From a virus, in IMG/VR virus record IMGVR_UViG_3300027985_001729, positions 11,304 to 75,303 of that record: a DNA stretch of 64,000 bases. One strand, written 5' to 3'. This document shows, piece after piece, positions 1-64,000 of this stretch; position 1 is the first letter of the stretch, and the number at the start of each line of letters is the position of its first letter. The notes beneath the pieces are model-generated. The model was given only the letters and a program-made list of their open reading frames with translations. It was not told the DNA's origin and searched no databases. The translations under genes and the position numbers were made by a program.

Positions 1-1
1 T

Positions 2-292
2 GCCGCTCCGAATGCGTCCGCCATCGTCGCTCTCCGCAAGGCACTCGGACTGTCACAGCAACAGGTCGCAAACCGTGGAGGGATCACCCGGGACGTCGTG
101 ACGACGAACGAGCGCGGGGCACGCAAGCTGACGAGCTTCCCTGCTCGCGTCGGGCTGGCCAAGGGGCTCGGCATCACCCTCGACGAATTCAACGAGCTGG
201 TCGACGGGCAGGTGGAGGTGGAGGTCCTCGCGGACCGTGTACGAACTCGCGAGCCAGCAAACCAGGAATCCGACGTCCAGTCCGTTCGCTGA
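2..292 (+). CDS. XRE-family HTH regulator (Cro/CI-like), 5'-truncated
   Basis: Frame is open from the window start: IVALRKALGLSQQQVANRGGITRDVVTTNERG...LAKGLGITLDE, a typical XRE pattern. Confidence 0.8.
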   Translation, partial: AAPNASAIVALRKALGLSQQQVANRGGITRDVVTTNERGARKLTSFPARVGLAKGLGITLDEFNELVDGQVEVEVLADRVRTREPANQESDVQSVR

Positions 293-1214
293 TCAACAAC
301 GCCTGAGGCGGTCTGCGGCGACGCCGCGACGAGGAGGAGCCTTGCCCAAAGCGTTCGACAAGCTGGTCGCATTTGTCGCCCTGTTCGAGGGACGGATACG
401 GATAGAAGCGGCACGAGGGGCCAAGGTGGGCACGCAGCGCGCTGTGCTGGGAGCGTTGATCGCTCGGGCCAACGAAACAGGAGAGGTGCCGCCTGGGCTC
501 GCACCGCGAACACAGGACATGGTTGCCATGCTCGGGGTGAGCGACAGGAGCGCAAGGGCTGCCATCGCCGCGCTCAGGTCGCAGGGGCTAATCGCCACCG
601 TAGACCGACCTGGCAAGCCGCGAGGGTTCAACCTCTTGCTCACGTTCGACCGTGAGACCCCCTGCAAAAATGATAGCCCTGGCGAATTTGCAGGGGGTCT
701 CACGGATGGATTGGACGAGACACCCCCTGCAAAAATGATAGCCCTTGCAAAAACGCCAGTGGTCAACGGAGTAACCACCTGCAAAAGCGCAACCCCTGGC
801 GAATTTGCAGGGGGTGCAAAAGCGCAACCCCTGGCGAATTTGCAGGGGGTATCCGAAGACGGTGCTTCGGAAGCAAAGAGGAGGTCGGTCGCGAGGACAG
901 TGCTCAGCCCATCGAACGCCGTCGGGTGGGAGATCTGGGAGATCCTCGTTGGGTCCTCGACGATCCGAGCTGCCGAGGACGCAGACCAGAAGCCGAAGCC
1001 TGGGTCATTGGCGCGGATGGCGAAGGGGATCGCGGACAGGATCGCGCGCGGCGACACGAGCCTTGAGACAGCCAAACGGGCGATCGACGCGATCTCCTCG
1101 GAGGTCGGCGCTGAATCTCCGAAACTTCCGACGATGGAAGAGCTTTCCCAGCTTTTTTCACGACATTTGAGAACGATCCGGCGCGGAAACGGGATCGGTC
1201 AGGAGCAGCCATGA
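237..1214 (+). CDS. Winged-helix replication initiator-like protein with internal DNA repeats
   Basis: HTH segment TQDMVAMLGVSDRSARAAIAALRSQGLI followed by iteron-like repeats; ATGA coupling to next ORF; start uncertain. Confidence 0.65.
   Translation: MYELASQQTRNPTSSPFADQQRLRRSAATPRRGGALPKAFDKLVAFVALFEGRIRIEAARGAKVGTQRAVLGALIARANETGEVPPGLAPRTQDMVAMLGVSDRSARAAIAALRSQGLIATVDRPGKPRGFNLLLTFDRETPCKNDSPGEFAGGLTDGLDETPPAKMIALAKTPVVNGVTTCKSATPGEFAGGAKAQPLANLQGVSEDGASEAKRRSVARTVLSPSNAVGWEIWEILVGSSTIRAAEDADQKPKPGSLARMAKGIADRIARGDTSLETAKRAIDAISSEVGAESPKLPTMEELSQLFSRHLRTIRRGNGIGQEQP
650..850. repeat. Iteron-like cluster 1
   Basis: 19-bp perfect inverted repeat (650-668/687-705), 24-bp direct copy (657-680/722-745), 35-bp tandem duplication TGCAAAAGCGCAACCCCTGGCGAATTTGCAGGGGG (780-849). 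Confidence 0.85.
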
Positions 1215-1378
1215 TGGACACGATCGTCAGCGGGTGGACGTGGCGAGCGGACACGCTCGCCGCGGATGGTGAGGTAGGCTTGTTGCAGATCGCCATCTTG
1301 ATCCACGAGAACAGGGGCGAGCTCAACGCTGCCGCCGGTCTCGTATCTGCGCTCATCGCGGCAAGGAGGGGGTCGTGA
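1211..1378 (+). CDS. Small hypothetical protein (55 aa, below the ORF-track cutoff)
   Basis: MMDTIVSGWTWRAD...; ATGA and GTGA overlaps with both neighbours. Confidence 0.6.
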   Translation: MMDTIVSGWTWRADTLAADGEVGLLQIAILIHENRGELNAAAGLVSALIAARRGS

Positions 1379-2868
1379 AGGGGGGCGAGGTGTACAGCAG
1401 AGTGAGCAGGCGCATGTGGTGCGACGAGCGCTTCTGCGGCCTCTCGAGGCCAGAGCCGAGCGCGCGAGAGCTATGGCTCTACCTGCTCACAGGGCCTCGG
1501 TGCAGCCAGATCCCAGGTCTTGTGCATGTGGGGGTCCTTGGCCTCGCCGACGACCTCGACTGGCCCGTCGACGAGACGCGCAGATGCCTCGATGAAATCG
1601 TGGGCGCTGGCATGGCCCACGTCGACCATAAGGCGCGCCTGATCTGGCTCCCCAAGGCCGTGCGCCACAACTGGCCAGCCAACAGTTCGATCGTGCTCGG
1701 ATGGGCTAAATCGTGGCGCATGTTACCAGAGTGCGCCCTTCGCGAAGATGCGGCAGCAGGGATCGAAAGCCTTTTCGCCGAGGTGAACCAGACCATGGCC
1801 GAGGCCTTCCGCGTGGCTCTAGGGCGGGCTCCGTTCGACCGATCCAAGGTCCCCGTGGGGCGAAGGAAGGGGAAGGGCGAGCAAGAACACCATGGAGAAC
1901 ACCGTGTTCAAGACGGTGTTCAACACCGTGTCGAACACCGTGTCGAACACCGTGGGGGGGGTGGTGTGCCACATCAAGAACAAGAACAAGAACAAGAACA
2001 GGAACAAGACCAAGAACAAACAGCGCGCGCGGGCGCGTGTGTTGGGCTTGGTGCGGGAGAGCACCAACGAGAACCAGAAGACATCGTGGCTCTCGTTCGC
2101 GAGTTGTCCGCGAAAGAAGCTGGTTCACCTGACAGCTTCGCGAAGCGCTGCGAAGACCGCCTGGCCAGCGGCAGGAAGCTATCCCCAGCGCAGCGAGAGC
2201 GCCTCCTGAAGATCCTCGACGATCGTCGCAGGCAAGACGTTCCAAAGGCCGAAGCAGACCCCATCGTAGCCAGGGCCTTGGAGCTCTACGGAAAGCTCAG
2301 GGACAGGCGCGTGAAGGGGGAGAAATACGTCTGGACGAGCTCGGATGCTGCGCACGTCGCGAAGCTTGTTACCGAGGCGAAAGGGATCGCCTCTCGCGAA
2401 GAAAGCTCGCCAGCCCCCGAGGACATCGTGGAGCGAGCGATCAGGTCCTACCTCGAAGACCAGGATCAGAAGCTCCGAGATGAACGGTGGCCGCTTGCCT
2501 GGTTGCCATCCAGGATGACCAGATACCCACTGCTAAAAGCCAGAAGAGCTCCAAAGGCGGCAGCAGAGCCACTTCCTACACCTCCCCCGTCGGCTCCACG
2601 ACGCATGCCACCGCGCAACGTGATCGGAATGTTTGGCTCCATCGGGAGGGGTGGCAGCCAAGGACCAAGGCAAGATGGCCCATCGGGGCCATACCGATCC
2701 GCCGAAGAAGAGACAAGAGCGAGGTGGTCCGCCAGCGCCGAACAGGCGAGGGCGCTCGGGATTGACGCTGGACCAGAACCTGATGACCTCGAGGAAATGC
2801 AGGCGAGGCTACCTGGCCTCCAAAAATCATGCTTGCTCGCCATGGAGAGCAGGAGCGCGACAGCGTGA
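1375..2868 (+). CDS. Phage replication initiator / replisome organiser-like protein
   Basis: N-terminal YSRVSRRMWCD...LWLYLLTGP..PGL wHTH-type motif, EHRV and QE repeats, directly upstream of dnaB. Confidence 0.75.
   Translation: MKGGEVYSRVSRRMWCDERFCGLSRPEPSARELWLYLLTGPRCSQIPGLVHVGVLGLADDLDWPVDETRRCLDEIVGAGMAHVDHKARLIWLPKAVRHNWPANSSIVLGWAKSWRMLPECALREDAAAGIESLFAEVNQTMAEAFRVALGRAPFDRSKVPVGRRKGKGEQEHHGEHRVQDGVQHRVEHRVEHRGGGGVPHQEQEQEQEQEQDQEQTARAGACVGLGAGEHQREPEDIVALVRELSAKEAGSPDSFAKRCEDRLASGRKLSPAQRERLLKILDDRRRQDVPKAEADPIVARALELYGKLRDRRVKGEKYVWTSSDAAHVAKLVTEAKGIASREESSPAPEDIVERAIRSYLEDQDQKLRDERWPLAWLPSRMTRYPLLKARRAPKAAAEPLPTPPPSAPRRMPPRNVIGMFGSIGRGGSQGPRQDGPSGPYRSAEEETRARWSASAEQARALGIDAGPEPDDLEEMQARLPGLQKSCLLAMESRSATA
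1885..2022. repeat. Iteron-like cluster 2 plus A-rich tract (probable origin)
   Basis: Six tandem near-palindromic 12-mers, consensus GAACACCGTGT(T/C), at 1885-1956, then CAAGAA repeats at about 1975-2022. Confidence 0.75.
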
Positions 2869-5597
2869 GCCGCAACAGCCACCAAACAAGAGCGCCGAGG
2901 AAGCAAGATCCGCCTCCTGTCGCGGGCCGGGTGCCGCCGCATGACCTGGACGCCGAGGCCGCGGTCCTCTCCGCGATCCTCCTGAGCCGCGACGCGTTGG
3001 ATCGCGTGCTCGAGATCCTCAAGCCCGAGCATTTCTACAGCGACGCGAACGGTCGCATCTACGAGGCGGCCGTGCAGCTATCGAGCACCAGTACGCCGAT
3101 CGATATCGTCTCGGTGGCGTCGTGGCTGCGCGATCGGGAGAAGCTCCAGCAGATCGGCGGCTCGAGCTATCTCGCGCAGCTCGCCGACGCGACACCGGCA
3201 GTGGCGCACGTTGGCGCGCATGCGCAGGTGGTCTTCGAGAAGTGGCGCTTGCGTCAGCTCATCGCGACCTGCCAGCGGATCGCGGCCGAGGGCTACGGCG
3301 ACGTGGGCACGGTGCAGGAGTTCGTCGATCGCGCAGAGCAGGACGTTTACCAACTTGCCCACCGTGACAACAAGAGCAACGTCGTCCATGTGAAGGCAGC
3401 CATCCAGGGAGCGTTCGCGAAGATCAGCGCCGCTGCCGAACGCGGGGATCGGATCACTGGGATCTCTACGGGCTACGATCGATTCGACGCAAAGACCGCT
3501 GGCTTGCACCCGGGCGACCTCACTGTTGTCGCCGCTCGCCCTGGTATGGGAAAGACCTCGTTCGTGCTCAACATGGCGGTGAACGTGGCCACCCCACCGC
3601 TCATGGACAATGGGCACGGTGAGACGGTCTTCGACTTGTCGAAGACCTATCACGGCGTCGTGGTCTTCTCTCTCGAGATGCCGCGCGAGCAGCTTGGTAT
3701 GCGGATGTCGTGCGCGGAAGGCCGCGTCGACGTAGGCAAGGTGCGGCAGGGACAACTCCAGCCAGACGAATGGGACCGCATCACCGAGGCAGCTTCGTAC
3801 CTCTCGAACTTGCCGATCTGGGTCGATGACACGCCGGCGATCACCTTGCTCGAGGTGAGAGCGAAGGTTCGGCGCATCCAAGCAGAATTCGATCGTCCAG
3901 CGACGGAAACGACCCCAGAGCAGAAGATCGGGCTGGTTGTCATCGACTACATCCAGCTCATGAAGGGGCCGGATGGGATCTCGAACAGGGAGCAGGAGAT
4001 CAGCGCGATATCTCGAGGCCTGAAGCAGCTATCGAAAGAACTAGGCGTTCACGTCATTGGTCTGAGCCAGCTCAACCGGGCCGTTGAAACTCGGAGCACA
4101 AAGGACAAGAGGCCTCAGCTATCGGACCTGCGGGAGTGCGTCGCGAGCTCGGAGTGGACCGCCGACCCACGCACAGGGGCGATACTATCGATGGCGGAGC
4201 TCGCGCATACGCGTTCCCCACGAGTTTATGGTCTCAACGGACAGATGCGATCCGTCGGCGCGACGGTGGCCGATGTTTGGTCGACCGGGAGCAAGGACGT
4301 GCTCCGCGTTCGGACACGAACGGGCAGATCCCTGCGCTGCACGCACAACCACCCGCTGCTCACGGTGCAAGGGTGGCGCGCGGCTGGTGAGCTCAAGCTG
4401 GGCGATCACGTGGCGCTTGTGCGCTCGGTTCCCGAGCCAACCAGCCCTCGCAACCAGTACACGGACGACGAACTGAGACTTCTCGGATATCTCGTTTGCG
4501 ACGGCTCGTACTCGAAGTGGCGGTCGGTGTCCTACGTGAAGGGCGACCCCGAGCTCGTGAGCGATATTTCCACGATCGTTGACCAGCGGTTTGAAATCCC
4601 CGTGAAGCCGAAGCCGTGCAAGGGGAAAGCGAAGCAGGTCGAGTTTAGGATGGATCGATCTGGCCCCAACGCGAACGCGCTCATCGAATGGCTGAAAGAG
4701 ATCGGCATCCATGGGCAAAAGACCGAGACGAAGGCTCTGCCGTGGAATGTCTTCGAGAGCGACAACAGAACGCTCGGGGTTCTGCTCGGGGCCACGTGGG
4801 CAGGCGATGGGACCGTGGTCGCGAGAAAGAGCGGGCGAGGTGGTCGGTTGAAGTTCACCAGCGTAAGCACGTCCCTGATCGACCAGGTATCCTGGATGTT
4901 GTCGAGGCTCGGGATCGTGTGGTCGAAGAAGGGACCCTTTCGGAACACAAGGTCGAAGAAGGACCTGTACGAGCTCATTGTCGATGGGCGCGCCGACGTG
5001 GCCAGATTCGCCAAGTTCGTACCTGTGCCAGGATCGAAAGGCAGAAAGCTCAAAAAGATCGTTGAGAGCAGGGGCAGGAAGGACAACACACAGCTCGGCA
5101 GGTTGCCGGTCGAAGTGACGAACGAGCTCGGAAGACGCGCGAAGGAATGTGGCGTTTCGTGGTCACAACTTGGCTACAGGTGCCAGGGCAAAGCGATCGC
5201 TCCTGCTGACCTGCGGAGGTGCGCCGTGGCTCTCGACGCTGAAGAGCTTGCCAAGCTCGCGAGCGATAGCATCCTCTGGGATCCGGTCGTGAGCATCCAG
5301 CCCGACGGCGCGGAGGAGTGCTTCGACGCGCGTGTCCCCGCGACAGGATCGTTCATGGCGAGCGGCTTCTTCGTCCACAACAGCGGGGCGATCGAGCAGG
5401 ATGCTGACATGATCGTCTTCATCTATCGCGACGAGTACTACAACCCCGAGACGACGAACGCGAAGGGGATCGCGGAGCTCATCATCGCCAAGCAGCGTAA
5501 CGGTCCGACGGGCAAGGTCCTGACGCGCTTCACCTCGTCATGTACGCGTTTCGACAACCTGGCGCATGGCGATTATCCAGAGGAAGAAAGCGAATGA
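2865..5597 (+). CDS. dnaB: Replicative DNA helicase DnaB containing an intein
   Basis: PPHDLDAEAAVL, Walker A ARPGMGKTS, FSLEM, IDYIQL, LSQLNR, SGAIEQDAD, IAKQRNGPTG; GTG start overlapping the upstream stop. Confidence 0.97.
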   Translation: MSRNSHQTRAPRKQDPPPVAGRVPPHDLDAEAAVLSAILLSRDALDRVLEILKPEHFYSDANGRIYEAAVQLSSTSTPIDIVSVASWLRDREKLQQIGGSSYLAQLADATPAVAHVGAHAQVVFEKWRLRQLIATCQRIAAEGYGDVGTVQEFVDRAEQDVYQLAHRDNKSNVVHVKAAIQGAFAKISAAAERGDRITGISTGYDRFDAKTAGLHPGDLTVVAARPGMGKTSFVLNMAVNVATPPLMDNGHGETVFDLSKTYHGVVVFSLEMPREQLGMRMSCAEGRVDVGKVRQGQLQPDEWDRITEAASYLSNLPIWVDDTPAITLLEVRAKVRRIQAEFDRPATETTPEQKIGLVVIDYIQLMKGPDGISNREQEISAISRGLKQLSKELGVHVIGLSQLNRAVETRSTKDKRPQLSDLRECVASSEWTADPRTGAILSMAELAHTRSPRVYGLNGQMRSVGATVADVWSTGSKDVLRVRTRTGRSLRCTHNHPLLTVQGWRAAGELKLGDHVALVRSVPEPTSPRNQYTDDELRLLGYLVCDGSYSKWRSVSYVKGDPELVSDISTIVDQRFEIPVKPKPCKGKAKQVEFRMDRSGPNANALIEWLKEIGIHGQKTETKALPWNVFESDNRTLGVLLGATWAGDGTVVARKSGRGGRLKFTSVSTSLIDQVSWMLSRLGIVWSKKGPFRNTRSKKDLYELIVDGRADVARFAKFVPVPGSKGRKLKKIVESRGRKDNTQLGRLPVEVTNELGRRAKECGVSWSQLGYRCQGKAIAPADLRRCAVALDAEELAKLASDSILWDPVVSIQPDGAEECFDARVPATGSFMASGFFVHNSGAIEQDADMIVFIYRDEYYNPETTNAKGIAELIIAKQRNGPTGKVLTRFTSSCTRFDNLAHGDYPEEESE
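4137..5381 (+). mobile_element. Intein (415 aa) with LAGLIDADG homing endonuclease
   Basis: Starts with C1 (CVASSE), block B CTHNHPLL, motifs LLGYLVCDG and LLGATWAGDG, ends FFVHN before Ser+1. Confidence 0.95.
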
Positions 5598-6451
5598 CAC
5601 ACGTTGGAGTACCATCGAACTTCACCCGCGTGATGCGCGCCATGTTCATCGATGCTGGCCCGACGCGATCCGGGTGGGTCGTGCTCGAGACATGGACCGA
5701 TTACCAGAGCACGATCATCTTGCCAACGAGCGGCGGATGGTCTCCTCTTGACCAAGAGGACAGGTGGCTCGGGCCGACCATGGCGAGCGTGTGGAACGAT
5801 GGCGGAGTGGTGGGGATCGAGTACATCGACGGCGGTCTCTACGACCGCAAGCGCTGGCAACAACTGCTCGAGACGGGGAGGGTCGAAGGGGAGATCCGAC
5901 GGATCGCCAAGTCGCGCGGGGGACGCGCGCCAGACCCGATGCCGTTCCGAGAGATGCCAGGGGCGCGACGAGCTTCTCCTCGAATCCTCTTCGCCGTTCC
6001 CGCGTCGAGTTGGCGCCTCCACCTGATGGGACGCAAGGACGCCAAGGACCAGGAGATTGAGGTGGTCGTGCGGCACCTCATCGGGAGGAAGGTCAACCTC
6101 GGCCCGAGACTTGGCGAACAGCACGTCGTTGACGTGCCAGGGCTCGATAGCACCTCAAAGCCACACATATACGACGCAGCAGGTGGTGCGCTCGTGCTCA
6201 CGAGCGTCATGCTCGGCGTCCAACTCATCGTCCCGGATGACGTTCGAGCGGCTCAGGAGCGAGCTCGAGCAGACGCGAGGCAGCGAAAAGCCATCGCGAA
6301 GACGTGCGCCGCGCTTGGGGTGGATCCAAGGCGCGCCAAGCTAGCAAACGGGGAGAGCGCCGTCCCAGAGCGGAGGAAGATGGCCAGAGGGCAGCGGGCA
6401 GGAAAGAGAGCCGTCTCTCAGAACACGAGGGACTTCAGGCGGAAGAAATGA
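5594..6451 (+). CDS. RuvC-like Holliday junction resolvase candidate
   Basis: FIDAGPTRSGWVV, GIEY and HIYDAAGGAL fit the RNase H/RuvC acidic residue pattern; ATGA coupled to dnaB. Confidence 0.6.
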   Translation: MTHVGVPSNFTRVMRAMFIDAGPTRSGWVVLETWTDYQSTIILPTSGGWSPLDQEDRWLGPTMASVWNDGGVVGIEYIDGGLYDRKRWQQLLETGRVEGEIRRIAKSRGGRAPDPMPFREMPGARRASPRILFAVPASSWRLHLMGRKDAKDQEIEVVVRHLIGRKVNLGPRLGEQHVVDVPGLDSTSKPHIYDAAGGALVLTSVMLGVQLIVPDDVRAAQERARADARQRKAIAKTCAALGVDPRRAKLANGESAVPERRKMARGQRAGKRAVSQNTRDFRRKK

Positions 6452-6455
6452 ATCC

Positions 6456-6489
6456 AAAGAAAACGGCGGGCTATTGGAGTAGCCCGCCG
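6456..6489 (-). terminator. Intrinsic terminator
   Basis: 10-bp stem CGGCGGGCTA/TAGCCCGCCG followed by TTTTCTTT on the - strand. Confidence 0.8.
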
Positions 6490-6535
6490 CATTCAGTGAG
6501 ACTGATTGCCGATCAGTTTGATTGAACCCGAACGT
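6456..6535 (-). ncRNA. Candidate ~80-nt small RNA
   Basis: Lies between a sigma70-like promoter (6541-6569) and the terminator; internal hairpin ACTGAT/ATCAGT; no complete ORF within it. Confidence 0.4.
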
Positions 6536-6540
6536 TTGTA

Positions 6541-6569
6541 ATACTGTCCGAGGGGGACTTTTTTGTCAA
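6541..6569 (-). promoter_or_regulatory. Sigma70-like promoter
   Basis: TTGACA-17 nt-CAGTAT on the - strand. Confidence 0.5.
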
Positions 6570-6614
6570 CCGGATTCTGCATGCGACTCTACACGCTGAA
6601 ACAACGAACACCTT

Positions 6615-6941
6615 TCAGCGAAATCTCACGATTGCTGACCCAACGCGGACAAATCGCCCAGCCCGAAGAAGGTCGTCCACGTGCTCGAGCACAACTTCGT
6701 GTGACCACACCGTGTCCACGCCCGGGGTGAGGTCGCCGTTCTTGTCGGCGACAATCGCTGCCAACTCTTCGGGCTCTAGAGGCCCGTCGTCGCGAAGGAT
6801 GTCCGCGATGAAGTCATCGATGGTCGCGTCGTCGCCAGGAGCGCGAGACACGGGTGCAGGAGGGTCAGGGATGGTTCCACTCCAAGAGAACCGTTCTCTC
6901 CTGTGAAGCCGTACCACATCGACGCGCCGATCTTTCAGCAT
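6615..6941 (-). CDS. Hypothetical acidic protein with possible C-terminal winged helix, second gene of the moron
   Basis: GGAG RBS, 13 nt after the upstream stop. Confidence 0.55.
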   Translation of the reverse strand: MLKDRRVDVVRLHRRERFSWSGTIPDPPAPVSRAPGDDATIDDFIADILRDDGPLEPEELAAIVADKNGDLTPGVDTVWSHEVVLEHVDDLLRAGRFVRVGSAIVRFR

Positions 6942-6954
6942 GATCAGGACTCCA

Positions 6955-7626
6955 TCAAATCATCGTGTAAGCTGCCGCATAGCCGGCCCCCTCGGCGACG
7001 AGGAGCACCCGCATGCGCTCTCGAGCCACCGCGGACGAAGCCCTCTTTCCAGCGAAACGGAGCTCCCCCTTGCGTACGTCCATCACCGCCCGCTTCATGG
7101 GCTTGTTGCTCGGCGTCTTGAGGTGTTCCATGAGGGCCACGGTGACGTCGACACGGGCTTGAGAAAGAGGCTCTCCGCGCATGTACAGCTTCACGATGTG
7201 AGGCTCACCCTTGATGACGAGACCAACTTCGGGGTTGATGTGGATCGCCACGCGCTGCTCACGCCCAGATCCGAGGTCGATCGTACCACCAACGGGCCAG
7301 TCCTGCTGAGGTGGGATGAACGTTGTCGGCTCGACCTTTTTCACGAACCTCTTCCACCCCCTGACGATCTCCGGGAAGATGACGATGGCCCTCTTGTCGG
7401 TGATGCTTCCCACGAACTTGTCGAATTCATCGACCCCTTTCTTCCATTGGGACACGTCCACGATGAGCTCACGCACAGGCCTGTAGAAGTCGCTGATGTT
7501 GGTGTCGAGGTGCTCCTTGTGATCCTGCACCTTCGCTACCTTCGTGGCCCCTGAGGCCAGCATCCAATCTACGAAATTCGTCATCGATGCCTGGATCAGC
7601 TCGACGCGGTTTCTGTGGTCGACCAT
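6955..7626 (-). CDS. Basic hypothetical protein, first gene of the moron
   Basis: GGAGG RBS before ATG 7626; globular-looking sequence SMTNFVD..DFYRPVRE..INPEVGL..HIVKLY. Confidence 0.8.
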   Translation of the reverse strand: MVDHRNRVELIQASMTNFVDWMLASGATKVAKVQDHKEHLDTNISDFYRPVRELIVDVSQWKKGVDEFDKFVGSITDKRAIVIFPEIVRGWKRFVKKVEPTTFIPPQQDWPVGGTIDLGSGREQRVAIHINPEVGLVIKGEPHIVKLYMRGEPLSQARVDVTVALMEHLKTPSNKPMKRAVMDVRKGELRFAGKRASSAVARERMRVLLVAEGAGYAAAYTMI

Positions 7627-7650
7627 CGTTTCCTCCAAGTCTATGGAGCC

Positions 7651-7678
7651 AGTATGGATCCGCATACGCTGATGTCAA
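7651..7678 (-). promoter_or_regulatory. Sigma70-like promoter of the moron
   Basis: TTGACA-16 nt-CATACT on the - strand, 25 nt upstream of the start codon. Confidence 0.55.
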
Positions 7679-7796
7679 TACACGGAGGTCATGAGGTGCA
7701 TGGCGACCGATGAGGTTGACGTTTGCTCAGCGATGACCATCATGGGCATGTGGAATGTGACACCGAGCTGGAATATCAAGAACAAGTAGTGATGAC

Positions 7797-8171
7797 ATGG
7801 GGCAAGTGACGATGGCTGTGATGGTTGCTGTTGATGCTGGTGTGGCTCCCGATCATCTTGGCGACGAAGGGTGGAGCGCTTTGTTGTCGGAGTACAAGTA
7901 TGATACTGGGCAGATCCCAGATCGACCTTGCAAAGACATGGACAAGTGGAACCTGATTGGCTTCTTGGTAGCAGTTGGTGGAAGCAAAAAAAATGGCTAC
8001 CCTGGCCTGGACAAGCTATTCCCTCTCGATAACTTCTTGAGCGTCCATGAGTATAATATGTCATGCGTTCGTGCGAAGAATGAATGGGGAAAGTTTTCTG
8101 CGTGGGCTGCGATGAAGGGGTACACGTTCAACAAGCCCGGTCTATGGCTCGTCCAGATAGAAGTTGGGTGA
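7797..8171 (+). CDS. Hypothetical protein (lower GC)
   Basis: Clean ORF, first of three closely spaced + genes. Confidence 0.65.
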   Translation: MGQVTMAVMVAVDAGVAPDHLGDEGWSALLSEYKYDTGQIPDRPCKDMDKWNLIGFLVAVGGSKKNGYPGLDKLFPLDNFLSVHEYNMSCVRAKNEWGKFSAWAAMKGYTFNKPGLWLVQIEVG

Positions 8172-8174
8172 TCA

Positions 8175-8420
8175 ATGCGAATGGAAGGCGAATGCAAAAT
8201 CACGCTGAACGGCGTGGACCGGAAGGTGTCCGAGCTCGACGACGGTGAAGTGTCCGCCGTCCTCGATTCGATCTTCGAGGACGAAGACTTCGTGGTCCTG
8301 TTCTTCGGCGTCGAGCAGGAGCCGACCGAAAACAACAAGGACTTTCTTGGGCGTCTGACGGCGGCATGCGTCAATTTCGTCGGGGTCCCCATGGTCGTCA
8401 CCACCAACGAGGCCGCATGA
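8175..8420 (+). CDS. Hypothetical acidic protein
   Basis: 3 nt after the upstream stop; GC3-rich codons. Confidence 0.65.
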   Translation: MRMEGECKITLNGVDRKVSELDDGEVSAVLDSIFEDEDFVVLFFGVEQEPTENNKDFLGRLTAACVNFVGVPMVVTTNEAA

Positions 8421-8626
8421 AGCTGCTCGCCTCCGTGATCGCTGAGTTGCAATCCGTCACAGGTCCACGCGCAGGGGTGGCGCAGCAAGTGGCCGACTTT
8501 CTCCTCGACGCTGGTTCGGTGTGGCGCTGCGACGAGCACCCGCTGGAGCCACCGCATATTCGGCCGAGCGCGTCGGGGGACGGTGGCTACGATCTTCTGT
8601 GCCTTCGATGTGTCCAGAAAAATTGA
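8417..8626 (+). CDS. Small putative Zn-binding protein
   Basis: ATGA overlap; CDEH...CLRC. Confidence 0.5.
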   Translation: MKLLASVIAELQSVTGPRAGVAQQVADFLLDAGSVWRCDEHPLEPPHIRPSASGDGGYDLLCLRCVQKN

Positions 8627-8758
8627 GGCTCCGACACCTTGAGGCAGATGCCGGAGCCAAGGCAGCCAGGGAGGGTAGCTGCGTGGCGGACACCTACACC
8701 GTTCTGCCGAGGAAGGCAAAATGTTCTGCGCGTGGCGCTTCGCCCACGGCGTACAAAA

Positions 8759-8814
8759 GAAAAGAAGAGCGGGCGCCGCTGGCTTACGTTCCAGCGGCGC
8801 CCGCTCTTCTTTTC
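8759..8814. terminator. Bidirectional intrinsic terminator
   Basis: 24-bp perfect inverted repeat GAAAAGAAGAGCGGGCGCCGCTGG/CCAGCGGCGCCCGCTCTTCTTTTC between convergent genes. Confidence 0.9.
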
Positions 8815-8832
8815 AGTTGCGAGCGATGGTCG

Positions 8833-9171
8833 TCACGTTTTTCTTGGTGGGTCAAACGGCGGGGAGACCTTCGTGGACGTTTTGCCGCTCGACGGGTCAC
8901 CTCCCCCAGACGCTTCTGGCTGGAGCATCTTCACCCGGTCGGCTGTGAACACGGTCCCGATCGCAGACAATGACAGCACGAGCACCCTCCTACAGAAGAG
9001 CAGGATGGTGGGTCCTGGGGAGAATGCGAGCAGCACTACGACCGAGCAAGCAACCACGATGCCGATGGCCTTCCAGCCGTCGATGGCAGGGTAGAGCTTT
9101 CGGATTCTGGCAGCGAGCCCAATCACGGCTGGAACGAGCACGAGCAATTTTGGATCGATCTGTAGCTCCAA
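8833..9171 (-). CDS. Small membrane protein, holin-like
   Basis: TTG start with GAGGT RBS; about 3 hydrophobic segments and a hydrophilic tail. Confidence 0.5.
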   Translation of the reverse strand: MELQIDPKLLVLVPAVIGLAARIRKLYPAIDGWKAIGIVVACSVVVLLAFSPGPTILLFCRRVLVLSLSAIGTVFTADRVKMLQPEASGGGDPSSGKTSTKVSPPFDPPRKT

Positions 9172-9239
9172 TGGACACCTCAACGCGTGGCGGTTATGTT
9201 GACTCCGCTTCGGAACCAAAAACCAAAAAGGAGAAATTC

Positions 9240-9584
9240 ATGCCGTTTACACCTCCCGACCCGGGGATCCCCCAGCCGATGGTCGAAAAGATCCGCAACG
9301 CCACGTACGACTACGACGTGGGCGGCGTCCGCATCTCGGATGGGACCATCCTGTCCCCAATGTTAGCGGCGTCGGGTGTGCCGCAGGTGGTCACGTGGGA
9401 GCTCGCAAGCCAAGAGGAGCGCGGCTCCTGCCCTGTGTTCAGACTCGACCACGAGGCCTTCGAGGTTCTGTCGAAGGGGGCGTGGAAGGACGGGTTCGTC
9501 GACCTGAACGGGCGCCTCTACAAGCTCGTCGCCACCGAAACGGAGATCGGTCTCTTCATCGCGAAGATCGAGGCCGTGCAGTGA
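9240..9584 (+). CDS. Hypothetical protein
   Basis: AAGGAG RBS; stop overlaps the start of the 7TM gene. Confidence 0.75.
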   Translation: MPFTPPDPGIPQPMVEKIRNATYDYDVGGVRISDGTILSPMLAASGVPQVVTWELASQEERGSCPVFRLDHEAFEVLSKGAWKDGFVDLNGRLYKLVATETEIGLFIAKIEAVQ

Positions 9585-10261
9585 TGCCGCGAGACGCGCC
9601 GGTCATCGTTGCGGGGTGGGTCGCCCAGTGCCTCGTCGCAGCGTTGGCCTGGCGCGTCTCGCGGCACAGCGTTCGCCATATACCGTTTGCTGCGTTCGCG
9701 ACATTTGCGGCGGTGTCTGACCTTGTGCGGGCGGCCACGTCCTTCGCCATCCTCCATCCGTACCGCGCAGCGCATGGGGATGAGCCATACGTCGAGGTGG
9801 CGCGGGCGGCCTTCCACCTCGACCAGTCCCTGTTCATCTCCTACCCGATCGCCCTATTGGCCCTATGCGCCACGCTGCATTGGATGCGCGACTCCTGGGC
9901 GCACGCTGTCGGGCTCGTGGGGATGCTCGAGGCCGTCCTTGTGCTCGGGTACCCAGAGCTGCGCGGTCACGCCTTGGCCAGGGTCTACCTCGGGATAGAC
10001 ATTCTGTCCGTCGTGGGGATGGTTGGATTCGTGACGATGTGGTTGGTGCGGGGGACGTCAAGAGATCGATGTGTCATGTCCAACTTCATGATGGTCGGAT
10101 ATGCCACAGCGGAAACGGCAGCATGCGGTAGCGTCTTCGTCCACGGCGTCTTTGACAGGTGGTCAGACATTGCCCCCGTGTACCTCGGTCTTCAGTTCCT
10201 CGCCGTCGCCGCGCAAGGTATGTTGCTATGGCAGAGGAGGATGGCGGCACAAAAGAAATAG
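9584..10261 (+). CDS. Multi-pass (~7TM) membrane protein A
   Basis: About seven hydrophobic helices in 225 aa. Confidence 0.8.
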   Translation: MPRDAPVIVAGWVAQCLVAALAWRVSRHSVRHIPFAAFATFAAVSDLVRAATSFAILHPYRAAHGDEPYVEVARAAFHLDQSLFISYPIALLALCATLHWMRDSWAHAVGLVGMLEAVLVLGYPELRGHALARVYLGIDILSVVGMVGFVTMWLVRGTSRDRCVMSNFMMVGYATAETAACGSVFVHGVFDRWSDIAPVYLGLQFLAVAAQGMLLWQRRMAAQKK

Positions 10262-10299
10262 GGGACCATGGTTGGTGCATGCGTGGTAATACAGCGCGC

Positions 10300-10938
10300 A
10301 TGCTTCATTTGACGCTCTACACGCTTTCCTGCGTGACCATTGGTCTAGGCTTCTGGGTCGTAAAGCACCGGCGCGCGCACACCATCTGCGCATCTTTGTG
10401 GACCTGGGCGCTCGCCGTAGATGTTGCGATGCTCGCCCTGAGGCCATTGGCGATTCAGTTTTTCTGGGGGTGGTTGGCCTATACGGCGCTCACCGTTTCG
10501 TGGCCTGCCGCCGTCGCGGTCGCTGCGTGCTCGGTCCTCTGGAGGTCGAGGCGAGGTGCTGCCGCTGTGGCGCTGTCCTACATCACCGGGACGCTGGCCA
10601 TCGCCGTGATCGCATGCCGCGGATGTGGCCTTGCTCGAATGGAGCTCGTCGAGGACGGATTCCTCGTGCTCCAAATAGTTTTCGTGGCGTTCGGTATCGC
10701 TTCGGTCTATGCCCATCTTGCTGCGCGCAGGGGGTACTCACTCAGCGCTGGAGCTGTTACGTGGGCGGTCATTGTTGAGACGTGCCAGGTCGTCGGGCCG
10801 TACTGGTGGGGATGCTTTGCGCACTGGGATATGGCACGATGGTTGTATCTGGCCTTCTACGCCGTGCTCATTGGAGCACAAGGGGAATGGATATGGACGC
10901 ATCGTCCTGGCAGCAAATTCTCGAGGTCCTTCGGCTGA
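10300..10938 (+). CDS. Multi-pass (~7TM) membrane protein B, probable paralogue of A
   Basis: About seven helices; shares the helix-3 S(Y/W)P and C-terminal F..W...YL.......AQG...W motifs with A. Confidence 0.8.
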   Translation: MLHLTLYTLSCVTIGLGFWVVKHRRAHTICASLWTWALAVDVAMLALRPLAIQFFWGWLAYTALTVSWPAAVAVAACSVLWRSRRGAAAVALSYITGTLAIAVIACRGCGLARMELVEDGFLVLQIVFVAFGIASVYAHLAARRGYSLSAGAVTWAVIVETCQVVGPYWWGCFAHWDMARWLYLAFYAVLIGAQGEWIWTHRPGSKFSRSFG

Positions 10939-11129
10939 TGACAGGCGTCATCTTTTTGTGCGGCATGTCTATCGCCGGGGCGATCGTGATGCGGTCTGCG
11001 CGATCAAAGGCGTCAGATGATGCGGAGAGAAGTCTTCGTAGAAGGATGTCGAAGATCGAGCGCGACATGGAGGACCACATGCAGACCTCCGACCGCGCTT
11101 CTCATCCGCCACGGTCGAGGCGTGGCTAA
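10887..11129 (+). CDS. Single-TM protein with a coiled-coil tail
   Basis: AGGGG RBS; overlaps the end of 7TM-B. Confidence 0.5.
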   Translation: MDMDASSWQQILEVLRLMTGVIFLCGMSIAGAIVMRSARSKASDDAERSLRRRMSKIERDMEDHMQTSDRASHPPRSRRG

Positions 11130-11311
11130 CCACCACGACGATCTGGATCGTGGTGGCTGTCTTCGTCGTCCGGGTGGAGGTCTTCTGCGTCTGCGTTTCG
11201 ATCTTCTTCGAGCCGGTCGAGGAGACGCGAGAGGTTTTCTACCATCGAAATCGATCTACCGAACATTGTGGCGTGGATGTATTCGTGGTCCGATGATCGG
11301 GCGTCAGACAT
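11126..11311 (-). CDS. Small acidic hypothetical protein
   Basis: Start overlaps the end of 11304-11762. Confidence 0.4.
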   Translation of the reverse strand: MSDARSSDHEYIHATMFGRSISMVENLSRLLDRLEEDRNADAEDLHPDDEDSHHDPDRRGG

Positions 11312-11762
11312 GGCTGGTCCTGTTTCTGCGGGATAGTATGCTCTCGATCCTGGCTCCGATGCCACCAAGTTCACGCTCGAGGCGGGGGATGTACTCGCGG
11401 AGCTCCTTCGACACGGCCGTGACCACAGCCTGAAGCTGCTCATTGGCTGCCCTCGCGAGCGCAACCTGTGACCGAAGCTCGGCGATGTCCGCCTGCATCA
11501 TGTTGACGGTCTCTCTGATGTCGATGACGTCATCGGCTCCTGAGCATGAGCTTTGGCGCGAACGGTAGTTTTGGTCCTGCCCTTCGTCGCGGATACGCTT
11601 CGTTCTCGTCTCGATCCTCTCGAGCCTCGACTCGATGTCCTCAAGGTCTTCGCGCAGGTCTTTGACCTTCTGCTGCCATCCCCCGTGCTTGACCGCTGTC
11701 ACAACCTGGGACAGCGCGGTACCTCCCGCGGTGAGTAGCGCGGCGAAAGCGGTCGCGTCCAT
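11304..11762 (-). CDS. N-terminally anchored coiled-coil protein (possible lysis accessory)
   Basis: Hydrophobic N-terminus and two heptad-rich segments; AGAGG RBS. Confidence 0.65.
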   Translation of the reverse strand: MDATAFAALLTAGGTALSQVVTAVKHGGWQQKVKDLREDLEDIESRLERIETRTKRIRDEGQDQNYRSRQSSCSGADDVIDIRETVNMMQADIAELRSQVALARAANEQLQAVVTAVSKELREYIPRLERELGGIGARIESILSRRNRTSHV

Positions 11763-11803
11763 TTGCCTCTGAGCTCGACGGTCACCCGCCTCTCGATGTT
11801 GGT

Positions 11804-11843
11804 AAAAGAAAGCCCACCGAGCTCGACGGCTCTGTGGGCTTTC
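11804..11843 (-). terminator. Intrinsic terminator at the end of the tail operon
   Basis: GAAAGCCCAC/GTGGGCTTTC stem followed by TTTT on the - strand. Confidence 0.8.
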
Positions 11844-11867
11844 CGGTGTGATCTGAGCAGTTGTTGA

Positions 11868-12383
11868 CTACTTGCCGCCGAGCGCCTCGTATAGGTACCG
11901 AACTCGGCCTTTCTGCATATTCGCGTGATTGACAACTGCGGTCACCGCCAGAAGCTCATCGCCTCTGGCGATGAGCTTCGCCCAGATGAAAGCGGTCATC
12001 TTCGCTTCATCCGGTGGCGGAGGAGGGATCGGCGGTTCGATTGGGGTGACGGTCTGCTTTTTCGATGATGCGGCTTGGTCTGGAGGGGGAGGAGGCGGGG
12101 GGAGCGGACCCTCGATCGGGGTGAGATTGTGCTGCTGTTGTTGTAACTCGCTCAGTTCTTGGTTGTAGATCGAGAAATCTCCCATCCTCGGAGACGAGCT
12201 CTCAGTGCATTTGCCAGTCTTTGTGTCGAAGACGTGGTACGTGCCCTTCCAATCAACGATGATCTCGCTCCCGTTGTTCATCGAGGCGTGGACCGTACCA
12301 TATAGGTAACAGTCCGGGCCGGTCTTGATGCCTGGCTTGTGCGCGTAAAGAACTACTTTCTTACCGTTCAATCCGTTGCTCAT
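11868..12383 (-). CDS. Hypothetical protein with duplicated poly-Pro linkers
   Basis: GGAG RBS; TPIEGPLPPPPPP and TPIEPPIPPPPP. Confidence 0.7.
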   Translation of the reverse strand: MSNGLNGKKVVLYAHKPGIKTGPDCYLYGTVHASMNNGSEIIVDWKGTYHVFDTKTGKCTESSSPRMGDFSIYNQELSELQQQQHNLTPIEGPLPPPPPPPDQAASSKKQTVTPIEPPIPPPPPDEAKMTAFIWAKLIARGDELLAVTAVVNHANMQKGRVRYLYEALGGK

Positions 12384-12453
12384 GCTTGTAGTTTTCTCCA
12401 GTTGGTGAGAACTGGACCACCATAGCCGTGTCGTGGAACGACCGCAACTTCAC

Positions 12454-12843
12454 CTACACCCAGTCGTCGTAGGTCCCATCTCCACCCTCTCCAACCCAAA
12501 AGCAGTCGTTGGTCGGGTCGGTCTGGTCGAGCGGGTTCCACACCTTCATGGTTCCAGGTGGGGGCGCGATCAACTCCCAGAGCTTTGCGTCTGGAGCGAC
12601 CCCGTGTGCTTGAATGTGAGCGATGATTCCTGGGTCGTGTGCGTTGAGAACGACCGGGCGGAAACGGTAGAGATCGGTCCACCCGACCTCACCATTTCGC
12701 GGGTGCGCCTCCACCGTGCCGTACGACGTTCCGTACGGTGACGGGAAGCCGAGTAGGACGTCCACCTGAGCGGAGTATGTATCGAGCTCGGCTTTGTTGG
12801 TCGAGATGATCGAAGGGGCAACCCAAGGGGGATACAAGGTCAT
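12454..12843 (-). CDS. Hypothetical protein, possible fibre chaperone
   Basis: AGGAG RBS; follows the lectin-like gene. Confidence 0.7.
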   Translation of the reverse strand: MTLYPPWVAPSIISTNKAELDTYSAQVDVLLGFPSPYGTSYGTVEAHPRNGEVGWTDLYRFRPVVLNAHDPGIIAHIQAHGVAPDAKLWELIAPPPGTMKVWNPLDQTDPTNDCFWVGEGGDGTYDDWV

Positions 12844-12852
12844 CGTCTTCTC

Positions 12853-13632
12853 CTACAGCCCGTAGTATTCGCCTGCCCACCCGAGCAGGTCGTCCACGAG
12901 CGTCGTCGAGGCAGCGTACTCGGTCGCAAGGACGGCGTATACCCGCCCGAGCCATCTTCCGGTGCTGTTCCCTCGAGCCCCGACCACAAGGCCGCCGGTT
13001 GGCGTTTTGAGAAGCAGGACGCTGCTCGGGGTGAGCGTCTGCTCCACGCTCACCCCTCCGCTCCGCACCCACAGACGAGACTGCGCCGCAGGAGCGTTGC
13101 TCGCGCGCGTGATGACCACAGCTTCTTGGAGCAACGTCGCGCCCCCAGCGGTCACCGTACCGACGCCCTCGTACACCAGTGCGCGTGATGGCGCCGTGGT
13201 TCGGCAGTAGGCGAGACCGTCGGCGATCCCGGTAGAGCCAACAGCGCCAACGAACCTCTGAGCGGTCGTAGAGTAGCTCTGCGAGACGATCATCCACGTC
13301 AGCGGCCCGTCGAGATACGGCTTGTATGCGGTCCTTATCTCCTCAACGCCGAGGAACTCGAGGTACCCACGACCATTCGAGTCGACGTTGTACGTTGGCT
13401 GCTGAGCGACGACGGTCTGAAACAGGTCGCTGCCACTGCCTGATGCGTCCGGCCACAGGGACACCTTCGCACCAGGTGTTGGCGCTGAGCCTCGCCAGTA
13501 GTCACCCAAAAGCATGGCCGATCGCTGAGGCACCGACCATGGGATGTCGCGCCGCGATGGGACGCGGACGGCTGACGCACGGGAGACGACGGGGGTACGG
13601 TCGCCTGGGCCAATCGGCGCTCGCGTCGTCAT
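12853..13632 (-). CDS. LamG/concanavalin A-like virion protein
   Basis: VSLWPDASGSG..LFQ....QQPTY...NGRGYLEF motif typical of phage LamG-like domains. Confidence 0.65.
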   Translation of the reverse strand: MTTRAPIGPGDRTPVVSRASAVRVPSRRDIPWSVPQRSAMLLGDYWRGSAPTPGAKVSLWPDASGSGSDLFQTVVAQQPTYNVDSNGRGYLEFLGVEEIRTAYKPYLDGPLTWMIVSQSYSTTAQRFVGAVGSTGIADGLAYCRTTAPSRALVYEGVGTVTAGGATLLQEAVVITRASNAPAAQSRLWVRSGGVSVEQTLTPSSVLLLKTPTGGLVVGARGNSTGRWLGRVYAVLATEYAASTTLVDDLLGWAGEYYGL

Positions 13633-14114
13633 TGGTGCGGTGTGCCCTGGATTCGCATGAACGTGTTCCCGTCACCGACAATCAACGATGCCCCACCGAG
13701 CCCGAACGACGCCACGTACAGCGTGAGCGTATCGTTTGGCTCCAGGTCGATCGGCGTGGTCCCGTGCAGGATGATGTCATTCCCCGTGACGTGAGACTGC
13801 TTATCGCCGCTGATCGTTGTCTGCACAGCATTGCGCGTTAGGATGAGCTCAGCACTTGCCCCTGTGAGCAGCAAATCGTCACCTACACCAGTGGCCCATG
13901 AGATGGTGTAATCGCCGCTCTTCGTGATCGTCATTATCTCAGGGCTCGTGCTCGTCGAGTGGGTAATTTCACCGCTGTCCGTCACGAGCGTGCTCGACTG
14001 GTCGAATGGGATTGCGGTCATCACCCCGGCCCCCCCGGTGACCATCACTCCTCCACGGTACAGGCCGATGCCTATGACAGTCCTGCGCCTAGGTCCGTAC
14101 GAGATGCCGCTCAT
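13629..14114 (-). CDS. C1q/TNF-like (BclA C-terminal-like) virion protein
   Basis: IPFDQ...MTITKSGDYTISW...IDLEPNDTLTLYV; ATGA overlaps on both sides. Confidence 0.6.
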   Translation of the reverse strand: MSGISYGPRRRTVIGIGLYRGGVMVTGGAGVMTAIPFDQSSTLVTDSGEITHSTSTSPEIMTITKSGDYTISWATGVGDDLLLTGASAELILTRNAVQTTISGDKQSHVTGNDIILHGTTPIDLEPNDTLTLYVASFGLGGASLIVGDGNTFMRIQGTPHQ

Positions 14115-14500
14115 GATGCAGGAGTCTCCCATATGGCAAACGCGCATAGCTCGTGCGTTGCATTTGGCACATACGAGATGATTGAGTCCGAGATGATCAC
14201 AGCCAGCCCGTTCACGAACTTCAGAGGAAGTTTCTCAGGGAACGATCGCACGAAGAACTCATTGGAGTTGTTGAGCTCGTACCCAACACCGATCAACGTT
14301 GAATCTGAAATGGTGAGTCCACCTCCAACGTCATGAAACTGTAGGTACGAAGTGCCAGCACCAGTAGTTCGCACGATTACGATTTCGTACAACCATCCTG
14401 GACCAGTCTCAATCTGCTGGTTCTTCGACGGTGCAATGTTTCCAGTAGGTGTTTGGTGAGGTATTCGAGGGTCGGACGCCGTGGCGATTAGCGTTGCCAT
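14111..14500 (-). CDS. Beta-rich virion accessory protein
   Basis: TAATG coupling; resembles the C-terminal half of 14500-15150. Confidence 0.7.
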   Translation of the reverse strand: MATLIATASDPRIPHQTPTGNIAPSKNQQIETGPGWLYEIVIVRTTGAGTSYLQFHDVGGGLTISDSTLIGVGYELNNSNEFFVRSFPEKLPLKFVNGLAVIISDSIISYVPNATHELCAFAIWETPAS

Positions 14501-15150
14501 TACACCCCCCATGCCGTCATGTCGTGCTCGGCTGGCGTACCGAGCACGAGCGTTGCGAAGCTCGTGGAGACGGCGAGGTAGACCCCGTTCGAGTAGTACC
14601 TCCCAACCTTGGCCATCGGATCCCCAACAAGCAGCGACGATCCTGGTGAAATCGGGATCGTCACGTCTGGAACAGCTCCGGGCGCTGGAGCCGTCGCAGA
14701 GTTGAAGATGTGCGCATACCGCGCTGTAACAGCCCTGTTTTCGATTACGAATCCGGTGAGCAGGCAGGCGCTCCCCTTGACCACCTCGCCGGCCGTGTTG
14801 GCCGTTGGAATGAGCAGCGTGGACGTAGAATACGATGGGTCTACGACTGGCTTCTCGCCGGTGGACGCGACGCTGTTCGCGGCATCCTCGTAGAGGGGGG
14901 CGAACTGTTCCGCAACGAATAGAGCTCCGCCGATCGACTTGAGGCGCTCCCAAACGGATCCCGTCCATCCGGTGAGCCTCGACGCAATTGAGCTTGTCGT
15001 TGGGTTCGGGTCGGTGTCCGTGATAGGAGCAGCGGCCGGCGTGGCGCCGAGCCCAGTGACGTCGATCGATGCAGTGCCATCACCTTGGTCTGTCCCCTTG
15101 AGACGGAGCTGTTTCCCTGTACCGTCGTCGACGAATGCTTGCCCAGGCAT
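14500..15150 (-). CDS. Beta-rich virion accessory protein
   Basis: GAGGT RBS; Thr/Ala/Gly-rich. Confidence 0.7.
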   Translation of the reverse strand: MPGQAFVDDGTGKQLRLKGTDQGDGTASIDVTGLGATPAAAPITDTDPNPTTSSIASRLTGWTGSVWERLKSIGGALFVAEQFAPLYEDAANSVASTGEKPVVDPSYSTSTLLIPTANTAGEVVKGSACLLTGFVIENRAVTARYAHIFNSATAPAPGAVPDVTIPISPGSSLLVGDPMAKVGRYYSNGVYLAVSTSFATLVLGTPAEHDMTAWGV

Positions 15151-15339
15151 AACCACCTCTATTTACAGAAGCGAAGATTTCACCTACGAACTATCGTTCA
15201 CTCTTGATGATTTCTACATTGAAACGATCGAGGTTCCCAACCGTAACCGTCGATCTTTTTGCTCTACCGGCGTTGACTTGTCGCCATCCGTCATTTAATT
15301 GGGCGTGGACCAACCAGGAACCGTCCAAGGAGAAATTCA

Positions 15340-16047
15340 ATGACCAGGTATGTCGGTGCTTCCCTCTTTTTTTTGGCTGTAACCGCGTTGTTTGGGTGTG
15401 AGGTAGCAACGGGGGAGATCACCGAGACCGATGCCAACCCCCACGGGTGCGGGAACGTGTACTGCTCGTCCGACAAGGAGTGCGAGCTCTCTTTGGGCAA
15501 TACGTCGGACTGTAGGACCGTGGTGTGCGGAGACGCCGGTGTGTGCGAGGTACTGTTCCCAAGTGGTACGTATTGCCAAGCACAGGCGGAGACGTGTGGG
15601 TCCTCGTCGAGCTTGTACGGCGAGTGCAACGGACATGGGGCTTGCGTTGGTGATTGGCAGGCCGACGCATGTGGATGCTCTGCCGATTGCCACGTGGTGT
15701 GCGACCAGCGCGAGTGCGGAGCGATGCACGAGTGCGTCGTCCCGCGGTGCACCTCATCGAACTCGTGCACCTACGAGAACGCCGTGGCAGGAACGCCTTG
15801 CACGGTCGTCGACCCTGTGACTGGCGGTCAGTCGGCTGTGCCAGCGTCGTGCGATGGAGAAGGATCCTGCATGATTTCTGATGGGTTCTGCATCGTCGCC
15901 GAGGACTGCGGGATGTACGACTGCAAGGAGTGGTCGTGCGTGGACAGCGTGTGCGCGGGTAGTGTTGCGCCTCCGGGTACGATCTGCCTGCTCGCTGGAG
16001 GAACGACGGCAGGGCAGTGCGACGCGAATGGTACGTGCCTGCCCTAA
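15340..16047 (+). CDS. Cys-rich repeat lipoprotein (moron)
   Basis: AAGGAG RBS; lipobox LFGC; 30 Cys in 235 aa in about three repeats; opposite strand to the tail operon. Confidence 0.85.
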   Translation: MTRYVGASLFFLAVTALFGCEVATGEITETDANPHGCGNVYCSSDKECELSLGNTSDCRTVVCGDAGVCEVLFPSGTYCQAQAETCGSSSSLYGECNGHGACVGDWQADACGCSADCHVVCDQRECGAMHECVVPRCTSSNSCTYENAVAGTPCTVVDPVTGGQSAVPASCDGEGSCMISDGFCIVAEDCGMYDCKEWSCVDSVCAGSVAPPGTICLLAGGTTAGQCDANGTCLP

Positions 16048-19000
16048 CCGAATGACGAGATGGTAGCCACACCGAACCAATCGAGGTTCTTGGCTACTGT
16101 TCCAGTGACCTGAAATCGTACCTCGTTGCCAACGATCGTGACGGTTGGCGCCGGTGTAGTAGAAAAATCGTCGTCCTGCATCGGCGTGGCTATGCCTCCG
16201 CCGCTCACCCGGCTGAACAGCCAAGGGGCCCCGCTATCCGTCGAGAGGGTTGACGGAGCCCCAGCCCCTCTCTTTACACCTACCTGACGCATCGTGACGT
16301 ACACGTTTCCTGTGGCTGCCTCGCGCATGAGGACCTCGAGGACCACGTTCGTCACGGTGTTTGCGTCTGGAGTGAATGCGACCAGCGTCACCGTGGACCC
16401 ATCCGTGGTAGACACGTTGCCTGTGATCTTGTCGAGCGTCTTCGTGGTACCGCCAGACGCCCCAACGGGTGCTAGGGTCGTGACGACGCCGTTCGAGCTC
16501 CTGATCTTCGTGGTCCCTGAGTCCACGTAGAGGTCCGCTGTGGATGCCGCTGTCGAGGAAGGGACCGTTGTGGCGTTCGTGATGGTCACCACGCCGTCGC
16601 TCGTGATTTTGAGCTGCACTGTGGCAGCGGCGCCGTTGACGCTCGAGGCGAAGACAAGGTTCCCGCTTGGGGAGGCGCCCTGCACCGGCTGCGTTTGGAG
16701 AGCCCACAGGACTGTCTGCGATGCGGCGACACCAGTCGCCCATCCGCGCCCCTCGATCATCAGAGGCGGGCTGTATTGCTGAGCCCCATCCGCGGCTGGC
16801 GTTGAGTTGACAACACTCACGCCGTTGGTGAGCGTGAGCGTTGTTCCCTGCCCGCCGTACTTGAACGACGTCAGCACCTCGGCGACGCGCAGCACCTCGG
16901 CGGAGTTGACGTTGACAGCGAACCAACCACCCGACTTCGCAGCAACCTGCGTGAGGGCTGTGTAGGTTGTCTCGCCAAGGTAGAGGCCGTCGTCGGCGCC
17001 GACGGCAATGACCACATCGCCGGTATCCGCAAAGTTTCTCGCCCCAGCGAGTACGCTCAGGTTCGGCGCGCGGAGAAGCCCGGATGACGATATCGTGCCG
17101 GTCGGTGCGCCGAAGTAGCTCGCCAGCAGAGGAAGCGCGGGCCCGAGGGACGTCCCGAGGCCAGCGGTGTCGTACGCAAGTCGCCATACTGAATTCCCCT
17201 CGTCCCACACGATGGCGGCCTGGTCGGTGTAATTTGCCCCATCCGCTCCACGCCCGGCCGCAAAGCCGATGTATGTCCCCGGCGACGGAGGTGCAGCTCC
17301 AGCAACGGTTGACGTGTTCGATCGGACGAACCCCGGGGTGAAGCGCGCGTGTGCCTCGTTGACGTCCAGTGCCTGTGTCGCGTTGATGCGAAACACCAGG
17401 TTTCCACCACCGTTAGCGGTCAGCAAAAAGCTCGTAGCGTCAGCCGTGCCGATCTCGATCACGTCAGCGGACGTGAGCTTGATCAGGTCGATGTCAGTCC
17501 CGCTCGTGGGGCCGTACACGGTGACCGCGGACACGTCAGCTACCCCGCGCAGTGTTCCAGAGGCAGCCGCGGTAGCAGTCGCCGCAAAGTAACCAGCCTG
17601 CACAGCGCCTGATACGGAAAGGAACCCGCTATCGCTGAGGCTCATTCGATCGATGTACGATGCCGCAGGCTCAGCCTTGCTCGCCCAGACGAACTGGATG
17701 GTGACGGGATCGCCATCTGTCGCCCGAGCCTGGGTAGCCCAAGAGGCATCACGTGAAACCAGGCTCGTCGTGTCCCACGCTTTCGCGGTCTGGATGAGCG
17801 GTGGGCTGTGCTGCGGGACGCCTGCCGCTGCCGCCGTCGTAGAGCTCGCCTCGAATGTCGCCACAGCGTCCGATGTCAATGCCCCAACGGCGGCCCGGTC
17901 GGCTCGGATAAGGCCATTCGCGTCGCGCTGTGGGATCGAGTAGGTCGTGGCCGCATCGAGGACCACGTGGGCGCCGACCTGCACGAAGGTGAGCGGGGTG
18001 GTTCCGAGCGTGATCGGTCCGATCGTCGTCAGGGCCCAAACCGAGCTCGCGTAACGCGTCCCTTCTGCAACAGCCACGAGCAGCCCGGGGGAGACCTCGG
18101 ACGAGGCGTCTGCGTCCGTCGCTCGAGCCCACCCGCCGCCCGTGTTGACTACCCAGATCCCGTTGTTCTCTCCAGCGGCCTGAGCCGTCTCGAGAATCCT
18201 GTCCCCGTCAGCGTAAACGATACCATCAGCGGCGTAGGCTCCAACAAGCGCGTGGTTCTCCGTTGCGACCCCGCGCGCGAGCACCTTGGCCACCCCGGCG
18301 CCGAGCACGGCCCCATCAACGTAGTCCTTATTGGTCGCATCTGTGCCCGCGACAGGAGGGGCGACGTTGGTGATTTTCTGGTTGTTGACCGAGACGTCCC
18401 CAGCGCTCAGGGCGAGAGCGGCGCGGACGGTACCTTCGTCAACCGTCACGGCGCTAAGCCCGTCGAGCTTGGTCTTGTCGGCGGAGCTCATGAAGCCGGC
18501 GTCCGTCGTTGTGGCGACGGCGTGTTGGGTTGGATCGGTCTGCGCGCCGTGGTCGTGGACGTGATCGCGCCGTGCGAGCTCGAGAGCGACACCTTCCGCG
18601 TTCGCTGCGCCCACGCTGACCGGAACGCCCACGTTGATGGCGTGCTTGTGGTCGAGCGGGCTTGCAGTGGCCGCAGCTCCTACCGCGGCCGCGCCAGCGT
18701 CGAGCGTCGTAGGAAGCCCAGCCCCAAGGGACACGCCACCGCCGACGCCGCCAGCGATGGCGGCGTCGAGGCCGCGCAAGTCCTGCCGGAGCGCCTGCGT
18801 GTATTTGCGCACGTCGAACTGGACGTCCTCGAGATAGGCGACGTCGATGGTCCCCCCAGCCCCTACGATCGACAAGGCCGATGTGTTGTCGTAGAGCTGA
18901 TCGCTCACCTCCCCGTCGAGCAACCTCTGGTTGACCTCGAGGTCGAGCAGCCACTTGCCGAACGATGGAGCAGCAGGGAGCGTGAACGACGGCGGTGAAG

Positions 19001-19229
19001 CGCTCGCTGAGTAGCTGTAGATCGAGTTGCCTTCGTCGGTCCATCCAACAGGGCATGGAAACTCGACGGACGAGTAGAACCCGTAGATGCGCCACGTCTG
19101 CGATCGCCACCCGCTCGAGTTCTCGGCGGCGAGCGTGATGGTGTCACCATTCGCCACCGTGAGGCCGCCGCTCGTGAGCGGCCCGGCGTTCACGGACACC
19201 AAGATCTTCGCGTAGGGGGTTGTGGGCAT
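16044..19229 (-). CDS. Tail fibre / receptor-binding protein
   Basis: 1061 aa, A/G/T/S-rich; KITNVAPPVAGTDATNKDYVD neck motif; GDRIL..Q....ENNGIWVV..GWARATDAD fibre motif. Confidence 0.85.
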   Translation of the reverse strand: MPTTPYAKILVSVNAGPLTSGGLTVANGDTITLAAENSSGWRSQTWRIYGFYSSVEFPCPVGWTDEGNSIYSYSASASPPSFTLPAAPSFGKWLLDLEVNQRLLDGEVSDQLYDNTSALSIVGAGGTIDVAYLEDVQFDVRKYTQALRQDLRGLDAAIAGGVGGGVSLGAGLPTTLDAGAAAVGAAATASPLDHKHAINVGVPVSVGAANAEGVALELARRDHVHDHGAQTDPTQHAVATTTDAGFMSSADKTKLDGLSAVTVDEGTVRAALALSAGDVSVNNQKITNVAPPVAGTDATNKDYVDGAVLGAGVAKVLARGVATENHALVGAYAADGIVYADGDRILETAQAAGENNGIWVVNTGGGWARATDADASSEVSPGLLVAVAEGTRYASSVWALTTIGPITLGTTPLTFVQVGAHVVLDAATTYSIPQRDANGLIRADRAAVGALTSDAVATFEASSTTAAAAGVPQHSPPLIQTAKAWDTTSLVSRDASWATQARATDGDPVTIQFVWASKAEPAASYIDRMSLSDSGFLSVSGAVQAGYFAATATAAASGTLRGVADVSAVTVYGPTSGTDIDLIKLTSADVIEIGTADATSFLLTANGGGNLVFRINATQALDVNEAHARFTPGFVRSNTSTVAGAAPPSPGTYIGFAAGRGADGANYTDQAAIVWDEGNSVWRLAYDTAGLGTSLGPALPLLASYFGAPTGTISSSGLLRAPNLSVLAGARNFADTGDVVIAVGADDGLYLGETTYTALTQVAAKSGGWFAVNVNSAEVLRVAEVLTSFKYGGQGTTLTLTNGVSVVNSTPAADGAQQYSPPLMIEGRGWATGVAASQTVLWALQTQPVQGASPSGNLVFASSVNGAAATVQLKITSDGVVTITNATTVPSSTAASTADLYVDSGTTKIRSSNGVVTTLAPVGASGGTTKTLDKITGNVSTTDGSTVTLVAFTPDANTVTNVVLEVLMREAATGNVYVTMRQVGVKRGAGAPSTLSTDSGAPWLFSRVSGGGIATPMQDDDFSTTPAPTVTIVGNEVRFQVTGTVAKNLDWFGVATISSFG

Positions 19230-19295
19230 CGTGATGGTTCCGACTGTCTATCTGAGGAGATATGAGCGACTGGAAGAAGAAAAGGTATGTAGCGG

Positions 19296-20411
19296 CTACG
19301 GGTAGGTATTCCCAACGGTCTTGATTTCGTACCTACCGTTCGTCGTGCTCCAGTATATCGTTACGCTCATTCTGAGCCTGAACGAACTGACGACGGCAAA
19401 GATGAAGATCTGCGTTCCGTTGGCCCTCTTCAACTCGGTACTGAATCCGCTCGGGTAGCTGTGGGATTCCACAGCAAACTCGAAGGTTCCAGCGCCGGAA
19501 TAGTTAGCCAGAGTGATCGACCTGTTCGCTGTTGGAGACCCAGCAAGCCAGATGTCTGCCTCCCACGGGTTGATCGTCGTGTTGGAGTCAGGAAGTACCT
19601 GCTCGCGGATGTGCGTGATCGATGTCGATCCGCTCTTCACCACGAGTCCTTGGTGGGAGAGTTGGGCGCCTGACTTAATGCGGGCGACGCCTCCGCTCTC
19701 AATATTGAGCGACCCGAGAACCGCAACGACGGAACCGGCATTCGTGGTGATCGACGCGGCGCTTTCGACGGTCCCAGCCGATCCACCCTTCATCGCCCAC
19801 GTCGCACCGCTCTGCCACTCCACCGACCCGAGGACGTTTATCTTCCCGCCGGCGCTCACCACGAAGGTGGCGCCGGCGTCGAGGTTCGGAACTCCCTTGA
19901 TCTTGTTACCGGCGAGATAGTTGAAGATCCCGCTCATGGTGTTTGTGCCGTTGAGCTCGGCGGTACCGTAAAGACCTACGAAGCCCGTAGCGTTCACGGA
20001 CACGGACCCAAGCACAGTGAGACCAGCACCGTCCTGGATGGTCGCCGTCGCCCCGTTCAGCATCACGATGGATGACGTACTCGTGAACGTGAAGCTCGAG
20101 GTGATCGTGGTCGTCCCGCTGAACGTCGCCGTGGCGCCATTCTGCAAGGTCATTGTGCCGCCAGAAGCGATCGTCAGGAACTTGCCGCTGGTGATGGTGA
20201 TCTGCGCGTCAGCACCAATGAGCGGACCTGTGACGGTGAGCCCGAGTCCTCCGATGGTGATGACGGCAGCCGGCGCCCACGTCCCACCATCGTCGCCGTT
20301 GATTGCCTTGAACAGCGTCTGGTCGAGATAGGTGAACTCTGCGGCCGTCGGGACGTCGAGCGGGCTCCAAACGCCTGATGTGGCTGTGCGGACGTAGTCG
20401 TTGTGCGGCAT
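19296..20411 (-). CDS. Tail fibre-like / beta-helical baseplate-associated protein
   Basis: Repetitive T/G/S beta-strand pattern; follows the gp48-like gene. Confidence 0.7.
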   Translation of the reverse strand: MPHNDYVRTATSGVWSPLDVPTAAEFTYLDQTLFKAINGDDGGTWAPAAVITIGGLGLTVTGPLIGADAQITITSGKFLTIASGGTMTLQNGATATFSGTTTITSSFTFTSTSSIVMLNGATATIQDGAGLTVLGSVSVNATGFVGLYGTAELNGTNTMSGIFNYLAGNKIKGVPNLDAGATFVVSAGGKINVLGSVEWQSGATWAMKGGSAGTVESAASITTNAGSVVAVLGSLNIESGGVARIKSGAQLSHQGLVVKSGSTSITHIREQVLPDSNTTINPWEADIWLAGSPTANRSITLANYSGAGTFEFAVESHSYPSGFSTELKRANGTQIFIFAVVSSFRLRMSVTIYWSTTNGRYEIKTVGNTYP

Positions 20412-20420
20412 TATTTTGGC

Positions 20421-21392
20421 TCAGGGGTATGTGACGCTGCCGAGCGTTGTTGCGCTTAGGTGGCTGAGCTCTACCTGGAATGGGCCGCTCATTTTGGCTG
20501 ATGTCTCCTCGACAACGGCCCACGTGGTAACTCCGCGCATCGCGCGCTGCATCAGTTCGTTAACCTTTCGCCTCGTCTCTGGGTCGATGGCCGCGTCGCT
20601 CTTGACGAGTACGATCACGGATCGTTGGGTGCTCGACCAGATCGGCATGGGCGCAGTGGTCGCCCAAGAGTTCGGCTCATGCGCATTGGCGAAGTCAGCA
20701 ACGAACGCGAGCTCGCCCTCGCCGAACCCAAAGTCCAGACTGATCACCGTAATGGTCTCGGTTCTCCCAGATATCTCTGGCTCGACGCACAGCTTGTCAC
20801 CAGGAGAGAGCGTGTGGACACCTACGTTCGCTGTTGGGGAGATCGGCGTGTATGTGACGAGCTGCTGACCGATGATCGAGATCGTGCTCGTGATCCTGAT
20901 GAGCTTTCTTGTCACGGCTGGCGTTTGCAGGTTCATCGGCTGGTCACCGATGTTCGCCGGGGTGACCAGGATCTCGGACGGCTGCGTGGTCCTGTAGGAG
21001 ACGAAGTTGTCACCAAGAAGAGTGCGCAGGGTGTCTTCAACAGCCTCACGCGACGCCCCGCGCGGTAGCAGGCGACGGGCGGCCACGGTGCGTCGACGCT
21101 CGATGTCGGTGTCGTTCGGACCTGGGACGATTTCGTACTCGGCCTCGCGGATAGGGAGGCACTCCTCGAGCCTGAGCGGATCGAGTTGGTGGGCTGCATG
21201 CCTCAGCGCGTTTCGCACGTAGGCAAGGCGCATGGCCTTGGCGTAGATGCTCGCCTCGACGTGGGTCCCCTCCTCGACGTTGAAGTTGTTGCCGAGGGAC
21301 GCGATCATCGCGTCATAGATTCGCCGCGCGACGCTTTCATCCCCGCTGAGCTCGAGGATGCCGAGTGGAGTGAAAGCGCTCAGGATGGGCAT
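20421..21392 (-). CDS. Baseplate wedge protein (Mu gp48/DUF2313-like)
   Basis: LDP....ECLP..EAEYEI.P..NDTDIERRRTVAAR motif; downstream of baseplate J. Confidence 0.7.
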   Translation of the reverse strand: MPILSAFTPLGILELSGDESVARRIYDAMIASLGNNFNVEEGTHVEASIYAKAMRLAYVRNALRHAAHQLDPLRLEECLPIREAEYEIVPGPNDTDIERRRTVAARRLLPRGASREAVEDTLRTLLGDNFVSYRTTQPSEILVTPANIGDQPMNLQTPAVTRKLIRITSTISIIGQQLVTYTPISPTANVGVHTLSPGDKLCVEPEISGRTETITVISLDFGFGEGELAFVADFANAHEPNSWATTAPMPIWSSTQRSVIVLVKSDAAIDPETRRKVNELMQRAMRGVTTWAVVEETSAKMSGPFQVELSHLSATTLGSVTYP

Positions 21393-21907
21393 CAGAAGAC
21401 CTCGACGATGAACCCGATGTCTGCGAGCGCCCCGGTCTGGTCCCTCATCTTTACGCTCACGCCACCGGTGATATTCGCGGCGAACGGAGCGCATGCAGCA
21501 ACGTCCTCTGCGAGGTGCGCCTGCGGAGATCGTCTTGGAGCTGGGAAGACCTGGATCGGATTACCGAGTCCATCCGTCTTCGCCCATGTGATTTCGACGA
21601 TGCCAGTGCCCACGTGGGTGATGGTCAGGTCGGCGAGAACGAGGTTCGTGCGGTTGGCTCGAAAGCTCGAGAGAACAGGAACACCTCCGCTAAACTGAAC
21701 CTCGAAATCGGCCACTGGCGCGAGCAGGGCGAGACGCTCGAGTTGCTTCGCCCACTGGTTGAGTTGCTCCGCGTAGGGCATCCTGCGCTTGTCTGGAGGG
21801 AACCGCGTGTCGTTTTCGAGCGTGGCGCCGCCAAGATCCTCGAGGGATGGTCGCCGGGGGACGTCCATGTCCCAGGTGAGTTGGTCGGGTGCGCTGGTCA
21901 TGTTCAA
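21392..21907 (-). CDS. Hypothetical baseplate-region protein
   Basis: Overlaps both neighbours. Confidence 0.7.
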   Translation of the reverse strand: MNMTSAPDQLTWDMDVPRRPSLEDLGGATLENDTRFPPDKRRMPYAEQLNQWAKQLERLALLAPVADFEVQFSGGVPVLSSFRANRTNLVLADLTITHVGTGIVEITWAKTDGLGNPIQVFPAPRRSPQAHLAEDVAACAPFAANITGGVSVKMRDQTGALADIGFIVEVF

Positions 21908-23409
21908 CTCGCGTAGAGGGCAAGATCGCCCAATGTGAGGATGTAGGAGAGCACGGCTGGGACACCAACTGGCGTTTCGTAGGGGACCGACGGGGCGAGG
22001 AGCACGGCGTCTGCTACGCCGCTTGTGCCAGTAAGCGTGCAGATGACCACGTTTCGGATGACGTTGGCATCGCTCTGCGGGCTCTCTGGCTGACGTCTCT
22101 GCCGCCGCCCTGGGTCGGGGAAGGATGCCACCTGCTCCCCTGGCCCGAGGCCAGCAAGGTAGGTCAGGACGGGGGACACGATCGAGTCCATGGATGGGCT
22201 ATACGGGCTCGCGGCCTGGCCTACGATGGGCGAGTAAATCGTGTCCGAGGCATCGAAAAGCGTATCGAACAAGAGGTCCCATTCCTTGCCCGAGACGATC
22301 GTCGACACGCTTCCGATTCTCTTCCTCGAGAACTTCGCCGTGTCGGCGTTGAAAAAAGCGATCGTTTGCCCAGCAACAGGATCTGCAATAACTGTCCCAG
22401 TCTTCAATCGAGCGGAGGAAACGGTGGGTGTCGCGCCACCGTCTACGACTACCTGATCGCCAGACACGAATGGGGGCCACGGAGAGGTGTCTGCCCAGTT
22501 GGACGCGCCAGCCCCCCACGTCACCTTTATAGCCAAGGAGATGGGTGACTCGATGAGCTCACACGCGAAGATTCCGTCATCCGCAGGGAACTGGCCGATG
22601 AGCCAGTCGTGCACCGCAGCGATCTCGATTGGATTCGGGACACGCGAAGACGTGGGCGATGGGGCGCGGATCGTGAACACGAAAGAGGTTGTCCCAGGGC
22701 CCTTGATCGCTGGGTATGTGAACGCCTTGTCGACAGCCACACCGGGCGTTTTACGGATCGCCTCCTGGTATGCAGCGTCGTTGCCGCTTGCGGGTGGGTT
22801 CGCCCGCTTGGCTGAGATGAGAGCGCGGTAGCTCACGTCGTCGTCGGCGTTGCGCCCACCGCTGAGCCCGCTCCCGTCGTTCTGCTCGAGCACGACCGCG
22901 TTGACGGAAACGCCGGCAGGTTGCGGCACGAATTGAAGCACCGAGTTCGGCGGTAGGTTTGTCTCTGGTCCCGTGTCGATCCCAGACACGGGCACCGGAG
23001 ATCCCCCGGTGACGTACGTGTCCGTTCTTGTCACGCGGAATCGGAGCTGAGTCTTTCGATCGCGAAGCACCTGACCAGCGAGGATCGTTGCTCCGCCTGT
23101 GGCCGTCGTGACGCTCGCAAAGCCGCTGGCTCCTACCGCTGGACGCTTGAGAACTCCATCGGGGATGCCATGGACATCCTCGAGCCACGTGCCGCTGCTC
23201 GTGTTGAGGTTGGTACCCCTCGAGATGACGAGCGCGTCATCCACGACGAAGATGAGCTGGTCTGATAGGACGGACCCATCGACATATGGGAGCGACTTCG
23301 GACCAACGTCGGCACCTGGCACGCGGAACTGGTAGTCGCGCGTGTAGTCGTCACGGAGCTCGTCGCGCGTCTTGACGACGACCTCGCCGGGGCTGTTCTC
23401 ACGAGGCAT
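21904..23409 (-). CDS. Baseplate J-like protein (Mu gp47)
   Basis: GGRNADDDVSYRALI..RANPPASGNDAAYQ...PGVAV..A...KGPGT motif. Confidence 0.9.
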   Translation of the reverse strand: MPRENSPGEVVVKTRDELRDDYTRDYQFRVPGADVGPKSLPYVDGSVLSDQLIFVVDDALVISRGTNLNTSSGTWLEDVHGIPDGVLKRPAVGASGFASVTTATGGATILAGQVLRDRKTQLRFRVTRTDTYVTGGSPVPVSGIDTGPETNLPPNSVLQFVPQPAGVSVNAVVLEQNDGSGLSGGRNADDDVSYRALISAKRANPPASGNDAAYQEAIRKTPGVAVDKAFTYPAIKGPGTTSFVFTIRAPSPTSSRVPNPIEIAAVHDWLIGQFPADDGIFACELIESPISLAIKVTWGAGASNWADTSPWPPFVSGDQVVVDGGATPTVSSARLKTGTVIADPVAGQTIAFFNADTAKFSRKRIGSVSTIVSGKEWDLLFDTLFDASDTIYSPIVGQAASPYSPSMDSIVSPVLTYLAGLGPGEQVASFPDPGRRQRRQPESPQSDANVIRNVVICTLTGTSGVADAVLLAPSVPYETPVGVPAVLSYILTLGDLALYAS

Positions 23410-23878
23410 AGGTGCGTACCTGAATCCGCCTTGCCGATGTCACGTTGTTGGTCGTCGCCAAGAAGAGGTTGCGGTAGTTCACGTAGACGAGCAGTCGCCC
23501 AGACGGACGCGGCTCGATTTGCGTCTCGACGGATAGCACCTCGATTTTTTCATCTTGTACCAACGTCTCGAGAGATCTGTTCACCGCATCCCTGACCTTG
23601 CTCTCCGTTCGCTGGTCAAGATAGACGATGCTCCGAATTGCAGCGCCAAGCTCTGGGACAGAAGAAAGCGTTCCGAGCGTGACGAGTAGCGACAGCGCAA
23701 CCTGCTGGTCCACTGGGTGGATCTCCTTGTAGAGCCCGTCGTCGAGGAGAATGTTTTTTGCCCCGACGCCATCGAACAGGATGGCCGCAGGTGGCTCGAC
23801 GGCACGCGGTGGTGGAGGAGATCCAAGGGGGTCCTCCCCATAGAATCCTTGTCCGAATGCATAATCGCCGAAGGCCAT
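23399..23878 (-). CDS. Baseplate wedge / sheath initiator (gp46/gp25-like)
   Basis: QQVALSL...GT..SVPELG...VRDAVNRSL..LV motif; located between spike and J. Confidence 0.7.
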   Translation of the reverse strand: MAFGDYAFGQGFYGEDPLGSPPPPRAVEPPAAILFDGVGAKNILLDDGLYKEIHPVDQQVALSLLVTLGTLSSVPELGAAIRSIVYLDQRTESKVRDAVNRSLETLVQDEKIEVLSVETQIEPRPSGRLLVYVNYRNLFLATTNNVTSARRIQVRTYAS

Positions 23879-23885
23879 GTGAAGC

Positions 23886-24206
23886 TCAGTTGAACGGGCA
23901 GGGTGGGTCGGGTACCGCTGGGATCGTTGGAAGGTCAGGAACGGGAGGGAACGGGAGGGCGTAGCCGAGGGCGATCGAAGGGACGCCTGGGAGCCCTGGC
24001 GGTGTTGGGACACCCGGCAGTGATGGCAGGTCTGGAGCGCCAGGGATGGGTGGCGATGGGATCGCGTAGCCAAGAGCCACAGACGGTGGGCCCGGGAGCC
24101 CTGGAGGCGTTGGCACCCCAGGCACTGGAGGGAGGCCTGGAAGCCCAGGAATGGGCGGTCCAGGCAGCGCGTAGCCAAGCGGGACAGAGGGATACGCGCA
24201 CGGCAT
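23886..24206 (-). CDS. Pro/Gly-rich repeat protein directly after the spike gene
   Basis: Three S(V/I)xLGYA(L/I)P repeats; TGATG coupling. Confidence 0.7.
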   Translation of the reverse strand: MPCAYPSVPLGYALPGPPIPGLPGLPPVPGVPTPPGLPGPPSVALGYAIPSPPIPGAPDLPSLPGVPTPPGLPGVPSIALGYALPFPPVPDLPTIPAVPDPPCPFN

Positions 24207-25018
24207 CAGCTCGAGCTCAACTTGGTTGCTGCGACGGTGGGCGCGAGATTTGGCGGAGTGCCGGTAACCGACCCGGGGGCGAGGCCATTCAAGGCGCTGA
24301 TGATCTGCGCGAGCAGCGGCGTGAGCTGTGCGACGTATGCCTGGATCTCATCGGACAGCGCGACCGATCGAGGGGCAGGGCCAGGGGCGGAAGGGGTTGG
24401 GATTCCGACCGCGAGGCCTCCGACGAGTTGTCCGTTGCCGTTGAGAGCGATGCCATCGTCGTTGATCTCGATGTATGCGTCGCCCGCCTTGTTCGACAGG
24501 ATGATGCTGTTTTTGCCGCCAGCGACCAGGCGGATCGCCATTCCAGCGCCGTGGATGAGTTGGATCGCCTCGGAGCCGTCAGTGGCGACGTCGATGCTCA
24601 GCGCGCTTGCTGTTGGCGTCTCGCTCGCGTGGGGCACGTATACAAGGAATGACCCCGTGTCCCCGTCAAAGCTGGCGAATGGGAGGATGTCGCGTCCTGT
24701 GTCCCCGTAAAACATCGTCCCGCCCTTTGCGAGCGGGGGGAGCTTCGAGGCGGTGCGCGGGTCGTTGAAGACCAGCGCGTGGTCGGCGTTACCCTCAGCA
24801 AGGCGAAGAACCGTGCATCCAATGAGCACGTCGCCGTTGGCATCAAGCGCTGGATCGCGCGGCCGTGCAGAGAACCCCATCGGGTGGTATGCCTCGAAGG
24901 CTGGCAGCCCGACGTCCTGCGAAGCGTTCTCCTGGCGCCCGAACCCGTCCACCTGTACGGTGATGAAGCCTTCGTCGATTTCTGAGAAGCGCGCCTGCAT
25001 GAGGTCGAAATATCTCAT
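24206..25018 (-). CDS. Baseplate spike (Mu gp45-like)
   Basis: YHPMGFSARP...DPR....PPLAKGGTMFYG motif; follows the hub gene. Confidence 0.8.
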   Translation of the reverse strand: MRYFDLMQARFSEIDEGFITVQVDGFGRQENASQDVGLPAFEAYHPMGFSARPRDPALDANGDVLIGCTVLRLAEGNADHALVFNDPRTASKLPPLAKGGTMFYGDTGRDILPFASFDGDTGSFLVYVPHASETPTASALSIDVATDGSEAIQLIHGAGMAIRLVAGGKNSIILSNKAGDAYIEINDDGIALNGNGQLVGGLAVGIPTPSAPGPAPRSVALSDEIQAYVAQLTPLLAQIISALNGLAPGSVTGTPPNLAPTVAATKLSSS

Positions 25019-26187
25019 GCGTCCGTCCCGAAGATCATGTCGTTTGGCCGTACGAGCACGAGGTCCGTCTCTGTCTGTGGGTTTCGACGGTAGGTGACCG
25101 ACTCAAGGTAGTATTTACCCTTGATCCCATATTCGTCGTCGTCAACCTCGACAATTGTATCTGGCGTCCAAACTGCTCGAGCGCCACCTGCGAGCGAAGG
25201 GATCGTGTGTCCGGCGACCGTGTAGTTCAGGTTCCAACCTACGCGCCTCGCCTCAGCGAGCTTGCGACGCGCGTAGAACTCCGCCTGCTCCTTGTTCGTG
25301 ATGTTCGAGTCGCGCTTCACAAGCGGGCGACGCATGCCTATGTCGAACATCTCCTCATCGACGAAAGCTCCCTGCACCTGCGCGCGACCGCTCTTTTTCC
25401 CTGGCCCTCTGCCGCAGATGATCGCTTCTGAGAAACGCTGCGATGTAGCGTTCCTGAAGCGAGCTCGCTTCACGTTGACCTCCGACCTCGTTTGACCGCG
25501 CCTGCGCAGGATCCTGTAGCTCGGATCCTGGGTAATATTCGGCTCACTGAGCACGTAGGAGCCATCGCCAGAGGCCCACAGGAAGAGGCCAGCACGGTCC
25601 AGTTGCCGCTTTACGAAGTCGTACCAGCGTTCGCCAAGGTTCGCCTTCAAGATCTTGTCAGTTGGGCCGGTCGTGTTCTCCGCTGGATCGGCGCCTGGTG
25701 CCGTCTGCCTCACCCCAATGCCAGAGCTCAGCTTGCGTCCAGCCTCATTCGAGGTGGTGAGGGTGTACGACCCCTCTCCGAGTACGGCGTTCAAGGCTTT
25801 CTCGACGAGGCTCTGGTAGGACTCGTCCTTGAGCGCGATCTCGCTCTCGATGCAGGCGTCGTGCAGGAAGGAGAGGACGTCCCTCCCGCTGATGTTGATC
25901 TCTGTCGCGCCAACGCTATCTTCTGCCTCGATGTCATCGATGACAGCCGTCTGCTGCAAGCAACCATTGATGCGTAGCCGAACCTGCAAAAGAGGTGGTA
26001 GCACCGCGAGCAGTTCCTTCGTCACGCCGCCCCATCCGAGCCGAATGCTGAACGTCGAAGGCTGCGTGAAGATGGACCTGCGAACCTCGTAGCTCTCGAG
26101 CGCTACAGCTTCATACTCATTGAACTCGATGACAACCGCGTCGTCATCGATATTTCCGGTCACATCTCCGAACGTGTCGTCGGCCAT
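25015..26187 (-). CDS. Baseplate hub (Mu gp44/P-like)
   Basis: ESYEVRRSIFTQPSTFSI, SGRD, GERWYDF, WTPDTIVEVDD motifs. Confidence 0.85.
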   Translation of the reverse strand: MADDTFGDVTGNIDDDAVVIEFNEYEAVALESYEVRRSIFTQPSTFSIRLGWGGVTKELLAVLPPLLQVRLRINGCLQQTAVIDDIEAEDSVGATEINISGRDVLSFLHDACIESEIALKDESYQSLVEKALNAVLGEGSYTLTTSNEAGRKLSSGIGVRQTAPGADPAENTTGPTDKILKANLGERWYDFVKRQLDRAGLFLWASGDGSYVLSEPNITQDPSYRILRRRGQTRSEVNVKRARFRNATSQRFSEAIICGRGPGKKSGRAQVQGAFVDEEMFDIGMRRPLVKRDSNITNKEQAEFYARRKLAEARRVGWNLNYTVAGHTIPSLAGGARAVWTPDTIVEVDDDEYGIKGKYYLESVTYRRNPQTETDLVLVRPNDMIFGTDA

Positions 26188-26188
26188 G

Positions 26189-27136
26189 CTACGCCGCCTT
26201 GCGCTCTGGTTTTCTCGCGCTGGCGATGGTGCCGCGCGGAATCGCGAAAGGGTTCTCGAAGGCGTTGAGCTTCATCAGTTCGACGGCCCTGCTGTTGTCG
26301 CCGTAGAGGAGCCTCGAAAGATCCGACACCGACATGGTCGCCGGCACCTCAACCTGCACAATCGAAGATGTTAGCTGCTCTACGTCCTTGACCAGGCTCG
26401 TTGCGCTCGACCATATCCGCTGCATCGACTGCACGAGCCTCCACCGAGCCGGGTCGTTGAGCAGCGCGATGGTGTCATCGGCCTGCCTGCAAAGGCTCGA
26501 AAGACCATCCGCTTTCGAGAGCAGAAGGTCTTGCCCGATGTCAGCCTGCGTGATCAGCGACTCGACATCGGATGCAGCGCTTGAAATGCTCTGGAGTAGG
26601 CCGGCACCCTCAGGGGTGATCCCGCTCGGGAGACCTGCGGCGGCGATCGCCGCTGGGGTGAGCCCCTCCTCCTCGAGCTCGCTGTCGAAAGCGTCGACGT
26701 TGGTCTGGATCGCCACCGGGGTGATCTTGATCAAGTCCTTCACGAGAAAGAGGTCGCTCTGGTCTTCCCGAAAGAGGAGCTCAGCGCTCTCCCCGTTTCT
26801 TGTCTTCGAGTCGGCGGTCCACGTGTGGCTCACGCAGTAGGCGGTGACCGTGCCGAGCGTGGGGACAACGAGGTCAAAGCTCTTTCCCCCATCGAAGATG
26901 ATCCGAAGCGAAGCCGGGGTCTCTGGCCACAGCTTCGGGTACGCGGCGAACCGCGTGTAGAACAGCCCCTTCATGCGAAACTCGTATAGCTTGCGCCCGA
27001 GCTTCTCCGGAGCTCCGCCTGGGCTGTGCGGGTACTCGTGAACATGCTCGCGAAGGCCACCCGTGATCGTGCACTCGGAGACTGGGAACTCGAAACCGGC
27101 GAAGCTCGCACGCTGAAGGCTGTCGAAGGTGGCCAT
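26189..27136 (-). CDS. Mu gp43/N DNA-circularisation-family tail protein with LysM-like C-terminus
   Basis: LQRASFAGFEF...HEYPHSPGGAPEKLGRK; LYGDNSRAVELMKLN. Confidence 0.9.
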   Translation of the reverse strand: MATFDSLQRASFAGFEFPVSECTITGGLREHVHEYPHSPGGAPEKLGRKLYEFRMKGLFYTRFAAYPKLWPETPASLRIIFDGGKSFDLVVPTLGTVTAYCVSHTWTADSKTRNGESAELLFREDQSDLFLVKDLIKITPVAIQTNVDAFDSELEEEGLTPAAIAAAGLPSGITPEGAGLLQSISSAASDVESLITQADIGQDLLLSKADGLSSLCRQADDTIALLNDPARWRLVQSMQRIWSSATSLVKDVEQLTSSIVQVEVPATMSVSDLSRLLYGDNSRAVELMKLNAFENPFAIPRGTIASARKPERKAA

Positions 27137-27139
27137 TGG

Positions 27140-29353
27140 TCATGTACCGAGCGGTGATGGAATCCCGGTCGTCGTTCCAGGCGGAGGCTGACCGAGCGGG
27201 GTGGCTGGGAGGTTCGTGACTCGCACCTCCTGCGGACCGCCAGGCTTTTGCTTCAGCCCCTGGGCTACACCCTCGGCGACGGACTTCGACAATACGCCGA
27301 GGAGCGCGTCGATACCCTTCTGCTCATTGTACAGCGTGCCAGCCTGTTGTCGGTATAGCATCTGCTCTCCACGCTCCTCGGCCGTCTTCTTCGAGAATGG
27401 ATTCAGAACATCGAAGCGTGTGATCTCAGGCTCCTGTGATATGGCGATTCGCGAGGCTATCTTTTCTCGCTCGGCCTTGAGCGCCGTCAGCGTTTCCGCA
27501 TCGACGCTACCCTTCTCCTTGAACTGCTTTTCGGCTCGAGAGAGAACCGACTCGGAAGTGGTCAGGTTCTCGCTGGCCTGCTCTCGGCCTGCCGCGGTCC
27601 TCTCATTTAGATGCGCGGCGATGATAGTCCCCGCGGTGATCCCGATGGTAGCTGCTCCGATGGCGAGCCCCATCTTCCCACCACCACCCGAGACTCCGCT
27701 GAGCGCCTTCTCAAAGATCGACTTGAGCCCAATAGCTGCTACCTCCTTCGCGATGGAGGCCCCAAACACGATGATCGCGCTCTTGATCGGGTTTTGTGCC
27801 ACGAAGTTCGCCAGGTCGCCGAGACCTTGGGCCACCTTGACAAGGTGTGGTGCGAGCTGAATGAGGGCAGGAACTAGCTTCGACGCTGCTTCAGCGGCGA
27901 CTCGCTCGAGTTGGTTGTTGAGCTGCTGGACCTTGGCGTCCGACGTCTCCATCGTTCGACGGAACGATTCCTGGATCTCTGCCTGCTGAACGGTCGAATC
28001 TCGGAGCCTACTAAACTCAGCCTTGATAGCTGCTACCCCAGCAACGTCTCCGGCTTTACCACCGCCAGCCTTTGAGAAGGCTGCGTTGTATATCTGGACG
28101 AACCCTCCGATTCCCTGTTGGCTCTTTACGTCTCTGAAGATCTTCCCAAGAGCACGCGGGTCACCTTGCGTCTTCGATACGATCTGAGTGATCAGTTCTT
28201 CTGGCGATCGAAGGTTCTTCCCTGTCGCATCGTACGGGTTGATCTTCGTTCCAGCTTGAAGGTTCTTCAGGAACGACTCTTTCGCGAACGACTGAATCAG
28301 CGCCTGTGCGGCTCGAGTAGCCTCAGCAGGCTTCCCTGCTCCGCCCTTCGCTCTGGCTACCTGTGTGACGATGCCGAGCTCGACCATTGCCTGCTCAGAG
28401 GTCATCCCGAACTTCCCCGACACAGCGCCGATTTTCGCGATTTGCGTGGCCATGTGCCTGATTTCGACAGCGCCCATCTTGCCCTGTCCGGCCATGGCCT
28501 GAAGCACCTTCATTGTCGCCGTGGCTTTGTCTGTCCCCTCGGGGAACTTTGAAGCGATTTCGCCAGCCGCGCTCACCATGTCGTCGAGGTTGGTGCCAGT
28601 CGCTTGGGACAGGACCGCGAGGTCCTTCATCATCCTGCGTCCGGTCTCCAACTCACCTGTCTTGGACACGAACTCGGCGAGGCCTTCCATGGCCGCCTTC
28701 GTATCGACACCAGCTAGGTCTGCAACACTTCTGATCTCTGAGATCAGCGCCTTCGGGTCTTGACGTACGCCGGCCGGGCCCGCTTCACCAGGGTGATACG
28801 ATGCCGCGGATAGGTTGACGGCCATCTTCTCGAGCTCGACCGACCTCCTGATGTACGCGGCCGGGTCGAGCTCGACGCCAGCACCGCGGGCGATCTGCCC
28901 AGCCATGCCGATGGCTCCACGAGCAGCCCCCAGCGTCGTCGAAGCGGCACCAGAGACCACGCGGCGAGAGGCCGAGATGCGTACGTTGCGGGCGCGCTCC
29001 TCGTCCCTCGTTTGCTGCTCGAGTGCCCGTTTGCGGTCCCGCACCTCTTCGTCGAGTTGTTTCTTTTTTTCCAGCGCCATGTCGGCGACGGTCTTCTTGA
29101 TGTCGCGTGCTGCGCTCTTCTCGGACGAGGCGAACTTCTTCGCGAGCGAGTCGTACGCAGACCCAATCTCTACGAAGGACTTCTTGGCCTGCGCTGGCGC
29201 ATCTCTATACCCGCCAGTGAACTCCCGAGCGGACTGCTTCCCCTCCTGGGAGATCTTCGCGCGCGCACGCTCAGCCGCCTGGACGATCGGCACGAACACG
29301 TTCCGCGCCTCAGGGTCGAGGGCGGCTCCGACGCGAACACGGATCTGCGCCAT
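27140..29353 (-). CDS. Tape measure protein
   Basis: 737 aa helical Ala/Lys-rich protein; QGKMGAVEIRHMA motif; position in operon. Confidence 0.9.
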   Translation of the reverse strand: MAQIRVRVGAALDPEARNVFVPIVQAAERARAKISQEGKQSAREFTGGYRDAPAQAKKSFVEIGSAYDSLAKKFASSEKSAARDIKKTVADMALEKKKQLDEEVRDRKRALEQQTRDEERARNVRISASRRVVSGAASTTLGAARGAIGMAGQIARGAGVELDPAAYIRRSVELEKMAVNLSAASYHPGEAGPAGVRQDPKALISEIRSVADLAGVDTKAAMEGLAEFVSKTGELETGRRMMKDLAVLSQATGTNLDDMVSAAGEIASKFPEGTDKATATMKVLQAMAGQGKMGAVEIRHMATQIAKIGAVSGKFGMTSEQAMVELGIVTQVARAKGGAGKPAEATRAAQALIQSFAKESFLKNLQAGTKINPYDATGKNLRSPEELITQIVSKTQGDPRALGKIFRDVKSQQGIGGFVQIYNAAFSKAGGGKAGDVAGVAAIKAEFSRLRDSTVQQAEIQESFRRTMETSDAKVQQLNNQLERVAAEAASKLVPALIQLAPHLVKVAQGLGDLANFVAQNPIKSAIIVFGASIAKEVAAIGLKSIFEKALSGVSGGGGKMGLAIGAATIGITAGTIIAAHLNERTAAGREQASENLTTSESVLSRAEKQFKEKGSVDAETLTALKAEREKIASRIAISQEPEITRFDVLNPFSKKTAEERGEQMLYRQQAGTLYNEQKGIDALLGVLSKSVAEGVAQGLKQKPGGPQEVRVTNLPATPLGQPPPGTTTGIPSPLGT

Positions 29354-29359
29354 GGCCGA

Positions 29360-30091
29360 TCAGCTATCGCCCTCGATCTCCACATGGTCGGACGCCAGCT
29401 CATCGATCACAGCCCGGAGCAACCTGCGGACCCTGTGACCAGCGCGGCCACTAATCCCTCGCCATGCATCTCCAGAGAGAAGCCCCTCGGCGAGTTCGTG
29501 AACCTCCTCGTCGGTTGCCTCTGGGGCGGTCGGGCTGTTCGCGCCCATGAAGATGTCGAGCTCGGTGAACAGCCATTCGATGCTCTCGCTCTTGAGCCCT
29601 TCTGCGATCACGGCCTCAGCGCCTGTCCAGCGATGCTTCTTCGCGTCATCCGGATCGCACAGACCTGCCGCGAGCACGTTGACCATCAGGACGCCGTTGT
29701 AGCACTCGATACGCGCGTCCTCGTCTGACGGGTTGTCGTGCAGCGCCCAAGCCTTGCGCGCAGCCTCGGCGCGAGCAAGAGAAAGGTCCTCCTCGCTGGG
29801 CGACCGAAAGCCAACGACGATCGGCTCCGTTGGGGCGTTGGCCCAACCTTCAGCCCACGCCGACACAGGGATCGAGATCCTCTTGGACGGTGCGCTCGAT
29901 ATCTCTTCAGACCTTGCGGCGAACGGGCTTCCATTCGCCACTGGCTGGGTGCTAGCTGGCGCAGCAACGGGCGCAGAAGGTGACCCAACAACGCTGCCAC
30001 GAAGCGTACCGAAGCTCTCCTGGAACTCGGATACCGACATCACGCGGCGACCTGGCGTGACCCCGGGGGGCAGGTTGGCGGCTTGGCTCAT
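29360..30091 (-). CDS. Tail assembly chaperone-like protein 2
   Basis: Between tube and tape measure; aligns with 30088-30690. Confidence 0.7.
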   Translation of the reverse strand: MSQAANLPPGVTPGRRVMSVSEFQESFGTLRGSVVGSPSAPVAAPASTQPVANGSPFAARSEEISSAPSKRISIPVSAWAEGWANAPTEPIVVGFRSPSEEDLSLARAEAARKAWALHDNPSDEDARIECYNGVLMVNVLAAGLCDPDDAKKHRWTGAEAVIAEGLKSESIEWLFTELDIFMGANSPTAPEATDEEVHELAEGLLSGDAWRGISGRAGHRVRRLLRAVIDELASDHVEIEGDS

Positions 30092-30690
30092 GTCTTGGTG
30101 TCGCCTTTATTGTTCGCGAGCAGCTCGTTCATCAAAGCCTCTCCGATTGGCGCAGTACCATCGTATTTGGCCACCAGTGAGCTCAACAACAGGGAGACCA
30201 AAGTACGCATAAAGGTCCACCGCAAAACGGGCTGCATATTCGCGAAAGGGTCAGCGCCCACCCCAGGCGTCGACTCAGCGATTTCGAGGATTTTCGCCAA
30301 CTGCTCGCCAACGTCGAGCGACAGCTTACGCGGGGAGCATTCGTCCTGGAAGAGCTGTTGTTGCTCGTGCAGGAGGGCGATGCGGTCGGTGTCGAGGTTG
30401 ACGAGCACCTCGTGCGCGCTCGCAAAGAACGGGCGCTTGTGGTCTGGGTCGTCGGGGTCGAGGCACGAGATGGCGAGCACATGGGCCATGACGCCGATCT
30501 CGAAAAGGCGGTCGGTAGGCTTGGGGTCGGTCACCCCCTTCTCCACGGCGTAGGCTCTACCACCAGCGATGGCCTCGGCCTCCTCGAACCCATTCATGGG
30601 TCGAACGAGGACGGGTATCTCCTCGTCTCCGTACGGGAGGACCACGCGCTTCGTGGCCCTCTTGCCCTTGATCAGAGAGGCGAACTGCAT
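30088..30690 (-). CDS. Tail assembly chaperone-like protein 1
   Basis: Immediately after the tube gene. Confidence 0.7.
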   Translation of the reverse strand: MQFASLIKGKRATKRVVLPYGDEEIPVLVRPMNGFEEAEAIAGGRAYAVEKGVTDPKPTDRLFEIGVMAHVLAISCLDPDDPDHKRPFFASAHEVLVNLDTDRIALLHEQQQLFQDECSPRKLSLDVGEQLAKILEIAESTPGVGADPFANMQPVLRWTFMRTLVSLLLSSLVAKYDGTAPIGEALMNELLANNKGDTKT

Positions 30691-30696
30691 ACCTGG

Positions 30697-31077
30697 TCAG
30701 CTCACGTCGGCCAGGCGTGGTGCCCCGCCAACGAACTTGAACTTGCCCTTGCACTCGCCCGTCTTGGAGTCGGACGTGTACCCGCGCTCGATGATCCGAC
30801 CGTCGATTGTCTCGAGCCCCCCATCGACAGCGATCTGGATTTGAACATCGAGCTTGTCAACGAGCATGCGTTTGACATTGTCCGCATGTCCCTTGACGGG
30901 GGTCACGGTGTCGATATCGAGCTCCGTTTCGTCGATGCCTTCGCTCTGGCCGAGAACACCCTCGAGCCCGAACTGGTTCGCGTCGTTGCCCCTATGGGTG
31001 TAGGTGCTGTTGCTTACTTCAGCGATTTTCTTGCCATTGAGCAAGATCCTCGCCGCGCGGAAGCGTGACTGTGCCAT
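30697..31077 (-). CDS. Tail tube protein
   Basis: 126 aa beta-rich protein after the sheath; GGAGG RBS. Confidence 0.8.
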   Translation of the reverse strand: MAQSRFRAARILLNGKKIAEVSNSTYTHRGNDANQFGLEGVLGQSEGIDETELDIDTVTPVKGHADNVKRMLVDKLDVQIQIAVDGGLETIDGRIIERGYTSDSKTGECKGKFKFVGGAPRLADVS

Positions 31078-31095
31078 GGGATCCTCCGTCGGCGA

Positions 31096-32610
31096 TCAGC
31101 CGACCTGCCGGACGCTCACGCCGGTCTGGTGATTGAGTGGGGTTGCGATGGCGGGGACCAAAGACATGATCCGCTTTGCGACGGGGTCGTACTCGGACAC
31201 GGGCGGGTTCAGTTCGACGTCGCTGAGGATGTTCTGCGACTCGAGGTCCTTGAGGATGGACGTGACCGTCTGGTTCCACCGAGTTGGCGTTGCAACCCCG
31301 GGCGGACGTTCGCGCTGCTCCGGCGCAGGGTCATCGGCCACGTAGGGGTTGGCCACCTTGTACACGGTGACCCAGTAGAGCTCGAGCACATCGCGCACAT
31401 AGTCAGGGACGACAGCCTGTGCCGTGTCGAGCGTGCGGTAGTCTGGGAGCGCACCGTTCAGGCAGTGCGTGACGATCGACCGGACGATGTATGCTTCCCC
31501 CGACGGTGAAGTGGCGATGGGGGTAACGCCGTTGTCGAGCGCGCTGATGAGGGTCGCGGTTGTCGGCCAGTCCCCCGATTGACTCTGCGCCACAATGCCT
31601 GGCAGCACGTACCCGTCATACCCTTGGTTCGGGTTGGACTGCTCAGCAGCGGTCCTTGCGGCGGCAAAAACTGCCGCGATCTCTGAAGGGTGGTTCTCGG
31701 AATTGAGATACCAGAGGAGTTGAACGCGCTCAGCGTTGAGCGTCACCGTCGACAGGGTAATCGAAGCAGACAGCGAGTCGCTGACGGCACAGATGGCGTG
31801 CTCCGTCTTGCCCTCGAGCACTCCGGCCTTGGTGTTGAGCTGAGCCTCCCACAGCGCCGCGTTGGCGGCATCGTTCTGGGCGAAGGCGATGCGGTTGTAC
31901 CGCTGAGCGGATAGCACAGCGAGCAGCGCCGAGACGTCCTCCGTGCCGGTGCCGCCGGTGAAGTGGACTCCGCCTCCCGTGATGGCCGTGCCACCAGCGA
32001 TCGCGCTCGTGACGCCGCCGGCTGGGGTGTCGCTCTCCTGGAAGAGCACGCCTTGGTTGCCGCGAGCTCCAGCGCTCTTGCGCGTCGCAGTAACGATATA
32101 GGTGGGCCCAGCGCCGACGGCGGCCGTGACCGGGGAGTGTGGGTCGGCGTTGATGGATGCAGCGATCGCCGTGGCGATGCTCGAGAGCGTATCCGTCGTG
32201 CGGATGACGCCTGTGTAGCGCCTACCATCGATGCGATAGGCGAACTCGCCGGAGCTCGTCGGGTTGGACCCAAACAGCGTGATCGTGATGGTGACGGTGG
32301 CTGCTACCGCGCCTACGGCCTCCGCGCTCGGAGCGGCAAGGAGCTTGACCCCGGGGATCCTCAGCGCTGCCTGGCACATGAGGTTGATCTCGGACCCGGC
32401 CCCGTGCAGCGTGTCGCTGTCGTCGAGGCTCAGGATCTGGTCGATGCTCGCGTTTGGCGTGGCGGTCCCTGTGCTCTCGAGCATTGTGCCGCTCACGAGA
32501 CACACGAGGGGGATGGACCCGATCGTGATGGGGCCAGCACCGTATACTGTTTCCCCGAAGAACGCGGGGAGCTTGTTGGTGGACGTGAAGCCGACGATGT
32601 TGATGCTCAT
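31096..32610 (-). CDS. Tail sheath protein (Mu gpL-like)
   Basis: GAGSEI, ATRKSAGARGN, ALDNGVTPI, IVRSIVT motifs; start at MSINIVG. Confidence 0.92.
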   Translation of the reverse strand: MSINIVGFTSTNKLPAFFGETVYGAGPITIGSIPLVCLVSGTMLESTGTATPNASIDQILSLDDSDTLHGAGSEINLMCQAALRIPGVKLLAAPSAEAVGAVAATVTITITLFGSNPTSSGEFAYRIDGRRYTGVIRTTDTLSSIATAIAASINADPHSPVTAAVGAGPTYIVTATRKSAGARGNQGVLFQESDTPAGGVTSAIAGGTAITGGGVHFTGGTGTEDVSALLAVLSAQRYNRIAFAQNDAANAALWEAQLNTKAGVLEGKTEHAICAVSDSLSASITLSTVTLNAERVQLLWYLNSENHPSEIAAVFAAARTAAEQSNPNQGYDGYVLPGIVAQSQSGDWPTTATLISALDNGVTPIATSPSGEAYIVRSIVTHCLNGALPDYRTLDTAQAVVPDYVRDVLELYWVTVYKVANPYVADDPAPEQRERPPGVATPTRWNQTVTSILKDLESQNILSDVELNPPVSEYDPVAKRIMSLVPAIATPLNHQTGVSVRQVG

Positions 32611-33071
32611 GCCTGCTCCGAGGACGAGAGGGGTGGATTGGTCGTGGCGGGCTGGCGAAGATCCGCCTGCCACAGAGAGAAGTCTGGGTCTCGACCATGC
32701 TGGTCTTTGAAAGCCTTCATGGCTCGACTGCGATAGTCGTTGATCGCCTCGGGCCATGGCCGGAACGGGACGCCAACCGCTTGAGCGGTGGTCCTATCTG
32801 CCGGGATGATGTCTCCGTGCAGAATCCCATGCCTGTAGTGGTTGGTGTCCTCCACGGCGCGCGGGGAGAGGTCGAACTTGAAGAACGTGCGTTGCCGAGG
32901 GGCATGCATGGCCTTGCTCGCTCTCGTGATCCTGGTCCTCGATGGGTCGATGATTGCGCCGACCCAAAGCCGATATCCGCGGCTCAGGTTGGGGTCATCG
33001 GGGAATGCACTCGCGGGAACTCCCTCGTGGTCGAGAGTCTTGAAGGGGTTGCAGACTACGTTGAGCAGCAC
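32607..33071 (-). CDS. Hypothetical protein before the sheath (Mu gp38 position)
   Basis: AGGAG RBS; ATGA overlap with the sheath gene. Confidence 0.7.
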   Translation of the reverse strand: MLLNVVCNPFKTLDHEGVPASAFPDDPNLSRGYRLWVGAIIDPSRTRITRASKAMHAPRQRTFFKFDLSPRAVEDTNHYRHGILHGDIIPADRTTAQAVGVPFRPWPEAINDYRSRAMKAFKDQHGRDPDFSLWQADLRQPATTNPPLSSSEQA

Positions 33072-33122
33072 AGAGCTCTCCTCGGTGTCGAATCTGTTGT
33101 TGGAACGTGGAGTGGTCGATGT

Positions 33123-34223
33123 TCAGGCGATGAACGCGCCGAACACGCTACCGTCCTCGCGGGCGATCTCTTGGTAGATCGCGCTGGGCGAGAAGTTGTC
33201 GGCGGCATCTGGGTCGAAGGGCTTTTCGATGTCTGTGGTGAAGCGCTCGATCACCTCGAAGCTCATCTCGATGGCGTCGTACGTGCGAACGATCTTCCCC
33301 GCGCCGCTGAGCTCGATGCCGACCATCCTGTCGCGCCACGAAGTGAGCCGCATCTCCTGGATCCCTGCCACTCGTAGCGACACGGAACCCTTCCCGTTGA
33401 CGGCGTAAAGACCGAAGCTCAAGGTCGCATCGATTCCGGCTTGCGCGTCGACGTCGATCTGCGTGACCTGCGTCAAGTGCCAGGTCCCGACGTAGGTCCC
33501 AGCTACGGCATCGAGCGTCACCACGGACGACCTCACGCCTCCGTCCTTCCCGAGCCCTGTGAAGACAACCTGGGTCCCTGGAATGATGCTCGACGGATCG
33601 CCCCCAATGGTCACGGTCGGCTGCTGCCCTGGGGAAAAGGAGGTGCTCCCGATCGCACCGTCGAGCGCTGCTCCCGCGTACGTTTCGATCGACGTCGAAG
33701 AGGCGATGCTCGTTTTGATGGCGGTCGGATCCGCCGCGACGTCCGCTGCCTCAGAGTCCGTGTCCCCCGGGGCCACGTAGACAGGATCTCGGACCTGCTC
33801 GATGGCCCGGTCGACGACCTTGGCGATGGCGTTGGTGAAGTTGTCTCGAGCGCGCTGGGTCTGCTGGACGGCAGGGAGGAAGATCCAGAGCGCCGTCCAC
33901 ACGTCATGGAAGACCCTGTACTCCTCGGCCATGTAGGTCGTCACGTTCCCCTTCTGGCGCCAGATGTACAGTGCGGGGAGGTTCTTCTCGTTGAAGACGT
34001 ACTCCTCGGGGTTGTGGACGAAGACCGTTTTTACGACGGGGATCGGCGACTCTCCCTCGGAGACAAGGCGAGGGCAGATCGATTGCCACGCGGTCGAAGC
34101 GTACTTGTTGAGGAACGCGGCGATGTAGTTGGACATCACCTCGAGCGCTGGGTCCCCCGTCGCCTCTGGTGACGTCGCCGAAATGGCGACAGGGATCTCG
34201 AGACCACCGTATTCGTCGGCCAT
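33123..34223 (-). CDS. Tail terminator/neck-like protein with an inserted beta domain
   Basis: Position; LPALYIWR motif; insert resembles 41422-42069. Confidence 0.65.
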   Translation of the reverse strand: MADEYGGLEIPVAISATSPEATGDPALEVMSNYIAAFLNKYASTAWQSICPRLVSEGESPIPVVKTVFVHNPEEYVFNEKNLPALYIWRQKGNVTTYMAEEYRVFHDVWTALWIFLPAVQQTQRARDNFTNAIAKVVDRAIEQVRDPVYVAPGDTDSEAADVAADPTAIKTSIASSTSIETYAGAALDGAIGSTSFSPGQQPTVTIGGDPSSIIPGTQVVFTGLGKDGGVRSSVVTLDAVAGTYVGTWHLTQVTQIDVDAQAGIDATLSFGLYAVNGKGSVSLRVAGIQEMRLTSWRDRMVGIELSGAGKIVRTYDAIEMSFEVIERFTTDIEKPFDPDAADNFSPSAIYQEIAREDGSVFGAFIA

Positions 34224-34224
34224 G

Positions 34225-34419
34225 TCAGAGCTTGAGGCTGTTGCCTCGGTCGATGTTCGTGATGGTTCTATCGGGGCGCTGCGTTCCGACAACCCCAGCG
34301 TTCATCCTGACCCACGACACCACCTGTTGGTCGGTGAGCTCTACGTACGGCTTTCCGTAGTGGGCAGCGATGGTGCTCGAGTGGGGGGCGGCAATTCTTC
34401 TGGCTTCTTCGGGGCTCAT
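34225..34419 (-). CDS. Small hypothetical protein
   Basis: ATGA overlap; fills the operon gap. Confidence 0.55.
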   Translation of the reverse strand: MSPEEARRIAAPHSSTIAAHYGKPYVELTDQQVVSWVRMNAGVVGTQRPDRTITNIDRGNSLKL

Positions 34420-34955
34420 CGGCTCATGATCTCCGCTACACGCTCCTGCGACACCTCGACCTCTCGCAGGATTACGCGCTCTGCCTTCTGGGCCGCTGGA
34501 CCAATGAAAGGGTGCGGGGCAGTCCCAGGATGGTGAACGACACGAGCGAACACCTGCTCCCCACCCATGTCGAAGCGAAGCGCCGTTCTCGTCGTGCCGA
34601 TGTCGTCGGACGCACGTCGGCTTTGGCCACGTCGCACCGGACCTACGAATCCAGAGCTTGCCTTCGGACGAATCTCGTGTGGGGCCGTTCCCTTTTCGAC
34701 CTCGCTCGCGTACGGCGCTGTAGCCTCGATGACACCCACGGCGCCGCCGCGCGTTGAGGTCTCGAGGCGACCCGAGATGCTCCGTGTAAGAGCCCCCGTT
34801 TTGTCTTTGTAGGCGTGGTTCGACCGAGCGTAGTCCGCGCCCTCCTTCACGCCGAGATCGACACCGCGTCTGATGCCATCGCTCAGCACGCCGAGCGATT
34901 CGTCCCAGTCGCGTCTGAGGTCCTCGAGACCTTCGATCGTCACATCGAACGACAT
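34416..34955 (-). CDS. HK97 gp10-like / virion morphogenesis protein
   Basis: IEGLEDL, KTGALTRSI, APYASEVEKGT, VHHPGTAPHPFIGPA. Confidence 0.85.
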   Translation of the reverse strand: MSFDVTIEGLEDLRRDWDESLGVLSDGIRRGVDLGVKEGADYARSNHAYKDKTGALTRSISGRLETSTRGGAVGVIEATAPYASEVEKGTAPHEIRPKASSGFVGPVRRGQSRRASDDIGTTRTALRFDMGGEQVFARVVHHPGTAPHPFIGPAAQKAERVILREVEVSQERVAEIMSR

Positions 34956-34956
34956 T

Positions 34957-35418
34957 TCAGAACCCGCTCCCGTTTTGGTTGCCGTTGGGGTCATCGATCG
35001 TTGTGTATGGTCCGTTGTTGAAGATGAGCCCACCGGAGTTCTTCGGGGCCACGGCAGGGGATGGTTGATCGGGGAGGTTCCTGAGGCCAGCCCTGATCAT
35101 CATCATCCTGTCCTTCCCGCGCTTCCACCTTTCGGCACGCGTCTCCTCCCCGAAAGTCCTGACGTACTCCGGGTGTCTCTCGAAGCAGAAGGATATGGCG
35201 AAGTCTTTCGCCGCTCGTTTCAGGAGCCGGTCCGTGTCTTCCTTCGGCTCGACGTAGATCCCGACGAGGAACGAATCTACCTCTGCCTCTGCATCGTCGA
35301 TGACGTCGGAGATCGCGAGCTCGTTGAGCACGCCCGAGTTGTCGTCGTCGAAGATCTCCTTGATGGTTTGGAGCGACAGGGCGCGGATGAGGATGTCCCT
35401 GTCGATGTACTTGCCCAT
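34957..35418 (-). CDS. Head-tail adaptor (Mu gp36/DUF1320-like)
   Basis: YIDRDIL...VIDDAEAEVDSFL..Y motif. Confidence 0.8.
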   Translation of the reverse strand: MGKYIDRDILIRALSLQTIKEIFDDDNSGVLNELAISDVIDDAEAEVDSFLVGIYVEPKEDTDRLLKRAAKDFAISFCFERHPEYVRTFGEETRAERWKRGKDRMMMIRAGLRNLPDQPSPAVAPKNSGGLIFNNGPYTTIDDPNGNQNGSGF

Positions 35419-35456
35419 GGTGATCTTCGACCTTCGTCAGGATGATGGTCCGTGAG

Positions 35457-35482
35457 GGTGGAGCCCCGTGAGGGGCTCCACC
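35457..35482 (-). other. Stem-loop just after the capsid gene (stabiliser or attenuator)
   Basis: GGTGGAGCCCC-GTGA-GGGGCTCCACC, without a U-tract. Confidence 0.6.
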
Positions 35483-35485
35483 TGC

Positions 35486-36649
35486 TCACTGGAAGGCGCC
35501 CTTGATTCGCCCAGTCACGAACGGCGACACGAACTGCTCCGCATCGTTGTGCGCGACGACGACCTGCATCGATCCGCGCGGGCCCTCGTAAGGGTTGTAG
35601 AACTGGCGGACAAGGAAGCCTCCCTGGACCGTCGGCTGCTGCGTCTGCCCCCACGAACTGGGCAGTGCCTGGTCATTGCCAGCGTTCCACCGGAAGGTCT
35701 TTGCCGACGTAACGGTCATGCGCCCGACCTGGTTGCCGTTCGGCGGTCGGTGGGTCAGCACCACGTCACCGGCCCAGATGTATGGGTACGTGTCGGTCGC
35801 CATGTCCCAGATCTTGGCTTCGCACACATGGATGGTGGGCAGATTGAGAAAGGCGGCGAACGCGGCCCTGAGGTCTGGCGTGGGAAGGCCAGGGACGGCC
35901 TGCTTGAAGCCGGTAAAGCGCTGGACGGCAGGGTTCTCCACCATGGCATTCCAGGTATCGAGGGACATGAACATGTCCGTCGCTGGAGCGAGCATCTTTT
36001 CGCGGACTCGGTTGATGTTCGCGACGGGGTCGCTGTTGGACCCACCATTCCACCTGAGCAGTGGATCCACGGTGAGATCGAGCAGCGTAGGCGTGTATGT
36101 GTAATTCGCGTCCGTGTACAGCATCGTCTTGACGCGCTGCTCTCGATTCAGCAAGAGCTTGTTCAACACGAGCTCCATGTGGTCGAACATCAGATTGAGC
36201 GGAGAATCCTGGTTCGCGAGCACTTCGATGGGGATGTTCGCGCCGAGGGCGTACGGATACGTCTGATACCGAGAGTTCGTCAGGGTGACGCCGATCTTGT
36301 TGTACGAGGCTCCGGGCGCGACGATTGTCGCGTCGATGGGCGCGAATGCGTCCTTGGGCGAGAACTCGAAGTATCGATCGGACTCCTTGTCCACCGGAAC
36401 AGGTGGCGCCGCGAGGTCCGCCTTGTACTCTGCGTTCGAGTATTTGACGGCGAAGTTCGCGAGGATCCGCTCGACATGAACGTCGGCAACACCAACGTCC
36501 ATGCGCACGAGTTGCTCCTGCGCAGCGTGTCCACCCATCAAGGTGACGAGTTGCCCGTGGCCGTTGTCGGCGAGCATCACGTTCCTGGCGGGGTCGAAAT
36601 AGCCGATCTTCTGTCCCGTTTCCGGGTTGGTGATGGGGATCATGTTCAT
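35486..36649 (-). CDS. Major capsid protein (HK97 fold)
   Basis: DVHVERILANFAVKY..Y.ADLAAPPVPVDKESDRY, WNGGSNSDPVANI; strong RBS; position. Confidence 0.88.
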   Translation of the reverse strand: MNMIPITNPETGQKIGYFDPARNVMLADNGHGQLVTLMGGHAAQEQLVRMDVGVADVHVERILANFAVKYSNAEYKADLAAPPVPVDKESDRYFEFSPKDAFAPIDATIVAPGASYNKIGVTLTNSRYQTYPYALGANIPIEVLANQDSPLNLMFDHMELVLNKLLLNREQRVKTMLYTDANYTYTPTLLDLTVDPLLRWNGGSNSDPVANINRVREKMLAPATDMFMSLDTWNAMVENPAVQRFTGFKQAVPGLPTPDLRAAFAAFLNLPTIHVCEAKIWDMATDTYPYIWAGDVVLTHRPPNGNQVGRMTVTSAKTFRWNAGNDQALPSSWGQTQQPTVQGGFLVRQFYNPYEGPRGSMQVVVAHNDAEQFVSPFVTGRIKGAFQ

Positions 36650-36736
36650 GTTGTGGTCCTTGAGAGTGGATGTGGTTCGCTGAGCGATTACAGGGTTGGG
36701 CGTGGGTTGCGATGGTGCGTGTGAGGATCGAGGTGA

Positions 36737-37150
36737 TCAGGTGGGGGTCGACACAACGATGTCGACCTGGAGCAGTTCCCCGTCGGCGGCCGTGTGGATG
36801 GCCTGCCCGAGCTGCTCCACGCCGACGCCTTTGGCCTTGACGCGGCCGAGCTTGCCGATGGTGTCCGAGACCTGCACGTACCCACCCGCGGTGATCGCGC
36901 CGTCGGCGGTAACCTCTGCCCTACCACGCCGCATGATGCTGCCGACCTTGCCAACGTAAATGGTCGTGCGCGTCACCCCTGCCGTCCCGGTGATGCCGCC
37001 ACCAGCGGTGGGAAGCGTGATCCCGGGAGGCGTGTCGCCAGAGGCGGGGTTCGCAGGGTCGAAGATCACCGCGGTTCCGGCGGTGATGTCGGTCAACCCT
37101 GTGTTTTTGACGGTCATGAGGTCCGTCAGCGTGTTCCCAGTCGTGTTCAT
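36737..37150 (-). CDS. Capsid decoration/cement protein (DUF2190-like)
   Basis: G.AEVTADGAITAG..V.....G....LG.AIHTAADGE motif before the capsid gene. Confidence 0.8.
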   Translation of the reverse strand: MNTTGNTLTDLMTVKNTGLTDITAGTAVIFDPANPASGDTPPGITLPTAGGGITGTAGVTRTTIYVGKVGSIMRRGRAEVTADGAITAGGYVQVSDTIGKLGRVKAKGVGVEQLGQAIHTAADGELLQVDIVVSTPT

Positions 37151-37257
37151 GGAATGCTCCCGTCGCCGAGCAGGTCATGCCCACGCGGCTGAAAGACTCT
37201 TGTTTTTGTTTGGAAAGGAGACAGGTGGGCGTGGAGAGATGAGCGGAGACCCCTGGA

Positions 37258-40200
37258 TCAGTTCAGGCCGTAGTCGGCCATCGTGGCGGTACCGCGCGCG
37301 ATCTTGTACGCCGCGTTGGACGCATCACGCAGCGACAGCCCCTTTTCCTTCTCGAGTCGGTTGCTGAGCGCGACGACATCCACGTTATGCGTGGCCCCGA
37401 ACCCGTTCGGCGCGTCCACGGGCTGGCGCATCGGCACGGTCCCATTTGCACCGTTGGCGCCGCCTTGGACACCCGACCGAGACTCGGTGTACCGCCGGAG
37501 CAGGTCGGCCTGATTCGCGGGGACGAGCGGGTACATCTTATCGAACTGCTCGGGATCGTTCTTCGCGATGACCAACATGCCGCGCTTGTCCTCGTCGGTC
37601 AGGCGCTTCACGTCCTTGTAGGTGAGGAAGGCGGTGTCGACCTTCCTCGCGAGATCCGACTCGTCGCGGAGCCGAATCTGCTCGGCGAGCTTCGCGTTCT
37701 CTGCCTTGGCATTGTCCGCAGCAACGCGCGCGTCCTTGAGCTGAAGCTCGAGCATGGCGTTGCGGTCCTCGGCGTCCTTGAGGCGCACCCCCATGGCGGC
37801 CTTGTCGTCGCCGAGACGCTTCACCTCGGCGTTGAGCTTGTCGTTGAGCGCCACGAGCGCGGCGGGGTCGGTGTCGGTCATGTTCACGTTGTTCGTCATG
37901 GTCGTCGTGGCTCCGTTGTTGTCGCTGGAGTTGGCGTGGTATTCGTCTTCGTGATCGATGATCGCTTCGTCGATCATCTCCTCGATCGCGTCGAGCAGGT
38001 CGCCGAAGGTCATGTGCGCCGGGACATTCATCAGGGCGCGGAGGTCGGTCATGTACGGCTTGAGGTCGAAGCCGAGCGCCACCATATTTGGGTCGGCGTT
38101 TTCGGCGTGTTCACGCAGTCTTCCAACCTCAGCTTTGCACTCGGCGGCCGTGGCGGATTCGCCAAGCCTGAGAGCGCTTCGCAGGGCGGGAAAGAAGGTG
38201 TTCATGTTCGCGAGACGTTGATTGAGCATGCTGCCTCCAGGACGGTCCTTCGCCGCGACGGGCAGCATGCCGTCCAAAAACGGATTGTTGGTCAGGGCGC
38301 CGCTCGTCATGCGCGCCCCAATCGGCTGACCCGTCACGCGGTCCTTCGACCCGAACCTGATCGCCGGAGAGAAGAATCGATACTTGCCTTCTCGGATGTA
38401 GGTGCGCGCGGGCTCCATCCACCGGACGAGCCCCCAGAGCCCATCTGCACCCCTGTTGTCGAGCTCGAGAATCCAGCCCTGCGCCGGAGCCCCCAGCACC
38501 GGGATGGAGCCGTTCGCGCATGGCTCCTCGGTGGCGTGTTCAAAGTCGATCGGGATCCGCTGGTTGACTGTCTTGCGGAAGTTGTCGACGATCTGCTCGA
38601 AGATCCCAGGGTTGAGGTCGAATGGGCCAGCGGGATGACCCCGGAAAGTCCCCACCTTGGCGACCTGAATCCAGCGGGGCCCATCGTCCGTCTCGCCATC
38701 GCTCGCCGCCATACCCTTCGCGCTGGCGAGAAGGCGCTCTGCTTCTTCGACGAGACCCTTGTCGCGGAGGGCTTTGACCTGCTCGTTCAGCTTGGTCTGG
38801 TCACATGCCGGAGCCTTCGCGGTTCCGAGGGTGAGCTCGACGCATTCGCCCATGAGGATGGGGTCCTCGCCATCCGCCATGGCGTGACGGATCTCGAAGC
38901 TTGGACCCCCAGGGAGACCAATGCGCATGTGCAGACCTCGAGGCCGAGGCCCCATAGGGCGCCCTTCGAACGGTGCACCCATGGCTCCTTCCTTCGCCTC
39001 GACCGGCTTCCCCTCGTGCTTGATGCCGAACTTCTTGTACGCCTTGAGGATGTTGCCCTTGACCCGGTCGTAGGTGGCCTTCGACATCGAGCTCTTGTTC
39101 TGCTCCAGGCGTGCCATCGCGTTGCGAGCGTGAGCTGCGTCGTGGATCGGGTAAGCCCTCTGCTCTGGCCACGCGAATGCGTTCTTGGGCAGCGCTTTGC
39201 GCTGCTTGGTCTTGAGCGGCGCCATGGTGCGCTTGCCCTGCCCCTGGTTATTTTGCTTGTCGGTCGGGAGAGCATTCAACCCAAGGGTGGCGAGCGATCG
39301 CTGAACGGCGTTGTTGAGATCTGCTTCTGTGTTGCTCATGGTGACCCTGGTTGTTGCGAGGTCTGGACGGTCAAAGGAGGTCGGTGAGCGGGATAGGGTG
39401 GCGATGTCACGAGCGGGCCAGAACAACGACCGCCCGTCCTTCGCGACGAAGGCGATCCAATCCTTTTGAGGTGCCTCGATCCACCCGAGCCAACCACCAA
39501 CGTCATCGGGGTTCGCGTAGGTCCCGGAGAGCTCCGCGGAGAGGGCAGGGTGGTTCTCTGGCATCCCACCTGCGCGGCAGAGCACAGCCCAGCCGTGTAC
39601 CGCGACAAAGCTCGACGAGGACTCTCGAGCGTGCATGACGTGGGCGGGCTCTCCACGGTCAGAGGCCTTCTTCTCGTCGGCGGCGTCCATCTGGCGCACG
39701 AGCTTCTCCGACCACGCGCGTCCAGGATCACCGCCCCATAGCGCCCATGCGATGCGCCCGTTCGAGGGAAAGCCATCCTCAGCCGGAGACCACCCCTTGC
39801 CCTTCTTGTCCACCTCGTGGCGTGGGAAGTAGCGCGAGATGTGCCGTGCCTTGTCGGGGGAAACTCGAGGCGACCCGACCAGGGCACGAGCGGTGGCAAC
39901 ACCAACCTCGGTTCCTCCGCGCCCGTGCTCCTTCCGCCAGTCGAGGCCGCGCTTGGCTTCCTCAGCGACGCCCTTGGGAACGCTGAAGTCGATGTGGTCG
40001 TATCGACCATCGGCCAAGCGCCTGGCCTGCGAGGCGGCAAGGTAGTGGTCGTAGGCATCCAAGACCGCCTGCATGACGGAGGACCCAGATAGCCCGACGG
40101 TGGTGACGCCTTCGGCGACTGATTTGATCGAGCACCGCCACGACATCGAAGAGCTAGGTCCCTGGCCGATGAGACGCCCATTCGCAGCGTGAGCCATGGC

Positions 40201-41046
40201 CTGCTGGTCGAGGTCGAGGATGGCTCTCTCTGGCGCCCGCTCTGCACACGTCCGGTGCATGCGATAGAAAAGGCTGTACCCGCAGGCTGGACCTTCGATC
40301 GCCATCAAGCTGACCGTGCGCACATCCGTCTCCGTCCACGGGACGCCACAGAGGGGGCACGTGTTGTTTGTCGGCTCGGTTGGATCCGAGTTGGGCCCCG
40401 TGAAGTAGCCGACGGACTCGGGTGGAAGTGTCGGACCACCAGACCATTCACCATGATCAGACATCGAGACGATCCCAGGATCGATGCCGAGCAGGGCCCG
40501 GATGAAGCCTACTGGGATGTCGATCATGTCCCCGAAGCGCTCCTGTGGGATGTGCGCGCAGTAGCAGGCCAGCGCGTCGACATCCGAGTCGAACCCGAGC
40601 ATCACCTTGAGCTCGTCGAACGTCCCATCCTTCTTGAGCTGCTTGATGAGGTACGCCCGCTCGGCGCGCGGGTTCGGGCCCACGAATACGTCGAGCTCTT
40701 CACCGTCGCCGCCATCGGTCTTGCGGATGAACCCGTAGTCGACGAGGTAGGTGCGCGTGGCGACCACGTTGCCCGCGTCGTCGAGGAGCTCCTGCACGAA
40801 CCCTTTGGGGCGGTCGATGGCCACCTGAATCCCAGAGACTTCGACCACCTTGGCGATCTTCGCTGGCTTCTTCTTCGTCCGCGGGTCGGCGAGACACATC
40901 GGGATGTCGAGCATCGACATGGCAGCGCCTGCCGGGTAGACGGGCTTGACACGTTTTCCGCCTGGCTTCCGACGACCCCTCGAAACCTGGATAGGTCCTT
41001 CCACGTGGACGTCGGCGACGCCAAGGTCGAGAGATCGCGCTGTCAT
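37258..41046 (-). CDS. Multidomain prohead protease/scaffold polyprotein (Mu gpI-like protease with N-terminal cargo domains)
   Basis: Protease motifs WIQV..G.F.GH, IPIDFEHA, AQGWI, GKYRFFSP, ALTNNPFL; C-terminal coiled coil; N-terminal DYGFIRKTDGGDGEELDVFVG..FDELKVMLGF; AGGA RBS before MTARS. Confidence 0.9.
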   Translation of the reverse strand: MTARSLDLGVADVHVEGPIQVSRGRRKPGGKRVKPVYPAGAAMSMLDIPMCLADPRTKKKPAKIAKVVEVSGIQVAIDRPKGFVQELLDDAGNVVATRTYLVDYGFIRKTDGGDGEELDVFVGPNPRAERAYLIKQLKKDGTFDELKVMLGFDSDVDALACYCAHIPQERFGDMIDIPVGFIRALLGIDPGIVSMSDHGEWSGGPTLPPESVGYFTGPNSDPTEPTNNTCPLCGVPWTETDVRTVSLMAIEGPACGYSLFYRMHRTCAERAPERAILDLDQQAMAHAANGRLIGQGPSSSMSWRCSIKSVAEGVTTVGLSGSSVMQAVLDAYDHYLAASQARRLADGRYDHIDFSVPKGVAEEAKRGLDWRKEHGRGGTEVGVATARALVGSPRVSPDKARHISRYFPRHEVDKKGKGWSPAEDGFPSNGRIAWALWGGDPGRAWSEKLVRQMDAADEKKASDRGEPAHVMHARESSSSFVAVHGWAVLCRAGGMPENHPALSAELSGTYANPDDVGGWLGWIEAPQKDWIAFVAKDGRSLFWPARDIATLSRSPTSFDRPDLATTRVTMSNTEADLNNAVQRSLATLGLNALPTDKQNNQGQGKRTMAPLKTKQRKALPKNAFAWPEQRAYPIHDAAHARNAMARLEQNKSSMSKATYDRVKGNILKAYKKFGIKHEGKPVEAKEGAMGAPFEGRPMGPRPRGLHMRIGLPGGPSFEIRHAMADGEDPILMGECVELTLGTAKAPACDQTKLNEQVKALRDKGLVEEAERLLASAKGMAASDGETDDGPRWIQVAKVGTFRGHPAGPFDLNPGIFEQIVDNFRKTVNQRIPIDFEHATEEPCANGSIPVLGAPAQGWILELDNRGADGLWGLVRWMEPARTYIREGKYRFFSPAIRFGSKDRVTGQPIGARMTSGALTNNPFLDGMLPVAAKDRPGGSMLNQRLANMNTFFPALRSALRLGESATAAECKAEVGRLREHAENADPNMVALGFDLKPYMTDLRALMNVPAHMTFGDLLDAIEEMIDEAIIDHEDEYHANSSDNNGATTTMTNNVNMTDTDPAALVALNDKLNAEVKRLGDDKAAMGVRLKDAEDRNAMLELQLKDARVAADNAKAENAKLAEQIRLRDESDLARKVDTAFLTYKDVKRLTDEDKRGMLVIAKNDPEQFDKMYPLVPANQADLLRRYTESRSGVQGGANGANGTVPMRQPVDAPNGFGATHNVDVVALSNRLEKEKGLSLRDASNAAYKIARGTATMADYGLN

Positions 41047-41056
41047 GGTGTCCTGC

Positions 41057-41425
41057 TCAGGGGATGTTGTGGCCAATGGCGATCGCTACCGCCCGAACGA
41101 CGGAGAGGAAGAGCGCATCTTTTGCGCGCTGCTCAGGAGGCAGCGATCGGTACGGGACCATGCACGGGTGGGTCTTCGCGGCGATGTCCTTGACCGCCCC
41201 ATATGCCCACCCAGTGCGTTCTTTTTCAGCCAGCCACTCGGCGTGGCTCTGCTCTGGCGTGTTCCCAGCCAGAGCACCAGCGACACCCTTCCGCGCGCTC
41301 TCCTTCTGCCAGTCGGGGGCGTCGTCCCATGCCGGCTGCGAAGTGTCCCCGATCGCCAAGCAGTAGGCGCGGTTCGCCTCGTGCGCCGCTCGAGCGCAGG
41401 TCTCAATGACGGCCTGCGGCGTCAT
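41057..41425 (-). CDS. RyR-domain protein
   Basis: SHAEWLAEKERTGWAYGAVKD...KTHPCMVPYRSLPPEQRAKD. Confidence 0.85.
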   Translation of the reverse strand: MTPQAVIETCARAAHEANRAYCLAIGDTSQPAWDDAPDWQKESARKGVAGALAGNTPEQSHAEWLAEKERTGWAYGAVKDIAAKTHPCMVPYRSLPPEQRAKDALFLSVVRAVAIAIGHNIP

Positions 41426-42069
41426 GCTGCGGTGGCGACCTCGTAGGTGATCACGTAGTCGTTGGTGCCGTTCGGCGCGGTGTTCGGCGTGTAACCGCCG
41501 TTCGGCGCATTGACCGTGGGGAGAGAGAAAGTGCCATCGGTCGCCGGCATGACCCCATTTACCTTCTCCCCCAGGTAGTGCGCGTACCCGGCTCGAGAGG
41601 CGATCGGGGACCCGAGCCCGATCACGTCGCCTGTGCCAACCGACATCGTTGCCCCCGTCCCATCGCCGGCCGTGAACGCGATCGAGGTGATGCTCGCGAA
41701 GCACTTCACTCCAGCCGCCACGGTCGCCGTCTGGGCCACAGTGATGGTCTCTGTGATCACCGACCCGTTGACGTCGTACCCAGTGACGACAGCCTCCGCC
41801 GGGGCATCCGCAGGCGTCAGACCCGCCGTGGTGATCGTGATGTTGCGTGGCGGGCTGATGGCGCCGTCGCCGATCGTCCCGTCGAGATCGGCCACGCCGT
41901 AAGTCACCGCAGTCACCTGGCTGGCCTGGGCGGTCAGGATCGCCACCGCATCAGCCGCGGCTACGTTCGCCATCTCGTCCACAGTACCCACCAGCAGGTC
42001 GGCCTGAAGGAGGTGCTTGGCGATCGAGTAGGGGTAGTTCGAGACGTTGGGGGAAAAGCGGGTCGTCAT
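41422..42069 (-). CDS. Beta-rich virion structural protein
   Basis: PRNITIT...VTGYDVNGSVITETIT...GVKCFASITSI; ATGA overlaps on both sides. Confidence 0.75.
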   Translation of the reverse strand: MTTRFSPNVSNYPYSIAKHLLQADLLVGTVDEMANVAAADAVAILTAQASQVTAVTYGVADLDGTIGDGAISPPRNITITTAGLTPADAPAEAVVTGYDVNGSVITETITVAQTATVAAGVKCFASITSIAFTAGDGTGATMSVGTGDVIGLGSPIASRAGYAHYLGEKVNGVMPATDGTFSLPTVNAPNGGYTPNTAPNGTNDYVITYEVATAA

Positions 42070-43805
42070 GGCAAGTCCTCATCCTTCGGCGGCTTCGCGC
42101 CTTTTCGTGTCTTCGCAGGCGGCGACGCGGGGACAGCCTTGCCGCCCTCCTCGCCCACATCCTCGTTTTGCTTCGATCTTTCTCCCTCACCAATGGGCGC
42201 CCCCGTCGCCGCAGGAGCAGGAGCCCCAACATCGACAGGCGTGGTTGGTGGCACAGGCTTGGCGAACTTTGCGATCAGCCCGGCCATGAACCCGGCGACG
42301 TCGCTCTCCGTCATTCTGGCAAGAGCGCTCTTCATCGCGGGGGTAATGTTGAGCCCAACAGCCTCAGCCAGAGCGACGGCAAGGCTTTGGAAATCCGTCT
42401 CGCCGGATCGGCCATGCAGAGCCTCGAGCAGCATCAGCTCAGCAGGCTTGAGCGGGGCAACGCGGATGCTTTCTTCGTCCTTGGGGTTGACCAGCCGCAG
42501 GCCGAGCTCGCCAGCGAGCCATGCCCCATCTACCGGCAGGCCAATGCCCGCCGCATCGATCGCGCGCTTGAGGAGCGCTTCTGGGCTCACGTGCTCAACG
42601 TGGACGATGATGTTGGGGCAGAGGTGCTCCTCGCCAGGAAAGTTCAGATGAGTGAGCCACCAGATGAGATCCGTCTTGATGGTGTCCGCGAAGTTGGCAG
42701 CGTCGTAGCGCGCATTGCGGATGCTCCCACGCTCGTGAACCTCACCAAGGCTTCGAGCCCCACGGTCGCCCGCATCGGTGGTGAGGGTGCCCCCGAGCAC
42801 GGCCTTGCTCATCTCGTCGTTGCAAAGACGGATCAGCTCAGCGTGGTTCATCCCCCCGGACGAACCCTTCATCGCCGGGCCATCGAGCTCGACCTTTATC
42901 GAGTCGGGCAGGGTGGCTCCGGCAAGAGCTCCCGACCCGAGCGCCTTCAGGGCAAGGTCGGCAGCGTCGATGTCCGGCTGCGTCGCGACGCGTGGGTTGG
43001 GGTTATTGGGGATCTTGGTGTTGTAGTAGGCGAGGGCCCAGGGCTTTGAAAACCGCTCGACGAACTGCGACGCCCCGCGCATGGCCATGTTTTTGATGGC
43101 CATGTACCAGGCGATCTCTCTGCCAACGCCTTCGCGCGTCGTGTAGTTGCCTCGCACACCTGGCTCGAAGACGATGAACTTCCCTGGGTGATCGGCGACG
43201 CTCAGCCCGAAGACGTTCATGGTCGGCTGCTCGGCCATCCCAAGCCCAGGCTGGACCATGCCCTGGTCCCAGATCCGCAAATCCCACCGCCCCTGGTCCG
43301 GGTAGGCAAGCCGTCGGCTGTGAATGAAACCGAACCCCGCCACGTGCCAGCCGTCGACATCGCGGGTCCAGTAGGTCTCTAGCGCGGTGATCCCGTAGAA
43401 GACGCCCCAGAGCAGACCGTAGAAGGCCTTCGTCTTCTTGGGGATCTCGTCCCACCTCTGCTGCACGACGTCGCGGATGTACGCCGCCCTTTGCGCCGCG
43501 TCTGCGTCTCCTTCGGGTGTCTTCGCTGCGACGATATCAACGCGCCCTCCAGCCACCGCCAGCACGCGCTGGGAGACGATGGCGAAGGCGTGCGGGTCCT
43601 TCTCGATGAGCTCGTCGAGAGCATCGACGTATTGCTGGCGGTACCCGCTCTGGCAGAGCCGGTAGACCGCCGACAGATATTGAAGGGTAAGGTTGGACCC
43701 GAGGAGGGTCGGGTACCTATCGATGAGCGGGATCGGCGCCAGGACGCGCTCGCCAGCATTGTCGTTGCCGCTCTGCGCGACGAACGGGTTCTTTTTGCTG
43801 GCCAT
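42066..43805 (-). CDS. Portal protein (Mu gp29/DUF935-like)
   Basis: EKDPH, FVERFSKPW, CNDEMSKAVLGGTLTT..G.RSLGEVHE. Confidence 0.93.
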   Translation of the reverse strand: MASKKNPFVAQSGNDNAGERVLAPIPLIDRYPTLLGSNLTLQYLSAVYRLCQSGYRQQYVDALDELIEKDPHAFAIVSQRVLAVAGGRVDIVAAKTPEGDADAAQRAAYIRDVVQQRWDEIPKKTKAFYGLLWGVFYGITALETYWTRDVDGWHVAGFGFIHSRRLAYPDQGRWDLRIWDQGMVQPGLGMAEQPTMNVFGLSVADHPGKFIVFEPGVRGNYTTREGVGREIAWYMAIKNMAMRGASQFVERFSKPWALAYYNTKIPNNPNPRVATQPDIDAADLALKALGSGALAGATLPDSIKVELDGPAMKGSSGGMNHAELIRLCNDEMSKAVLGGTLTTDAGDRGARSLGEVHERGSIRNARYDAANFADTIKTDLIWWLTHLNFPGEEHLCPNIIVHVEHVSPEALLKRAIDAAGIGLPVDGAWLAGELGLRLVNPKDEESIRVAPLKPAELMLLEALHGRSGETDFQSLAVALAEAVGLNITPAMKSALARMTESDVAGFMAGLIAKFAKPVPPTTPVDVGAPAPAATGAPIGEGERSKQNEDVGEEGGKAVPASPPAKTRKGAKPPKDEDLP

Positions 43806-43841
43806 GGAGGCAGGTTATCGACGGCCCGTTGGCCGCAGCCA

Positions 43842-44408
43842 TCAGCCCTGCGGCTGGGCCTGGCCCCGGTCGGACGCGAGGATGGGGGACACAGCGAACT
43901 GATCGACGCAGCACGTGGACGCGATCAGCTTCCAGCCTTCCTTCTCCCCATCCACGAGGATGTTGTCGAGAATGACCGAGGTCTCCTTGTCCCCGAGCTC
44001 TTGGGCCATCGCACGTGTCGCGCGGAGGTGCGTCCTCCACTGCGCCATCCGGTCGATCAGGACCCTCGTGTGGTCGGCGGCAGAAACGAGCCCAGGCGGG
44101 TACGGGGCGAGCTTTGAATTGCAGAGGATGCCCTCGAGCGTGCTCTCCGAGAGCCACCCAAGCTGGGACACTCGCTCAGCCAGCGTGTCCGCAGCCCCGT
44201 CGAGAAATCCGTAGAGCTCACCGAACCGCTCGTGCATCTCCTCGAATGTAGGACCACGAACGTTGCGATGTGCGGTCTTCGCAGCGTGCGACAAAGCCTC
44301 CGTACAGGCGAGCGAGCCATTGAGCTCGGCGACGATGCGCATCTTCGTCTCGGCTGGCAGGGCGCAGAGAGACTTGAACAGCCTGGCAGGATCTTGTTCC
44401 AGAAGCAT
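43842..44408 (-). CDS. Dps/ferritin-like protein
   Basis: AHRNVRGPTFEEMHERFGELY......DTLAERVSQLG, matching the Dps ferroxidase signature; start uncertain. Confidence 0.8.
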   Translation of the reverse strand: MLLEQDPARLFKSLCALPAETKMRIVAELNGSLACTEALSHAAKTAHRNVRGPTFEEMHERFGELYGFLDGAADTLAERVSQLGWLSESTLEGILCNSKLAPYPPGLVSAADHTRVLIDRMAQWRTHLRATRAMAQELGDKETSVILDNILVDGEKEGWKLIASTCCVDQFAVSPILASDRGQAQPQG

Positions 44409-44475
44409 GGTCCGTGGGGGAGTTGTAGGGATGTGGGCGTCGCTCGGAGGCACGAGCGGAGGATATGGGAAAGGT

Positions 44476-44504
44476 ATGATATTAAACGTCACCGAAAAGA
44501 GCAA
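44476..44504 (-). promoter_or_regulatory. Candidate late promoter
   Basis: TTGCTC-17 nt-TATCAT in an AT-rich gap upstream of dps/portal. Confidence 0.45.
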
Positions 44505-44537
44505 AGTTTGCCGAATCGATGACTTTTTCAGCCTCGT

Positions 44538-44993
44538 TTATGGCTTGATCGATAGGCGGGGTGCGTTTGGGCATGATGGCCTGCCGCACACCTGCCACGG
44601 AATATCGTTTCGCTGAACCCAGTCTCGTAGCGCTGTCGCATAAATCCAAGGTCGATTCGCGCGCATCCCGTGGACGGGTAGGCGGTCTCTCTTGGCCGTG
44701 GCGAGGTACCTCGTCCGACGCCTGTCGGTGTGCCCCAGCATGGCCGTGATCGCGTCCCACCCTTCTACCCGCGGCAGGTCGCTCGTCCTTGGATCTGCCT
44801 TGCGTCGCTCTTTCCAGTCGGTTGCATAATCGCTTCGAATCCACAGCGTGCCCCTCCCTTTGCCCCTGCCCAAGCGGACGCGGACGGGGAGAGGATCCTC
44901 CCCGAGTCGCGCGTAGAAATCGATCATGCTTTCCGAGCATCCAAGAAAGTGAGCGATCGCCTTTTGCCCAATGAGCTTTTGAACCTCGTTCAA
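44538..44993 (-). CDS. Tandem excisionase/MerR-like HTH protein
   Basis: Two copies of G(Q/W)xAIxxxLG...LPV...WI....DW; TTGA overlap. Confidence 0.65.
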   Translation of the reverse strand: MNEVQKLIGQKAIAHFLGCSESMIDFYARLGEDPLPVRVRLGRGKGRGTLWIRSDYATDWKERRKADPRTSDLPRVEGWDAITAMLGHTDRRRTRYLATAKRDRLPVHGMRANRPWIYATALRDWVQRNDIPWQVCGRPSCPNAPRLSIKP

Positions 44994-46222
44994 GAGAACA
45001 CCTCGAGCGGGTCGATGATCTCCACGTGTTCTTGCGTTGGCCGCTGACGAGCGGCTCCTGGCTTTTGCTGGCGCGGCTCGATGAGTCCTCGCTCGAGGAG
45101 AGCGGAGGTGATGGCCGCTCGAGCGCGCTTGAGCATGATCTTGGCCTCGCGCTCGGTAGCTGGGACGCCTTGATGCCCCATGCTTCGGAGGCGCTCGAGC
45201 GCCTCGGGGATGGTCATGCGCTCGAAGAATGGCTCCATGGTGCCGTTCTTCGCCCGACGAGCTGCTTTCCGCTGTGGAGCTCCCACGTCGCACAACCTCA
45301 CGAGGTCAAGCTCCACAGCGGAAAGCGGGCGCCCCAAGTCTGTGACCACACCTCGAGCACTGACCATCCGCCCGACGCGGGCAGCCTCGATCGCTGCTCG
45401 CGCATCGAGCGATCTGAGGAGAGCCTCCTCGCCGCGCGCGGAAGAGGACCCGGAGCGAGATGGGGAGACAGCCATGCGCCCATCAAGCCGGACACCGCTC
45501 GGAAGTGAGTTCGTTGCGCGGGCGCTCGTCCTGAAGGTAGGCGCAACCCCGAGGAGCGCCTGGTCCACGCTGAAGGCTTTGTCGATAGCGGCGCGGTGTC
45601 CGGCGAATGAGGCACGCCTCCGCTTGGCTCCGCCGCAGACCCGGCACGTGCGCTCCTCCCCGACGTCATCGGAAAGAACGCCCTCCCCAGAGCATGCGGC
45701 GCAGTCCTTGTCTTCGTCGCGCATCTCGAAGGTGACCACGAGCTCGTCGCGCCCCTCGAGACGAACCATCAGGTTCCAGAGCATGCCAAGGAGGGTTCCA
45801 AGCAGGAGCCGCTCCGCATCCCCCTGCGGAAGGCTCCTGCCTCCCCTCGGTTTCACGATGGAGATGTCGCCACCGTTGAGGAAGCGGTAGATGTCCTCGA
45901 CACGAGCGACACCACGGCTCTCGATGGTATCTCGAAGCGATGCGATCCGCTCGGTTCGCGCACGGATGTCGAGCTCAAGCTCGGCGTCCTGGTTTCTGGA
46001 CCACAGGGCGATGCCGCCGCCATCGGGGAACGAGTTTCCAGCGGATGGGTCTCGCTCCCACAACGGACGTGGTGTCACGGGCGGGATCGTCGCTTCGCAG
46101 GCTGGGCAGTAGAGAGCGCCGTCCCCATGCCACACAGCCTTGGAGGACAGGCAGAACGGGCAGCGAGGTGGAGGGGATGTTTTTGGTGTGGAGCGTCGAA
46201 AAGTAGGGGAGGAGTCCCGCAC
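44990..46222 (-). CDS. Zn-finger transcription regulator candidate (Q-like position)
   Basis: CPFC/CPAC and CAAC/CRVC pairs, C-terminal sigma-4-like helices; GGAGG before GTG 46222; start may be upstream. Confidence 0.55.
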   Translation of the reverse strand: MRDSSPTFRRSTPKTSPPPRCPFCLSSKAVWHGDGALYCPACEATIPPVTPRPLWERDPSAGNSFPDGGGIALWSRNQDAELELDIRARTERIASLRDTIESRGVARVEDIYRFLNGGDISIVKPRGGRSLPQGDAERLLLGTLLGMLWNLMVRLEGRDELVVTFEMRDEDKDCAACSGEGVLSDDVGEERTCRVCGGAKRRRASFAGHRAAIDKAFSVDQALLGVAPTFRTSARATNSLPSGVRLDGRMAVSPSRSGSSSARGEEALLRSLDARAAIEAARVGRMVSARGVVTDLGRPLSAVELDLVRLCDVGAPQRKAARRAKNGTMEPFFERMTIPEALERLRSMGHQGVPATEREAKIMLKRARAAITSALLERGLIEPRQQKPGAARQRPTQEHVEIIDPLEVFS

Positions 46223-46337
46223 GAAGCCTCCGGCCTGGACGAGACCCGCTCGTCCGTGGTAGGTATGCCGCGTACTCCTCGTGGGCGTGGGGTGCCGAGG
46301 GCTGGCGCGGACAAGGCGACCAGCCCTTCTTTTTCGC

Positions 46338-47732
46338 TCAACCCGTGGTGGGTACGGTTTCATCCGGAGAAACGGATGACTGCCAACGAACGAGACGCGC
46401 CAGCGCTTCGATAACCGACTCCCCATCGGCGGGCTTCACCAGTGCCACCACCGCGGCGAGCTGGGCGCGGGCCATGGCCACCTCACGGCGTTGGGCGTCG
46501 GCCTCTTCCTGGTAGTGGGTCACCTGCTTGCGTAGGTCCTTGGCGATCACCTTGTGCGCGCTGGCCTGGGCCCTGAGCTTGGTAGCGATCTCGGCCGGGT
46601 TGTTCCCGCGTCTCCTCGATGCCAAGTCGTCGAGGAGGTACTCCACCGTGGTCACGATGTGAGCGTAGGTCGGCCTGTCCGACAGTTTCGGGAACCTATC
46701 CAAGAGCTTCTTGTCGATGCGCTGAAGGAGAGGTGCAACGTTCGCGGCGGGATCGGTGCACGGGGAACCTGACCCGTGCAGGATCTCGAGCTCGACCATG
46801 CGCGACACCACTTGCTCGATGCACGTCTCGATCGTTGCCGAAGTGATCTCCCTGAAGCCTGCCTTGCGCAGGGTGGCCGCAATGCGATCGCGGAACAAGC
46901 GCCACGTCGTGAGCTCCTCGAACAGCACTTCGGTACAAGCGGCGATTTCATCTGGCCTTGATCTTGATGATATCAGCGGGAATTGCTGAGCGATCTTCCA
47001 ATCGATCCGAGCTAGCAGCGAGGATAGCTCTGCCGACTTGCCGATGAGGCATACTGCCGTATCGACCATGTTGTCGCCGGCGATAGTGGCATGGTGCTTG
47101 GCAACAGCCATCCCGACGCGGCCCACATCTTCTGCCAGCGACATTTTATGCTCACGTAGTTCTACGACCTCCTTGCGAAGAGAATCGATGAGCTTTGCGT
47201 CGTTGTCCCTCGCTTCCGCCATTGCATCGAATGACGCAACGTTCGACCTGTTCTTTTCCTCGAGTTCCTTCACTCGAGCCTCGGACAACGACAGCGCATC
47301 ATCGATCTTCTTGACCTTCTCCGTATCCGTGGCAATCCGCCCGTCGATTGAGTGAAGGCGCTCTAGTTCCGACTCGATGAAACGAAGCTCGACGTCTTTC
47401 GCACCTTCGGCCAAGAGAGAGTCGGCAAACATCTGCTTGATACGGTCCAGCAGGTTCCTGCTCCAGCCGCGGTCCACCGGCCACGCAGCCGAGGCGTTGA
47501 CATCCTTCGCGTGAGCGACGAGCTTTCCGTAGTGGGCCCTTATCCGCTGCAATGAGGCCAGCCCGAGCGATTCACCGCTATCATTCGGTTCAGCCGAGAA
47601 TCGGTAGAGTGAGGATCGAAGCTCGTCTAGAACGAGGTCCGTTTCACCATCGGCTGGCTTTTCATTGCCTGCCTTGTCCACGAGAGCCCTGACGACCCTC
47701 AGCCCTTCATTGCTCAGAAAAAGTACCTTCAT
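46338..47732 (-). CDS. Coiled-coil protein with internal repeats
   Basis: GGAGG RBS at MKVLF; heptads. Confidence 0.7.
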   Translation of the reverse strand: MKVLFLSNEGLRVVRALVDKAGNEKPADGETDLVLDELRSSLYRFSAEPNDSGESLGLASLQRIRAHYGKLVAHAKDVNASAAWPVDRGWSRNLLDRIKQMFADSLLAEGAKDVELRFIESELERLHSIDGRIATDTEKVKKIDDALSLSEARVKELEEKNRSNVASFDAMAEARDNDAKLIDSLRKEVVELREHKMSLAEDVGRVGMAVAKHHATIAGDNMVDTAVCLIGKSAELSSLLARIDWKIAQQFPLISSRSRPDEIAACTEVLFEELTTWRLFRDRIAATLRKAGFREITSATIETCIEQVVSRMVELEILHGSGSPCTDPAANVAPLLQRIDKKLLDRFPKLSDRPTYAHIVTTVEYLLDDLASRRRGNNPAEIATKLRAQASAHKVIAKDLRKQVTHYQEEADAQRREVAMARAQLAAVVALVKPADGESVIEALARLVRWQSSVSPDETVPTTG

Positions 47733-47790
47733 CGATTTCCTCCCAGAGAGGCATGGGGTGGCGAGTTGCACCCCATGCCTCTGACCTTCG

Positions 47791-48693
47791 TCACACCCGC
47801 GCGGAACTACCATGCTTGCCGCGCCCACGCCCTCCGCCGCCCGAGCTCCGCCCGGACAACTCCTTCGCCGCATCGAGCTCGGCAGTGAGCGAGGCGACGA
47901 CCTGCACCACCGACCCCTTCGGGAGGGAGGCGAACACGCGCTTGATTGGCTCTGTTGAGTTGGTCGGCTGAACGACGAGCTCCCCTCCGAACACAGAGAC
48001 GCACGCATCGGGGTACCTCACCTTGAGCGCTGCCTCGATGGCATCGACCGTGTAAGGAAGGAGCACCCGCTCGGCGTCGGAGATGACAGCATCGATCGTC
48101 ATCTCCTGCCAGTTCGAAGGAGCCACGTGCGTCTCGGTGCCCCACGAGAGATGCATGTACACGTTGTTCCCGACGATCGATGCGCTGGCGCTGGCACCAT
48201 GGCGCTCTGCCCAGGCATCCTTCACCTTCTCGAAGTTGCGGCCGCGCTCTGCCCGAGCGACGAACTCCTCGATGGCCTTGAACTCGATGAGGACGCACGT
48301 GCGGTGCATGGGGGACTCATCGCTCATGAACGTGTCCCCCTGAGCCACCACAGGCTCAGGTTTCAGGATGAGCGGCCGGAGCAAGCCAACGATGGCGTTC
48401 GCGACCATCGGGCCGTAGAAGGGGCGCCTGACGTCGGCGCTGAGGTGCTCCCAGGTGACGGGCTCGTCGTGGGTGTACGCCGCGAAGGAGGTCGCGCTCG
48501 GGTCCTTCTTCTTTGCGGCCAAGGCGAGCTCCGGGATCGACATGATCGCCACGTCGACATCATCCGGGTTGATGGTGGGGAGAGGTCTTTTCGCAAAGTC
48601 GCGGGCTTCCGTCGCGGCCTTGGTAGCCGCGCGGTGCGTCTCGATGAAGATGTCGGTAAGCATGATCTTGTTCTCTTGGTGGTTGTTGGTCAT
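47791..48693 (-). CDS. Hypothetical protein
   Basis: Long GC3-rich ORF; ATGA overlap. Confidence 0.7.
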   Translation of the reverse strand: MTNNHQENKIMLTDIFIETHRAATKAATEARDFAKRPLPTINPDDVDVAIMSIPELALAAKKKDPSATSFAAYTHDEPVTWEHLSADVRRPFYGPMVANAIVGLLRPLILKPEPVVAQGDTFMSDESPMHRTCVLIEFKAIEEFVARAERGRNFEKVKDAWAERHGASASASIVGNNVYMHLSWGTETHVAPSNWQEMTIDAVISDAERVLLPYTVDAIEAALKVRYPDACVSVFGGELVVQPTNSTEPIKRVFASLPKGSVVQVVASLTAELDAAKELSGRSSGGGGRGRGKHGSSARV

Positions 48694-50915
48694 GTTCTTT
48701 GGTTCCTGAGCTTGATGTATGTATCCACGGCCTCCATGGCCAGCGGACGTTCTTTGTTGATGTTGCAGGCGGCGATGGCGCGCTCCTTGGCGACGTCGCG
48801 GTCGGTCGCGCGGATTGTCTCATAAACGACGATGCCGAAGAAGCAGTAGAGCACGTCGTCATGGCTCGGCGCTCTCAGGAGCCTGCCAGGCTCACGAGGC
48901 TCGAACATCCCCGTGAGGGTCTTCGTGAGGGCGGCTCGGTCTACGTAGAAATCAGCGCGATGGAGGTGGCGACGCGCATCTTCCACCGTCTTCGCAGATG
49001 GGACAGCGGCAAGAAGCTGTTTGTCTCCCAAAGAACGCAGCATGTTTGCCCAGGTGTTGGCCGGGTCCTTCAGGATCATATCGCACGTGGCGCGCGCCAC
49101 CTCGAGCGATACGTCTTGAGCCGAAGGAATCTCGCCGCTTGGTGGGATGAAGCAGATCGTCGAATAGTTACCAACGATCGCCGACTTCGCGCTCTTCTCG
49201 ATGAAGTCCTTGGTTGAGTTGACCATCTGAACTGACTTGGCTCGAGCCTCCAAATTGAACGAGAAAGGGTTTGCTGGAAGGTTGGTGTCGCTGAGCCTTG
49301 GAAGTTCAGAGGCCGCGTCGTCTCTGATAGACTCAGACGCTTTCAGCACGTCTGACATGCTCGTGCGATCGTGGCCACGGTTCGCAAAACGGCCACCATA
49401 ATTCGACCAATGCGCGTCGCTGTTCACAACAAGATCGCACTCGGGACCGCAGAAATTTCCACGCGGCACGATGTACTGGCGGCCGCAATGCGAACAACCA
49501 TCTGGCTTCACGCGGGCGATGCGCGTCCACTTCGACACTTCGGATGCCCTCATGGCGTTGCACGTCAACCCGCTCGAGTACGAGACCATCGCGCCAGGCA
49601 AAACCCCTGTGATGGTGACGCACGAATCGCGAGAGTTCGGCGGCTGTGAAGGGTCGGCGTACACCTCGCCGACTAGCACCGCGCGCGGAACGTCACCTGG
49701 GCCAACGTGGGCAATGATGCCAGCGCAAACGGCTTGTTCACGGAGAGTCGTTTCACTCCAGCGACTATCATGTGACGGCCAACGTCCAGAAAGCACAACT
49801 ACCTTTGGTGCTCCGTCGCTGGACTCATCGACAGCCACCACATGGCACGACCCATCCACGAAATCCCAGATCTGGAGCTCCTCAATAACGTCTGGAGTTC
49901 TGCTTCGACGAAGGTCATCGAGCTTCGCCATCTCGCGATGAGTGGCGGGGAGGCGCCGAATACGGATGCTTTGCCCACCGACACAAATATCGAATGGCCC
50001 TTCCGTGGTCACGCCATAGACAGTGATGCTCGACGCAACACCGAGAATCTTCCCGATATTGTGGATTGGATGAGGTTTCGCCCACGAGATCCTGCCGGAA
50101 GCATCTGCTACGGCAAACCCGCGTTCCACATCCCTCTCCCTTGGCTTCCTTGGCGCGTTGTCCGTATCGAAGTACTTGTAAGCCTTCTTGAAGATGCCGA
50201 GCGCGACGCGATGCGTCTGGTTCTCCGCATGGGTGTTCGACTTGACGTGATCACCAACCACGACATCATCACCGTCCACCTCGAGCACCTCGAACACCTC
50301 GAACGGCATGCCTTTCGGTCCCATCATGTCGCAGAAAGCCCACGCCCCCGGTACGACCCACGACTCGGGGGGCGGCTCGCAGAACCCGAACGCCTCGGCG
50401 ATCCTCCGCCGAAGGTCACGATCCATCATCGCGCCACCACACGCGCCGAAGGCCGTGGCCACGTCGTACTCATCGGTGACGTAATGAGCGGAGAGCTTCT
50501 TGGCCACGGCTGCGGCGTCACTCTCGCCGGTGATCATCCGAGCCACGTTGACGATGGTCTGGGCGTTGCCAGTGAGCGGAGCCATGTCTCGGTCGTCGTC
50601 GCCCACAACGACGCGGAGCACGGTGTACTCAAGGGGAACCGCCGCGGTGATGCGCACCATCCTCGTGCCATGTGGACCACGCATCTTGTCTTCCCAAATG
50701 TCCACCTCGTCAACGCACGCGCTGGGATGCCCGACGAGCGCCCGAGCCATCGCGGATCTGTCGCTGTCCTTCGTCACAGCTACGTTCTCGCGACCGCGCC
50801 TGACGAGCATCGCCCCGTCGCTCACTTCGCTACCAAGGGGGCTCAAAGCGTTGCCAACCCCAAACATTTTATCGATTCCCATGTCGTTCCTTTCCTGCGC
50901 GGCACACTCGCTCAC
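48690..50915 (-). CDS. Large hypothetical multidomain protein
   Basis: 741 aa ORF; CSHC..FCGPEC Zn motif. Confidence 0.75.
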   Translation of the reverse strand: MSECAAQERNDMGIDKMFGVGNALSPLGSEVSDGAMLVRRGRENVAVTKDSDRSAMARALVGHPSACVDEVDIWEDKMRGPHGTRMVRITAAVPLEYTVLRVVVGDDDRDMAPLTGNAQTIVNVARMITGESDAAAVAKKLSAHYVTDEYDVATAFGACGGAMMDRDLRRRIAEAFGFCEPPPESWVVPGAWAFCDMMGPKGMPFEVFEVLEVDGDDVVVGDHVKSNTHAENQTHRVALGIFKKAYKYFDTDNAPRKPRERDVERGFAVADASGRISWAKPHPIHNIGKILGVASSITVYGVTTEGPFDICVGGQSIRIRRLPATHREMAKLDDLRRSRTPDVIEELQIWDFVDGSCHVVAVDESSDGAPKVVVLSGRWPSHDSRWSETTLREQAVCAGIIAHVGPGDVPRAVLVGEVYADPSQPPNSRDSCVTITGVLPGAMVSYSSGLTCNAMRASEVSKWTRIARVKPDGCSHCGRQYIVPRGNFCGPECDLVVNSDAHWSNYGGRFANRGHDRTSMSDVLKASESIRDDAASELPRLSDTNLPANPFSFNLEARAKSVQMVNSTKDFIEKSAKSAIVGNYSTICFIPPSGEIPSAQDVSLEVARATCDMILKDPANTWANMLRSLGDKQLLAAVPSAKTVEDARRHLHRADFYVDRAALTKTLTGMFEPREPGRLLRAPSHDDVLYCFFGIVVYETIRATDRDVAKERAIAACNINKERPLAMEAVDTYIKLRNQRT

Positions 50916-51004
50916 GCCTTCCTCTTGAAGCTACCACACACAGAGCATGATCCACGTGTCGCAACCATGTAGCGTGAATTTCGTCGATGAATGCTACTTC
51001 AGCA

Positions 51005-51394
51005 TCACCCAACGTCGATCGAGTAGTCGATGGTCCACGTGAAGGTCACGGCACCAATCGGACCGCTCATCGACTTCGACAAGACCCACGGCCCACCGAT
51101 GCGTAGCCGGTCGTCAAAGCCAAGCTCTGCCGTCGCTCTGGCCACGTCGATCGCAGCAGCCATCACCAGCTTGTCCATCACCGCAACGTCGAACACCTCT
51201 CCTCGATCGAACATGCCCTGGGCGTCATCTGGGCTGACCGAGATAGAACTCCGCATGGGCTTCGCCATGATCGCAACGGATGTTGATGTCGACGGGACAA
51301 GACCGCCACGCGCTCGAGCGATCACCCTGAGCACGCTGTTGGCGAACTTGCTGTAGTCGTCTCGAATGAGCCTTTCTTCGTTCATGCGTGCCAT
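51005..51394 (-). CDS. Hypothetical protein
   Basis: TGATG coupling at MARMNEE. Confidence 0.6.
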   Translation of the reverse strand: MARMNEERLIRDDYSKFANSVLRVIARARGGLVPSTSTSVAIMAKPMRSSISVSPDDAQGMFDRGEVFDVAVMDKLVMAAAIDVARATAELGFDDRLRIGGPWVLSKSMSGPIGAVTFTWTIDYSIDVG

Positions 51395-51741
51395 CACTTC
51401 AAACCCAGCGCTTCGCGCTCCTCGTCGGTCAGCTTGGCCAACGCCTTGGACCTGGCTCGCTCCTTGGCCTCCAGTTCCTTCCCATCGATGTCCACGCGGG
51501 CCATCCTGTCGAGAACGCGCACAGACCCGTCGCTGAGCCTGACCGCCTCCCGTTCCTCGACGACCATGAACGAGCACTCCGCCTTGGCCTTCGTCGAGAA
51601 CACGCCGACGACATTCGGCCATCCGCCGCCATCCATCCCCCTGTCAATGCGCAGGTACACTGTGAATAGCTCGCCGACGCGCTCGATGTGATCGAGGTCC
51701 CCAGAAAAGAGATGAGCCTTCCCGTGTTGCGGGTGGTTCAA
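51394..51741 (-). CDS. Hypothetical phage protein
   Basis: C-terminal ALAKLTDEEREALGL motif; coupled to neighbours. Confidence 0.7.
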   Translation of the reverse strand: MNHPQHGKAHLFSGDLDHIERVGELFTVYLRIDRGMDGGGWPNVVGVFSTKAKAECSFMVVEEREAVRLSDGSVRVLDRMARVDIDGKELEAKERARSKALAKLTDEEREALGLK

Positions 51742-52052
51742 GGCGAGCCACCCGTCTGTTGGAGCTCAAAGTCACCGTACAGTTGCTTCGCCCTCCACCT
51801 GTCGAAGATCACCTTTGCGATCGACCATACGGCCTTCTCCTTACCGAAGGCTTTGCGCCCGAAGTTTGAGCAGATGCTCTGCGCCTTGAGTCCTTCGAGC
51901 CCTGCCTCGGTCAGCTTCTCGTAGAGCCAACCTCCCGCAGCGCCAACCTCAACGACGCTCGTCGTGCATGGCATCCCAGCATCGACGGCAGCCTTGCGCC
52001 CATCGGACATGAACCTCTTGTACTCATCTTCGCTCAAAAACTCAGGTTTCAT
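51738..52052 (-). CDS. Hypothetical protein
   Basis: Overlaps both neighbours by 4 nt. Confidence 0.65.
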   Translation of the reverse strand: MKPEFLSEDEYKRFMSDGRKAAVDAGMPCTTSVVEVGAAGGWLYEKLTEAGLEGLKAQSICSNFGRKAFGKEKAVWSIAKVIFDRWRAKQLYGDFELQQTGGSP

Positions 52053-52573
52053 TGGATCACATCTTTCTCGAGTCGTGCCTTTTGCATTCGCCGCAGACGA
52101 TCAGCAGGGGTCTCTCGCCTCGGCGGACCTTCGTCCAGCGCCCGCGCTGGCGGCGGGTCTTCGCGCACCGCTGGTTCTTCAGGTTCTGCTGGCTCCTGCT
52201 CTTCGTGCGCTGGTAGCTGACGCGGACCGGCAACCTCGTAGAGACCACGAGCCGAACGCGCCACGAGCCGGTGCGCGACGAGGGCGAGCAGCGCTTGGTT
52301 AGCGCTTGCCCGACTCATCCCAGCACCAGCCGCGATCTCAGCAACCGTGCGCCGGCCTGGGTTCGCACGCAGCCACACCAGAATCCGATCGCCCTGCGTC
52401 CCCTTGCCCGGCTCTGTCGCGGAACCTCGGCGCCCGCGCCCGGACACGTCGCGCTTGGCCTCTCGCGTTCTGTCGAGTCGTTCGCGCAGGCTTGCCTCCT
52501 CGTCCTCGATTCGTCCCAGGAGCCGCTCACGAAGCTCTTTGAACAGCGCTACGTCGTCTTCCAGTCCCATCAC
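52049..52573 (-). CDS. Coiled-coil plus winged-helix DNA-binding protein
   Basis: RILVWLRANPGRRTVAEIAAGAGMSRASANQALLAL..GLY; GGAGG RBS. Confidence 0.7.
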   Translation of the reverse strand: MMGLEDDVALFKELRERLLGRIEDEEASLRERLDRTREAKRDVSGRGRRGSATEPGKGTQGDRILVWLRANPGRRTVAEIAAGAGMSRASANQALLALVAHRLVARSARGLYEVAGPRQLPAHEEQEPAEPEEPAVREDPPPARALDEGPPRRETPADRLRRMQKARLEKDVIQ

Positions 52574-52708
52574 CCAAGTTCCTCCATCATGTCGATCACG
52601 GCCCTTTCTCGGTTCGCGCCTTCAGGTAGTCATCCCCGCTGATGACCTGAAGATTCTCGAGCTGGTACCTTGACGCTACACGTCACATAGTGAACCGTAC
52701 GCCGTGAC

Positions 52709-52924
52709 ATGTCCAGCCGAAGACGCTCAAGACGGGTCGTGACCCTCTCGGCCCTCGTCCCATCTGGTGGCAGGCCGCAGCTCTGGGCCTATGGGTACGC
52801 CGACCTGGCGCGCCTGCTTGGCCTGAGCGAGGCCGCTCTGCGCCAGCGCGTGCGGCGCGGGACCTTCGACCCTGGGGACCTTGCCGCCGTCGTCGAGATG
52901 GCCGCGAAGATCCGGCAACCGTGA
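52709..52924 (+). CDS. Small excisionase/MerR-like HTH protein
   Basis: YGYADLARLLGLSEAALRQRVRRG. Confidence 0.6.
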   Translation: MSSRRRSRRVVTLSALVPSGGRPQLWAYGYADLARLLGLSEAALRQRVRRGTFDPGDLAAVVEMAAKIRQP

Positions 52925-53068
52925 CCCATGGAAGGCAAACGGCCGGTGCTACCAACACCGACCGTTACCCCGCCTTCCGGCGTACCGTTGAGTGCTCTTC
53001 AGTACCTCTCAACGTCAGCTCCCTGAGTCTGCCATCGCCGAGGCCACGTGTCAACTACATGCGGCGTT

Positions 53069-53626
53069 CTACGTGACCGGAGCCCGCCGGCACAGGCGGA
53101 TGGCGGGCGGGAGCTTCTCGAAGAGATACCCGCGCAGAAGGAGCGCGTCAGCGACCCTGTCTCGCAGGTTCTGGGTTGGCGCGGCAAGGAGATAGCCTTC
53201 GCCGTGGAAGTTGACACGGACGAGTCTCGGCTCAACGCCAAGCTCTGCCGACACATCGTCAACGGCACGGCAGAGCGAACCGAGCTCTTCGTTCGACCAA
53301 CTGGCTCGAAGATCGCTCGGGAAGTCCGCGCTCTGCATTTGATGGGCGGCATCGACGGCGATTTGAAGCGTGCTGCGCAGCCGTGACTCATCCGTCTCGA
53401 CCCACCCCAGGAAACCAGGGGCCCAGCGCCCATCACCCCAATCCAGAACGCAGCGCGAGATCCCATCCGGTGCCACCCAGCGAGCGATAGGCAATGACCT
53501 ACTCCCCAGCGATATGCCTGAAGGCCCGACACGGATATGGGTGGATCCGTCAGGGAGCACGGCCACGTACCCGCTCACTTCCACTACCTGTCCGTCAAAT
53601 ATCTGTCCTTCGGAACGATGCATCAT
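53069..53626 (-). CDS. Hypothetical protein
   Basis: GGAG RBS; follows terL. Confidence 0.55.
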   Translation of the reverse strand: MMHRSEGQIFDGQVVEVSGYVAVLPDGSTHIRVGPSGISLGSRSLPIARWVAPDGISRCVLDWGDGRWAPGFLGWVETDESRLRSTLQIAVDAAHQMQSADFPSDLRASWSNEELGSLCRAVDDVSAELGVEPRLVRVNFHGEGYLLAAPTQNLRDRVADALLLRGYLFEKLPPAIRLCRRAPVT

Positions 53627-53681
53627 AGGTCTCCGTCGTAGTGCTTGGCTCGCGATCCTTGTCTTTGGGCACCATCACGCA

Positions 53682-55334
53682 TCAGAACCCGCCCTCGTCT
53701 CCCCAGACCCGCGTACGTGGAGCTGGTGGAGCAGGGGCAGGCGCACCTGCTGCGGCGAGCTCGGCGTGGGCGTCGGAGAACGCGTCCACGATGTCGTCCT
53801 TCGCGCCGGTGGGGAAGGCTTCGAGCTCGCGAAAGAACTCTTCGTTCCAGTGCCCGCGCACGACACGAAACCGCCCGTACCGCCCGCCCGTCGAGTGCGG
53901 GTTGGCCTGGGCCGCCGCGGGGCTCGCGCGCGTCACCTTGTCGGCGATCGGCTTGCGGTAGGAGATCTGGTAGCCGTCGAGGTCCTGCGCGTAGGCGACC
54001 ACCTGATCCTTGGCGGCCTGACCGGGATCGATCGGGAGGACAACCTTGACCTCCTTGCCGTCCGACTTGGCCACGCTCTTCACCCGGTGCCGCACGTCGC
54101 CTGGGTTGGACCGGAGGCTCGAGAGGTCCTCGACGTAGTAATACCCGTCTGCCGCAAGGGATACCTCGATGCCACGCGTCCAATCGGGGTCCGGGTTCTT
54201 CTGCGTTGGTTCAGTCGCGGCGAGGTCCCAGGCCCTGACCCGCGTCGCCACCGCTGGCCGCTCGTCCACCACCTCGAACCAGTCCCGCTTGAAGATGGTC
54301 CCCTCGCCGTACTGCACATCCCAGTCCCCTCGCTCGAGCTGGGCAGCGCGCACGGGGTTGTTGTCGCGGAGGGTGGCCAAATAGTTCGGCGTGGCCTTCA
54401 GCAGCGCGGGGTTGTCGGTGACGAGGCTCCTGATAAAGACCCGCGTCGAGGCATCCACCCCGTTCCACGCAAACGGCTCCGTGGAAAATCGATCCGTCCC
54501 GCGGACCTTCGCCACGTAGAGGATCATCCCGCTCGGAGCTGGCGGAACCTCTCTGCCACCATCCCACCGATCGGGCAGACCGTACCCGCACACGACGGCG
54601 CCGGTATCGTCGACCTCCTCCCAGTCCTCGACCTTGCATGCCTTGTCGAGCCACGGCGCCCAGCGCTCCTTCACCCACGCCGCCCCCGGCTCGTTCGGCT
54701 TCGGCGGGTTGGTCGTTGCTACCACCCGGCGCCGGATCCCATGAGACGACCCGCGGAGCCGGCTCTTGATTTCGAGGTACTGCTCGAGCTCGAACTGAAC
54801 GAGCTCGTCGAAGCAGATCAGGTCGAACGCCTGTCCGTGGTAGATGTCCCAGTCGTCCCGGTCATGGCAATGGCCGAACCACACCCTGGCCCGGTCGTCG
54901 TTGATGATGAGCCACCCCTTGTCTTCGCGGAACCTCCCCTTCGGAGCGGGAGCGATCGGACCGAAGAGCCCATCCCTTCCACGCAGGTAGATGTCCTTCG
55001 CCTCGTCGATGAGCCCGGCGAGCTGGGGGGTGCTCCTACGCAGCACCAGCCCTCGAAATCCTGACGCGCCCAAGTACTTGGAAGGCAAGGCGATGATCGC
55101 CGAGCTCTTCCCACCGCCGGCCGCCCCACCGAACAGGGTCTCGTCAGCGTCGACGTCGAAGAAGAGCTCCTGAGGCCCTGGCTGTGGTGCCCAAGGCGGC
55201 AGGCCGCTCTCTTGTTCTTCGCCCTGGTCTGCGTTCGAAGTCAGCGCTGACAGGAGCATGCCCAACGCGGCGACGTCGGCGGGCACCTTCTTCTTCGGTC
55301 GGCTCGACGCGATCTCTTCGAGCAGGCTCGCCAT
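53682..55334 (-). CDS. terL: Terminase large subunit
   Basis: Walker A FGGAAGGGKS, Walker B ICFDE, TTNP, nuclease AWDLAA and DDIVDA. Confidence 0.95.
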   Translation of the reverse strand: MASLLEEIASSRPKKKVPADVAALGMLLSALTSNADQGEEQESGLPPWAPQPGPQELFFDVDADETLFGGAAGGGKSSAIIALPSKYLGASGFRGLVLRRSTPQLAGLIDEAKDIYLRGRDGLFGPIAPAPKGRFREDKGWLIINDDRARVWFGHCHDRDDWDIYHGQAFDLICFDELVQFELEQYLEIKSRLRGSSHGIRRRVVATTNPPKPNEPGAAWVKERWAPWLDKACKVEDWEEVDDTGAVVCGYGLPDRWDGGREVPPAPSGMILYVAKVRGTDRFSTEPFAWNGVDASTRVFIRSLVTDNPALLKATPNYLATLRDNNPVRAAQLERGDWDVQYGEGTIFKRDWFEVVDERPAVATRVRAWDLAATEPTQKNPDPDWTRGIEVSLAADGYYYVEDLSSLRSNPGDVRHRVKSVAKSDGKEVKVVLPIDPGQAAKDQVVAYAQDLDGYQISYRKPIADKVTRASPAAAQANPHSTGGRYGRFRVVRGHWNEEFFRELEAFPTGAKDDIVDAFSDAHAELAAAGAPAPAPPAPRTRVWGDEGGF

Positions 55335-55335
55335 C

Positions 55336-56712
55336 TTACCCTCGCACCATGGCCGGGTGGTGGAGCGCGCTCAAAGCCCCTCGCTCCACAAGGACCGCCT
55401 GGATCTCGGCAACCACCCGCGCCCTCGCTTCCGGGAACTCCGCAAGCCCACGCTCCACCGCAGCGATCACCGCCCCGAACTCCTGGCTCTGGAGAATGTT
55501 CACCACCTGGATGTTCGGCTTCGCCTGAACCACCGTCCCCAGAATCCGGTCGAGCTGCGTCTGCGCCGCGATGGCGTTCTTTTCGAACTCGGCCGCGGCC
55601 TTGAGCGCCATCCCCTCAGCCGGGAAGCTCTTCGCCTTGCGCGCCTGCTCCGCCGCCCTGAACGACTCCTTCGCCTTCCGACGGCATTCGTCGCGGATCG
55701 TGCGCATCGTCCCAGCGCTCACCTCCCGCTGGTCCTCGAGGTCTCCCCTGTCGATGCGCGTCACGACAGAGGCCATGCGGAAGTATCCGCGTACCGCATC
55801 CCAACCAACCCGCCACTTCTTCGCCAGCGTCCGGATCGAGGCGGTCCCCTTCCACCGCCCGGTCGCGATCATCCACGCGACGTGCTCCACGCGATCATCC
55901 ACGCAGGACAGGTCCTCCTCCCTGTCCGGCCGCCCTCGAAGAAGCCCTGCCGTCGGAGGTGGCGTCTCGTCCTCCCCGTCTTCTCCTTCTCCCTCTCCCT
56001 CGCCAGCACCACCTACGTACTCCCCGGGGTTCGCCTCCTCCGCAGGGCGGTGCTCGTCGTTCTCGTCGGCTTGGAGAGGATGGTCGACAACAGCCCCCAC
56101 ATGGGACGACGGGACACCTTCCTGAGACGGGTCGTGAGACGGCTCAGGGAGGGTCTCTTCGACCGTCTCAGGCGAGGACTTCGACAGCAAAAAACCTTCA
56201 GGTTTCGCATATGTGCGCGCGTCGTCCAAATCTGAGACAGATGGTTTCTCTCCCCCCTCACGAGACACCACGAAGTCCTCGCGGATCTGTTCCTCGCCTT
56301 CACGCTCCGCGTCACCTTCGTCCTCTTCGAAGGCGTCCTCTTCCCCTGTCTCTTCGTCGTCGCTGTCTTCCCCGCTGTGCTCGTCGAGATCCTCGTCTTG
56401 CTCTTCACCCGGCTCCTCATCGTGGTCTTCGTCGCATGCACGGGTTGAGGAGGGGGGATGGTCGTCGGTGGGGGCCGGGGGGATCTGATCGGTTGCTGGG
56501 GTGGGAGGGGCGAAGAAGCGCTCGGGCGAGGGAGGGGGAAGGTTGTCCCCGGTGAGACCGAGACAGCGCTGGCGGTGTCTGCCGAGGGTGGCCCTGGAGT
56601 TGAGCTTGTACCGCTTGACGACGGTACCGAGCCCGACGCCACGTCTGAGGTCTTCGTCGATGAGGAGGGAAGACTTGCTTCGGCAGATGGAGCAGTCGTG
56701 CTTCTTCTTCAT
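55336..56712 (-). CDS. Terminase small subunit-like protein with a long acidic insert
   Basis: N-terminal CSIC..HTH..RH...C; helical C-terminus; 1 nt upstream of terL. Confidence 0.6.
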   Translation of the reverse strand: MKKKHDCSICRSKSSLLIDEDLRRGVGLGTVVKRYKLNSRATLGRHRQRCLGLTGDNLPPPSPERFFAPPTPATDQIPPAPTDDHPPSSTRACDEDHDEEPGEEQDEDLDEHSGEDSDDEETGEEDAFEEDEGDAEREGEEQIREDFVVSREGGEKPSVSDLDDARTYAKPEGFLLSKSSPETVEETLPEPSHDPSQEGVPSSHVGAVVDHPLQADENDEHRPAEEANPGEYVGGAGEGEGEGEDGEDETPPPTAGLLRGRPDREEDLSCVDDRVEHVAWMIATGRWKGTASIRTLAKKWRVGWDAVRGYFRMASVVTRIDRGDLEDQREVSAGTMRTIRDECRRKAKESFRAAEQARKAKSFPAEGMALKAAAEFEKNAIAAQTQLDRILGTVVQAKPNIQVVNILQSQEFGAVIAAVERGLAEFPEARARVVAEIQAVLVERGALSALHHPAMVRG

Positions 56713-57671
56713 GGGAGGGAGACACCGGGGGGATCGACGATGGGCCAGCCGAGAGGGGATAGGTCCGTGGTCGGGGCGGCGAGGAGGATGAGCTTGGCGT
56801 GTGGGCGTTGAGCCTGAGCGTGCTCGACGATCCTGTTCACGCGTGTGATGACCCGTCCCGTGATCTTGACCTTACCGAGCCAGATCAGGACGACCTGGCT
56901 CTCTGGGAATTTCGGCTCTGTGTAGACCGAAGGCGGGCGAAAATGCTCTGGGCGAAACACGAGCGGACATTGACCCCAGCCGAGGATGCGGCGAAGGCGG
57001 TCGTTGAGCTTCTCGACCACCCGCTCGCTCCCGTGGGCGGCCATGCACGGGTGGTGTGTATTGTGCTCAACCGTGGCGATGACCCTGGACACGATCCGGT
57101 GCTCCACATCGGCAAGGCGAGCGCGCTCGTCTGCTTGTGCCTGGGTGAGCCCCCAGCGGGCCACATGTGCTGGGTCACCTTTGAAGGCTCTGCCTGCCCT
57201 GACGAGGATGCCCAGCGCCTTGAGCACGCCTTGGTGAGCACTCCCTGAGCAGTGGAAGCCATCGAGCCCCTTGTTCACGAAGGCAGTGGTGATCTCGTCG
57301 ATGTCCCCGTGCGTTGGGAGGATGCCGAGGACGGCTTCCAGCGCCACGGGCTCCGACACCCCAAGGATCCTCTTCGCTGGGTCTCCAAGGGGCGACGTCG
57401 TGGTCAGGTGCCACAGCAGCCAGAGAGATTGCTGCGGACCCAAGTCGTTGCACGTGATGACCCCGAAGTCGGCCATGGCCTCGTTGCCGTGCTGCCACCA
57501 CTTCACGAGGGCGACCCACGGGATCCCAGGCTTCGGCCCAGAGCGCCCCCGACCGTCGGAGACAGCGAGCACGACCGCTCGGTTGGGGAGCAGGCCACCA
57601 TAGCCATCCCTCTCGAGCAGGGCACCTGGGTTGGGGGCGGGCGGGGGCTTGGTCTTCATGGTCTTGGTCAT
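56709..57671 (-). CDS. Hypothetical protein
   Basis: ATGA overlaps on both sides. Confidence 0.7.
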   Translation of the reverse strand: MTKTMKTKPPPAPNPGALLERDGYGGLLPNRAVVLAVSDGRGRSGPKPGIPWVALVKWWQHGNEAMADFGVITCNDLGPQQSLWLLWHLTTTSPLGDPAKRILGVSEPVALEAVLGILPTHGDIDEITTAFVNKGLDGFHCSGSAHQGVLKALGILVRAGRAFKGDPAHVARWGLTQAQADERARLADVEHRIVSRVIATVEHNTHHPCMAAHGSERVVEKLNDRLRRILGWGQCPLVFRPEHFRPPSVYTEPKFPESQVVLIWLGKVKITGRVITRVNRIVEHAQAQRPHAKLILLAAPTTDLSPLGWPIVDPPGVSLP

Positions 57672-58096
57672 GGAGTGTCTCGTATCGTAAGCCGCGAGCC
57701 CGCCCGTTCCTTCCTGGGTGTCTCACGGACGAGCGAGAAGGTCGTCGGGGCAAAGCCGAACCACCACGGACCGGAACCACCGCTATCCGCCACGACGATC
57801 CCGCGTCGTTCGAGCTCCCTCAGGTCGGTGATGGATACGAGCCCGAGATTTTGGGGCTCGACAGATTTGTTCGCGCCGTACGACCACAGATGTGGTGACG
57901 CTGGCGCCCCATATAGCTTCCAGTGCAGCGGATGCCACCGGCGCGCCTGGACTAGCCCACCATATGCCTTCACGAGCCGCAGGGCACGCTCGAGCCGGCG
58001 AGGCATGCGCCCCTTCGACCTGTAGAGATCAGAACGCTCTGCGGCGCGCGCAGGCCGCAGGCGGGCGTCTCGGCCGATCCTGTCCTTCCTGCCCAT
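57668..58096 (-). CDS. Basic hypothetical protein
   Basis: Start MGRKD, 4 nt after the upstream stop. Confidence 0.5.
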   Translation of the reverse strand: MGRKDRIGRDARLRPARAAERSDLYRSKGRMPRRLERALRLVKAYGGLVQARRWHPLHWKLYGAPASPHLWSYGANKSVEPQNLGLVSITDLRELERRGIVVADSGGSGPWWFGFAPTTFSLVRETPRKERAGSRLTIRDTP

Positions 58097-58100
58097 TGTC

Positions 58101-58379
58101 TCAACCCGAAGTCGCCGTTTCGTAACCGGCGAAACGAAGGGCGTCCTCATGGTTGAGACCACCCTTGTAGGACCCTTCCAGTTCGCACCAATCGGTGATG
58201 GTGCCATTCGCGTCGGACGCGAAGATGTACGTCTCTCCGCCAGGGACACGAGTCGACGCGCTGACGACCACATGCCTCGGCAGCGGACCACCCTCTTCGC
58301 ACTCGTACAGGCGCTGAACCACACCGGGGGCCGTCCCCTGAATTTCTTTGATGAACGTCGCTTTCATTTTTTTATCCAT
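58101..58379 (-). CDS. Hypothetical phage protein
   Basis: ETYIFASDANG..DWCELEGSYKGGLNHEDALR. Confidence 0.7.
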   Translation of the reverse strand: MDKKMKATFIKEIQGTAPGVVQRLYECEEGGPLPRHVVVSASTRVPGGETYIFASDANGTITDWCELEGSYKGGLNHEDALRFAGYETATSG

Positions 58380-58424
58380 TGTTTTTGTCTCGATTACGTC
58401 ACCAACACGCATCCGTCGTTGCTG

Positions 58425-58604
58425 CTACCTGTTCTCTCGTGGGTGCGCAGCGCGGTCGGACCATTGTCGCTCCCAGGCCAGCACCTCATCAAACATAGCA
58501 AAAGAGTCTTGCATCGACGGACCTTGACCGTTCAGCCAAGCGCGCTTCGTATCCTCAAACGGAGGGCGCTCAGGAACAGGTTGCGGTACGCGGTACGGGT
58601 TCAT
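58425..58604 (-). CDS. Small hypothetical protein (59 aa, not in the ORF track)
   Basis: MNPYRVPQPVPERPPFEDTKRAW...; partly fills the gap. Confidence 0.35.
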   Translation of the reverse strand: MNPYRVPQPVPERPPFEDTKRAWLNGQGPSMQDSFAMFDEVLAWERQWSDRAAHPRENR

Positions 58605-58734
58605 GTTACCAACGGAACCAATCTTTCATCGCCTCACGCACACATGGACGACCGAAGTCAAAGTCTCATAGGCGACCATAAGTACTCTCATGCGTTGTGA
58701 TTCATCCATCCACGCCTCACTCGCCAAATAAGCG

Positions 58735-59229
58735 TCACAAGGTGCTGACCACCGAAACGGTCATCGGACGAAGGTATGAGCCACGAAAGCGGAGCGCGTC
58801 CGCCATGTCGTCACGGTCGCGGCGCGGGAAAGACTCGATCTCATCAGCGAAGGAGGCGGCGACCGTAAACCGTTCCCGCTTCTTTTCTTCTCGCGCGTAT
58901 TGCGCAAGCCTCGACCTGACCCGGCGACGTTCGATCTTGTCATCGGGTCGCGACGTCCAGACCTTCAGACCAAGGCTCGGGTGCGCTCCGTAGATCTCGC
59001 GACCAGAGCGAGTGCGTCGGCGACGTGGTGTCGTTACGTTGAGCCACGGCACGCACAGCGCGATGGTCGCGTTCTCGCCGGAACAACCACCGATCTCGAC
59101 CTTGTACTCCGAATAGGAGTGCTCTGTCACAGCCGTATCGACCTTGTCCATGTCGAAGTCGAACGTCTCCGATCGGCTCTGACCACATACGTCGACACCT
59201 CTCACCGTCACGCCCATCGTCCCTCTCAT
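58735..59229 (-). CDS. Hypothetical protein
   Basis: GGAGG RBS; ATGA overlap. Confidence 0.6.
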   Translation of the reverse strand: MRGTMGVTVRGVDVCGQSRSETFDFDMDKVDTAVTEHSYSEYKVEIGGCSGENATIALCVPWLNVTTPRRRRTRSGREIYGAHPSLGLKVWTSRPDDKIERRRVRSRLAQYAREEKKRERFTVAASFADEIESFPRRDRDDMADALRFRGSYLRPMTVSVVSTL

Positions 59230-59984
59230 CGTCCCTCCGTTGCGATCCGCATCCGCGGTACCTTTCGAGCATCCTGCTCGGCCGCTTCTTCCTCTTCGGC
59301 GCTTTCGTCTTCTTCGACGTCGGGTACCGCGACGACCACCGCCGGCACGTCGACTCGGAGCCGAGGAGCCTCGATGCGCACGCGCTGTGGATCAAGCGGT
59401 ACCCGGTAGCCTTCCGCCGTGATGCGCTCCCACAGTCTCGGGAACGCCTCCTGAACGCGCCTCACTGCCTCCGAGGGGATGAGCTCGCCCTCGATGACGA
59501 ACGTCGCCACGGACCCGTAGCGAACGTCCCCTGAGCGGTCCCAGCACGAGAGCATCGTCCACCCGTCCTTCACCTGATGGCGGAAGACGGCCTGCTCCTC
59601 TCGGTGGCGATCCTCGAAGTCCCAGCGGTGTGGCCGACCCCCGATCGGTCCCCAGTTCAGGTCGTCCAGTGTCCACGGTGTACCGCGCAGGTCGCGGTCG
59701 TACATCACGCTCCCGTCGCTGAGCTCCACCTTGCGGGAGGCGCCCCAGGTCTCTTCTCCATCGACGGGCCACACGCCGATCGCCAAATCTCCCGGCTCGT
59801 AGAGAAAGTGCCCAACGTGCCCCTGCCCAGAAGCTGGGTCACGTTCATCGCCGAAGAAGTAATTGCGGCCTTCTTTTCCCACAATCTCGATAGTAAGACC
59901 TCTGGTCTCGGTTGTCACGAAGTTGACGTTGTGCTTCCAAAGCGCAACGCGCATGTTGACACGGTGAGAGGTCGGACCATACAT
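59226..59984 (-). CDS. Hypothetical protein
   Basis: 252 aa; YFFG..GHFLY and GWTMLSCWDRSGD.R.GS motifs. Confidence 0.7.
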   Translation of the reverse strand: MYGPTSHRVNMRVALWKHNVNFVTTETRGLTIEIVGKEGRNYFFGDERDPASGQGHVGHFLYEPGDLAIGVWPVDGEETWGASRKVELSDGSVMYDRDLRGTPWTLDDLNWGPIGGRPHRWDFEDRHREEQAVFRHQVKDGWTMLSCWDRSGDVRYGSVATFVIEGELIPSEAVRRVQEAFPRLWERITAEGYRVPLDPQRVRIEAPRLRVDVPAVVVAVPDVEEDESAEEEEAAEQDARKVPRMRIATEGR

Positions 59985-60013
59985 TGTCGCTCGGGTCAGG
60001 GAGGGCCCACGAG

Positions 60014-60418
60014 ATGGTCATCGCCCACGAAGATCGCTCGGAGGAGGATCGCGTCGTCTTTTGGCGCATCGCAACAGCGGCAAGTAAGAAAGCAGCGCTG
60101 GCAGCCGTAACGCTCGGGGGTAATGCGCTCGCCGAAAGAATCACGGTAGCGCTGGCTCAAGCCCAGAGGTCGAGGATATGCGGACAGCTCGACGAGGCAC
60201 TCGAGGAGTTGAGGTCGCTCGAGGGCGCAGTTCGCCCTGACCTCAGCGTTGGGCGCTCTGCGCAGCATGCTCTAGCCTATGCCAGGTGGTCTGACTACGG
60301 TCCCTTCCGAACGGCGGACAAGATCAAGATGGCGCGCTTGTGGCTCCTCATGGCAGAGGACTCTTTGCTGGCGCATGAGCGCATGGCGGTCACGCACGAA
60401 CTTCCGAAGGCTTCTTGA
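60014..60418 (+). CDS. Hypothetical helical protein
   Basis: GGAGG RBS; divergent from 59984. Confidence 0.55.
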   Translation: MVIAHEDRSEEDRVVFWRIATAASKKAALAAVTLGGNALAERITVALAQAQRSRICGQLDEALEELRSLEGAVRPDLSVGRSAQHALAYARWSDYGPFRTADKIKMARLWLLMAEDSLLAHERMAVTHELPKAS

Positions 60419-60654
60419 TGGCACGCAAGCATACTCGCATCGATCTCGACGAGACAAGCCCATTCGAGTCAGTGCGCAAAGCGCTTGGGATGACGCACAC
60501 GCAGTTCGGGGAAGCGATAGGGACCAGCCGACAGGGAGCCAGCCAGCTCGCGGCTCGTGGTGATGAGGTGCTTCTCAGCACGCTGCGCGAGAAGCTTCGC
60601 TTGGCCGGGTTCGACGTGAAGATCGTTGCTGTACGGAGAGAAGGGACGACATGA
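60415..60654 (+). CDS. XRE-like HTH protein
   Basis: VRKALGMTHTQFGEAIGTSRQGASQL. Confidence 0.75.
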   Translation: MMARKHTRIDLDETSPFESVRKALGMTHTQFGEAIGTSRQGASQLAARGDEVLLSTLREKLRLAGFDVKIVAVRREGTT

Positions 60655-61055
60655 CTGGAGAGAATGTGTTGGGCGCGATCAACAACGCGAGCAAGTTGCT
60701 CATGGCCGGGATGGACCGCCTTCGTATCCGCGCCCGTGAGGCGATGGACAAGGGCCATGGGTGGGCCTTCTTCCTCTGCCCTGCGGAGATGATGGACCCT
60801 GGGGAGAATGCGGGGGCCCGCGTTCTGCGCGACGCCTGCCTCAAGACGGGCGAGCCGTGGGTTGAAATCTGCTCGATCAACCAGATCTTGAGCGGGTTCG
60901 GCAAGAACACGGATCACATCGACGCGATCCGGGAGGTTCTTGAGGCGCCCCTCGCCGAGGGGCGTGTTCGTGTCTGCGTCTACGACGGTCACCTCGCCAT
61001 CACGGACGTCCTCATCGAGCCGATGGTCACGCCCACGAAGGGGGTGATGTCGTGA
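60651..61055 (+). CDS. Hypothetical protein
   Basis: Overlaps both neighbours by 4 nt. Confidence 0.65.
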   Translation: MTGENVLGAINNASKLLMAGMDRLRIRAREAMDKGHGWAFFLCPAEMMDPGENAGARVLRDACLKTGEPWVEICSINQILSGFGKNTDHIDAIREVLEAPLAEGRVRVCVYDGHLAITDVLIEPMVTPTKGVMS

Positions 61056-61411
61056 GCTTCGTCGTCGACAACATCGAGCGGCGGGTCATCGAGTGCGCGC
61101 AGCAATGCGGAGTCGATGTCGCTCTCGTGGAGCGCACAATCGAGGAAGCGCGGCGAGCATACGCGATGATGGCAGGAAACAACGCGCTCTTGCCCGCTGA
61201 GGCCATCGTAGAGCTTCTCGACATGCTCCCGGTGGCGAAGGCCATGCGCTCGGTTCTCGACGAAGAGGAGGAGGCATACAGGCTGAGGATCATCGAAAGC
61301 AGCGTGGCCGATATTGTGCCGATGCAACAATCCATCCACCAGCCTCTTCTGCTCGAACCATCGAACAGAGCGCGGTACCGACTCGGGACTGACGGGACGA
61401 GGAGGTGGTAG
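61052..61411 (+). CDS. Hypothetical protein
   Basis: GTGA overlap. Confidence 0.6.
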   Translation: MSFVVDNIERRVIECAQQCGVDVALVERTIEEARRAYAMMAGNNALLPAEAIVELLDMLPVAKAMRSVLDEEEEAYRLRIIESSVADIVPMQQSIHQPLLLEPSNRARYRLGTDGTRRW

Positions 61412-61416
61412 ACGAC

Positions 61417-61866
61417 ATGGGACATGACCAAGAATTCTCGGACAAGCACGTGCATGCGGTCGTTGGCGTCATGCTGAACGATCATGGACGTGTTCTTGCC
61501 TTGGGTCGAAAACATGACCACAGCGAGCTCGGGTTCCCTGGCGGAAAGGTCGAGCCTGGGGAGACGCTCGAGCGGGCACTCGCGCGAGAGGTCGAGGAGG
61601 AGATCGCGGTCCGGCTTGTGTCCGCCATGAGGGTGTACGAAGGGCTCGACAATCCGAACGGGAACAACTGCGTCGCTTTCTTGATCACGTCATGGGAGGG
61701 GGAGCCGAGGTCCGTCGAGGGGCCGCCGCTCGACTGGATCTCACCCATCGAGCTCGTGGCCAAGTCGGGCGAGTTCTCTTCGTTCATCGCATCGACGATG
61801 GTTGCCGTGTGGAAGCACCTGCTGTCGTCGGCTGTAACGGACATCAGCCTCGGGGGTCGACGATGA
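61417..61866 (+). CDS. NUDIX hydrolase (MutT-like)
   Basis: FPGGKVEPGETLERALAREVEEEIA Nudix box. Confidence 0.92.
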   Translation: MGHDQEFSDKHVHAVVGVMLNDHGRVLALGRKHDHSELGFPGGKVEPGETLERALAREVEEEIAVRLVSAMRVYEGLDNPNGNNCVAFLITSWEGEPRSVEGPPLDWISPIELVAKSGEFSSFIASTMVAVWKHLLSSAVTDISLGGRR

Positions 61867-62153
61867 AGCTCGTGAGACACGGTGACTTCCGGCCGCGCGG
61901 GATCGATGGCAGCGTAGAGATGTCCACGAGCACACCATCGGTCAGGAGGAAGGGGCGTCCCCCCAAGGATCCAATGACCGATGACGCGAAGCTCGTGCAG
62001 CAGGTGCTCGAGGCGACAGGGTGGTCGCGGGCAAAGCTGGCGCTCGAGCTCGGATGCACCGTTAGCAACCTGAGCCGGGCCAACGATCAGGGGCTCAAGC
62101 ACTGGCGCGCACGACTCGCCGAGATCCTCAAGGAGGCACAGGGAGACCAATGA
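61863..62153 (+). CDS. AT-hook plus HTH protein
   Basis: RKGRPPK followed by GWSRAKLALELGCTVSNLSR; may start at 61920. Confidence 0.65.
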   Translation: MKLVRHGDFRPRGIDGSVEMSTSTPSVRRKGRPPKDPMTDDAKLVQQVLEATGWSRAKLALELGCTVSNLSRANDQGLKHWRARLAEILKEAQGDQ

Positions 62154-62716
62154 GCAGCATGCACATCATCTCAGCGCTTGCGATTGGTGAATCAACCGTC
62201 GTCCACGGCATGACCATACAGCGCGTCGGGCTGCTTCGTGGAGACGGCGCGTACCTCGTCGACGGGTTGCCGATGAGCTTCGACGATGCGGTGTCGCTGG
62301 CCGAATTGCACGCCGCCCAGGCGGAAGGTGGTCTCGGACATGCTGGCGCTGTCACTTCGCAACGCAATCCTCGACAGAGAAAGCGCCAGCATGTCCGTCA
62401 CGGCGCCCACCGAGCGGCGCGATCATCGGCCAGGCAAAGGGCCGAGCTCGTCGATGCCATCTCTTTAGCCCTCGGCAAGGGCAGGCGTTTTGATTTGAGT
62501 CACAGGATCTTCGATCACCCAGATGGTGGGAAGGGCGAAGCCGTGATTGTCTCGCCGAGCGATGGCGAGGACGGTCACCTGGACGACACAATCAGGCTCC
62601 TCATGGCTGCCCAGTTCCACGCCGAGCGATGGCTTGGAGGCGGAGCGATCGTCGTGTCGTGGAACGACAAGGCTCTCGTCGCGCCGCGCAGGACCGTTCA
62701 AAGGAGACCGAGGTGA
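62150..62716 (+). CDS. Hypothetical protein
   Basis: GGAG RBS; ATGA overlap. Confidence 0.6.
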   Translation: MSSMHIISALAIGESTVVHGMTIQRVGLLRGDGAYLVDGLPMSFDDAVSLAELHAAQAEGGLGHAGAVTSQRNPRQRKRQHVRHGAHRAARSSARQRAELVDAISLALGKGRRFDLSHRIFDHPDGGKGEAVIVSPSDGEDGHLDDTIRLLMAAQFHAERWLGGGAIVVSWNDKALVAPRRTVQRRPR

Positions 62717-63165
62717 TTCATCCTGATCTCCTCTCCGTGGCGACTAGCGTCCGCGCACGAACCGAAGCTCTCGTCGTCGCCGCTGGATTCAAGACAAGCC
62801 AGCGGACTCTTTTCGGGTGTTGCGAGTTCGCTAGCTTCGGACTGGTGGAAGCAGCTCGTGAAGCTGGCTTCCGCGGCATCTACGTCGTCGAGGGACTGTA
62901 CAACGACCACCGGGACCAGGCTCACTTCTGGTGCCAGATCGGCGATGTCGTCGTTGACCTGACGGCGACGCAGTTCGTCGAGGATGCCGAAAGCGTGTCG
63001 CTTGCTCGCGTTGGTTCGGCCCCATATGCACACTTTCGTCGAAGATGCCCGAAGCCATCGCGCATCATGGCCCACGTGGTGCGACGATGCCGGATCGCTC
63101 CAGGATGGTGGCGTGAAGGTGCGCCATTGGTCGAGCCGCACGTGGAGCTCCAGGAAGCGTCGTGA
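62713..63165 (+). CDS. Papain/transglutaminase-like protein
   Basis: GCC..AS...HFWC....VVDLTATQF gives a Cys-His-Asp triad pattern. Confidence 0.6.
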   Translation: MIHPDLLSVATSVRARTEALVVAAGFKTSQRTLFGCCEFASFGLVEAAREAGFRGIYVVEGLYNDHRDQAHFWCQIGDVVVDLTATQFVEDAESVSLARVGSAPYAHFRRRCPKPSRIMAHVVRRCRIAPGWWREGAPLVEPHVELQEAS

Positions 63166-63761
63166 CCTGCCACCGTGTCGATCTTCCAGGTGGCGGCATG
63201 GCCTTCGTGTGCACGAGGGGAAGGACAAGAAGATGTCGTTGTGGTCGACCAGCTACGGCATTGTGCGACTATCCGCTGGCAGGGAGAAAGAAGGGGACAA
63301 CATGCAACACGGCGCTCTGCGCCTCATGCTCTGCTCGCTGGGACACGTCTCTGCCAGTACAGCCGTCGCCAGACTATCGCGCAAAGCACGGAGAGCTCGA
63401 CCTGTGCTTGGCTCACCACAGGATCGTGCTCGCCGGAAACGGTCCAGGGTTCTTTCTGCTGATCGGTGAGCTGAGCATCACCAGTCCAGGATCACGACTC
63501 GCATCGAAATTGATGGCCTTGACCATCACCGACAGGGCCATCGAGCTCATTGCCTCGGCCGAAGCCGGCGAGGCTCGCGTCGCACGCGGAGATCTGCCGT
63601 CGGCGACCGTGCGTAGGTTGCGCGTCATGTCGACGGCCATGCGCGAACTTGCCGCGAGCTACACCACGATCGGAGCCGAGGTGTGGAGCGCGGAGCATAG
63701 GTGCATCGAGATCTTGACCAACGGAAAGACAAAGGCAACAGCCCCATGGCCGAAACATTGA
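63162..63761 (+). CDS. Zn-finger protein
   Basis: CRCG..ATALCDYP.....TCNTALCASC...DLCLAHH. Confidence 0.65.
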   Translation: MTCHRVDLPGGGMAFVCTRGRTRRCRCGRPATALCDYPLAGRKKGTTCNTALCASCSARWDTSLPVQPSPDYRAKHGELDLCLAHHRIVLAGNGPGFFLLIGELSITSPGSRLASKLMALTITDRAIELIASAEAGEARVARGDLPSATVRRLRVMSTAMRELAASYTTIGAEVWSAEHRCIEILTNGKTKATAPWPKH

Positions 63762-64000
63762 TTGGTAACAGCCCCACGACACCAGCCCCTCCACCGAAGA
63801 GCGTGACGGAAGGTCGAGTCGCCGAAGTAATCGACCGCGTGTGCCTCCTCATGGATGGGTCGTGTCCTAATTCGGTCCCGGTTGTCCTAGTTCGCCGTTA
63901 ACGCTTTGGCGCTGTCGTATGGTTCCCCTGCTCGCAAGAGCATAGACGCCGCCCGGTGTGGATACCGCCACGCCCGGGCGACTGCTCCGAAACCCTCACG

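What the first reader, a model, noticed from the sequence alone, without database searches (positions are those of the whole stretch)
37258..41046. Giant head polyprotein: cargo domains fused ahead of the Mu-type prohead protease/scaffold
Seen: one uninterrupted ~1260-aa ORF between portal and capsid. In order (ORF-track numbering) it carries a pyrophosphatase-like domain (aa ~75-200, DYGFIRKTDGGDGEELDVFVG..DELKVMLGF), a CPLC..H..C Zn module (~240-280), a GGTEVG..RIAWALWGGD domain (~360-465), a Trp-rich GGWLGWIE..WIAFV module (~515-560), a RKALP..AFA.P..R.YPIHDAAHARNA domain (~620-690), then the protease (from ~800) and a coiled-coil scaffold. Established: Mu gpI alone is far shorter, and pyrophosphatase-like domains occur in phage polyvalent/MuF-associated proteins thought to be virion-delivered. 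No MuF/gp30 gene was recognised here. Inference: the protease acts as a carrier that loads several effectors into the head and frees them by proteolysis.
Basis: partly seen in the sequence, partly recalled or inferred. Interest (0 to 1): 0.88.

Follow-up and report, generated by a model that had tools for sequence, protein, structure and literature searches.

The report
Phage head protease carrying enzyme cargo
An uncultured 75-kb phage joins a pyrophosphatase and four other small modules to the front of its head protease and scaffold in one 1,262-residue protein, probably so that they are built into the capsid; this design was described in 2017, so it is a good new example, not a new principle.

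Summary
The ORF is real: window 37258-41046, minus strand, 1,262 aa from the ATG, between a Mu-type portal and the major capsid gene of a complete 75,303-bp myovirus genome from a metagenome.

It holds, in order:
- a 10-residue N-terminal peptide
- an InPase pyrophosphatase domain
- a C2HC zinc module
- a 115-residue all-helical domain ("H115")
- a Trp-rich module
- DUF6582
- an intact Mu gpI-type serine protease
- a coiled-coil scaffold tail

An independent re-assembly of the source reads spans the gene without any difference, so it is not an artefact.

Relatives carry MuF, NUDIX, InPase or H115 in the same place. The same InPase, zinc, H115 and Trp modules also sit in front of an unrelated XkdF-type head protease, and InPase and H115 also sit on portals. 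This supports the carrier idea.

The idea is not new. Iyer et al. 2017 noted that assemblin-like peptidases always lie at the C-termini of polyvalent proteins, and this scan has met similar cargo polyproteins in other genomes.

What I add:
- The peptide [M/L]-D-L-G-x-x-D-V-H is shared clade-wide by the capsid protein's propeptide border and the protease protein. It is a candidate cut or docking signal.
- Two cargo modules are confidently folded and have no clear match among solved structures.

No cut sites between the cargo modules were found, and packaging was not shown.

The parts
37258..41046 (-). Whole polyprotein gene, 1,262 aa from the ATG; stop codon at 37258-37260
   Evidence: database copy P0002, 1,262 aa; coding signal throughout; independent re-assembly, 0 differences
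40999..41028 (-). N-terminal peptide D-L-G-V-A-D-V-H-V-E. It is one copy of the clade-wide motif [M/L]-D-L-G-x-x-D-V-H, a candidate protease recognition or docking signal
   Evidence: There are only two copies in the genome; the other is in the capsid protein
40525..40851 (-). InPase domain (type I pyrophosphatase-like, polyvalent-protein clade), aa 76-184
   Evidence: PF18823, E 2.4e-25; Pa193 portal, E 3.3e-15; D124, D129, D154, E155, K157 conserved
40177..40440 (-). C2HC zinc module, aa 213-300 (C240, C243, H274, C277). The family consists mostly of standalone 80-130-aa proteins and has no Pfam model
   Evidence: model pLDDT 94.7; no clear fold match; paired with InPase in P0243 and P0244
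39652..40020 (-). 'H115' all-helical domain, aa 353-475 (motifs R-G-G-T-x-V-G, R-H-E-V-D-K, R-I-A-W-A-L-W-G-G). A widespread phage head-associated domain of unknown function
   Evidence: phrog_2859; pLDDT 93.7; no PDB match; fused to proteases, portals, Dps, ParB, HAD in BFVD
39307..39558 (-). Trp-rich module, aa ~507-590. Among the 120 listed homologues it was found only in two other proteins, both of which also carry InPase
   Evidence: no hits
39019..39225 (-). DUF6582, aa 618-686. The most constant partner just upstream of this protease clade
   Evidence: phrog_16160; 19 of 37 N-terminal extensions
38230..38700 (-). Mu gpI-type (assemblin-like) prohead serine protease core, aa 793-949, with invariant D844, E846, H847 and S903-P904
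38227..38229 (-). In-frame ATG (M950) preceded by GGAGG. A possible nested start for a scaffold-only product, as with Mu gpZ
   Evidence: same position with AGGAG in L008 and L009; consensus Met; GGAGG precedes only 3 of 198 internal ATGs, but ribosome-binding sites are weak in this phage
37261..38229 (-). Scaffold part, aa 950-1272: conserved middle region plus an Ala/Asp/Leu/Lys-rich coiled-coil-like tail
   Evidence: (homologous in nearly all relatives). No other scaffold gene was found between portal and capsid gene
36470..36499 (-). Second copy of the motif (D-V-G-V-A-D-V-H-V-E) in the major capsid protein, after a 50-residue N-terminal extension
   Evidence: D51, G53, D56, V57, H58 are among 23 invariant capsid columns
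35486..36649 (-). Major capsid protein gene (phrog_1005; weak Phage_cap_E match)
42066..43805 (-). Mu-type portal gene (PF06074)
   Evidence: (E 2e-55)

Best explanation
**What it is.** This is a phage-type polyvalent protein whose anchor is the prohead protease-scaffold.

**Shown.**
- One translated 1,262-residue chain carries a cargo block: an InPase with its acidic active-site residues intact, a C2HC zinc module, the H115 helical domain, a Trp-rich module and DUF6582.
- An intact Mu gpI-type Ser/His protease and a coiled-coil scaffold tail follow the cargo.
- The gene sits between the portal and capsid genes.

**Inferred.**
- The scaffold tail co-assembles with the capsid protein and so draws the whole chain into the procapsid.
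- The protease then digests the scaffold, and perhaps linkers, so that the cargo stays inside and leaves with the DNA at infection.
- A nested start at M950 may supply cargo-free scaffold in bulk, so that only a minority of copies carry cargo. Mu I/Z and herpesvirus UL26/UL26.5 work this way.
- InPase and NUDIX alternate at this position among relatives. The cargo therefore probably hydrolyses a nucleotide or pyrophosphate compound early in infection.
- The peptide [M/L]-D-L-G-x-x-D-V-H, shared with the border of the capsid propeptide, is most likely this protease clade's recognition signal, either a cut site or a docking peptide.
For: - **Real single ORF:**
- **Domain calls:** 5, 6, 17.
- **Active-site residues kept:** InPase D124, D129, D154, E155; protease H847, S903 invariant in 59 sequences and in 27 full-length relatives.
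- **Head-gene context and phage type:**
- **The cargo position is modular in relatives:** MuF, NUDIX, InPase, H115, DUF6582 and an intein.
- **Same cargo on other carriers:** an unrelated XkdF protease (P0243, P0061), portals, proteases, Dps and ParB, and the Pa193 virion portal.
- **Motif:** almost all of the ~85 best motif hits among 7,938 ORFs of 80 related loci fall in the capsid protein or the protease protein. The residue after His tends to match within a phage, Q with Q or V with V/I. The motif residues are invariant in the capsid alignment. A related S-x-x-[D/S]-V-H-[V/I]-P lies directly after the protease core in some relatives.
- **Literature:** assemblin-like peptidases are always C-terminal in polyvalent proteins and are expected to process them (PMC5512222).
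Against: - No virion proteomics or N-terminal data exist for this uncultured clade; the nearest cultured capsid relatives are ~25% identical.
- Only one strong motif copy occurs in the protein, and it lies ahead of all cargo. Release of the individual modules is therefore unsupported, and a cut there would remove only six residues.
- The functions of H115, the zinc module, the Trp module and DUF6582 are unknown.
- Ribosome-binding sites are weak in this phage: 9 of 28 gene starts against 32 of 198 internal ATGs have a 4-mer match. The nested start is therefore only a possibility.
Confidence: 0.6

Rival explanations
1. The N-terminal modules are assembly or packaging parts, not host-directed effectors. 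They would replace the missing MuF head protein and act inside the head, for example by binding DNA, the portal or the shell. The shared peptide would then be a structural contact copied from the capsid N-arm.
For: - In relatives the same protein starts with MuF, a head-assembly protein, and this genome has no MuF.
- H115 is fused almost only to head-internal proteins.
- The motif sits at the extreme N-terminus in cargo-free forms (L031-L033, L049), where a cut would release nothing.
- The motif residues are invariant in the capsid protein itself.
Against: - InPase keeps its acidic catalytic residues and alternates with NUDIX, another nucleotide pyrophosphohydrolase. This points to an enzymatic role.
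- H115 is 60-70% identical across phages whose head proteins are not related. That is odd for a part that must fit each phage's own shell.
- H115 and the zinc module also exist as standalone small proteins.
Confidence: 0.25
2. The full-length chain is rarely or never made. The working products start at internal sites such as M699 or M950, and the upstream part is a decaying fusion.
For: ATGs preceded by ribosome-binding-like sequences lie at aa 699 and aa 950. A nested scaffold start is known for Mu I/Z (my knowledge).
Against: - The upstream 780 codons have no stop and keep a coding signal.
- They encode four domain families with their conserved residues intact.
- They have no stop of their own, so any translation from the ATG runs on into the protease.
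- Relatives show the same fused layout.
Confidence: 0.05
3. The fusion is an assembly or sequencing artefact, that is, a missed stop, a frameshift or a chimeric join.
For: The genome comes from a metagenome, and the only full-length copies come from what is probably one sample.
Against: - A separate assembler gives one contig across 36400-42200 at ~18x with 0 differences and no joints.
- Short contigs from an unrelated aquaculture study match scattered parts at 95-100%.
- Multi-domain relatives of 700-1,260 aa are common.
- The genome has 80-bp terminal repeats and is rated complete.
Confidence: 0.02

Closest known systems
Phage-type polyvalent proteins with a C-terminal assemblin-like peptidase (Iyer, Burroughs, Anand, de Souza, Aravind 2017, PMC5512222)
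   Same: Many unrelated domains lie in one chain. An InPase of the polyvalent-protein clade is present. The gene lies among head genes of a portal-terminase phage, and the peptidase lies after all the cargo. The same predicted logic applies: packaged, then processed by the head peptidase.
   Different: The peptidase is followed by ~320 residues of scaffold. The zinc, H115 and Trp modules match no Pfam model, so I could not link them to any named polyvalent-protein domain. There is no MPTase, MuF or other hub domain.
Phage Mu gpI/gpZ prohead protease and scaffold (PF10123)
   Same: The protease family is the same, with conserved His and Ser. The scaffold is encoded in the same frame downstream, the gene lies between portal and capsid genes, and a nested start is possible.
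   Different: Mu gpI is about 360 residues with no cargo, and Mu has a separate MuF (gp30). This phage is not transposable, and its capsid protein is of another family. JBD30, a Mu-like phage, has no copy of the shared motif.
'Capsid maturation protease and MuF-like fusion protein' of cluster B1 mycobacteriophages (PMC9584337, PMC9584339), and the MuF-H115-DUF6582-protease forms found here
   Same: A head protein or cargo is fused in front of the maturation protease in one gene.
   Different: Here MuF is absent. An InPase-zinc pair and a Trp module are present instead.
Herpesvirus UL26/UL26.5 (assemblin-scaffold with a nested scaffold gene)
   Same: The protease fold class is the same. The protease reaches the procapsid as an N-terminal extension of the scaffold, while the abundant scaffold comes from a nested in-frame start.
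   Different: It carries no extra cargo domains. The nested start here is only a candidate.
T4 internal proteins IPI-III and Alt with capsid-targeting leaders cut by gp21
   Same: Proteins are loaded into the procapsid, trimmed by the prohead protease and injected with the DNA.
   Different: T4 cargo is targeted by a short removable leader on separate proteins. It is not covalently fused to the protease-scaffold.
Portal-InPase fusions (BcepF1 gp124 in Iyer 2017; Pa193 gp19, PDB 9b41)
   Same: The InPase domain is the same (E 3.3e-15) and is attached to a head-internal virion protein.
   Different: The carrier is the portal, at 12 copies, with the domain at the C-terminus. That part is unresolved in the Pa193 map.

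Membership tests
Phage-type polyvalent protein (Iyer et al. 2017) | Two to fifteen distinct globular domains in one polypeptide | tested here: met
   Seven modules were recognised: InPase, C2HC zinc, H115, Trp, DUF6582, protease and scaffold
Phage-type polyvalent protein (Iyer et al. 2017) | Contains domains of the polyvalent repertoire (here InPase) | tested here: met
   PF18823 at E 2.4e-25. The loss of the beta-hairpin that marks this clade was not checked
Phage-type polyvalent protein (Iyer et al. 2017) | Encoded among virion or head genes of a portal-terminase phage | tested here: met
   Portal, capsid, cement-like, terminase, sheath and baseplate genes are present
Phage-type polyvalent protein (Iyer et al. 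2017) | Assemblin-like peptidase, when present, lies at the C-terminal end | tested here: met
   The protease follows all cargo, but a ~320-residue scaffold region follows the protease
Phage-type polyvalent protein (Iyer et al. 2017) | Packaged in the virion and delivered to the host | not testable with these tools
   Needs virion proteomics. There is only indirect support from fusions to portals
Mu gpI-type prohead protease (PF10123, assemblin-like) | Profile match above the curated cut-off | tested here: met
   107.9 bits against a cut-off of 25.2; phrog_328 at E 1.3e-37
Mu gpI-type prohead protease (PF10123, assemblin-like) | Conserved catalytic His and Ser | tested here: met
   H847 (in D-x-E-H) and S903 (in F-S-P-A-I-R-F) are invariant in 59 and in 27 sequences. 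Calling them catalytic rests on analogy; the third residue was not assigned
Mu gpI-type prohead protease (PF10123, assemblin-like) | Scaffold encoded in the same frame with a nested start (Mu gpZ) | tested here: inconclusive
   M950 is preceded by GGAGG, and L008 and L009 show the same at the same position. Ribosome-binding sites discriminate poorly in this phage
Type I inorganic pyrophosphatase-like (InPase) | Four conserved acidic metal-binding residues | tested here: met
   D124, D129, D154 and E155, plus K157 and Y114, are conserved in at least 85% of 9 aligned domains
Type I inorganic pyrophosphatase-like (InPase) | Hydrolysis of pyrophosphate or a nucleotide substrate | not testable with these tools
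   Needs an enzyme assay
MuF / Mu gp30 head protein (PF04233) | Profile match in this protein or anywhere in the genome | tested here: not met
   There is no match at E<=1 in six frames. A profile built from relatives' MuF parts gives a best E of 0.08

The most novel reading that the evidence does not exclude
The peptide [M/L]-D-L-G-x-x-D-V-H is the hitherto unknown recognition signal of an uncultured clade of Mu-like prohead proteases. It would mark both the capsid propeptide border and the protease-scaffold chain. The chain would use it to load a nucleotide-pyrophosphohydrolase kit (InPase or NUDIX, with a C2HC zinc module, a Trp module and the widespread H115 domain). The phage would inject this kit to destroy a host nucleotide signal or pool at the first moment of infection. 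H115 and the zinc module would then be new effector families.
Probability: 0.2. Interest if true: 0.65.

Novelty: new member of a known kind. Interest (0 to 1): 0.42.

Why it matters
**A clean natural example of a protein-loading mechanism.** It shows how phages could load proteins into capsids. The cargo is hung on the protease-scaffold, a part that is certain to enter every procapsid and is destroyed afterwards.

**The layout is modular.** The comparative survey found the same cargo on two unrelated protease families and on portals, and InPase alternating with NUDIX. This offers a rule for finding virion-delivered proteins in metagenomes.

**It yields three testable objects:**
- a conserved 9-residue signal shared with the capsid propeptide
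- the H115 domain, which is very widespread, strongly conserved, confidently folded and without a clear match among solved structures
- a C2HC zinc module that travels with InPase

If the cargo proves to be injected and to degrade nucleotide signals, it would be a pre-made counter-defence that acts before any phage gene is expressed.

Tried and rejected
**Modules that stayed unidentified**
- Pfam at E<=5 on the single segments found nothing for the zinc, H115 or Trp modules, the linker or the scaffold tail. NCBIfam found nothing.
- PDB sequence searches with the H115 profile, the zinc profile and DUF6582 found nothing significant.
- Fold searches of the H115 model gave a best Foldseek E of 0.64 and a best VIA Z of 5.1, which is helical-bundle noise.
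- Fold searches of the zinc model gave a best match to ribosomal protein eS21 at E 0.06 and TM 0.44, and a best VIA Z of 4.2. Neither model has a clear match.
- ESM Atlas gave only unnamed viral clusters for H115 and nothing for the Trp module.
- tblastn of the zinc and Trp segments against cultured phages, and scans of IMG/VR, found no relatives.

**Other searches without result**
- Megablast of 35000-44000 against phage records found no match.
- Complex prediction of the protease core with the capsid N-terminal region gave no verdict (score 0.01, controls not run). This is evidence neither for nor against binding.
- The JBD30 paper gives no cut site for a Mu-like protease, and JBD30's protease and capsid protein lack the motif.

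**Leads I dropped**
- A motif-like P-S-D-A-H-I-P-T ahead of the Dps-like gene probably lies upstream of that gene's real ATG, so I treat it as chance.
It is too short to score.
- I considered whether the zinc module is a degenerate MuF, because both contain an H-x-x-C element. I rejected this: the clade MuF profile does not match it, and the module has its own family.


Full report
**1.

The minus strand carries one open frame from 41076 (TTG) or 41046 (ATG) to the stop at 37258. A public protein collection holds the 1,262-residue ATG form (P0002). Relatives start 3-8 residues before the same N-terminal peptide, so the ATG is the likely start. Residue numbers below follow the TTG form; subtract 10 for the ATG form.

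G+C at the third codon position is 0.64-0.96 in this frame in every 50-codon block.

The window is bases 11304-75303 of a complete 75,303-bp IMG/VR virus record with 80-bp direct terminal repeats. Logan's separate re-assembly of the source run covers 36400-42200 in one contig with no difference, indel or joint. That run is a hydrothermal-vent metagenome, filed twice, at about 18x. Short contigs from an unrelated aquaculture study match scattered parts at 95-100%. An artefact is therefore very unlikely.

**2. Anatomy**

| Module | Residues | Evidence |
|---|---|---|
| InPase, PF18823 | 76-184 | E 2.4e-25 |
| C2HC zinc module | 213-300 | |
| H115 helical domain, phrog_2859 | 353-475 | |
| Trp-rich module | ~507-590 | |
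| DUF6582 | 630-686 | E 6.5e-7 |
| Mu-like_Pro, PF10123 | 818-1078 | E 1e-30 |
| phrog_328 head maturation protease | 793-1126 | E 1.3e-37 |

- **InPase.** It keeps D124, D129, D154, E155, K157 and Y114, which are conserved across nine aligned domains. This fits the four acidic metal ligands described for this clade (PMC5512222).
- **Protease.** It has invariant D844-x-E846-H847 and S903-P904 in 59 domains and in 27 full-length relatives, so it looks active.
- **Scaffold.** The last ~320 residues are homologous in nearly all relatives and end in an Ala/Asp/Leu/Lys-rich, coiled-coil-like tail. No other scaffold gene was found between portal and capsid gene.
- **Zinc module.** It found 79 hits among 1.84 billion representatives, mostly standalone proteins of 80-130 residues. 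C240, C243, H274 and C277 are invariant. It matches no Pfam family. The model is confident (pLDDT 94.7) but has no clear structural match.
- **H115.** It has 523 standalone relatives and no Pfam family. A six-helix model has pLDDT 93.7 and no clear PDB match. Its invariant residues include R386, R419-H420, P437-S438, W444 and W447.
- **Trp module.** It matches only P0008 and P0061 among the 120 listed homologues, and both also carry InPase.

**3. Surroundings**

- The gene order on the minus strand is: Dps-like gene, Mu-type portal (42066-43805), an unassigned 215-residue gene, a small RyR-domain gene, the polyprotein, a cement-like gene, the major capsid gene (35486-36649), then neck, sheath, tape-measure and baseplate genes.
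- The large terminase lies at 53682-55334.
- The phage is thus a terminal-repeat myovirus. Only its portal and protease are of 'Mu type'.
- No MuF was found, either with PF04233 in six frames or with a profile built from relatives' MuF parts.

**4. Relatives show a modular cargo slot**

- **Frequency of long forms.** Long forms are common among proteins of 699-2,226 residues. In 69 distinct IMG/VR relatives, 31 have at least 150 residues and 10 have at least 300 residues ahead of the protease core, counted from the first Met.
- **Usual layout.** MuF (~200 aa), then the motif, H115, DUF6582, protease and scaffold.
- **Other forms.** Some carry InPase (P0008, P0019, P0022, P0026, P0030), some NUDIX (P0046, P0058-P0060, and 6 of 37 IMG/VR extensions), and one has an intein inside MuF (P0014).
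- **An unrelated protease carrier.** The same cargo sits in front of an XkdF/S78_2 protease. P0243 is InPase-zinc-XkdF, and P0061 is H115-InPase-Trp-XkdF. P0244 is zinc-InPase alone.
- **Other carriers.** In BFVD, H115 is fused to prohead proteases, three portal types, Dps, ParB and HAD proteins. InPase sits on the C-terminal part of the Pa193 portal, which is present in virions but unresolved in the map.
- **Reading.** This is what one expects if any head-internal protein can serve as a carrier. The InPase/NUDIX alternation points to a nucleotide or pyrophosphate substrate; that step is inference.

**5. A shared peptide**

I tested this.

- These are the only two copies in the genome.
- A profile of the motif was scanned over 7,938 ORFs of 80 related loci. 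Almost all of the ~85 best hits fall in either the capsid protein or the protease protein.
- In capsid proteins the motif ends a variable N-terminal extension of 45-230 residues. That extension is coding (third-position G+C 0.84), and the motif precedes A-A-L-x-N-Y.
- D51, G53, D56, V57 and H58 are among only 23 invariant capsid columns.
- In protease proteins the motif always lies upstream of the protease, but its place among the cargo varies. In cargo-free forms it lies at residues 3-16.
- The residue after His tends to match between the two proteins of one phage.
- Some relatives have a related S-x-x-[D/S]-V-H-[V/I]-P directly after the protease core.

I read the motif as this protease clade's recognition signal, either a cut site after the M/L or a docking peptide. 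That is inference.

In the window's protein it is the only strong copy, and it lies ahead of all cargo. I therefore found no evidence that the modules are cut apart.

**6. Nested start**

- M950, right after the protease core, is preceded by GGAGG.
- L008 and L009 have AGGAG plus ATG at the same aligned place, and the family consensus has Met there.
- GGAGG precedes only 3 of 198 internal ATGs, but ribosome-binding sites are weak in this phage overall.
- A Mu gpZ-like scaffold product is therefore possible, not shown. It would explain how a bulky cargo chain could be a minority species. That is inference by analogy with Mu I/Z and herpesvirus UL26/UL26.5, from my own knowledge.

**7. Comparison with what is known**

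- Iyer et al. 2017 defined polyvalent proteins and listed InPase as specific to the phage type.
- 'Capsid maturation protease and MuF-like fusion protein' is a routine annotation in cluster B1 mycobacteriophages.
- This scan has already reported several cargo polyproteins, and the 'AWALWGG' (H115) domain, in other genomes.
- The principle is therefore known. This is a rich new member with two unnamed cargo families and a clade-specific signal.

**8. Verdict**

- Novelty: new member of a known kind.
- Interest: 0.42.

Noticed in passing
window 39652-40020 (-): The H115 domain is 60-70% identical to copies in phages whose portals, proteases and capsids are unrelated. It also occurs in 1,500-1,900-residue proteins, several of which carry a Dps/ferritin domain (P0094, P0105, P0110, P0115, P0118). 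Such conservation suggests a conserved ligand or target, not a fit to each phage's shell.
   Followed up: partly
window 41057-41704 (-): The RyR-domain gene probably starts at the ATG at 41425 (122 aa), directly after the stop of the upstream 215-aa gene, and not at the GTG at 41704. It ends 8 bases before the polyprotein's ATG. Like InPase and Dps, RyR is a small module found here next to head genes.
   Followed up: partly
window 43842-44504 (-): A Dps/ferritin-like gene (PF00210, E 3.4e-13) lies directly upstream of the portal. In other phages Dps is fused to H115, so it may belong to the same cargo set. Its real start is probably the ATG about 33 codons inside the TTG-started ORF.
   Followed up: partly
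window 44538-50915 (-): Three of the four large ORFs between the terminase and the portal (44990-46426, 46338-48008, 48690-50915) were scanned with Pfam, and the first two also with PHROGs. The only match was a weak one to DUF16 for 46338-48008 (E 9.4e-4, below cut-off). The 44538-45293 ORF, scanned with Pfam only, also had none. The terminase is about 10 kb from the portal, which is an unusual spacing.
   Followed up: no
L059, L061, L064, L068-L073 (after the protease core): A variant of the shared motif, S-x-x-[D/S]-V-H-[V/I]-P, lies right at the protease/scaffold border in these relatives. Self-release of the protease would be expected at that border.
   Followed up: partly
P0014 (database relative, 1,261 aa): An intein (Hint_2 plus Intein_splicing) is inserted in the MuF part of a MuF-DUF6582-protease chain.
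   Followed up: no
L084 (Pseudomonas phage JBD30, 2835-4595): In JBD30 the anti-CRISPR gene acrF1 and its regulator lie directly upstream of the Mu-like protease gene. The slot ahead of this protease is thus a known landing place for counter-defence genes, there as separate genes and here fused.
   Followed up: no
window 37295-41138, runs X3 and X4: Short, low-depth contigs from an aquaculture metagenome match parts of the gene at 95-100%. A close relative of this hydrothermal-vent phage seems to occur in a very different habitat. The share is small and should be treated as a lead.
   Followed up: partly
window 16044-19229 (-): A 1,061-residue protein in the tail-fibre region matches both 'head decoration' (phrog_2647) and tail-fibre families over aa 227-468.
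   Followed up: no

Follow-up and report, generated by a model that had tools for sequence, protein, structure and literature searches.

A conserved peptide common to the major capsid protein and the protease-scaffold polyprotein of an uncultured phage clade, a candidate recognition site of the prohead protease

The window analysed here, 64 kb of a 75-kb viral contig, carries a myovirus-type head-tail module whose head genes lie on the minus strand; the gene order is portal, two small ORFs, polyprotein, a small ORF in the position of a head-decoration gene, capsid, neck and sheath. The portal gene (42066-43805), upstream in the module, and the decoration-position ORF (36737-37150), which has similar counterparts in relatives, both lacked the motif that is the subject of this study. 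The two small ORFs between portal and polyprotein (41422-42069 and 41057-41704) each code for 215 aa and overlap by 283 nt in different frames, possibly owing to a frameshift or to one of them being spurious. The second alone matched a PHROG (phrog_5154), and the first displayed a weak motif-like sequence from near 41655 (M-S-V-G-T-G-D-V-I, scoring 9.4 with the position-specific scoring matrix, or PSSM, introduced below).

The major capsid protein gene (35486-36649, minus strand; phrog_1005) codes for 387 aa. Its product displayed the HK97 fold, as judged from an AF2 model (pLDDT 82) for which Foldseek returned 3bjq (E 1.7e-17), followed by the P23-45, lambda and HK97 capsids; 3bjq was also the only match of a PDB sequence search. 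A good AGGA ribosome-binding site lies 7 nt before the ATG at 36649 and, together with the leaders found in relatives, supports the N-terminal leader of about 50 aa proposed in the initial annotation (residues 1-50, 36500-36649, minus strand), which is absent from leaderless relatives. Prediction gave a small beta domain of four strands for residues 1-36 (36542-36649, minus strand; pLDDT 71-80), and the pattern G-x-G...D-L-x-N-N-T is common to the leaders of many relatives, so that the leader may be a folded module rather than a simple propeptide.

The polyprotein gene (37258-41046, minus strand) codes for 1262 aa from its ATG. This codon is most likely the start, in preference to an alternative TTG at 41076, since an AGGA lies 4 nt upstream, the database gene call is also of 1262 aa and relatives begin with M-T-x-x-x-L-D-L-G. 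From the N-terminus, the product comprises the short peptide discussed below (hereafter the tag), an InPase cargo domain (PF18823, E 2.4e-25, 40525-40851), a Zn-ribbon-like stretch, a phrog_2859-like domain ('X353', a profile match at 39652-40020 that is also frequent in the polyproteins of relatives), DUF6582 (PF20223, 39019-39189, usually found after the motif in relatives), a prohead protease of the Mu gpI type (PF10123, 38242-38688) and a helical, coiled-coil-like scaffold part (37261-38241), all on the minus strand. With several unrelated effector-type domains (InPase, phrog_2859-like and DUF6582), it can be counted among the polyvalent proteins. The Zn-ribbon-like stretch (C-P-L-C...Cys/His, 40270-40340, minus strand, approximately residues 240-260) aligned to the C-x-x-C...C-x-x-C stretch of related locus L025, where it directly follows the motif. 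An element of about 20 residues, R-G-L-x-M-R-I..P/D-G-G..I-R-H, was observed between the motif or DUF6582 and the protease in nearly all relatives, tagless ones included; its form in the window is R-G-L-H-M-R-I-G-L-P-G-G-P-S-F-E-I-R-H (approximately 38880-38940, minus strand).

The protease scored 107.9 bits against PF10123, for a cut-off of 25.2, which places it in the Mu gpI-type family, and it also matched phrog_328 (E 1.3e-37). The protease-scaffold part is about 30% identical to the protease (I) and scaffold (Z) proteins of Pseudomonas Mu-like phages, and a PDB sequence search with it returned nothing. The histidine of IDFEH and the serine of FFSPAIR were invariant across 69 sequences. 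At the structural level, the top Foldseek matches were all herpesvirus proteases (assemblins) and T4 gp21, with weak scores (E ~0.04).

Minus-strand positions 40999-41028 code for DLGVADVHVE and positions 36470-36499 for DVGVADVHVE, residues 51-60 of the capsid protein; plus-strand translation of both stretches gave unrelated peptides. With the ATG at 41046 as start, the tag core occupies residues 7-16 of the 1262 of the polyprotein. Both peptides were found where the initial annotation had placed them, including the N-terminal location of the polyprotein copy. The extended tag, A-R-S-L-DLGVADVHVE-G-P (40993-41040, minus strand), includes flanks that are kept in relatives, namely basic or hydrophobic residues before the D and G-P after the core. 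The capsid copy, L-V-R-M-DVGVADVHVE-R-I (36464-36511, minus strand), sits at the joint between leader and N-arm.

At 9/10 identity, the pair was the best ungapped 10-mer match between polyprotein and capsid protein; the maximum 10-mer identity reached in 500 shuffles of the polyprotein was 5-7, never above 7/10. Codon comparison confirmed that 7 of the 30 nt differ between the two copies, six changes being synonymous and one non-synonymous (CTT/GTT, L/V), and identical codons occurred for just three of the nine matching residues. The annotators' view that the match is retained at protein level, and does not stem from a recent DNA duplication, is in line with these mostly differing codons and with the recurrence of the pair in relatives. 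When all six frames of the window were scanned with the PSSM, derived from capsid motifs, only two strong sites appeared (38.8 and 25.7), the next-best score being 11. A candidate degenerate second site in the polyprotein, P-D-L-A-T-T-R-V-T-M-S before DUF6582, was not supported, the best PSSM score in that stretch being -2.1.

Relatives were found by alignment-based scans of genome and viral contigs, single-sequence scans having found none. The motif common to them spans 12-14 residues and follows the consensus hydrophobic-basic-hydrophobic-D-L-G-x-x-D-V-H-x-[D/E/P], of which DLGVADVHVE represents the core. The PSSM, built from 36 distinct capsid motifs, was scanned over 885 kb of related loci and yielded, at scores of at least 10, 90 matches on the gene strand and 0 on the opposite strand. 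Strong matches outside capsid genes lay in the protease ORF of 15 non-redundant loci, with one strong second copy each. This copy was N-terminal in the window and in L011, L030, L039, L048/49, L053 and L054, and internal in the others, where it followed MuF (L012), DUF6582 (L017), InPase (L025), NUDIX (L036 and L037), a ParB-like domain (L047) or a domain of no known type (L038). Searches of the phage collection found no cultured phage with the full system; the nearest cultured capsids, from Rhizobium RHph phages (25% identity), displayed a 13-aa leader and only the DVH part, and these phages encode a different protease without tag.

Homologues of the protease-scaffold part extended this picture. 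Among the long ones, 75 of 81 carried a strong motif and only two a weak second match. In about 61 of these 75, the motif was located between upstream cargo (MuF, phrog_2859-like domain, NUDIX, InPase and others) and DUF6582 or the protease. Eleven long polyproteins (the window and 10 others) had the motif first, within 30 residues of the N-terminus, and eight of these, the window included, carried cargo downstream; in two more, the motif followed the protease. The motif was also present in at least 59 of 120 shorter protease-scaffold proteins, starting near the N-terminus (within 30 residues) in 52 and lying further in for 7, and several of the negative ones begin inside the motif. N-terminal motifs most often lay 4-10 residues from the N-terminus and were followed by a low-complexity basic linker. 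The proteins in which the pair recurred numbered well over a hundred, with overall identities of 30-50%. The window tag with its G-P-x-x-V-x-R flank aligned to the internal motif of L025, located there after the InPase, which indicates that cargo and motif swapped order during evolution.

The effector domains of relatives included MuF, NUDIX, InPase, 2H phosphoesterase and an intein-bearing MuF, and several architectures deserve separate mention. In P0073 (1092 aa), protease, scaffold, a K1-lyase_C-like segment and a complete leader-motif-capsid unit are fused in one ORF. The motif comes after the protease in P0092, which has a 2H phosphoesterase in front, and in the ORF at L063:2-3082. In P0014 (1261 aa), a Hint/intein splicing domain splits the MuF domain, and the motif, DUF6582 and protease follow downstream. 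Finally, L011 has a 490-aa ORF (L011:5830-7348) at the position equivalent to the 215-aa ORFs of the window, to which it is not homologous; it is in frame with the protease ORF, a single TAG and four codons preceding the motif, an arrangement that could represent stop-codon read-through or recent gene fission. A read-through or fusion origin of N-terminal tags was discarded as a general explanation, as L011 alone displayed an in-frame upstream ORF across a single TAG.

The initial annotation had proposed co-variation of the two peptides across related phages as a check, and it was detected. At 11 variable positions, identity averaged 3.93 within genomes versus 2.47 between genomes (15 loci), and none of 20,000 permutations reached the observed within-genome identity (p<5e-5); these 15 loci are related, so the independent events are fewer than 15. 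Matched pairs within genomes included G-Q-G/G-Q-G, G-V-G/G-V-G, G-P-S/G-P-S, G-I-A/G-I-A and H-Q/H-Q. Across loci, only about half of the identical residues used identical codons, and such mostly differing codons argue for selection on the peptide and against recent DNA copying. A shared functional signal in capsid protein and polyprotein is well supported by these sequence comparisons.

On the capsid side, every leader-bearing relative had the motif between the leader and the HK97-fold body. Leaders ranged from 24 to 226 aa and were poorly conserved, and capsid relatives at 25-52% identity all displayed the full motif, with [D/P] at its last position. More distant, leaderless capsids begin 5-8 residues before [D/N/S]-V-H-[V/I]-[D/N]. 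From these alignments, V-H (mostly DVH) is a feature of the N-arm throughout the capsid family, and the D-L-G part together with the leader is restricted to one clade. A Mu-type protease was encoded in every locus of the leader-bearing clade with enough upstream DNA, and in none of the leaderless loci whose upstream DNA extended for 3.5 kb or more (L002, L004, L005, L010, L066 and L070). Since V-H is conserved in leaderless capsids without a Mu-type protease, this segment of the motif seems to fulfil an independent structural function in the N-arm. Two loci (L036:3400-4554 and L054:7915-8982) further displayed a second capsid paralogue between the protease-scaffold and major capsid genes, with a leader and a degenerate motif (M-D-L-G-V-A-D-V-A and L-D-L-A-P-A-D-V-V), possibly specialised as a penton or minor shell protein.

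Two possibilities had been put forward at the outset for the polyprotein peptide, a targeting tag mimicking the capsid N-arm or a protease site shared with the capsid. The notion of a shared signal has held, and of the two possibilities the evidence leans towards the protease site. Our favoured reading, which we consider somewhat better than even, is that the prohead protease recognises and cuts both proteins at this shared motif, which possibly serves as a loading tag as well. By it the Mu gpI-type serine protease encoded by the phage, perhaps assemblin-like in fold, would recognise its two main substrates, with a single maturation site marked in each. The site of the capsid protein would separate a disposable leader from the N-arm of the HK97-fold body, and that of the polyprotein would delimit the protease-scaffold module. 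Within the procapsid, the enzyme would bind the motif and cut in it or beside it, which would remove the capsid leader and process the polyprotein that contains the protease, and the two copies would drift together since both must fit one protease. In the window, where only six residues precede the tag and the InPase follows, it may mainly act as a recognition element that is clipped off, or as a loading tag, comparable to the T4 capsid-targeting sequence or the N-terminus of the 80alpha scaffold.

Several observations argue for this reading. The capsid motif always lies between a variable leader and a conserved body, leader and D-L-G part co-occur with the Mu-type protease, and the second copy sits in the protease ORF in 15 loci. 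The motif occupies cargo/protease joints in most long polyproteins, which is where processing would be expected, and the P0073 fusion has it at the joint too. The protease itself exceeds the Pfam threshold, has invariant His and Ser residues and gives weak fold matches to assemblin and gp21. Relatives lacking the matched peptide, which the initial annotation regarded as evidence against its proposal, do occur, but only as a minority in which capsid leader and motif are kept and the protease ORF has no tag (L015/16, L035, L041 and L026-type loci); since the capsid motif persists beside a tagless protease, the protease would be its constant partner. A precedent exists in phage 80alpha, where a motif of capsid and scaffold proteins lies at a common cleavage site (PMC5744158).

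Other observations count against a plain cleavage site. A single copy per polyprotein in spite of many joints indicates that the motif is no generic inter-domain site, and where it is near the N-terminus with cargo downstream a cut would free almost nothing; in the window it would leave the InPase attached. Moreover, V-H is conserved in leaderless, protease-less capsids, and 12-14 conserved residues are long for a protease subsite code. A combined reading, in which a loading signal is subsequently clipped off as in the T4 capsid-targeting sequence (CTS), is possible by analogy.

Some of these same observations would suit a pure docking tag, which we consider unlikely, though the best placed of the alternatives. 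The polyprotein peptide would here mimic the start of the N-arm and fill its site on a neighbouring subunit or the inner shell, tethering protease, scaffold and cargo in the procapsid, and cleavage at the motif would be unnecessary. Docking would fit the single copy found in each polypeptide, irrespective of whether cargo precedes or follows it, as well as the commonest position of the tag, at the extreme N-terminus before a low-complexity basic linker, reminiscent of a tethered peptide. The shared part includes DVH, of which V-H is kept in the N-arm of capsids having neither leader nor protease, and co-variation would also be expected if the tag fitted the groove of the capsid's own N-arm. 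It leaves unexplained, however, the exact placement at the leader/body joint and the way leader and D-L-G part track the Mu-type protease. Nor does it readily account for relatives combining a capsid motif with a tagless protease, for the internal position of the motif at the cargo/protease joint of most long polyproteins, or for a similarity that reaches into the leader end (V-K-M versus V-K-A, R-K-M and H-L-L), outside the mature N-arm.

A displacement switch appears slightly less probable again. The tag would occupy, in the procapsid, a shell groove later filled by the start of the capsid N-arm, and leader removal would swap the capsid peptide in and evict the tag. Protease, scaffold and fused enzymes would be loaded in an encapsulin-like manner, and eviction would couple maturation to the release of scaffold and cargo.

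It is more doubtful still that a third partner binds both copies or that the copies pair, for instance in a beta-hairpin zipper of capsid N-arm and scaffold N-terminus, through a shared metal site of D, D and H residues, or at a common site on the portal or decoration protein. On inspection of the sequence, a hairpin would be compatible with the alternating hydrophobic residues and central G-x-x, the invariant D..D-x-H is reminiscent of a set of metal ligands, and like-with-like pairing would also yield co-variation. Obligatory pairing is nevertheless at odds with relatives having a capsid motif and no protease copy, and the motif was absent from the other head proteins of the window. Structure models did not favour this reading either, pLDDT at the motif being low in both monomer models: the AF2 capsid monomer was uninformative on binding in this region, as was that of the short protease-scaffold protein P0200, where the tag was undocked and residues 1-64 had pLDDT <50. 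A predicted complex of the protease domain with capsid residues 1-85 scored 0.00 in a run without controls and weighs neither way. As to a chance match, favoured only by the shortness of the peptide, or a functionless leftover of recent local DNA duplication, their probability is negligible and both are refuted by shuffles that never exceeded 7/10, by six synonymous changes out of seven and by the recurrence of the pair in the 15 loci and their many homologues.

A literature search gave no description of the motif or of the cleavage specificity of Mu-type proteases, and no published cleavage or targeting code for head proteases of the Mu gpI type. The motif represents a concrete candidate for such a code across a large, so far uncultured phage clade whose capsids are lambda-E-like and leader-bearing and whose protease-scaffold genes are fusions with MuF, NUDIX, InPase and further enzymes that are probably injected. 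Places of processing in both capsid protein and polyprotein are predicted from it, and one conserved signal would explain how the variable cargo can come before or after it. Should the tag be sufficient for loading, it would be short and portable enough to direct foreign proteins into HK97-fold shells; should it mimic the N-arm, it would reveal a new way of recruiting scaffold and cargo.

Among known systems, the polyvalent proteins of Iyer, Burroughs and Aravind (2017) are multi-domain, virion-associated proteins with combinations of MuF, InPase, NUDIX and ParB-like domains (PMC5512222). They are believed to be packaged, injected and processed into units, a step chiefly ascribed to a Zn-metallopeptidase (MPTase) domain, and a search of the text by terms gave no match for a capsid-matching motif (PMC5512222). 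The cargo domains of our polyproteins are comparable; the difference lies in their fusion to a head-maturation protease and scaffold with a motif matching the capsid.

Encapsulin cargo-loading peptides are short and terminal and bind the luminal face of an HK97-fold shell. The present tag is likewise a short terminal peptide and would be a candidate binder of an HK97-fold shell, yet its motif is unrelated and also occurs within the shell protein itself. In the herpesvirus assemblin-scaffold system, the protease-scaffold fusion has a few specific self-cleavage sites (R and M) sharing a consensus; these are 4-residue codes, (V/L)-x-A/S, not known from the major capsid protein, and the scaffold C-terminus binds the capsid. 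The fusion of protease to scaffold is a common trait, and the assemblin-like fold may be another (a weak match), in contrast to the present motif being common to the major capsid protein.

The T4 CTS, carried by IPI-III and Alt, loads proteins into the prohead and is removed by gp21 at L/I-x-E, and the cargo enzymes are delivered with the DNA; several distinct cargo genes encode it, and it is not known to match the capsid protein. The proposed likeness is that of a short N-terminal loading peptide at a head-protease site. No set of separate tagged cargo genes of the T4 type was found in the 64-kb window, whose two strong sites are those of capsid protein and polyprotein. Unlike the T4 CTS, the tag is present once per genome, on the protease-scaffold polyprotein, matches the start of the capsid N-arm and has its cargo fused covalently.

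The closest parallel is 80alpha, whose capsid (CP) and scaffold (SP) proteins share a short N-terminal motif that is a common protease cleavage site, cleavage taking off only 13-14 residues (PMC5744158). A pre-cleaved SP without the N-terminal peptide was the sole mutant failing to give normal phage, from which the peptide seems to matter before cleavage; cleavage is by Prp, a cysteine protease of the host, and the motif is a copy of that in ribosomal protein L27 (PMC5744158). As in 80alpha, one motif is found near the N-termini of the capsid and scaffold proteins of one phage. In contrast, the protease is phage-encoded, belongs to the Mu gpI type and shares a polypeptide with the tag. The capsid leader is far longer (50 aa here, reaching 226 in relatives), the tag is internal in some polyproteins, at joints with cargo, and the motif bears no sequence relation to the F|A site (PMC5744158). 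By analogy, the system would work like the 80alpha motif and the T4 CTS with gp21, and appears to belong to neither, since it has a different protease, an unrelated sequence, a tag on the protease-scaffold and a match to the capsid N-arm.
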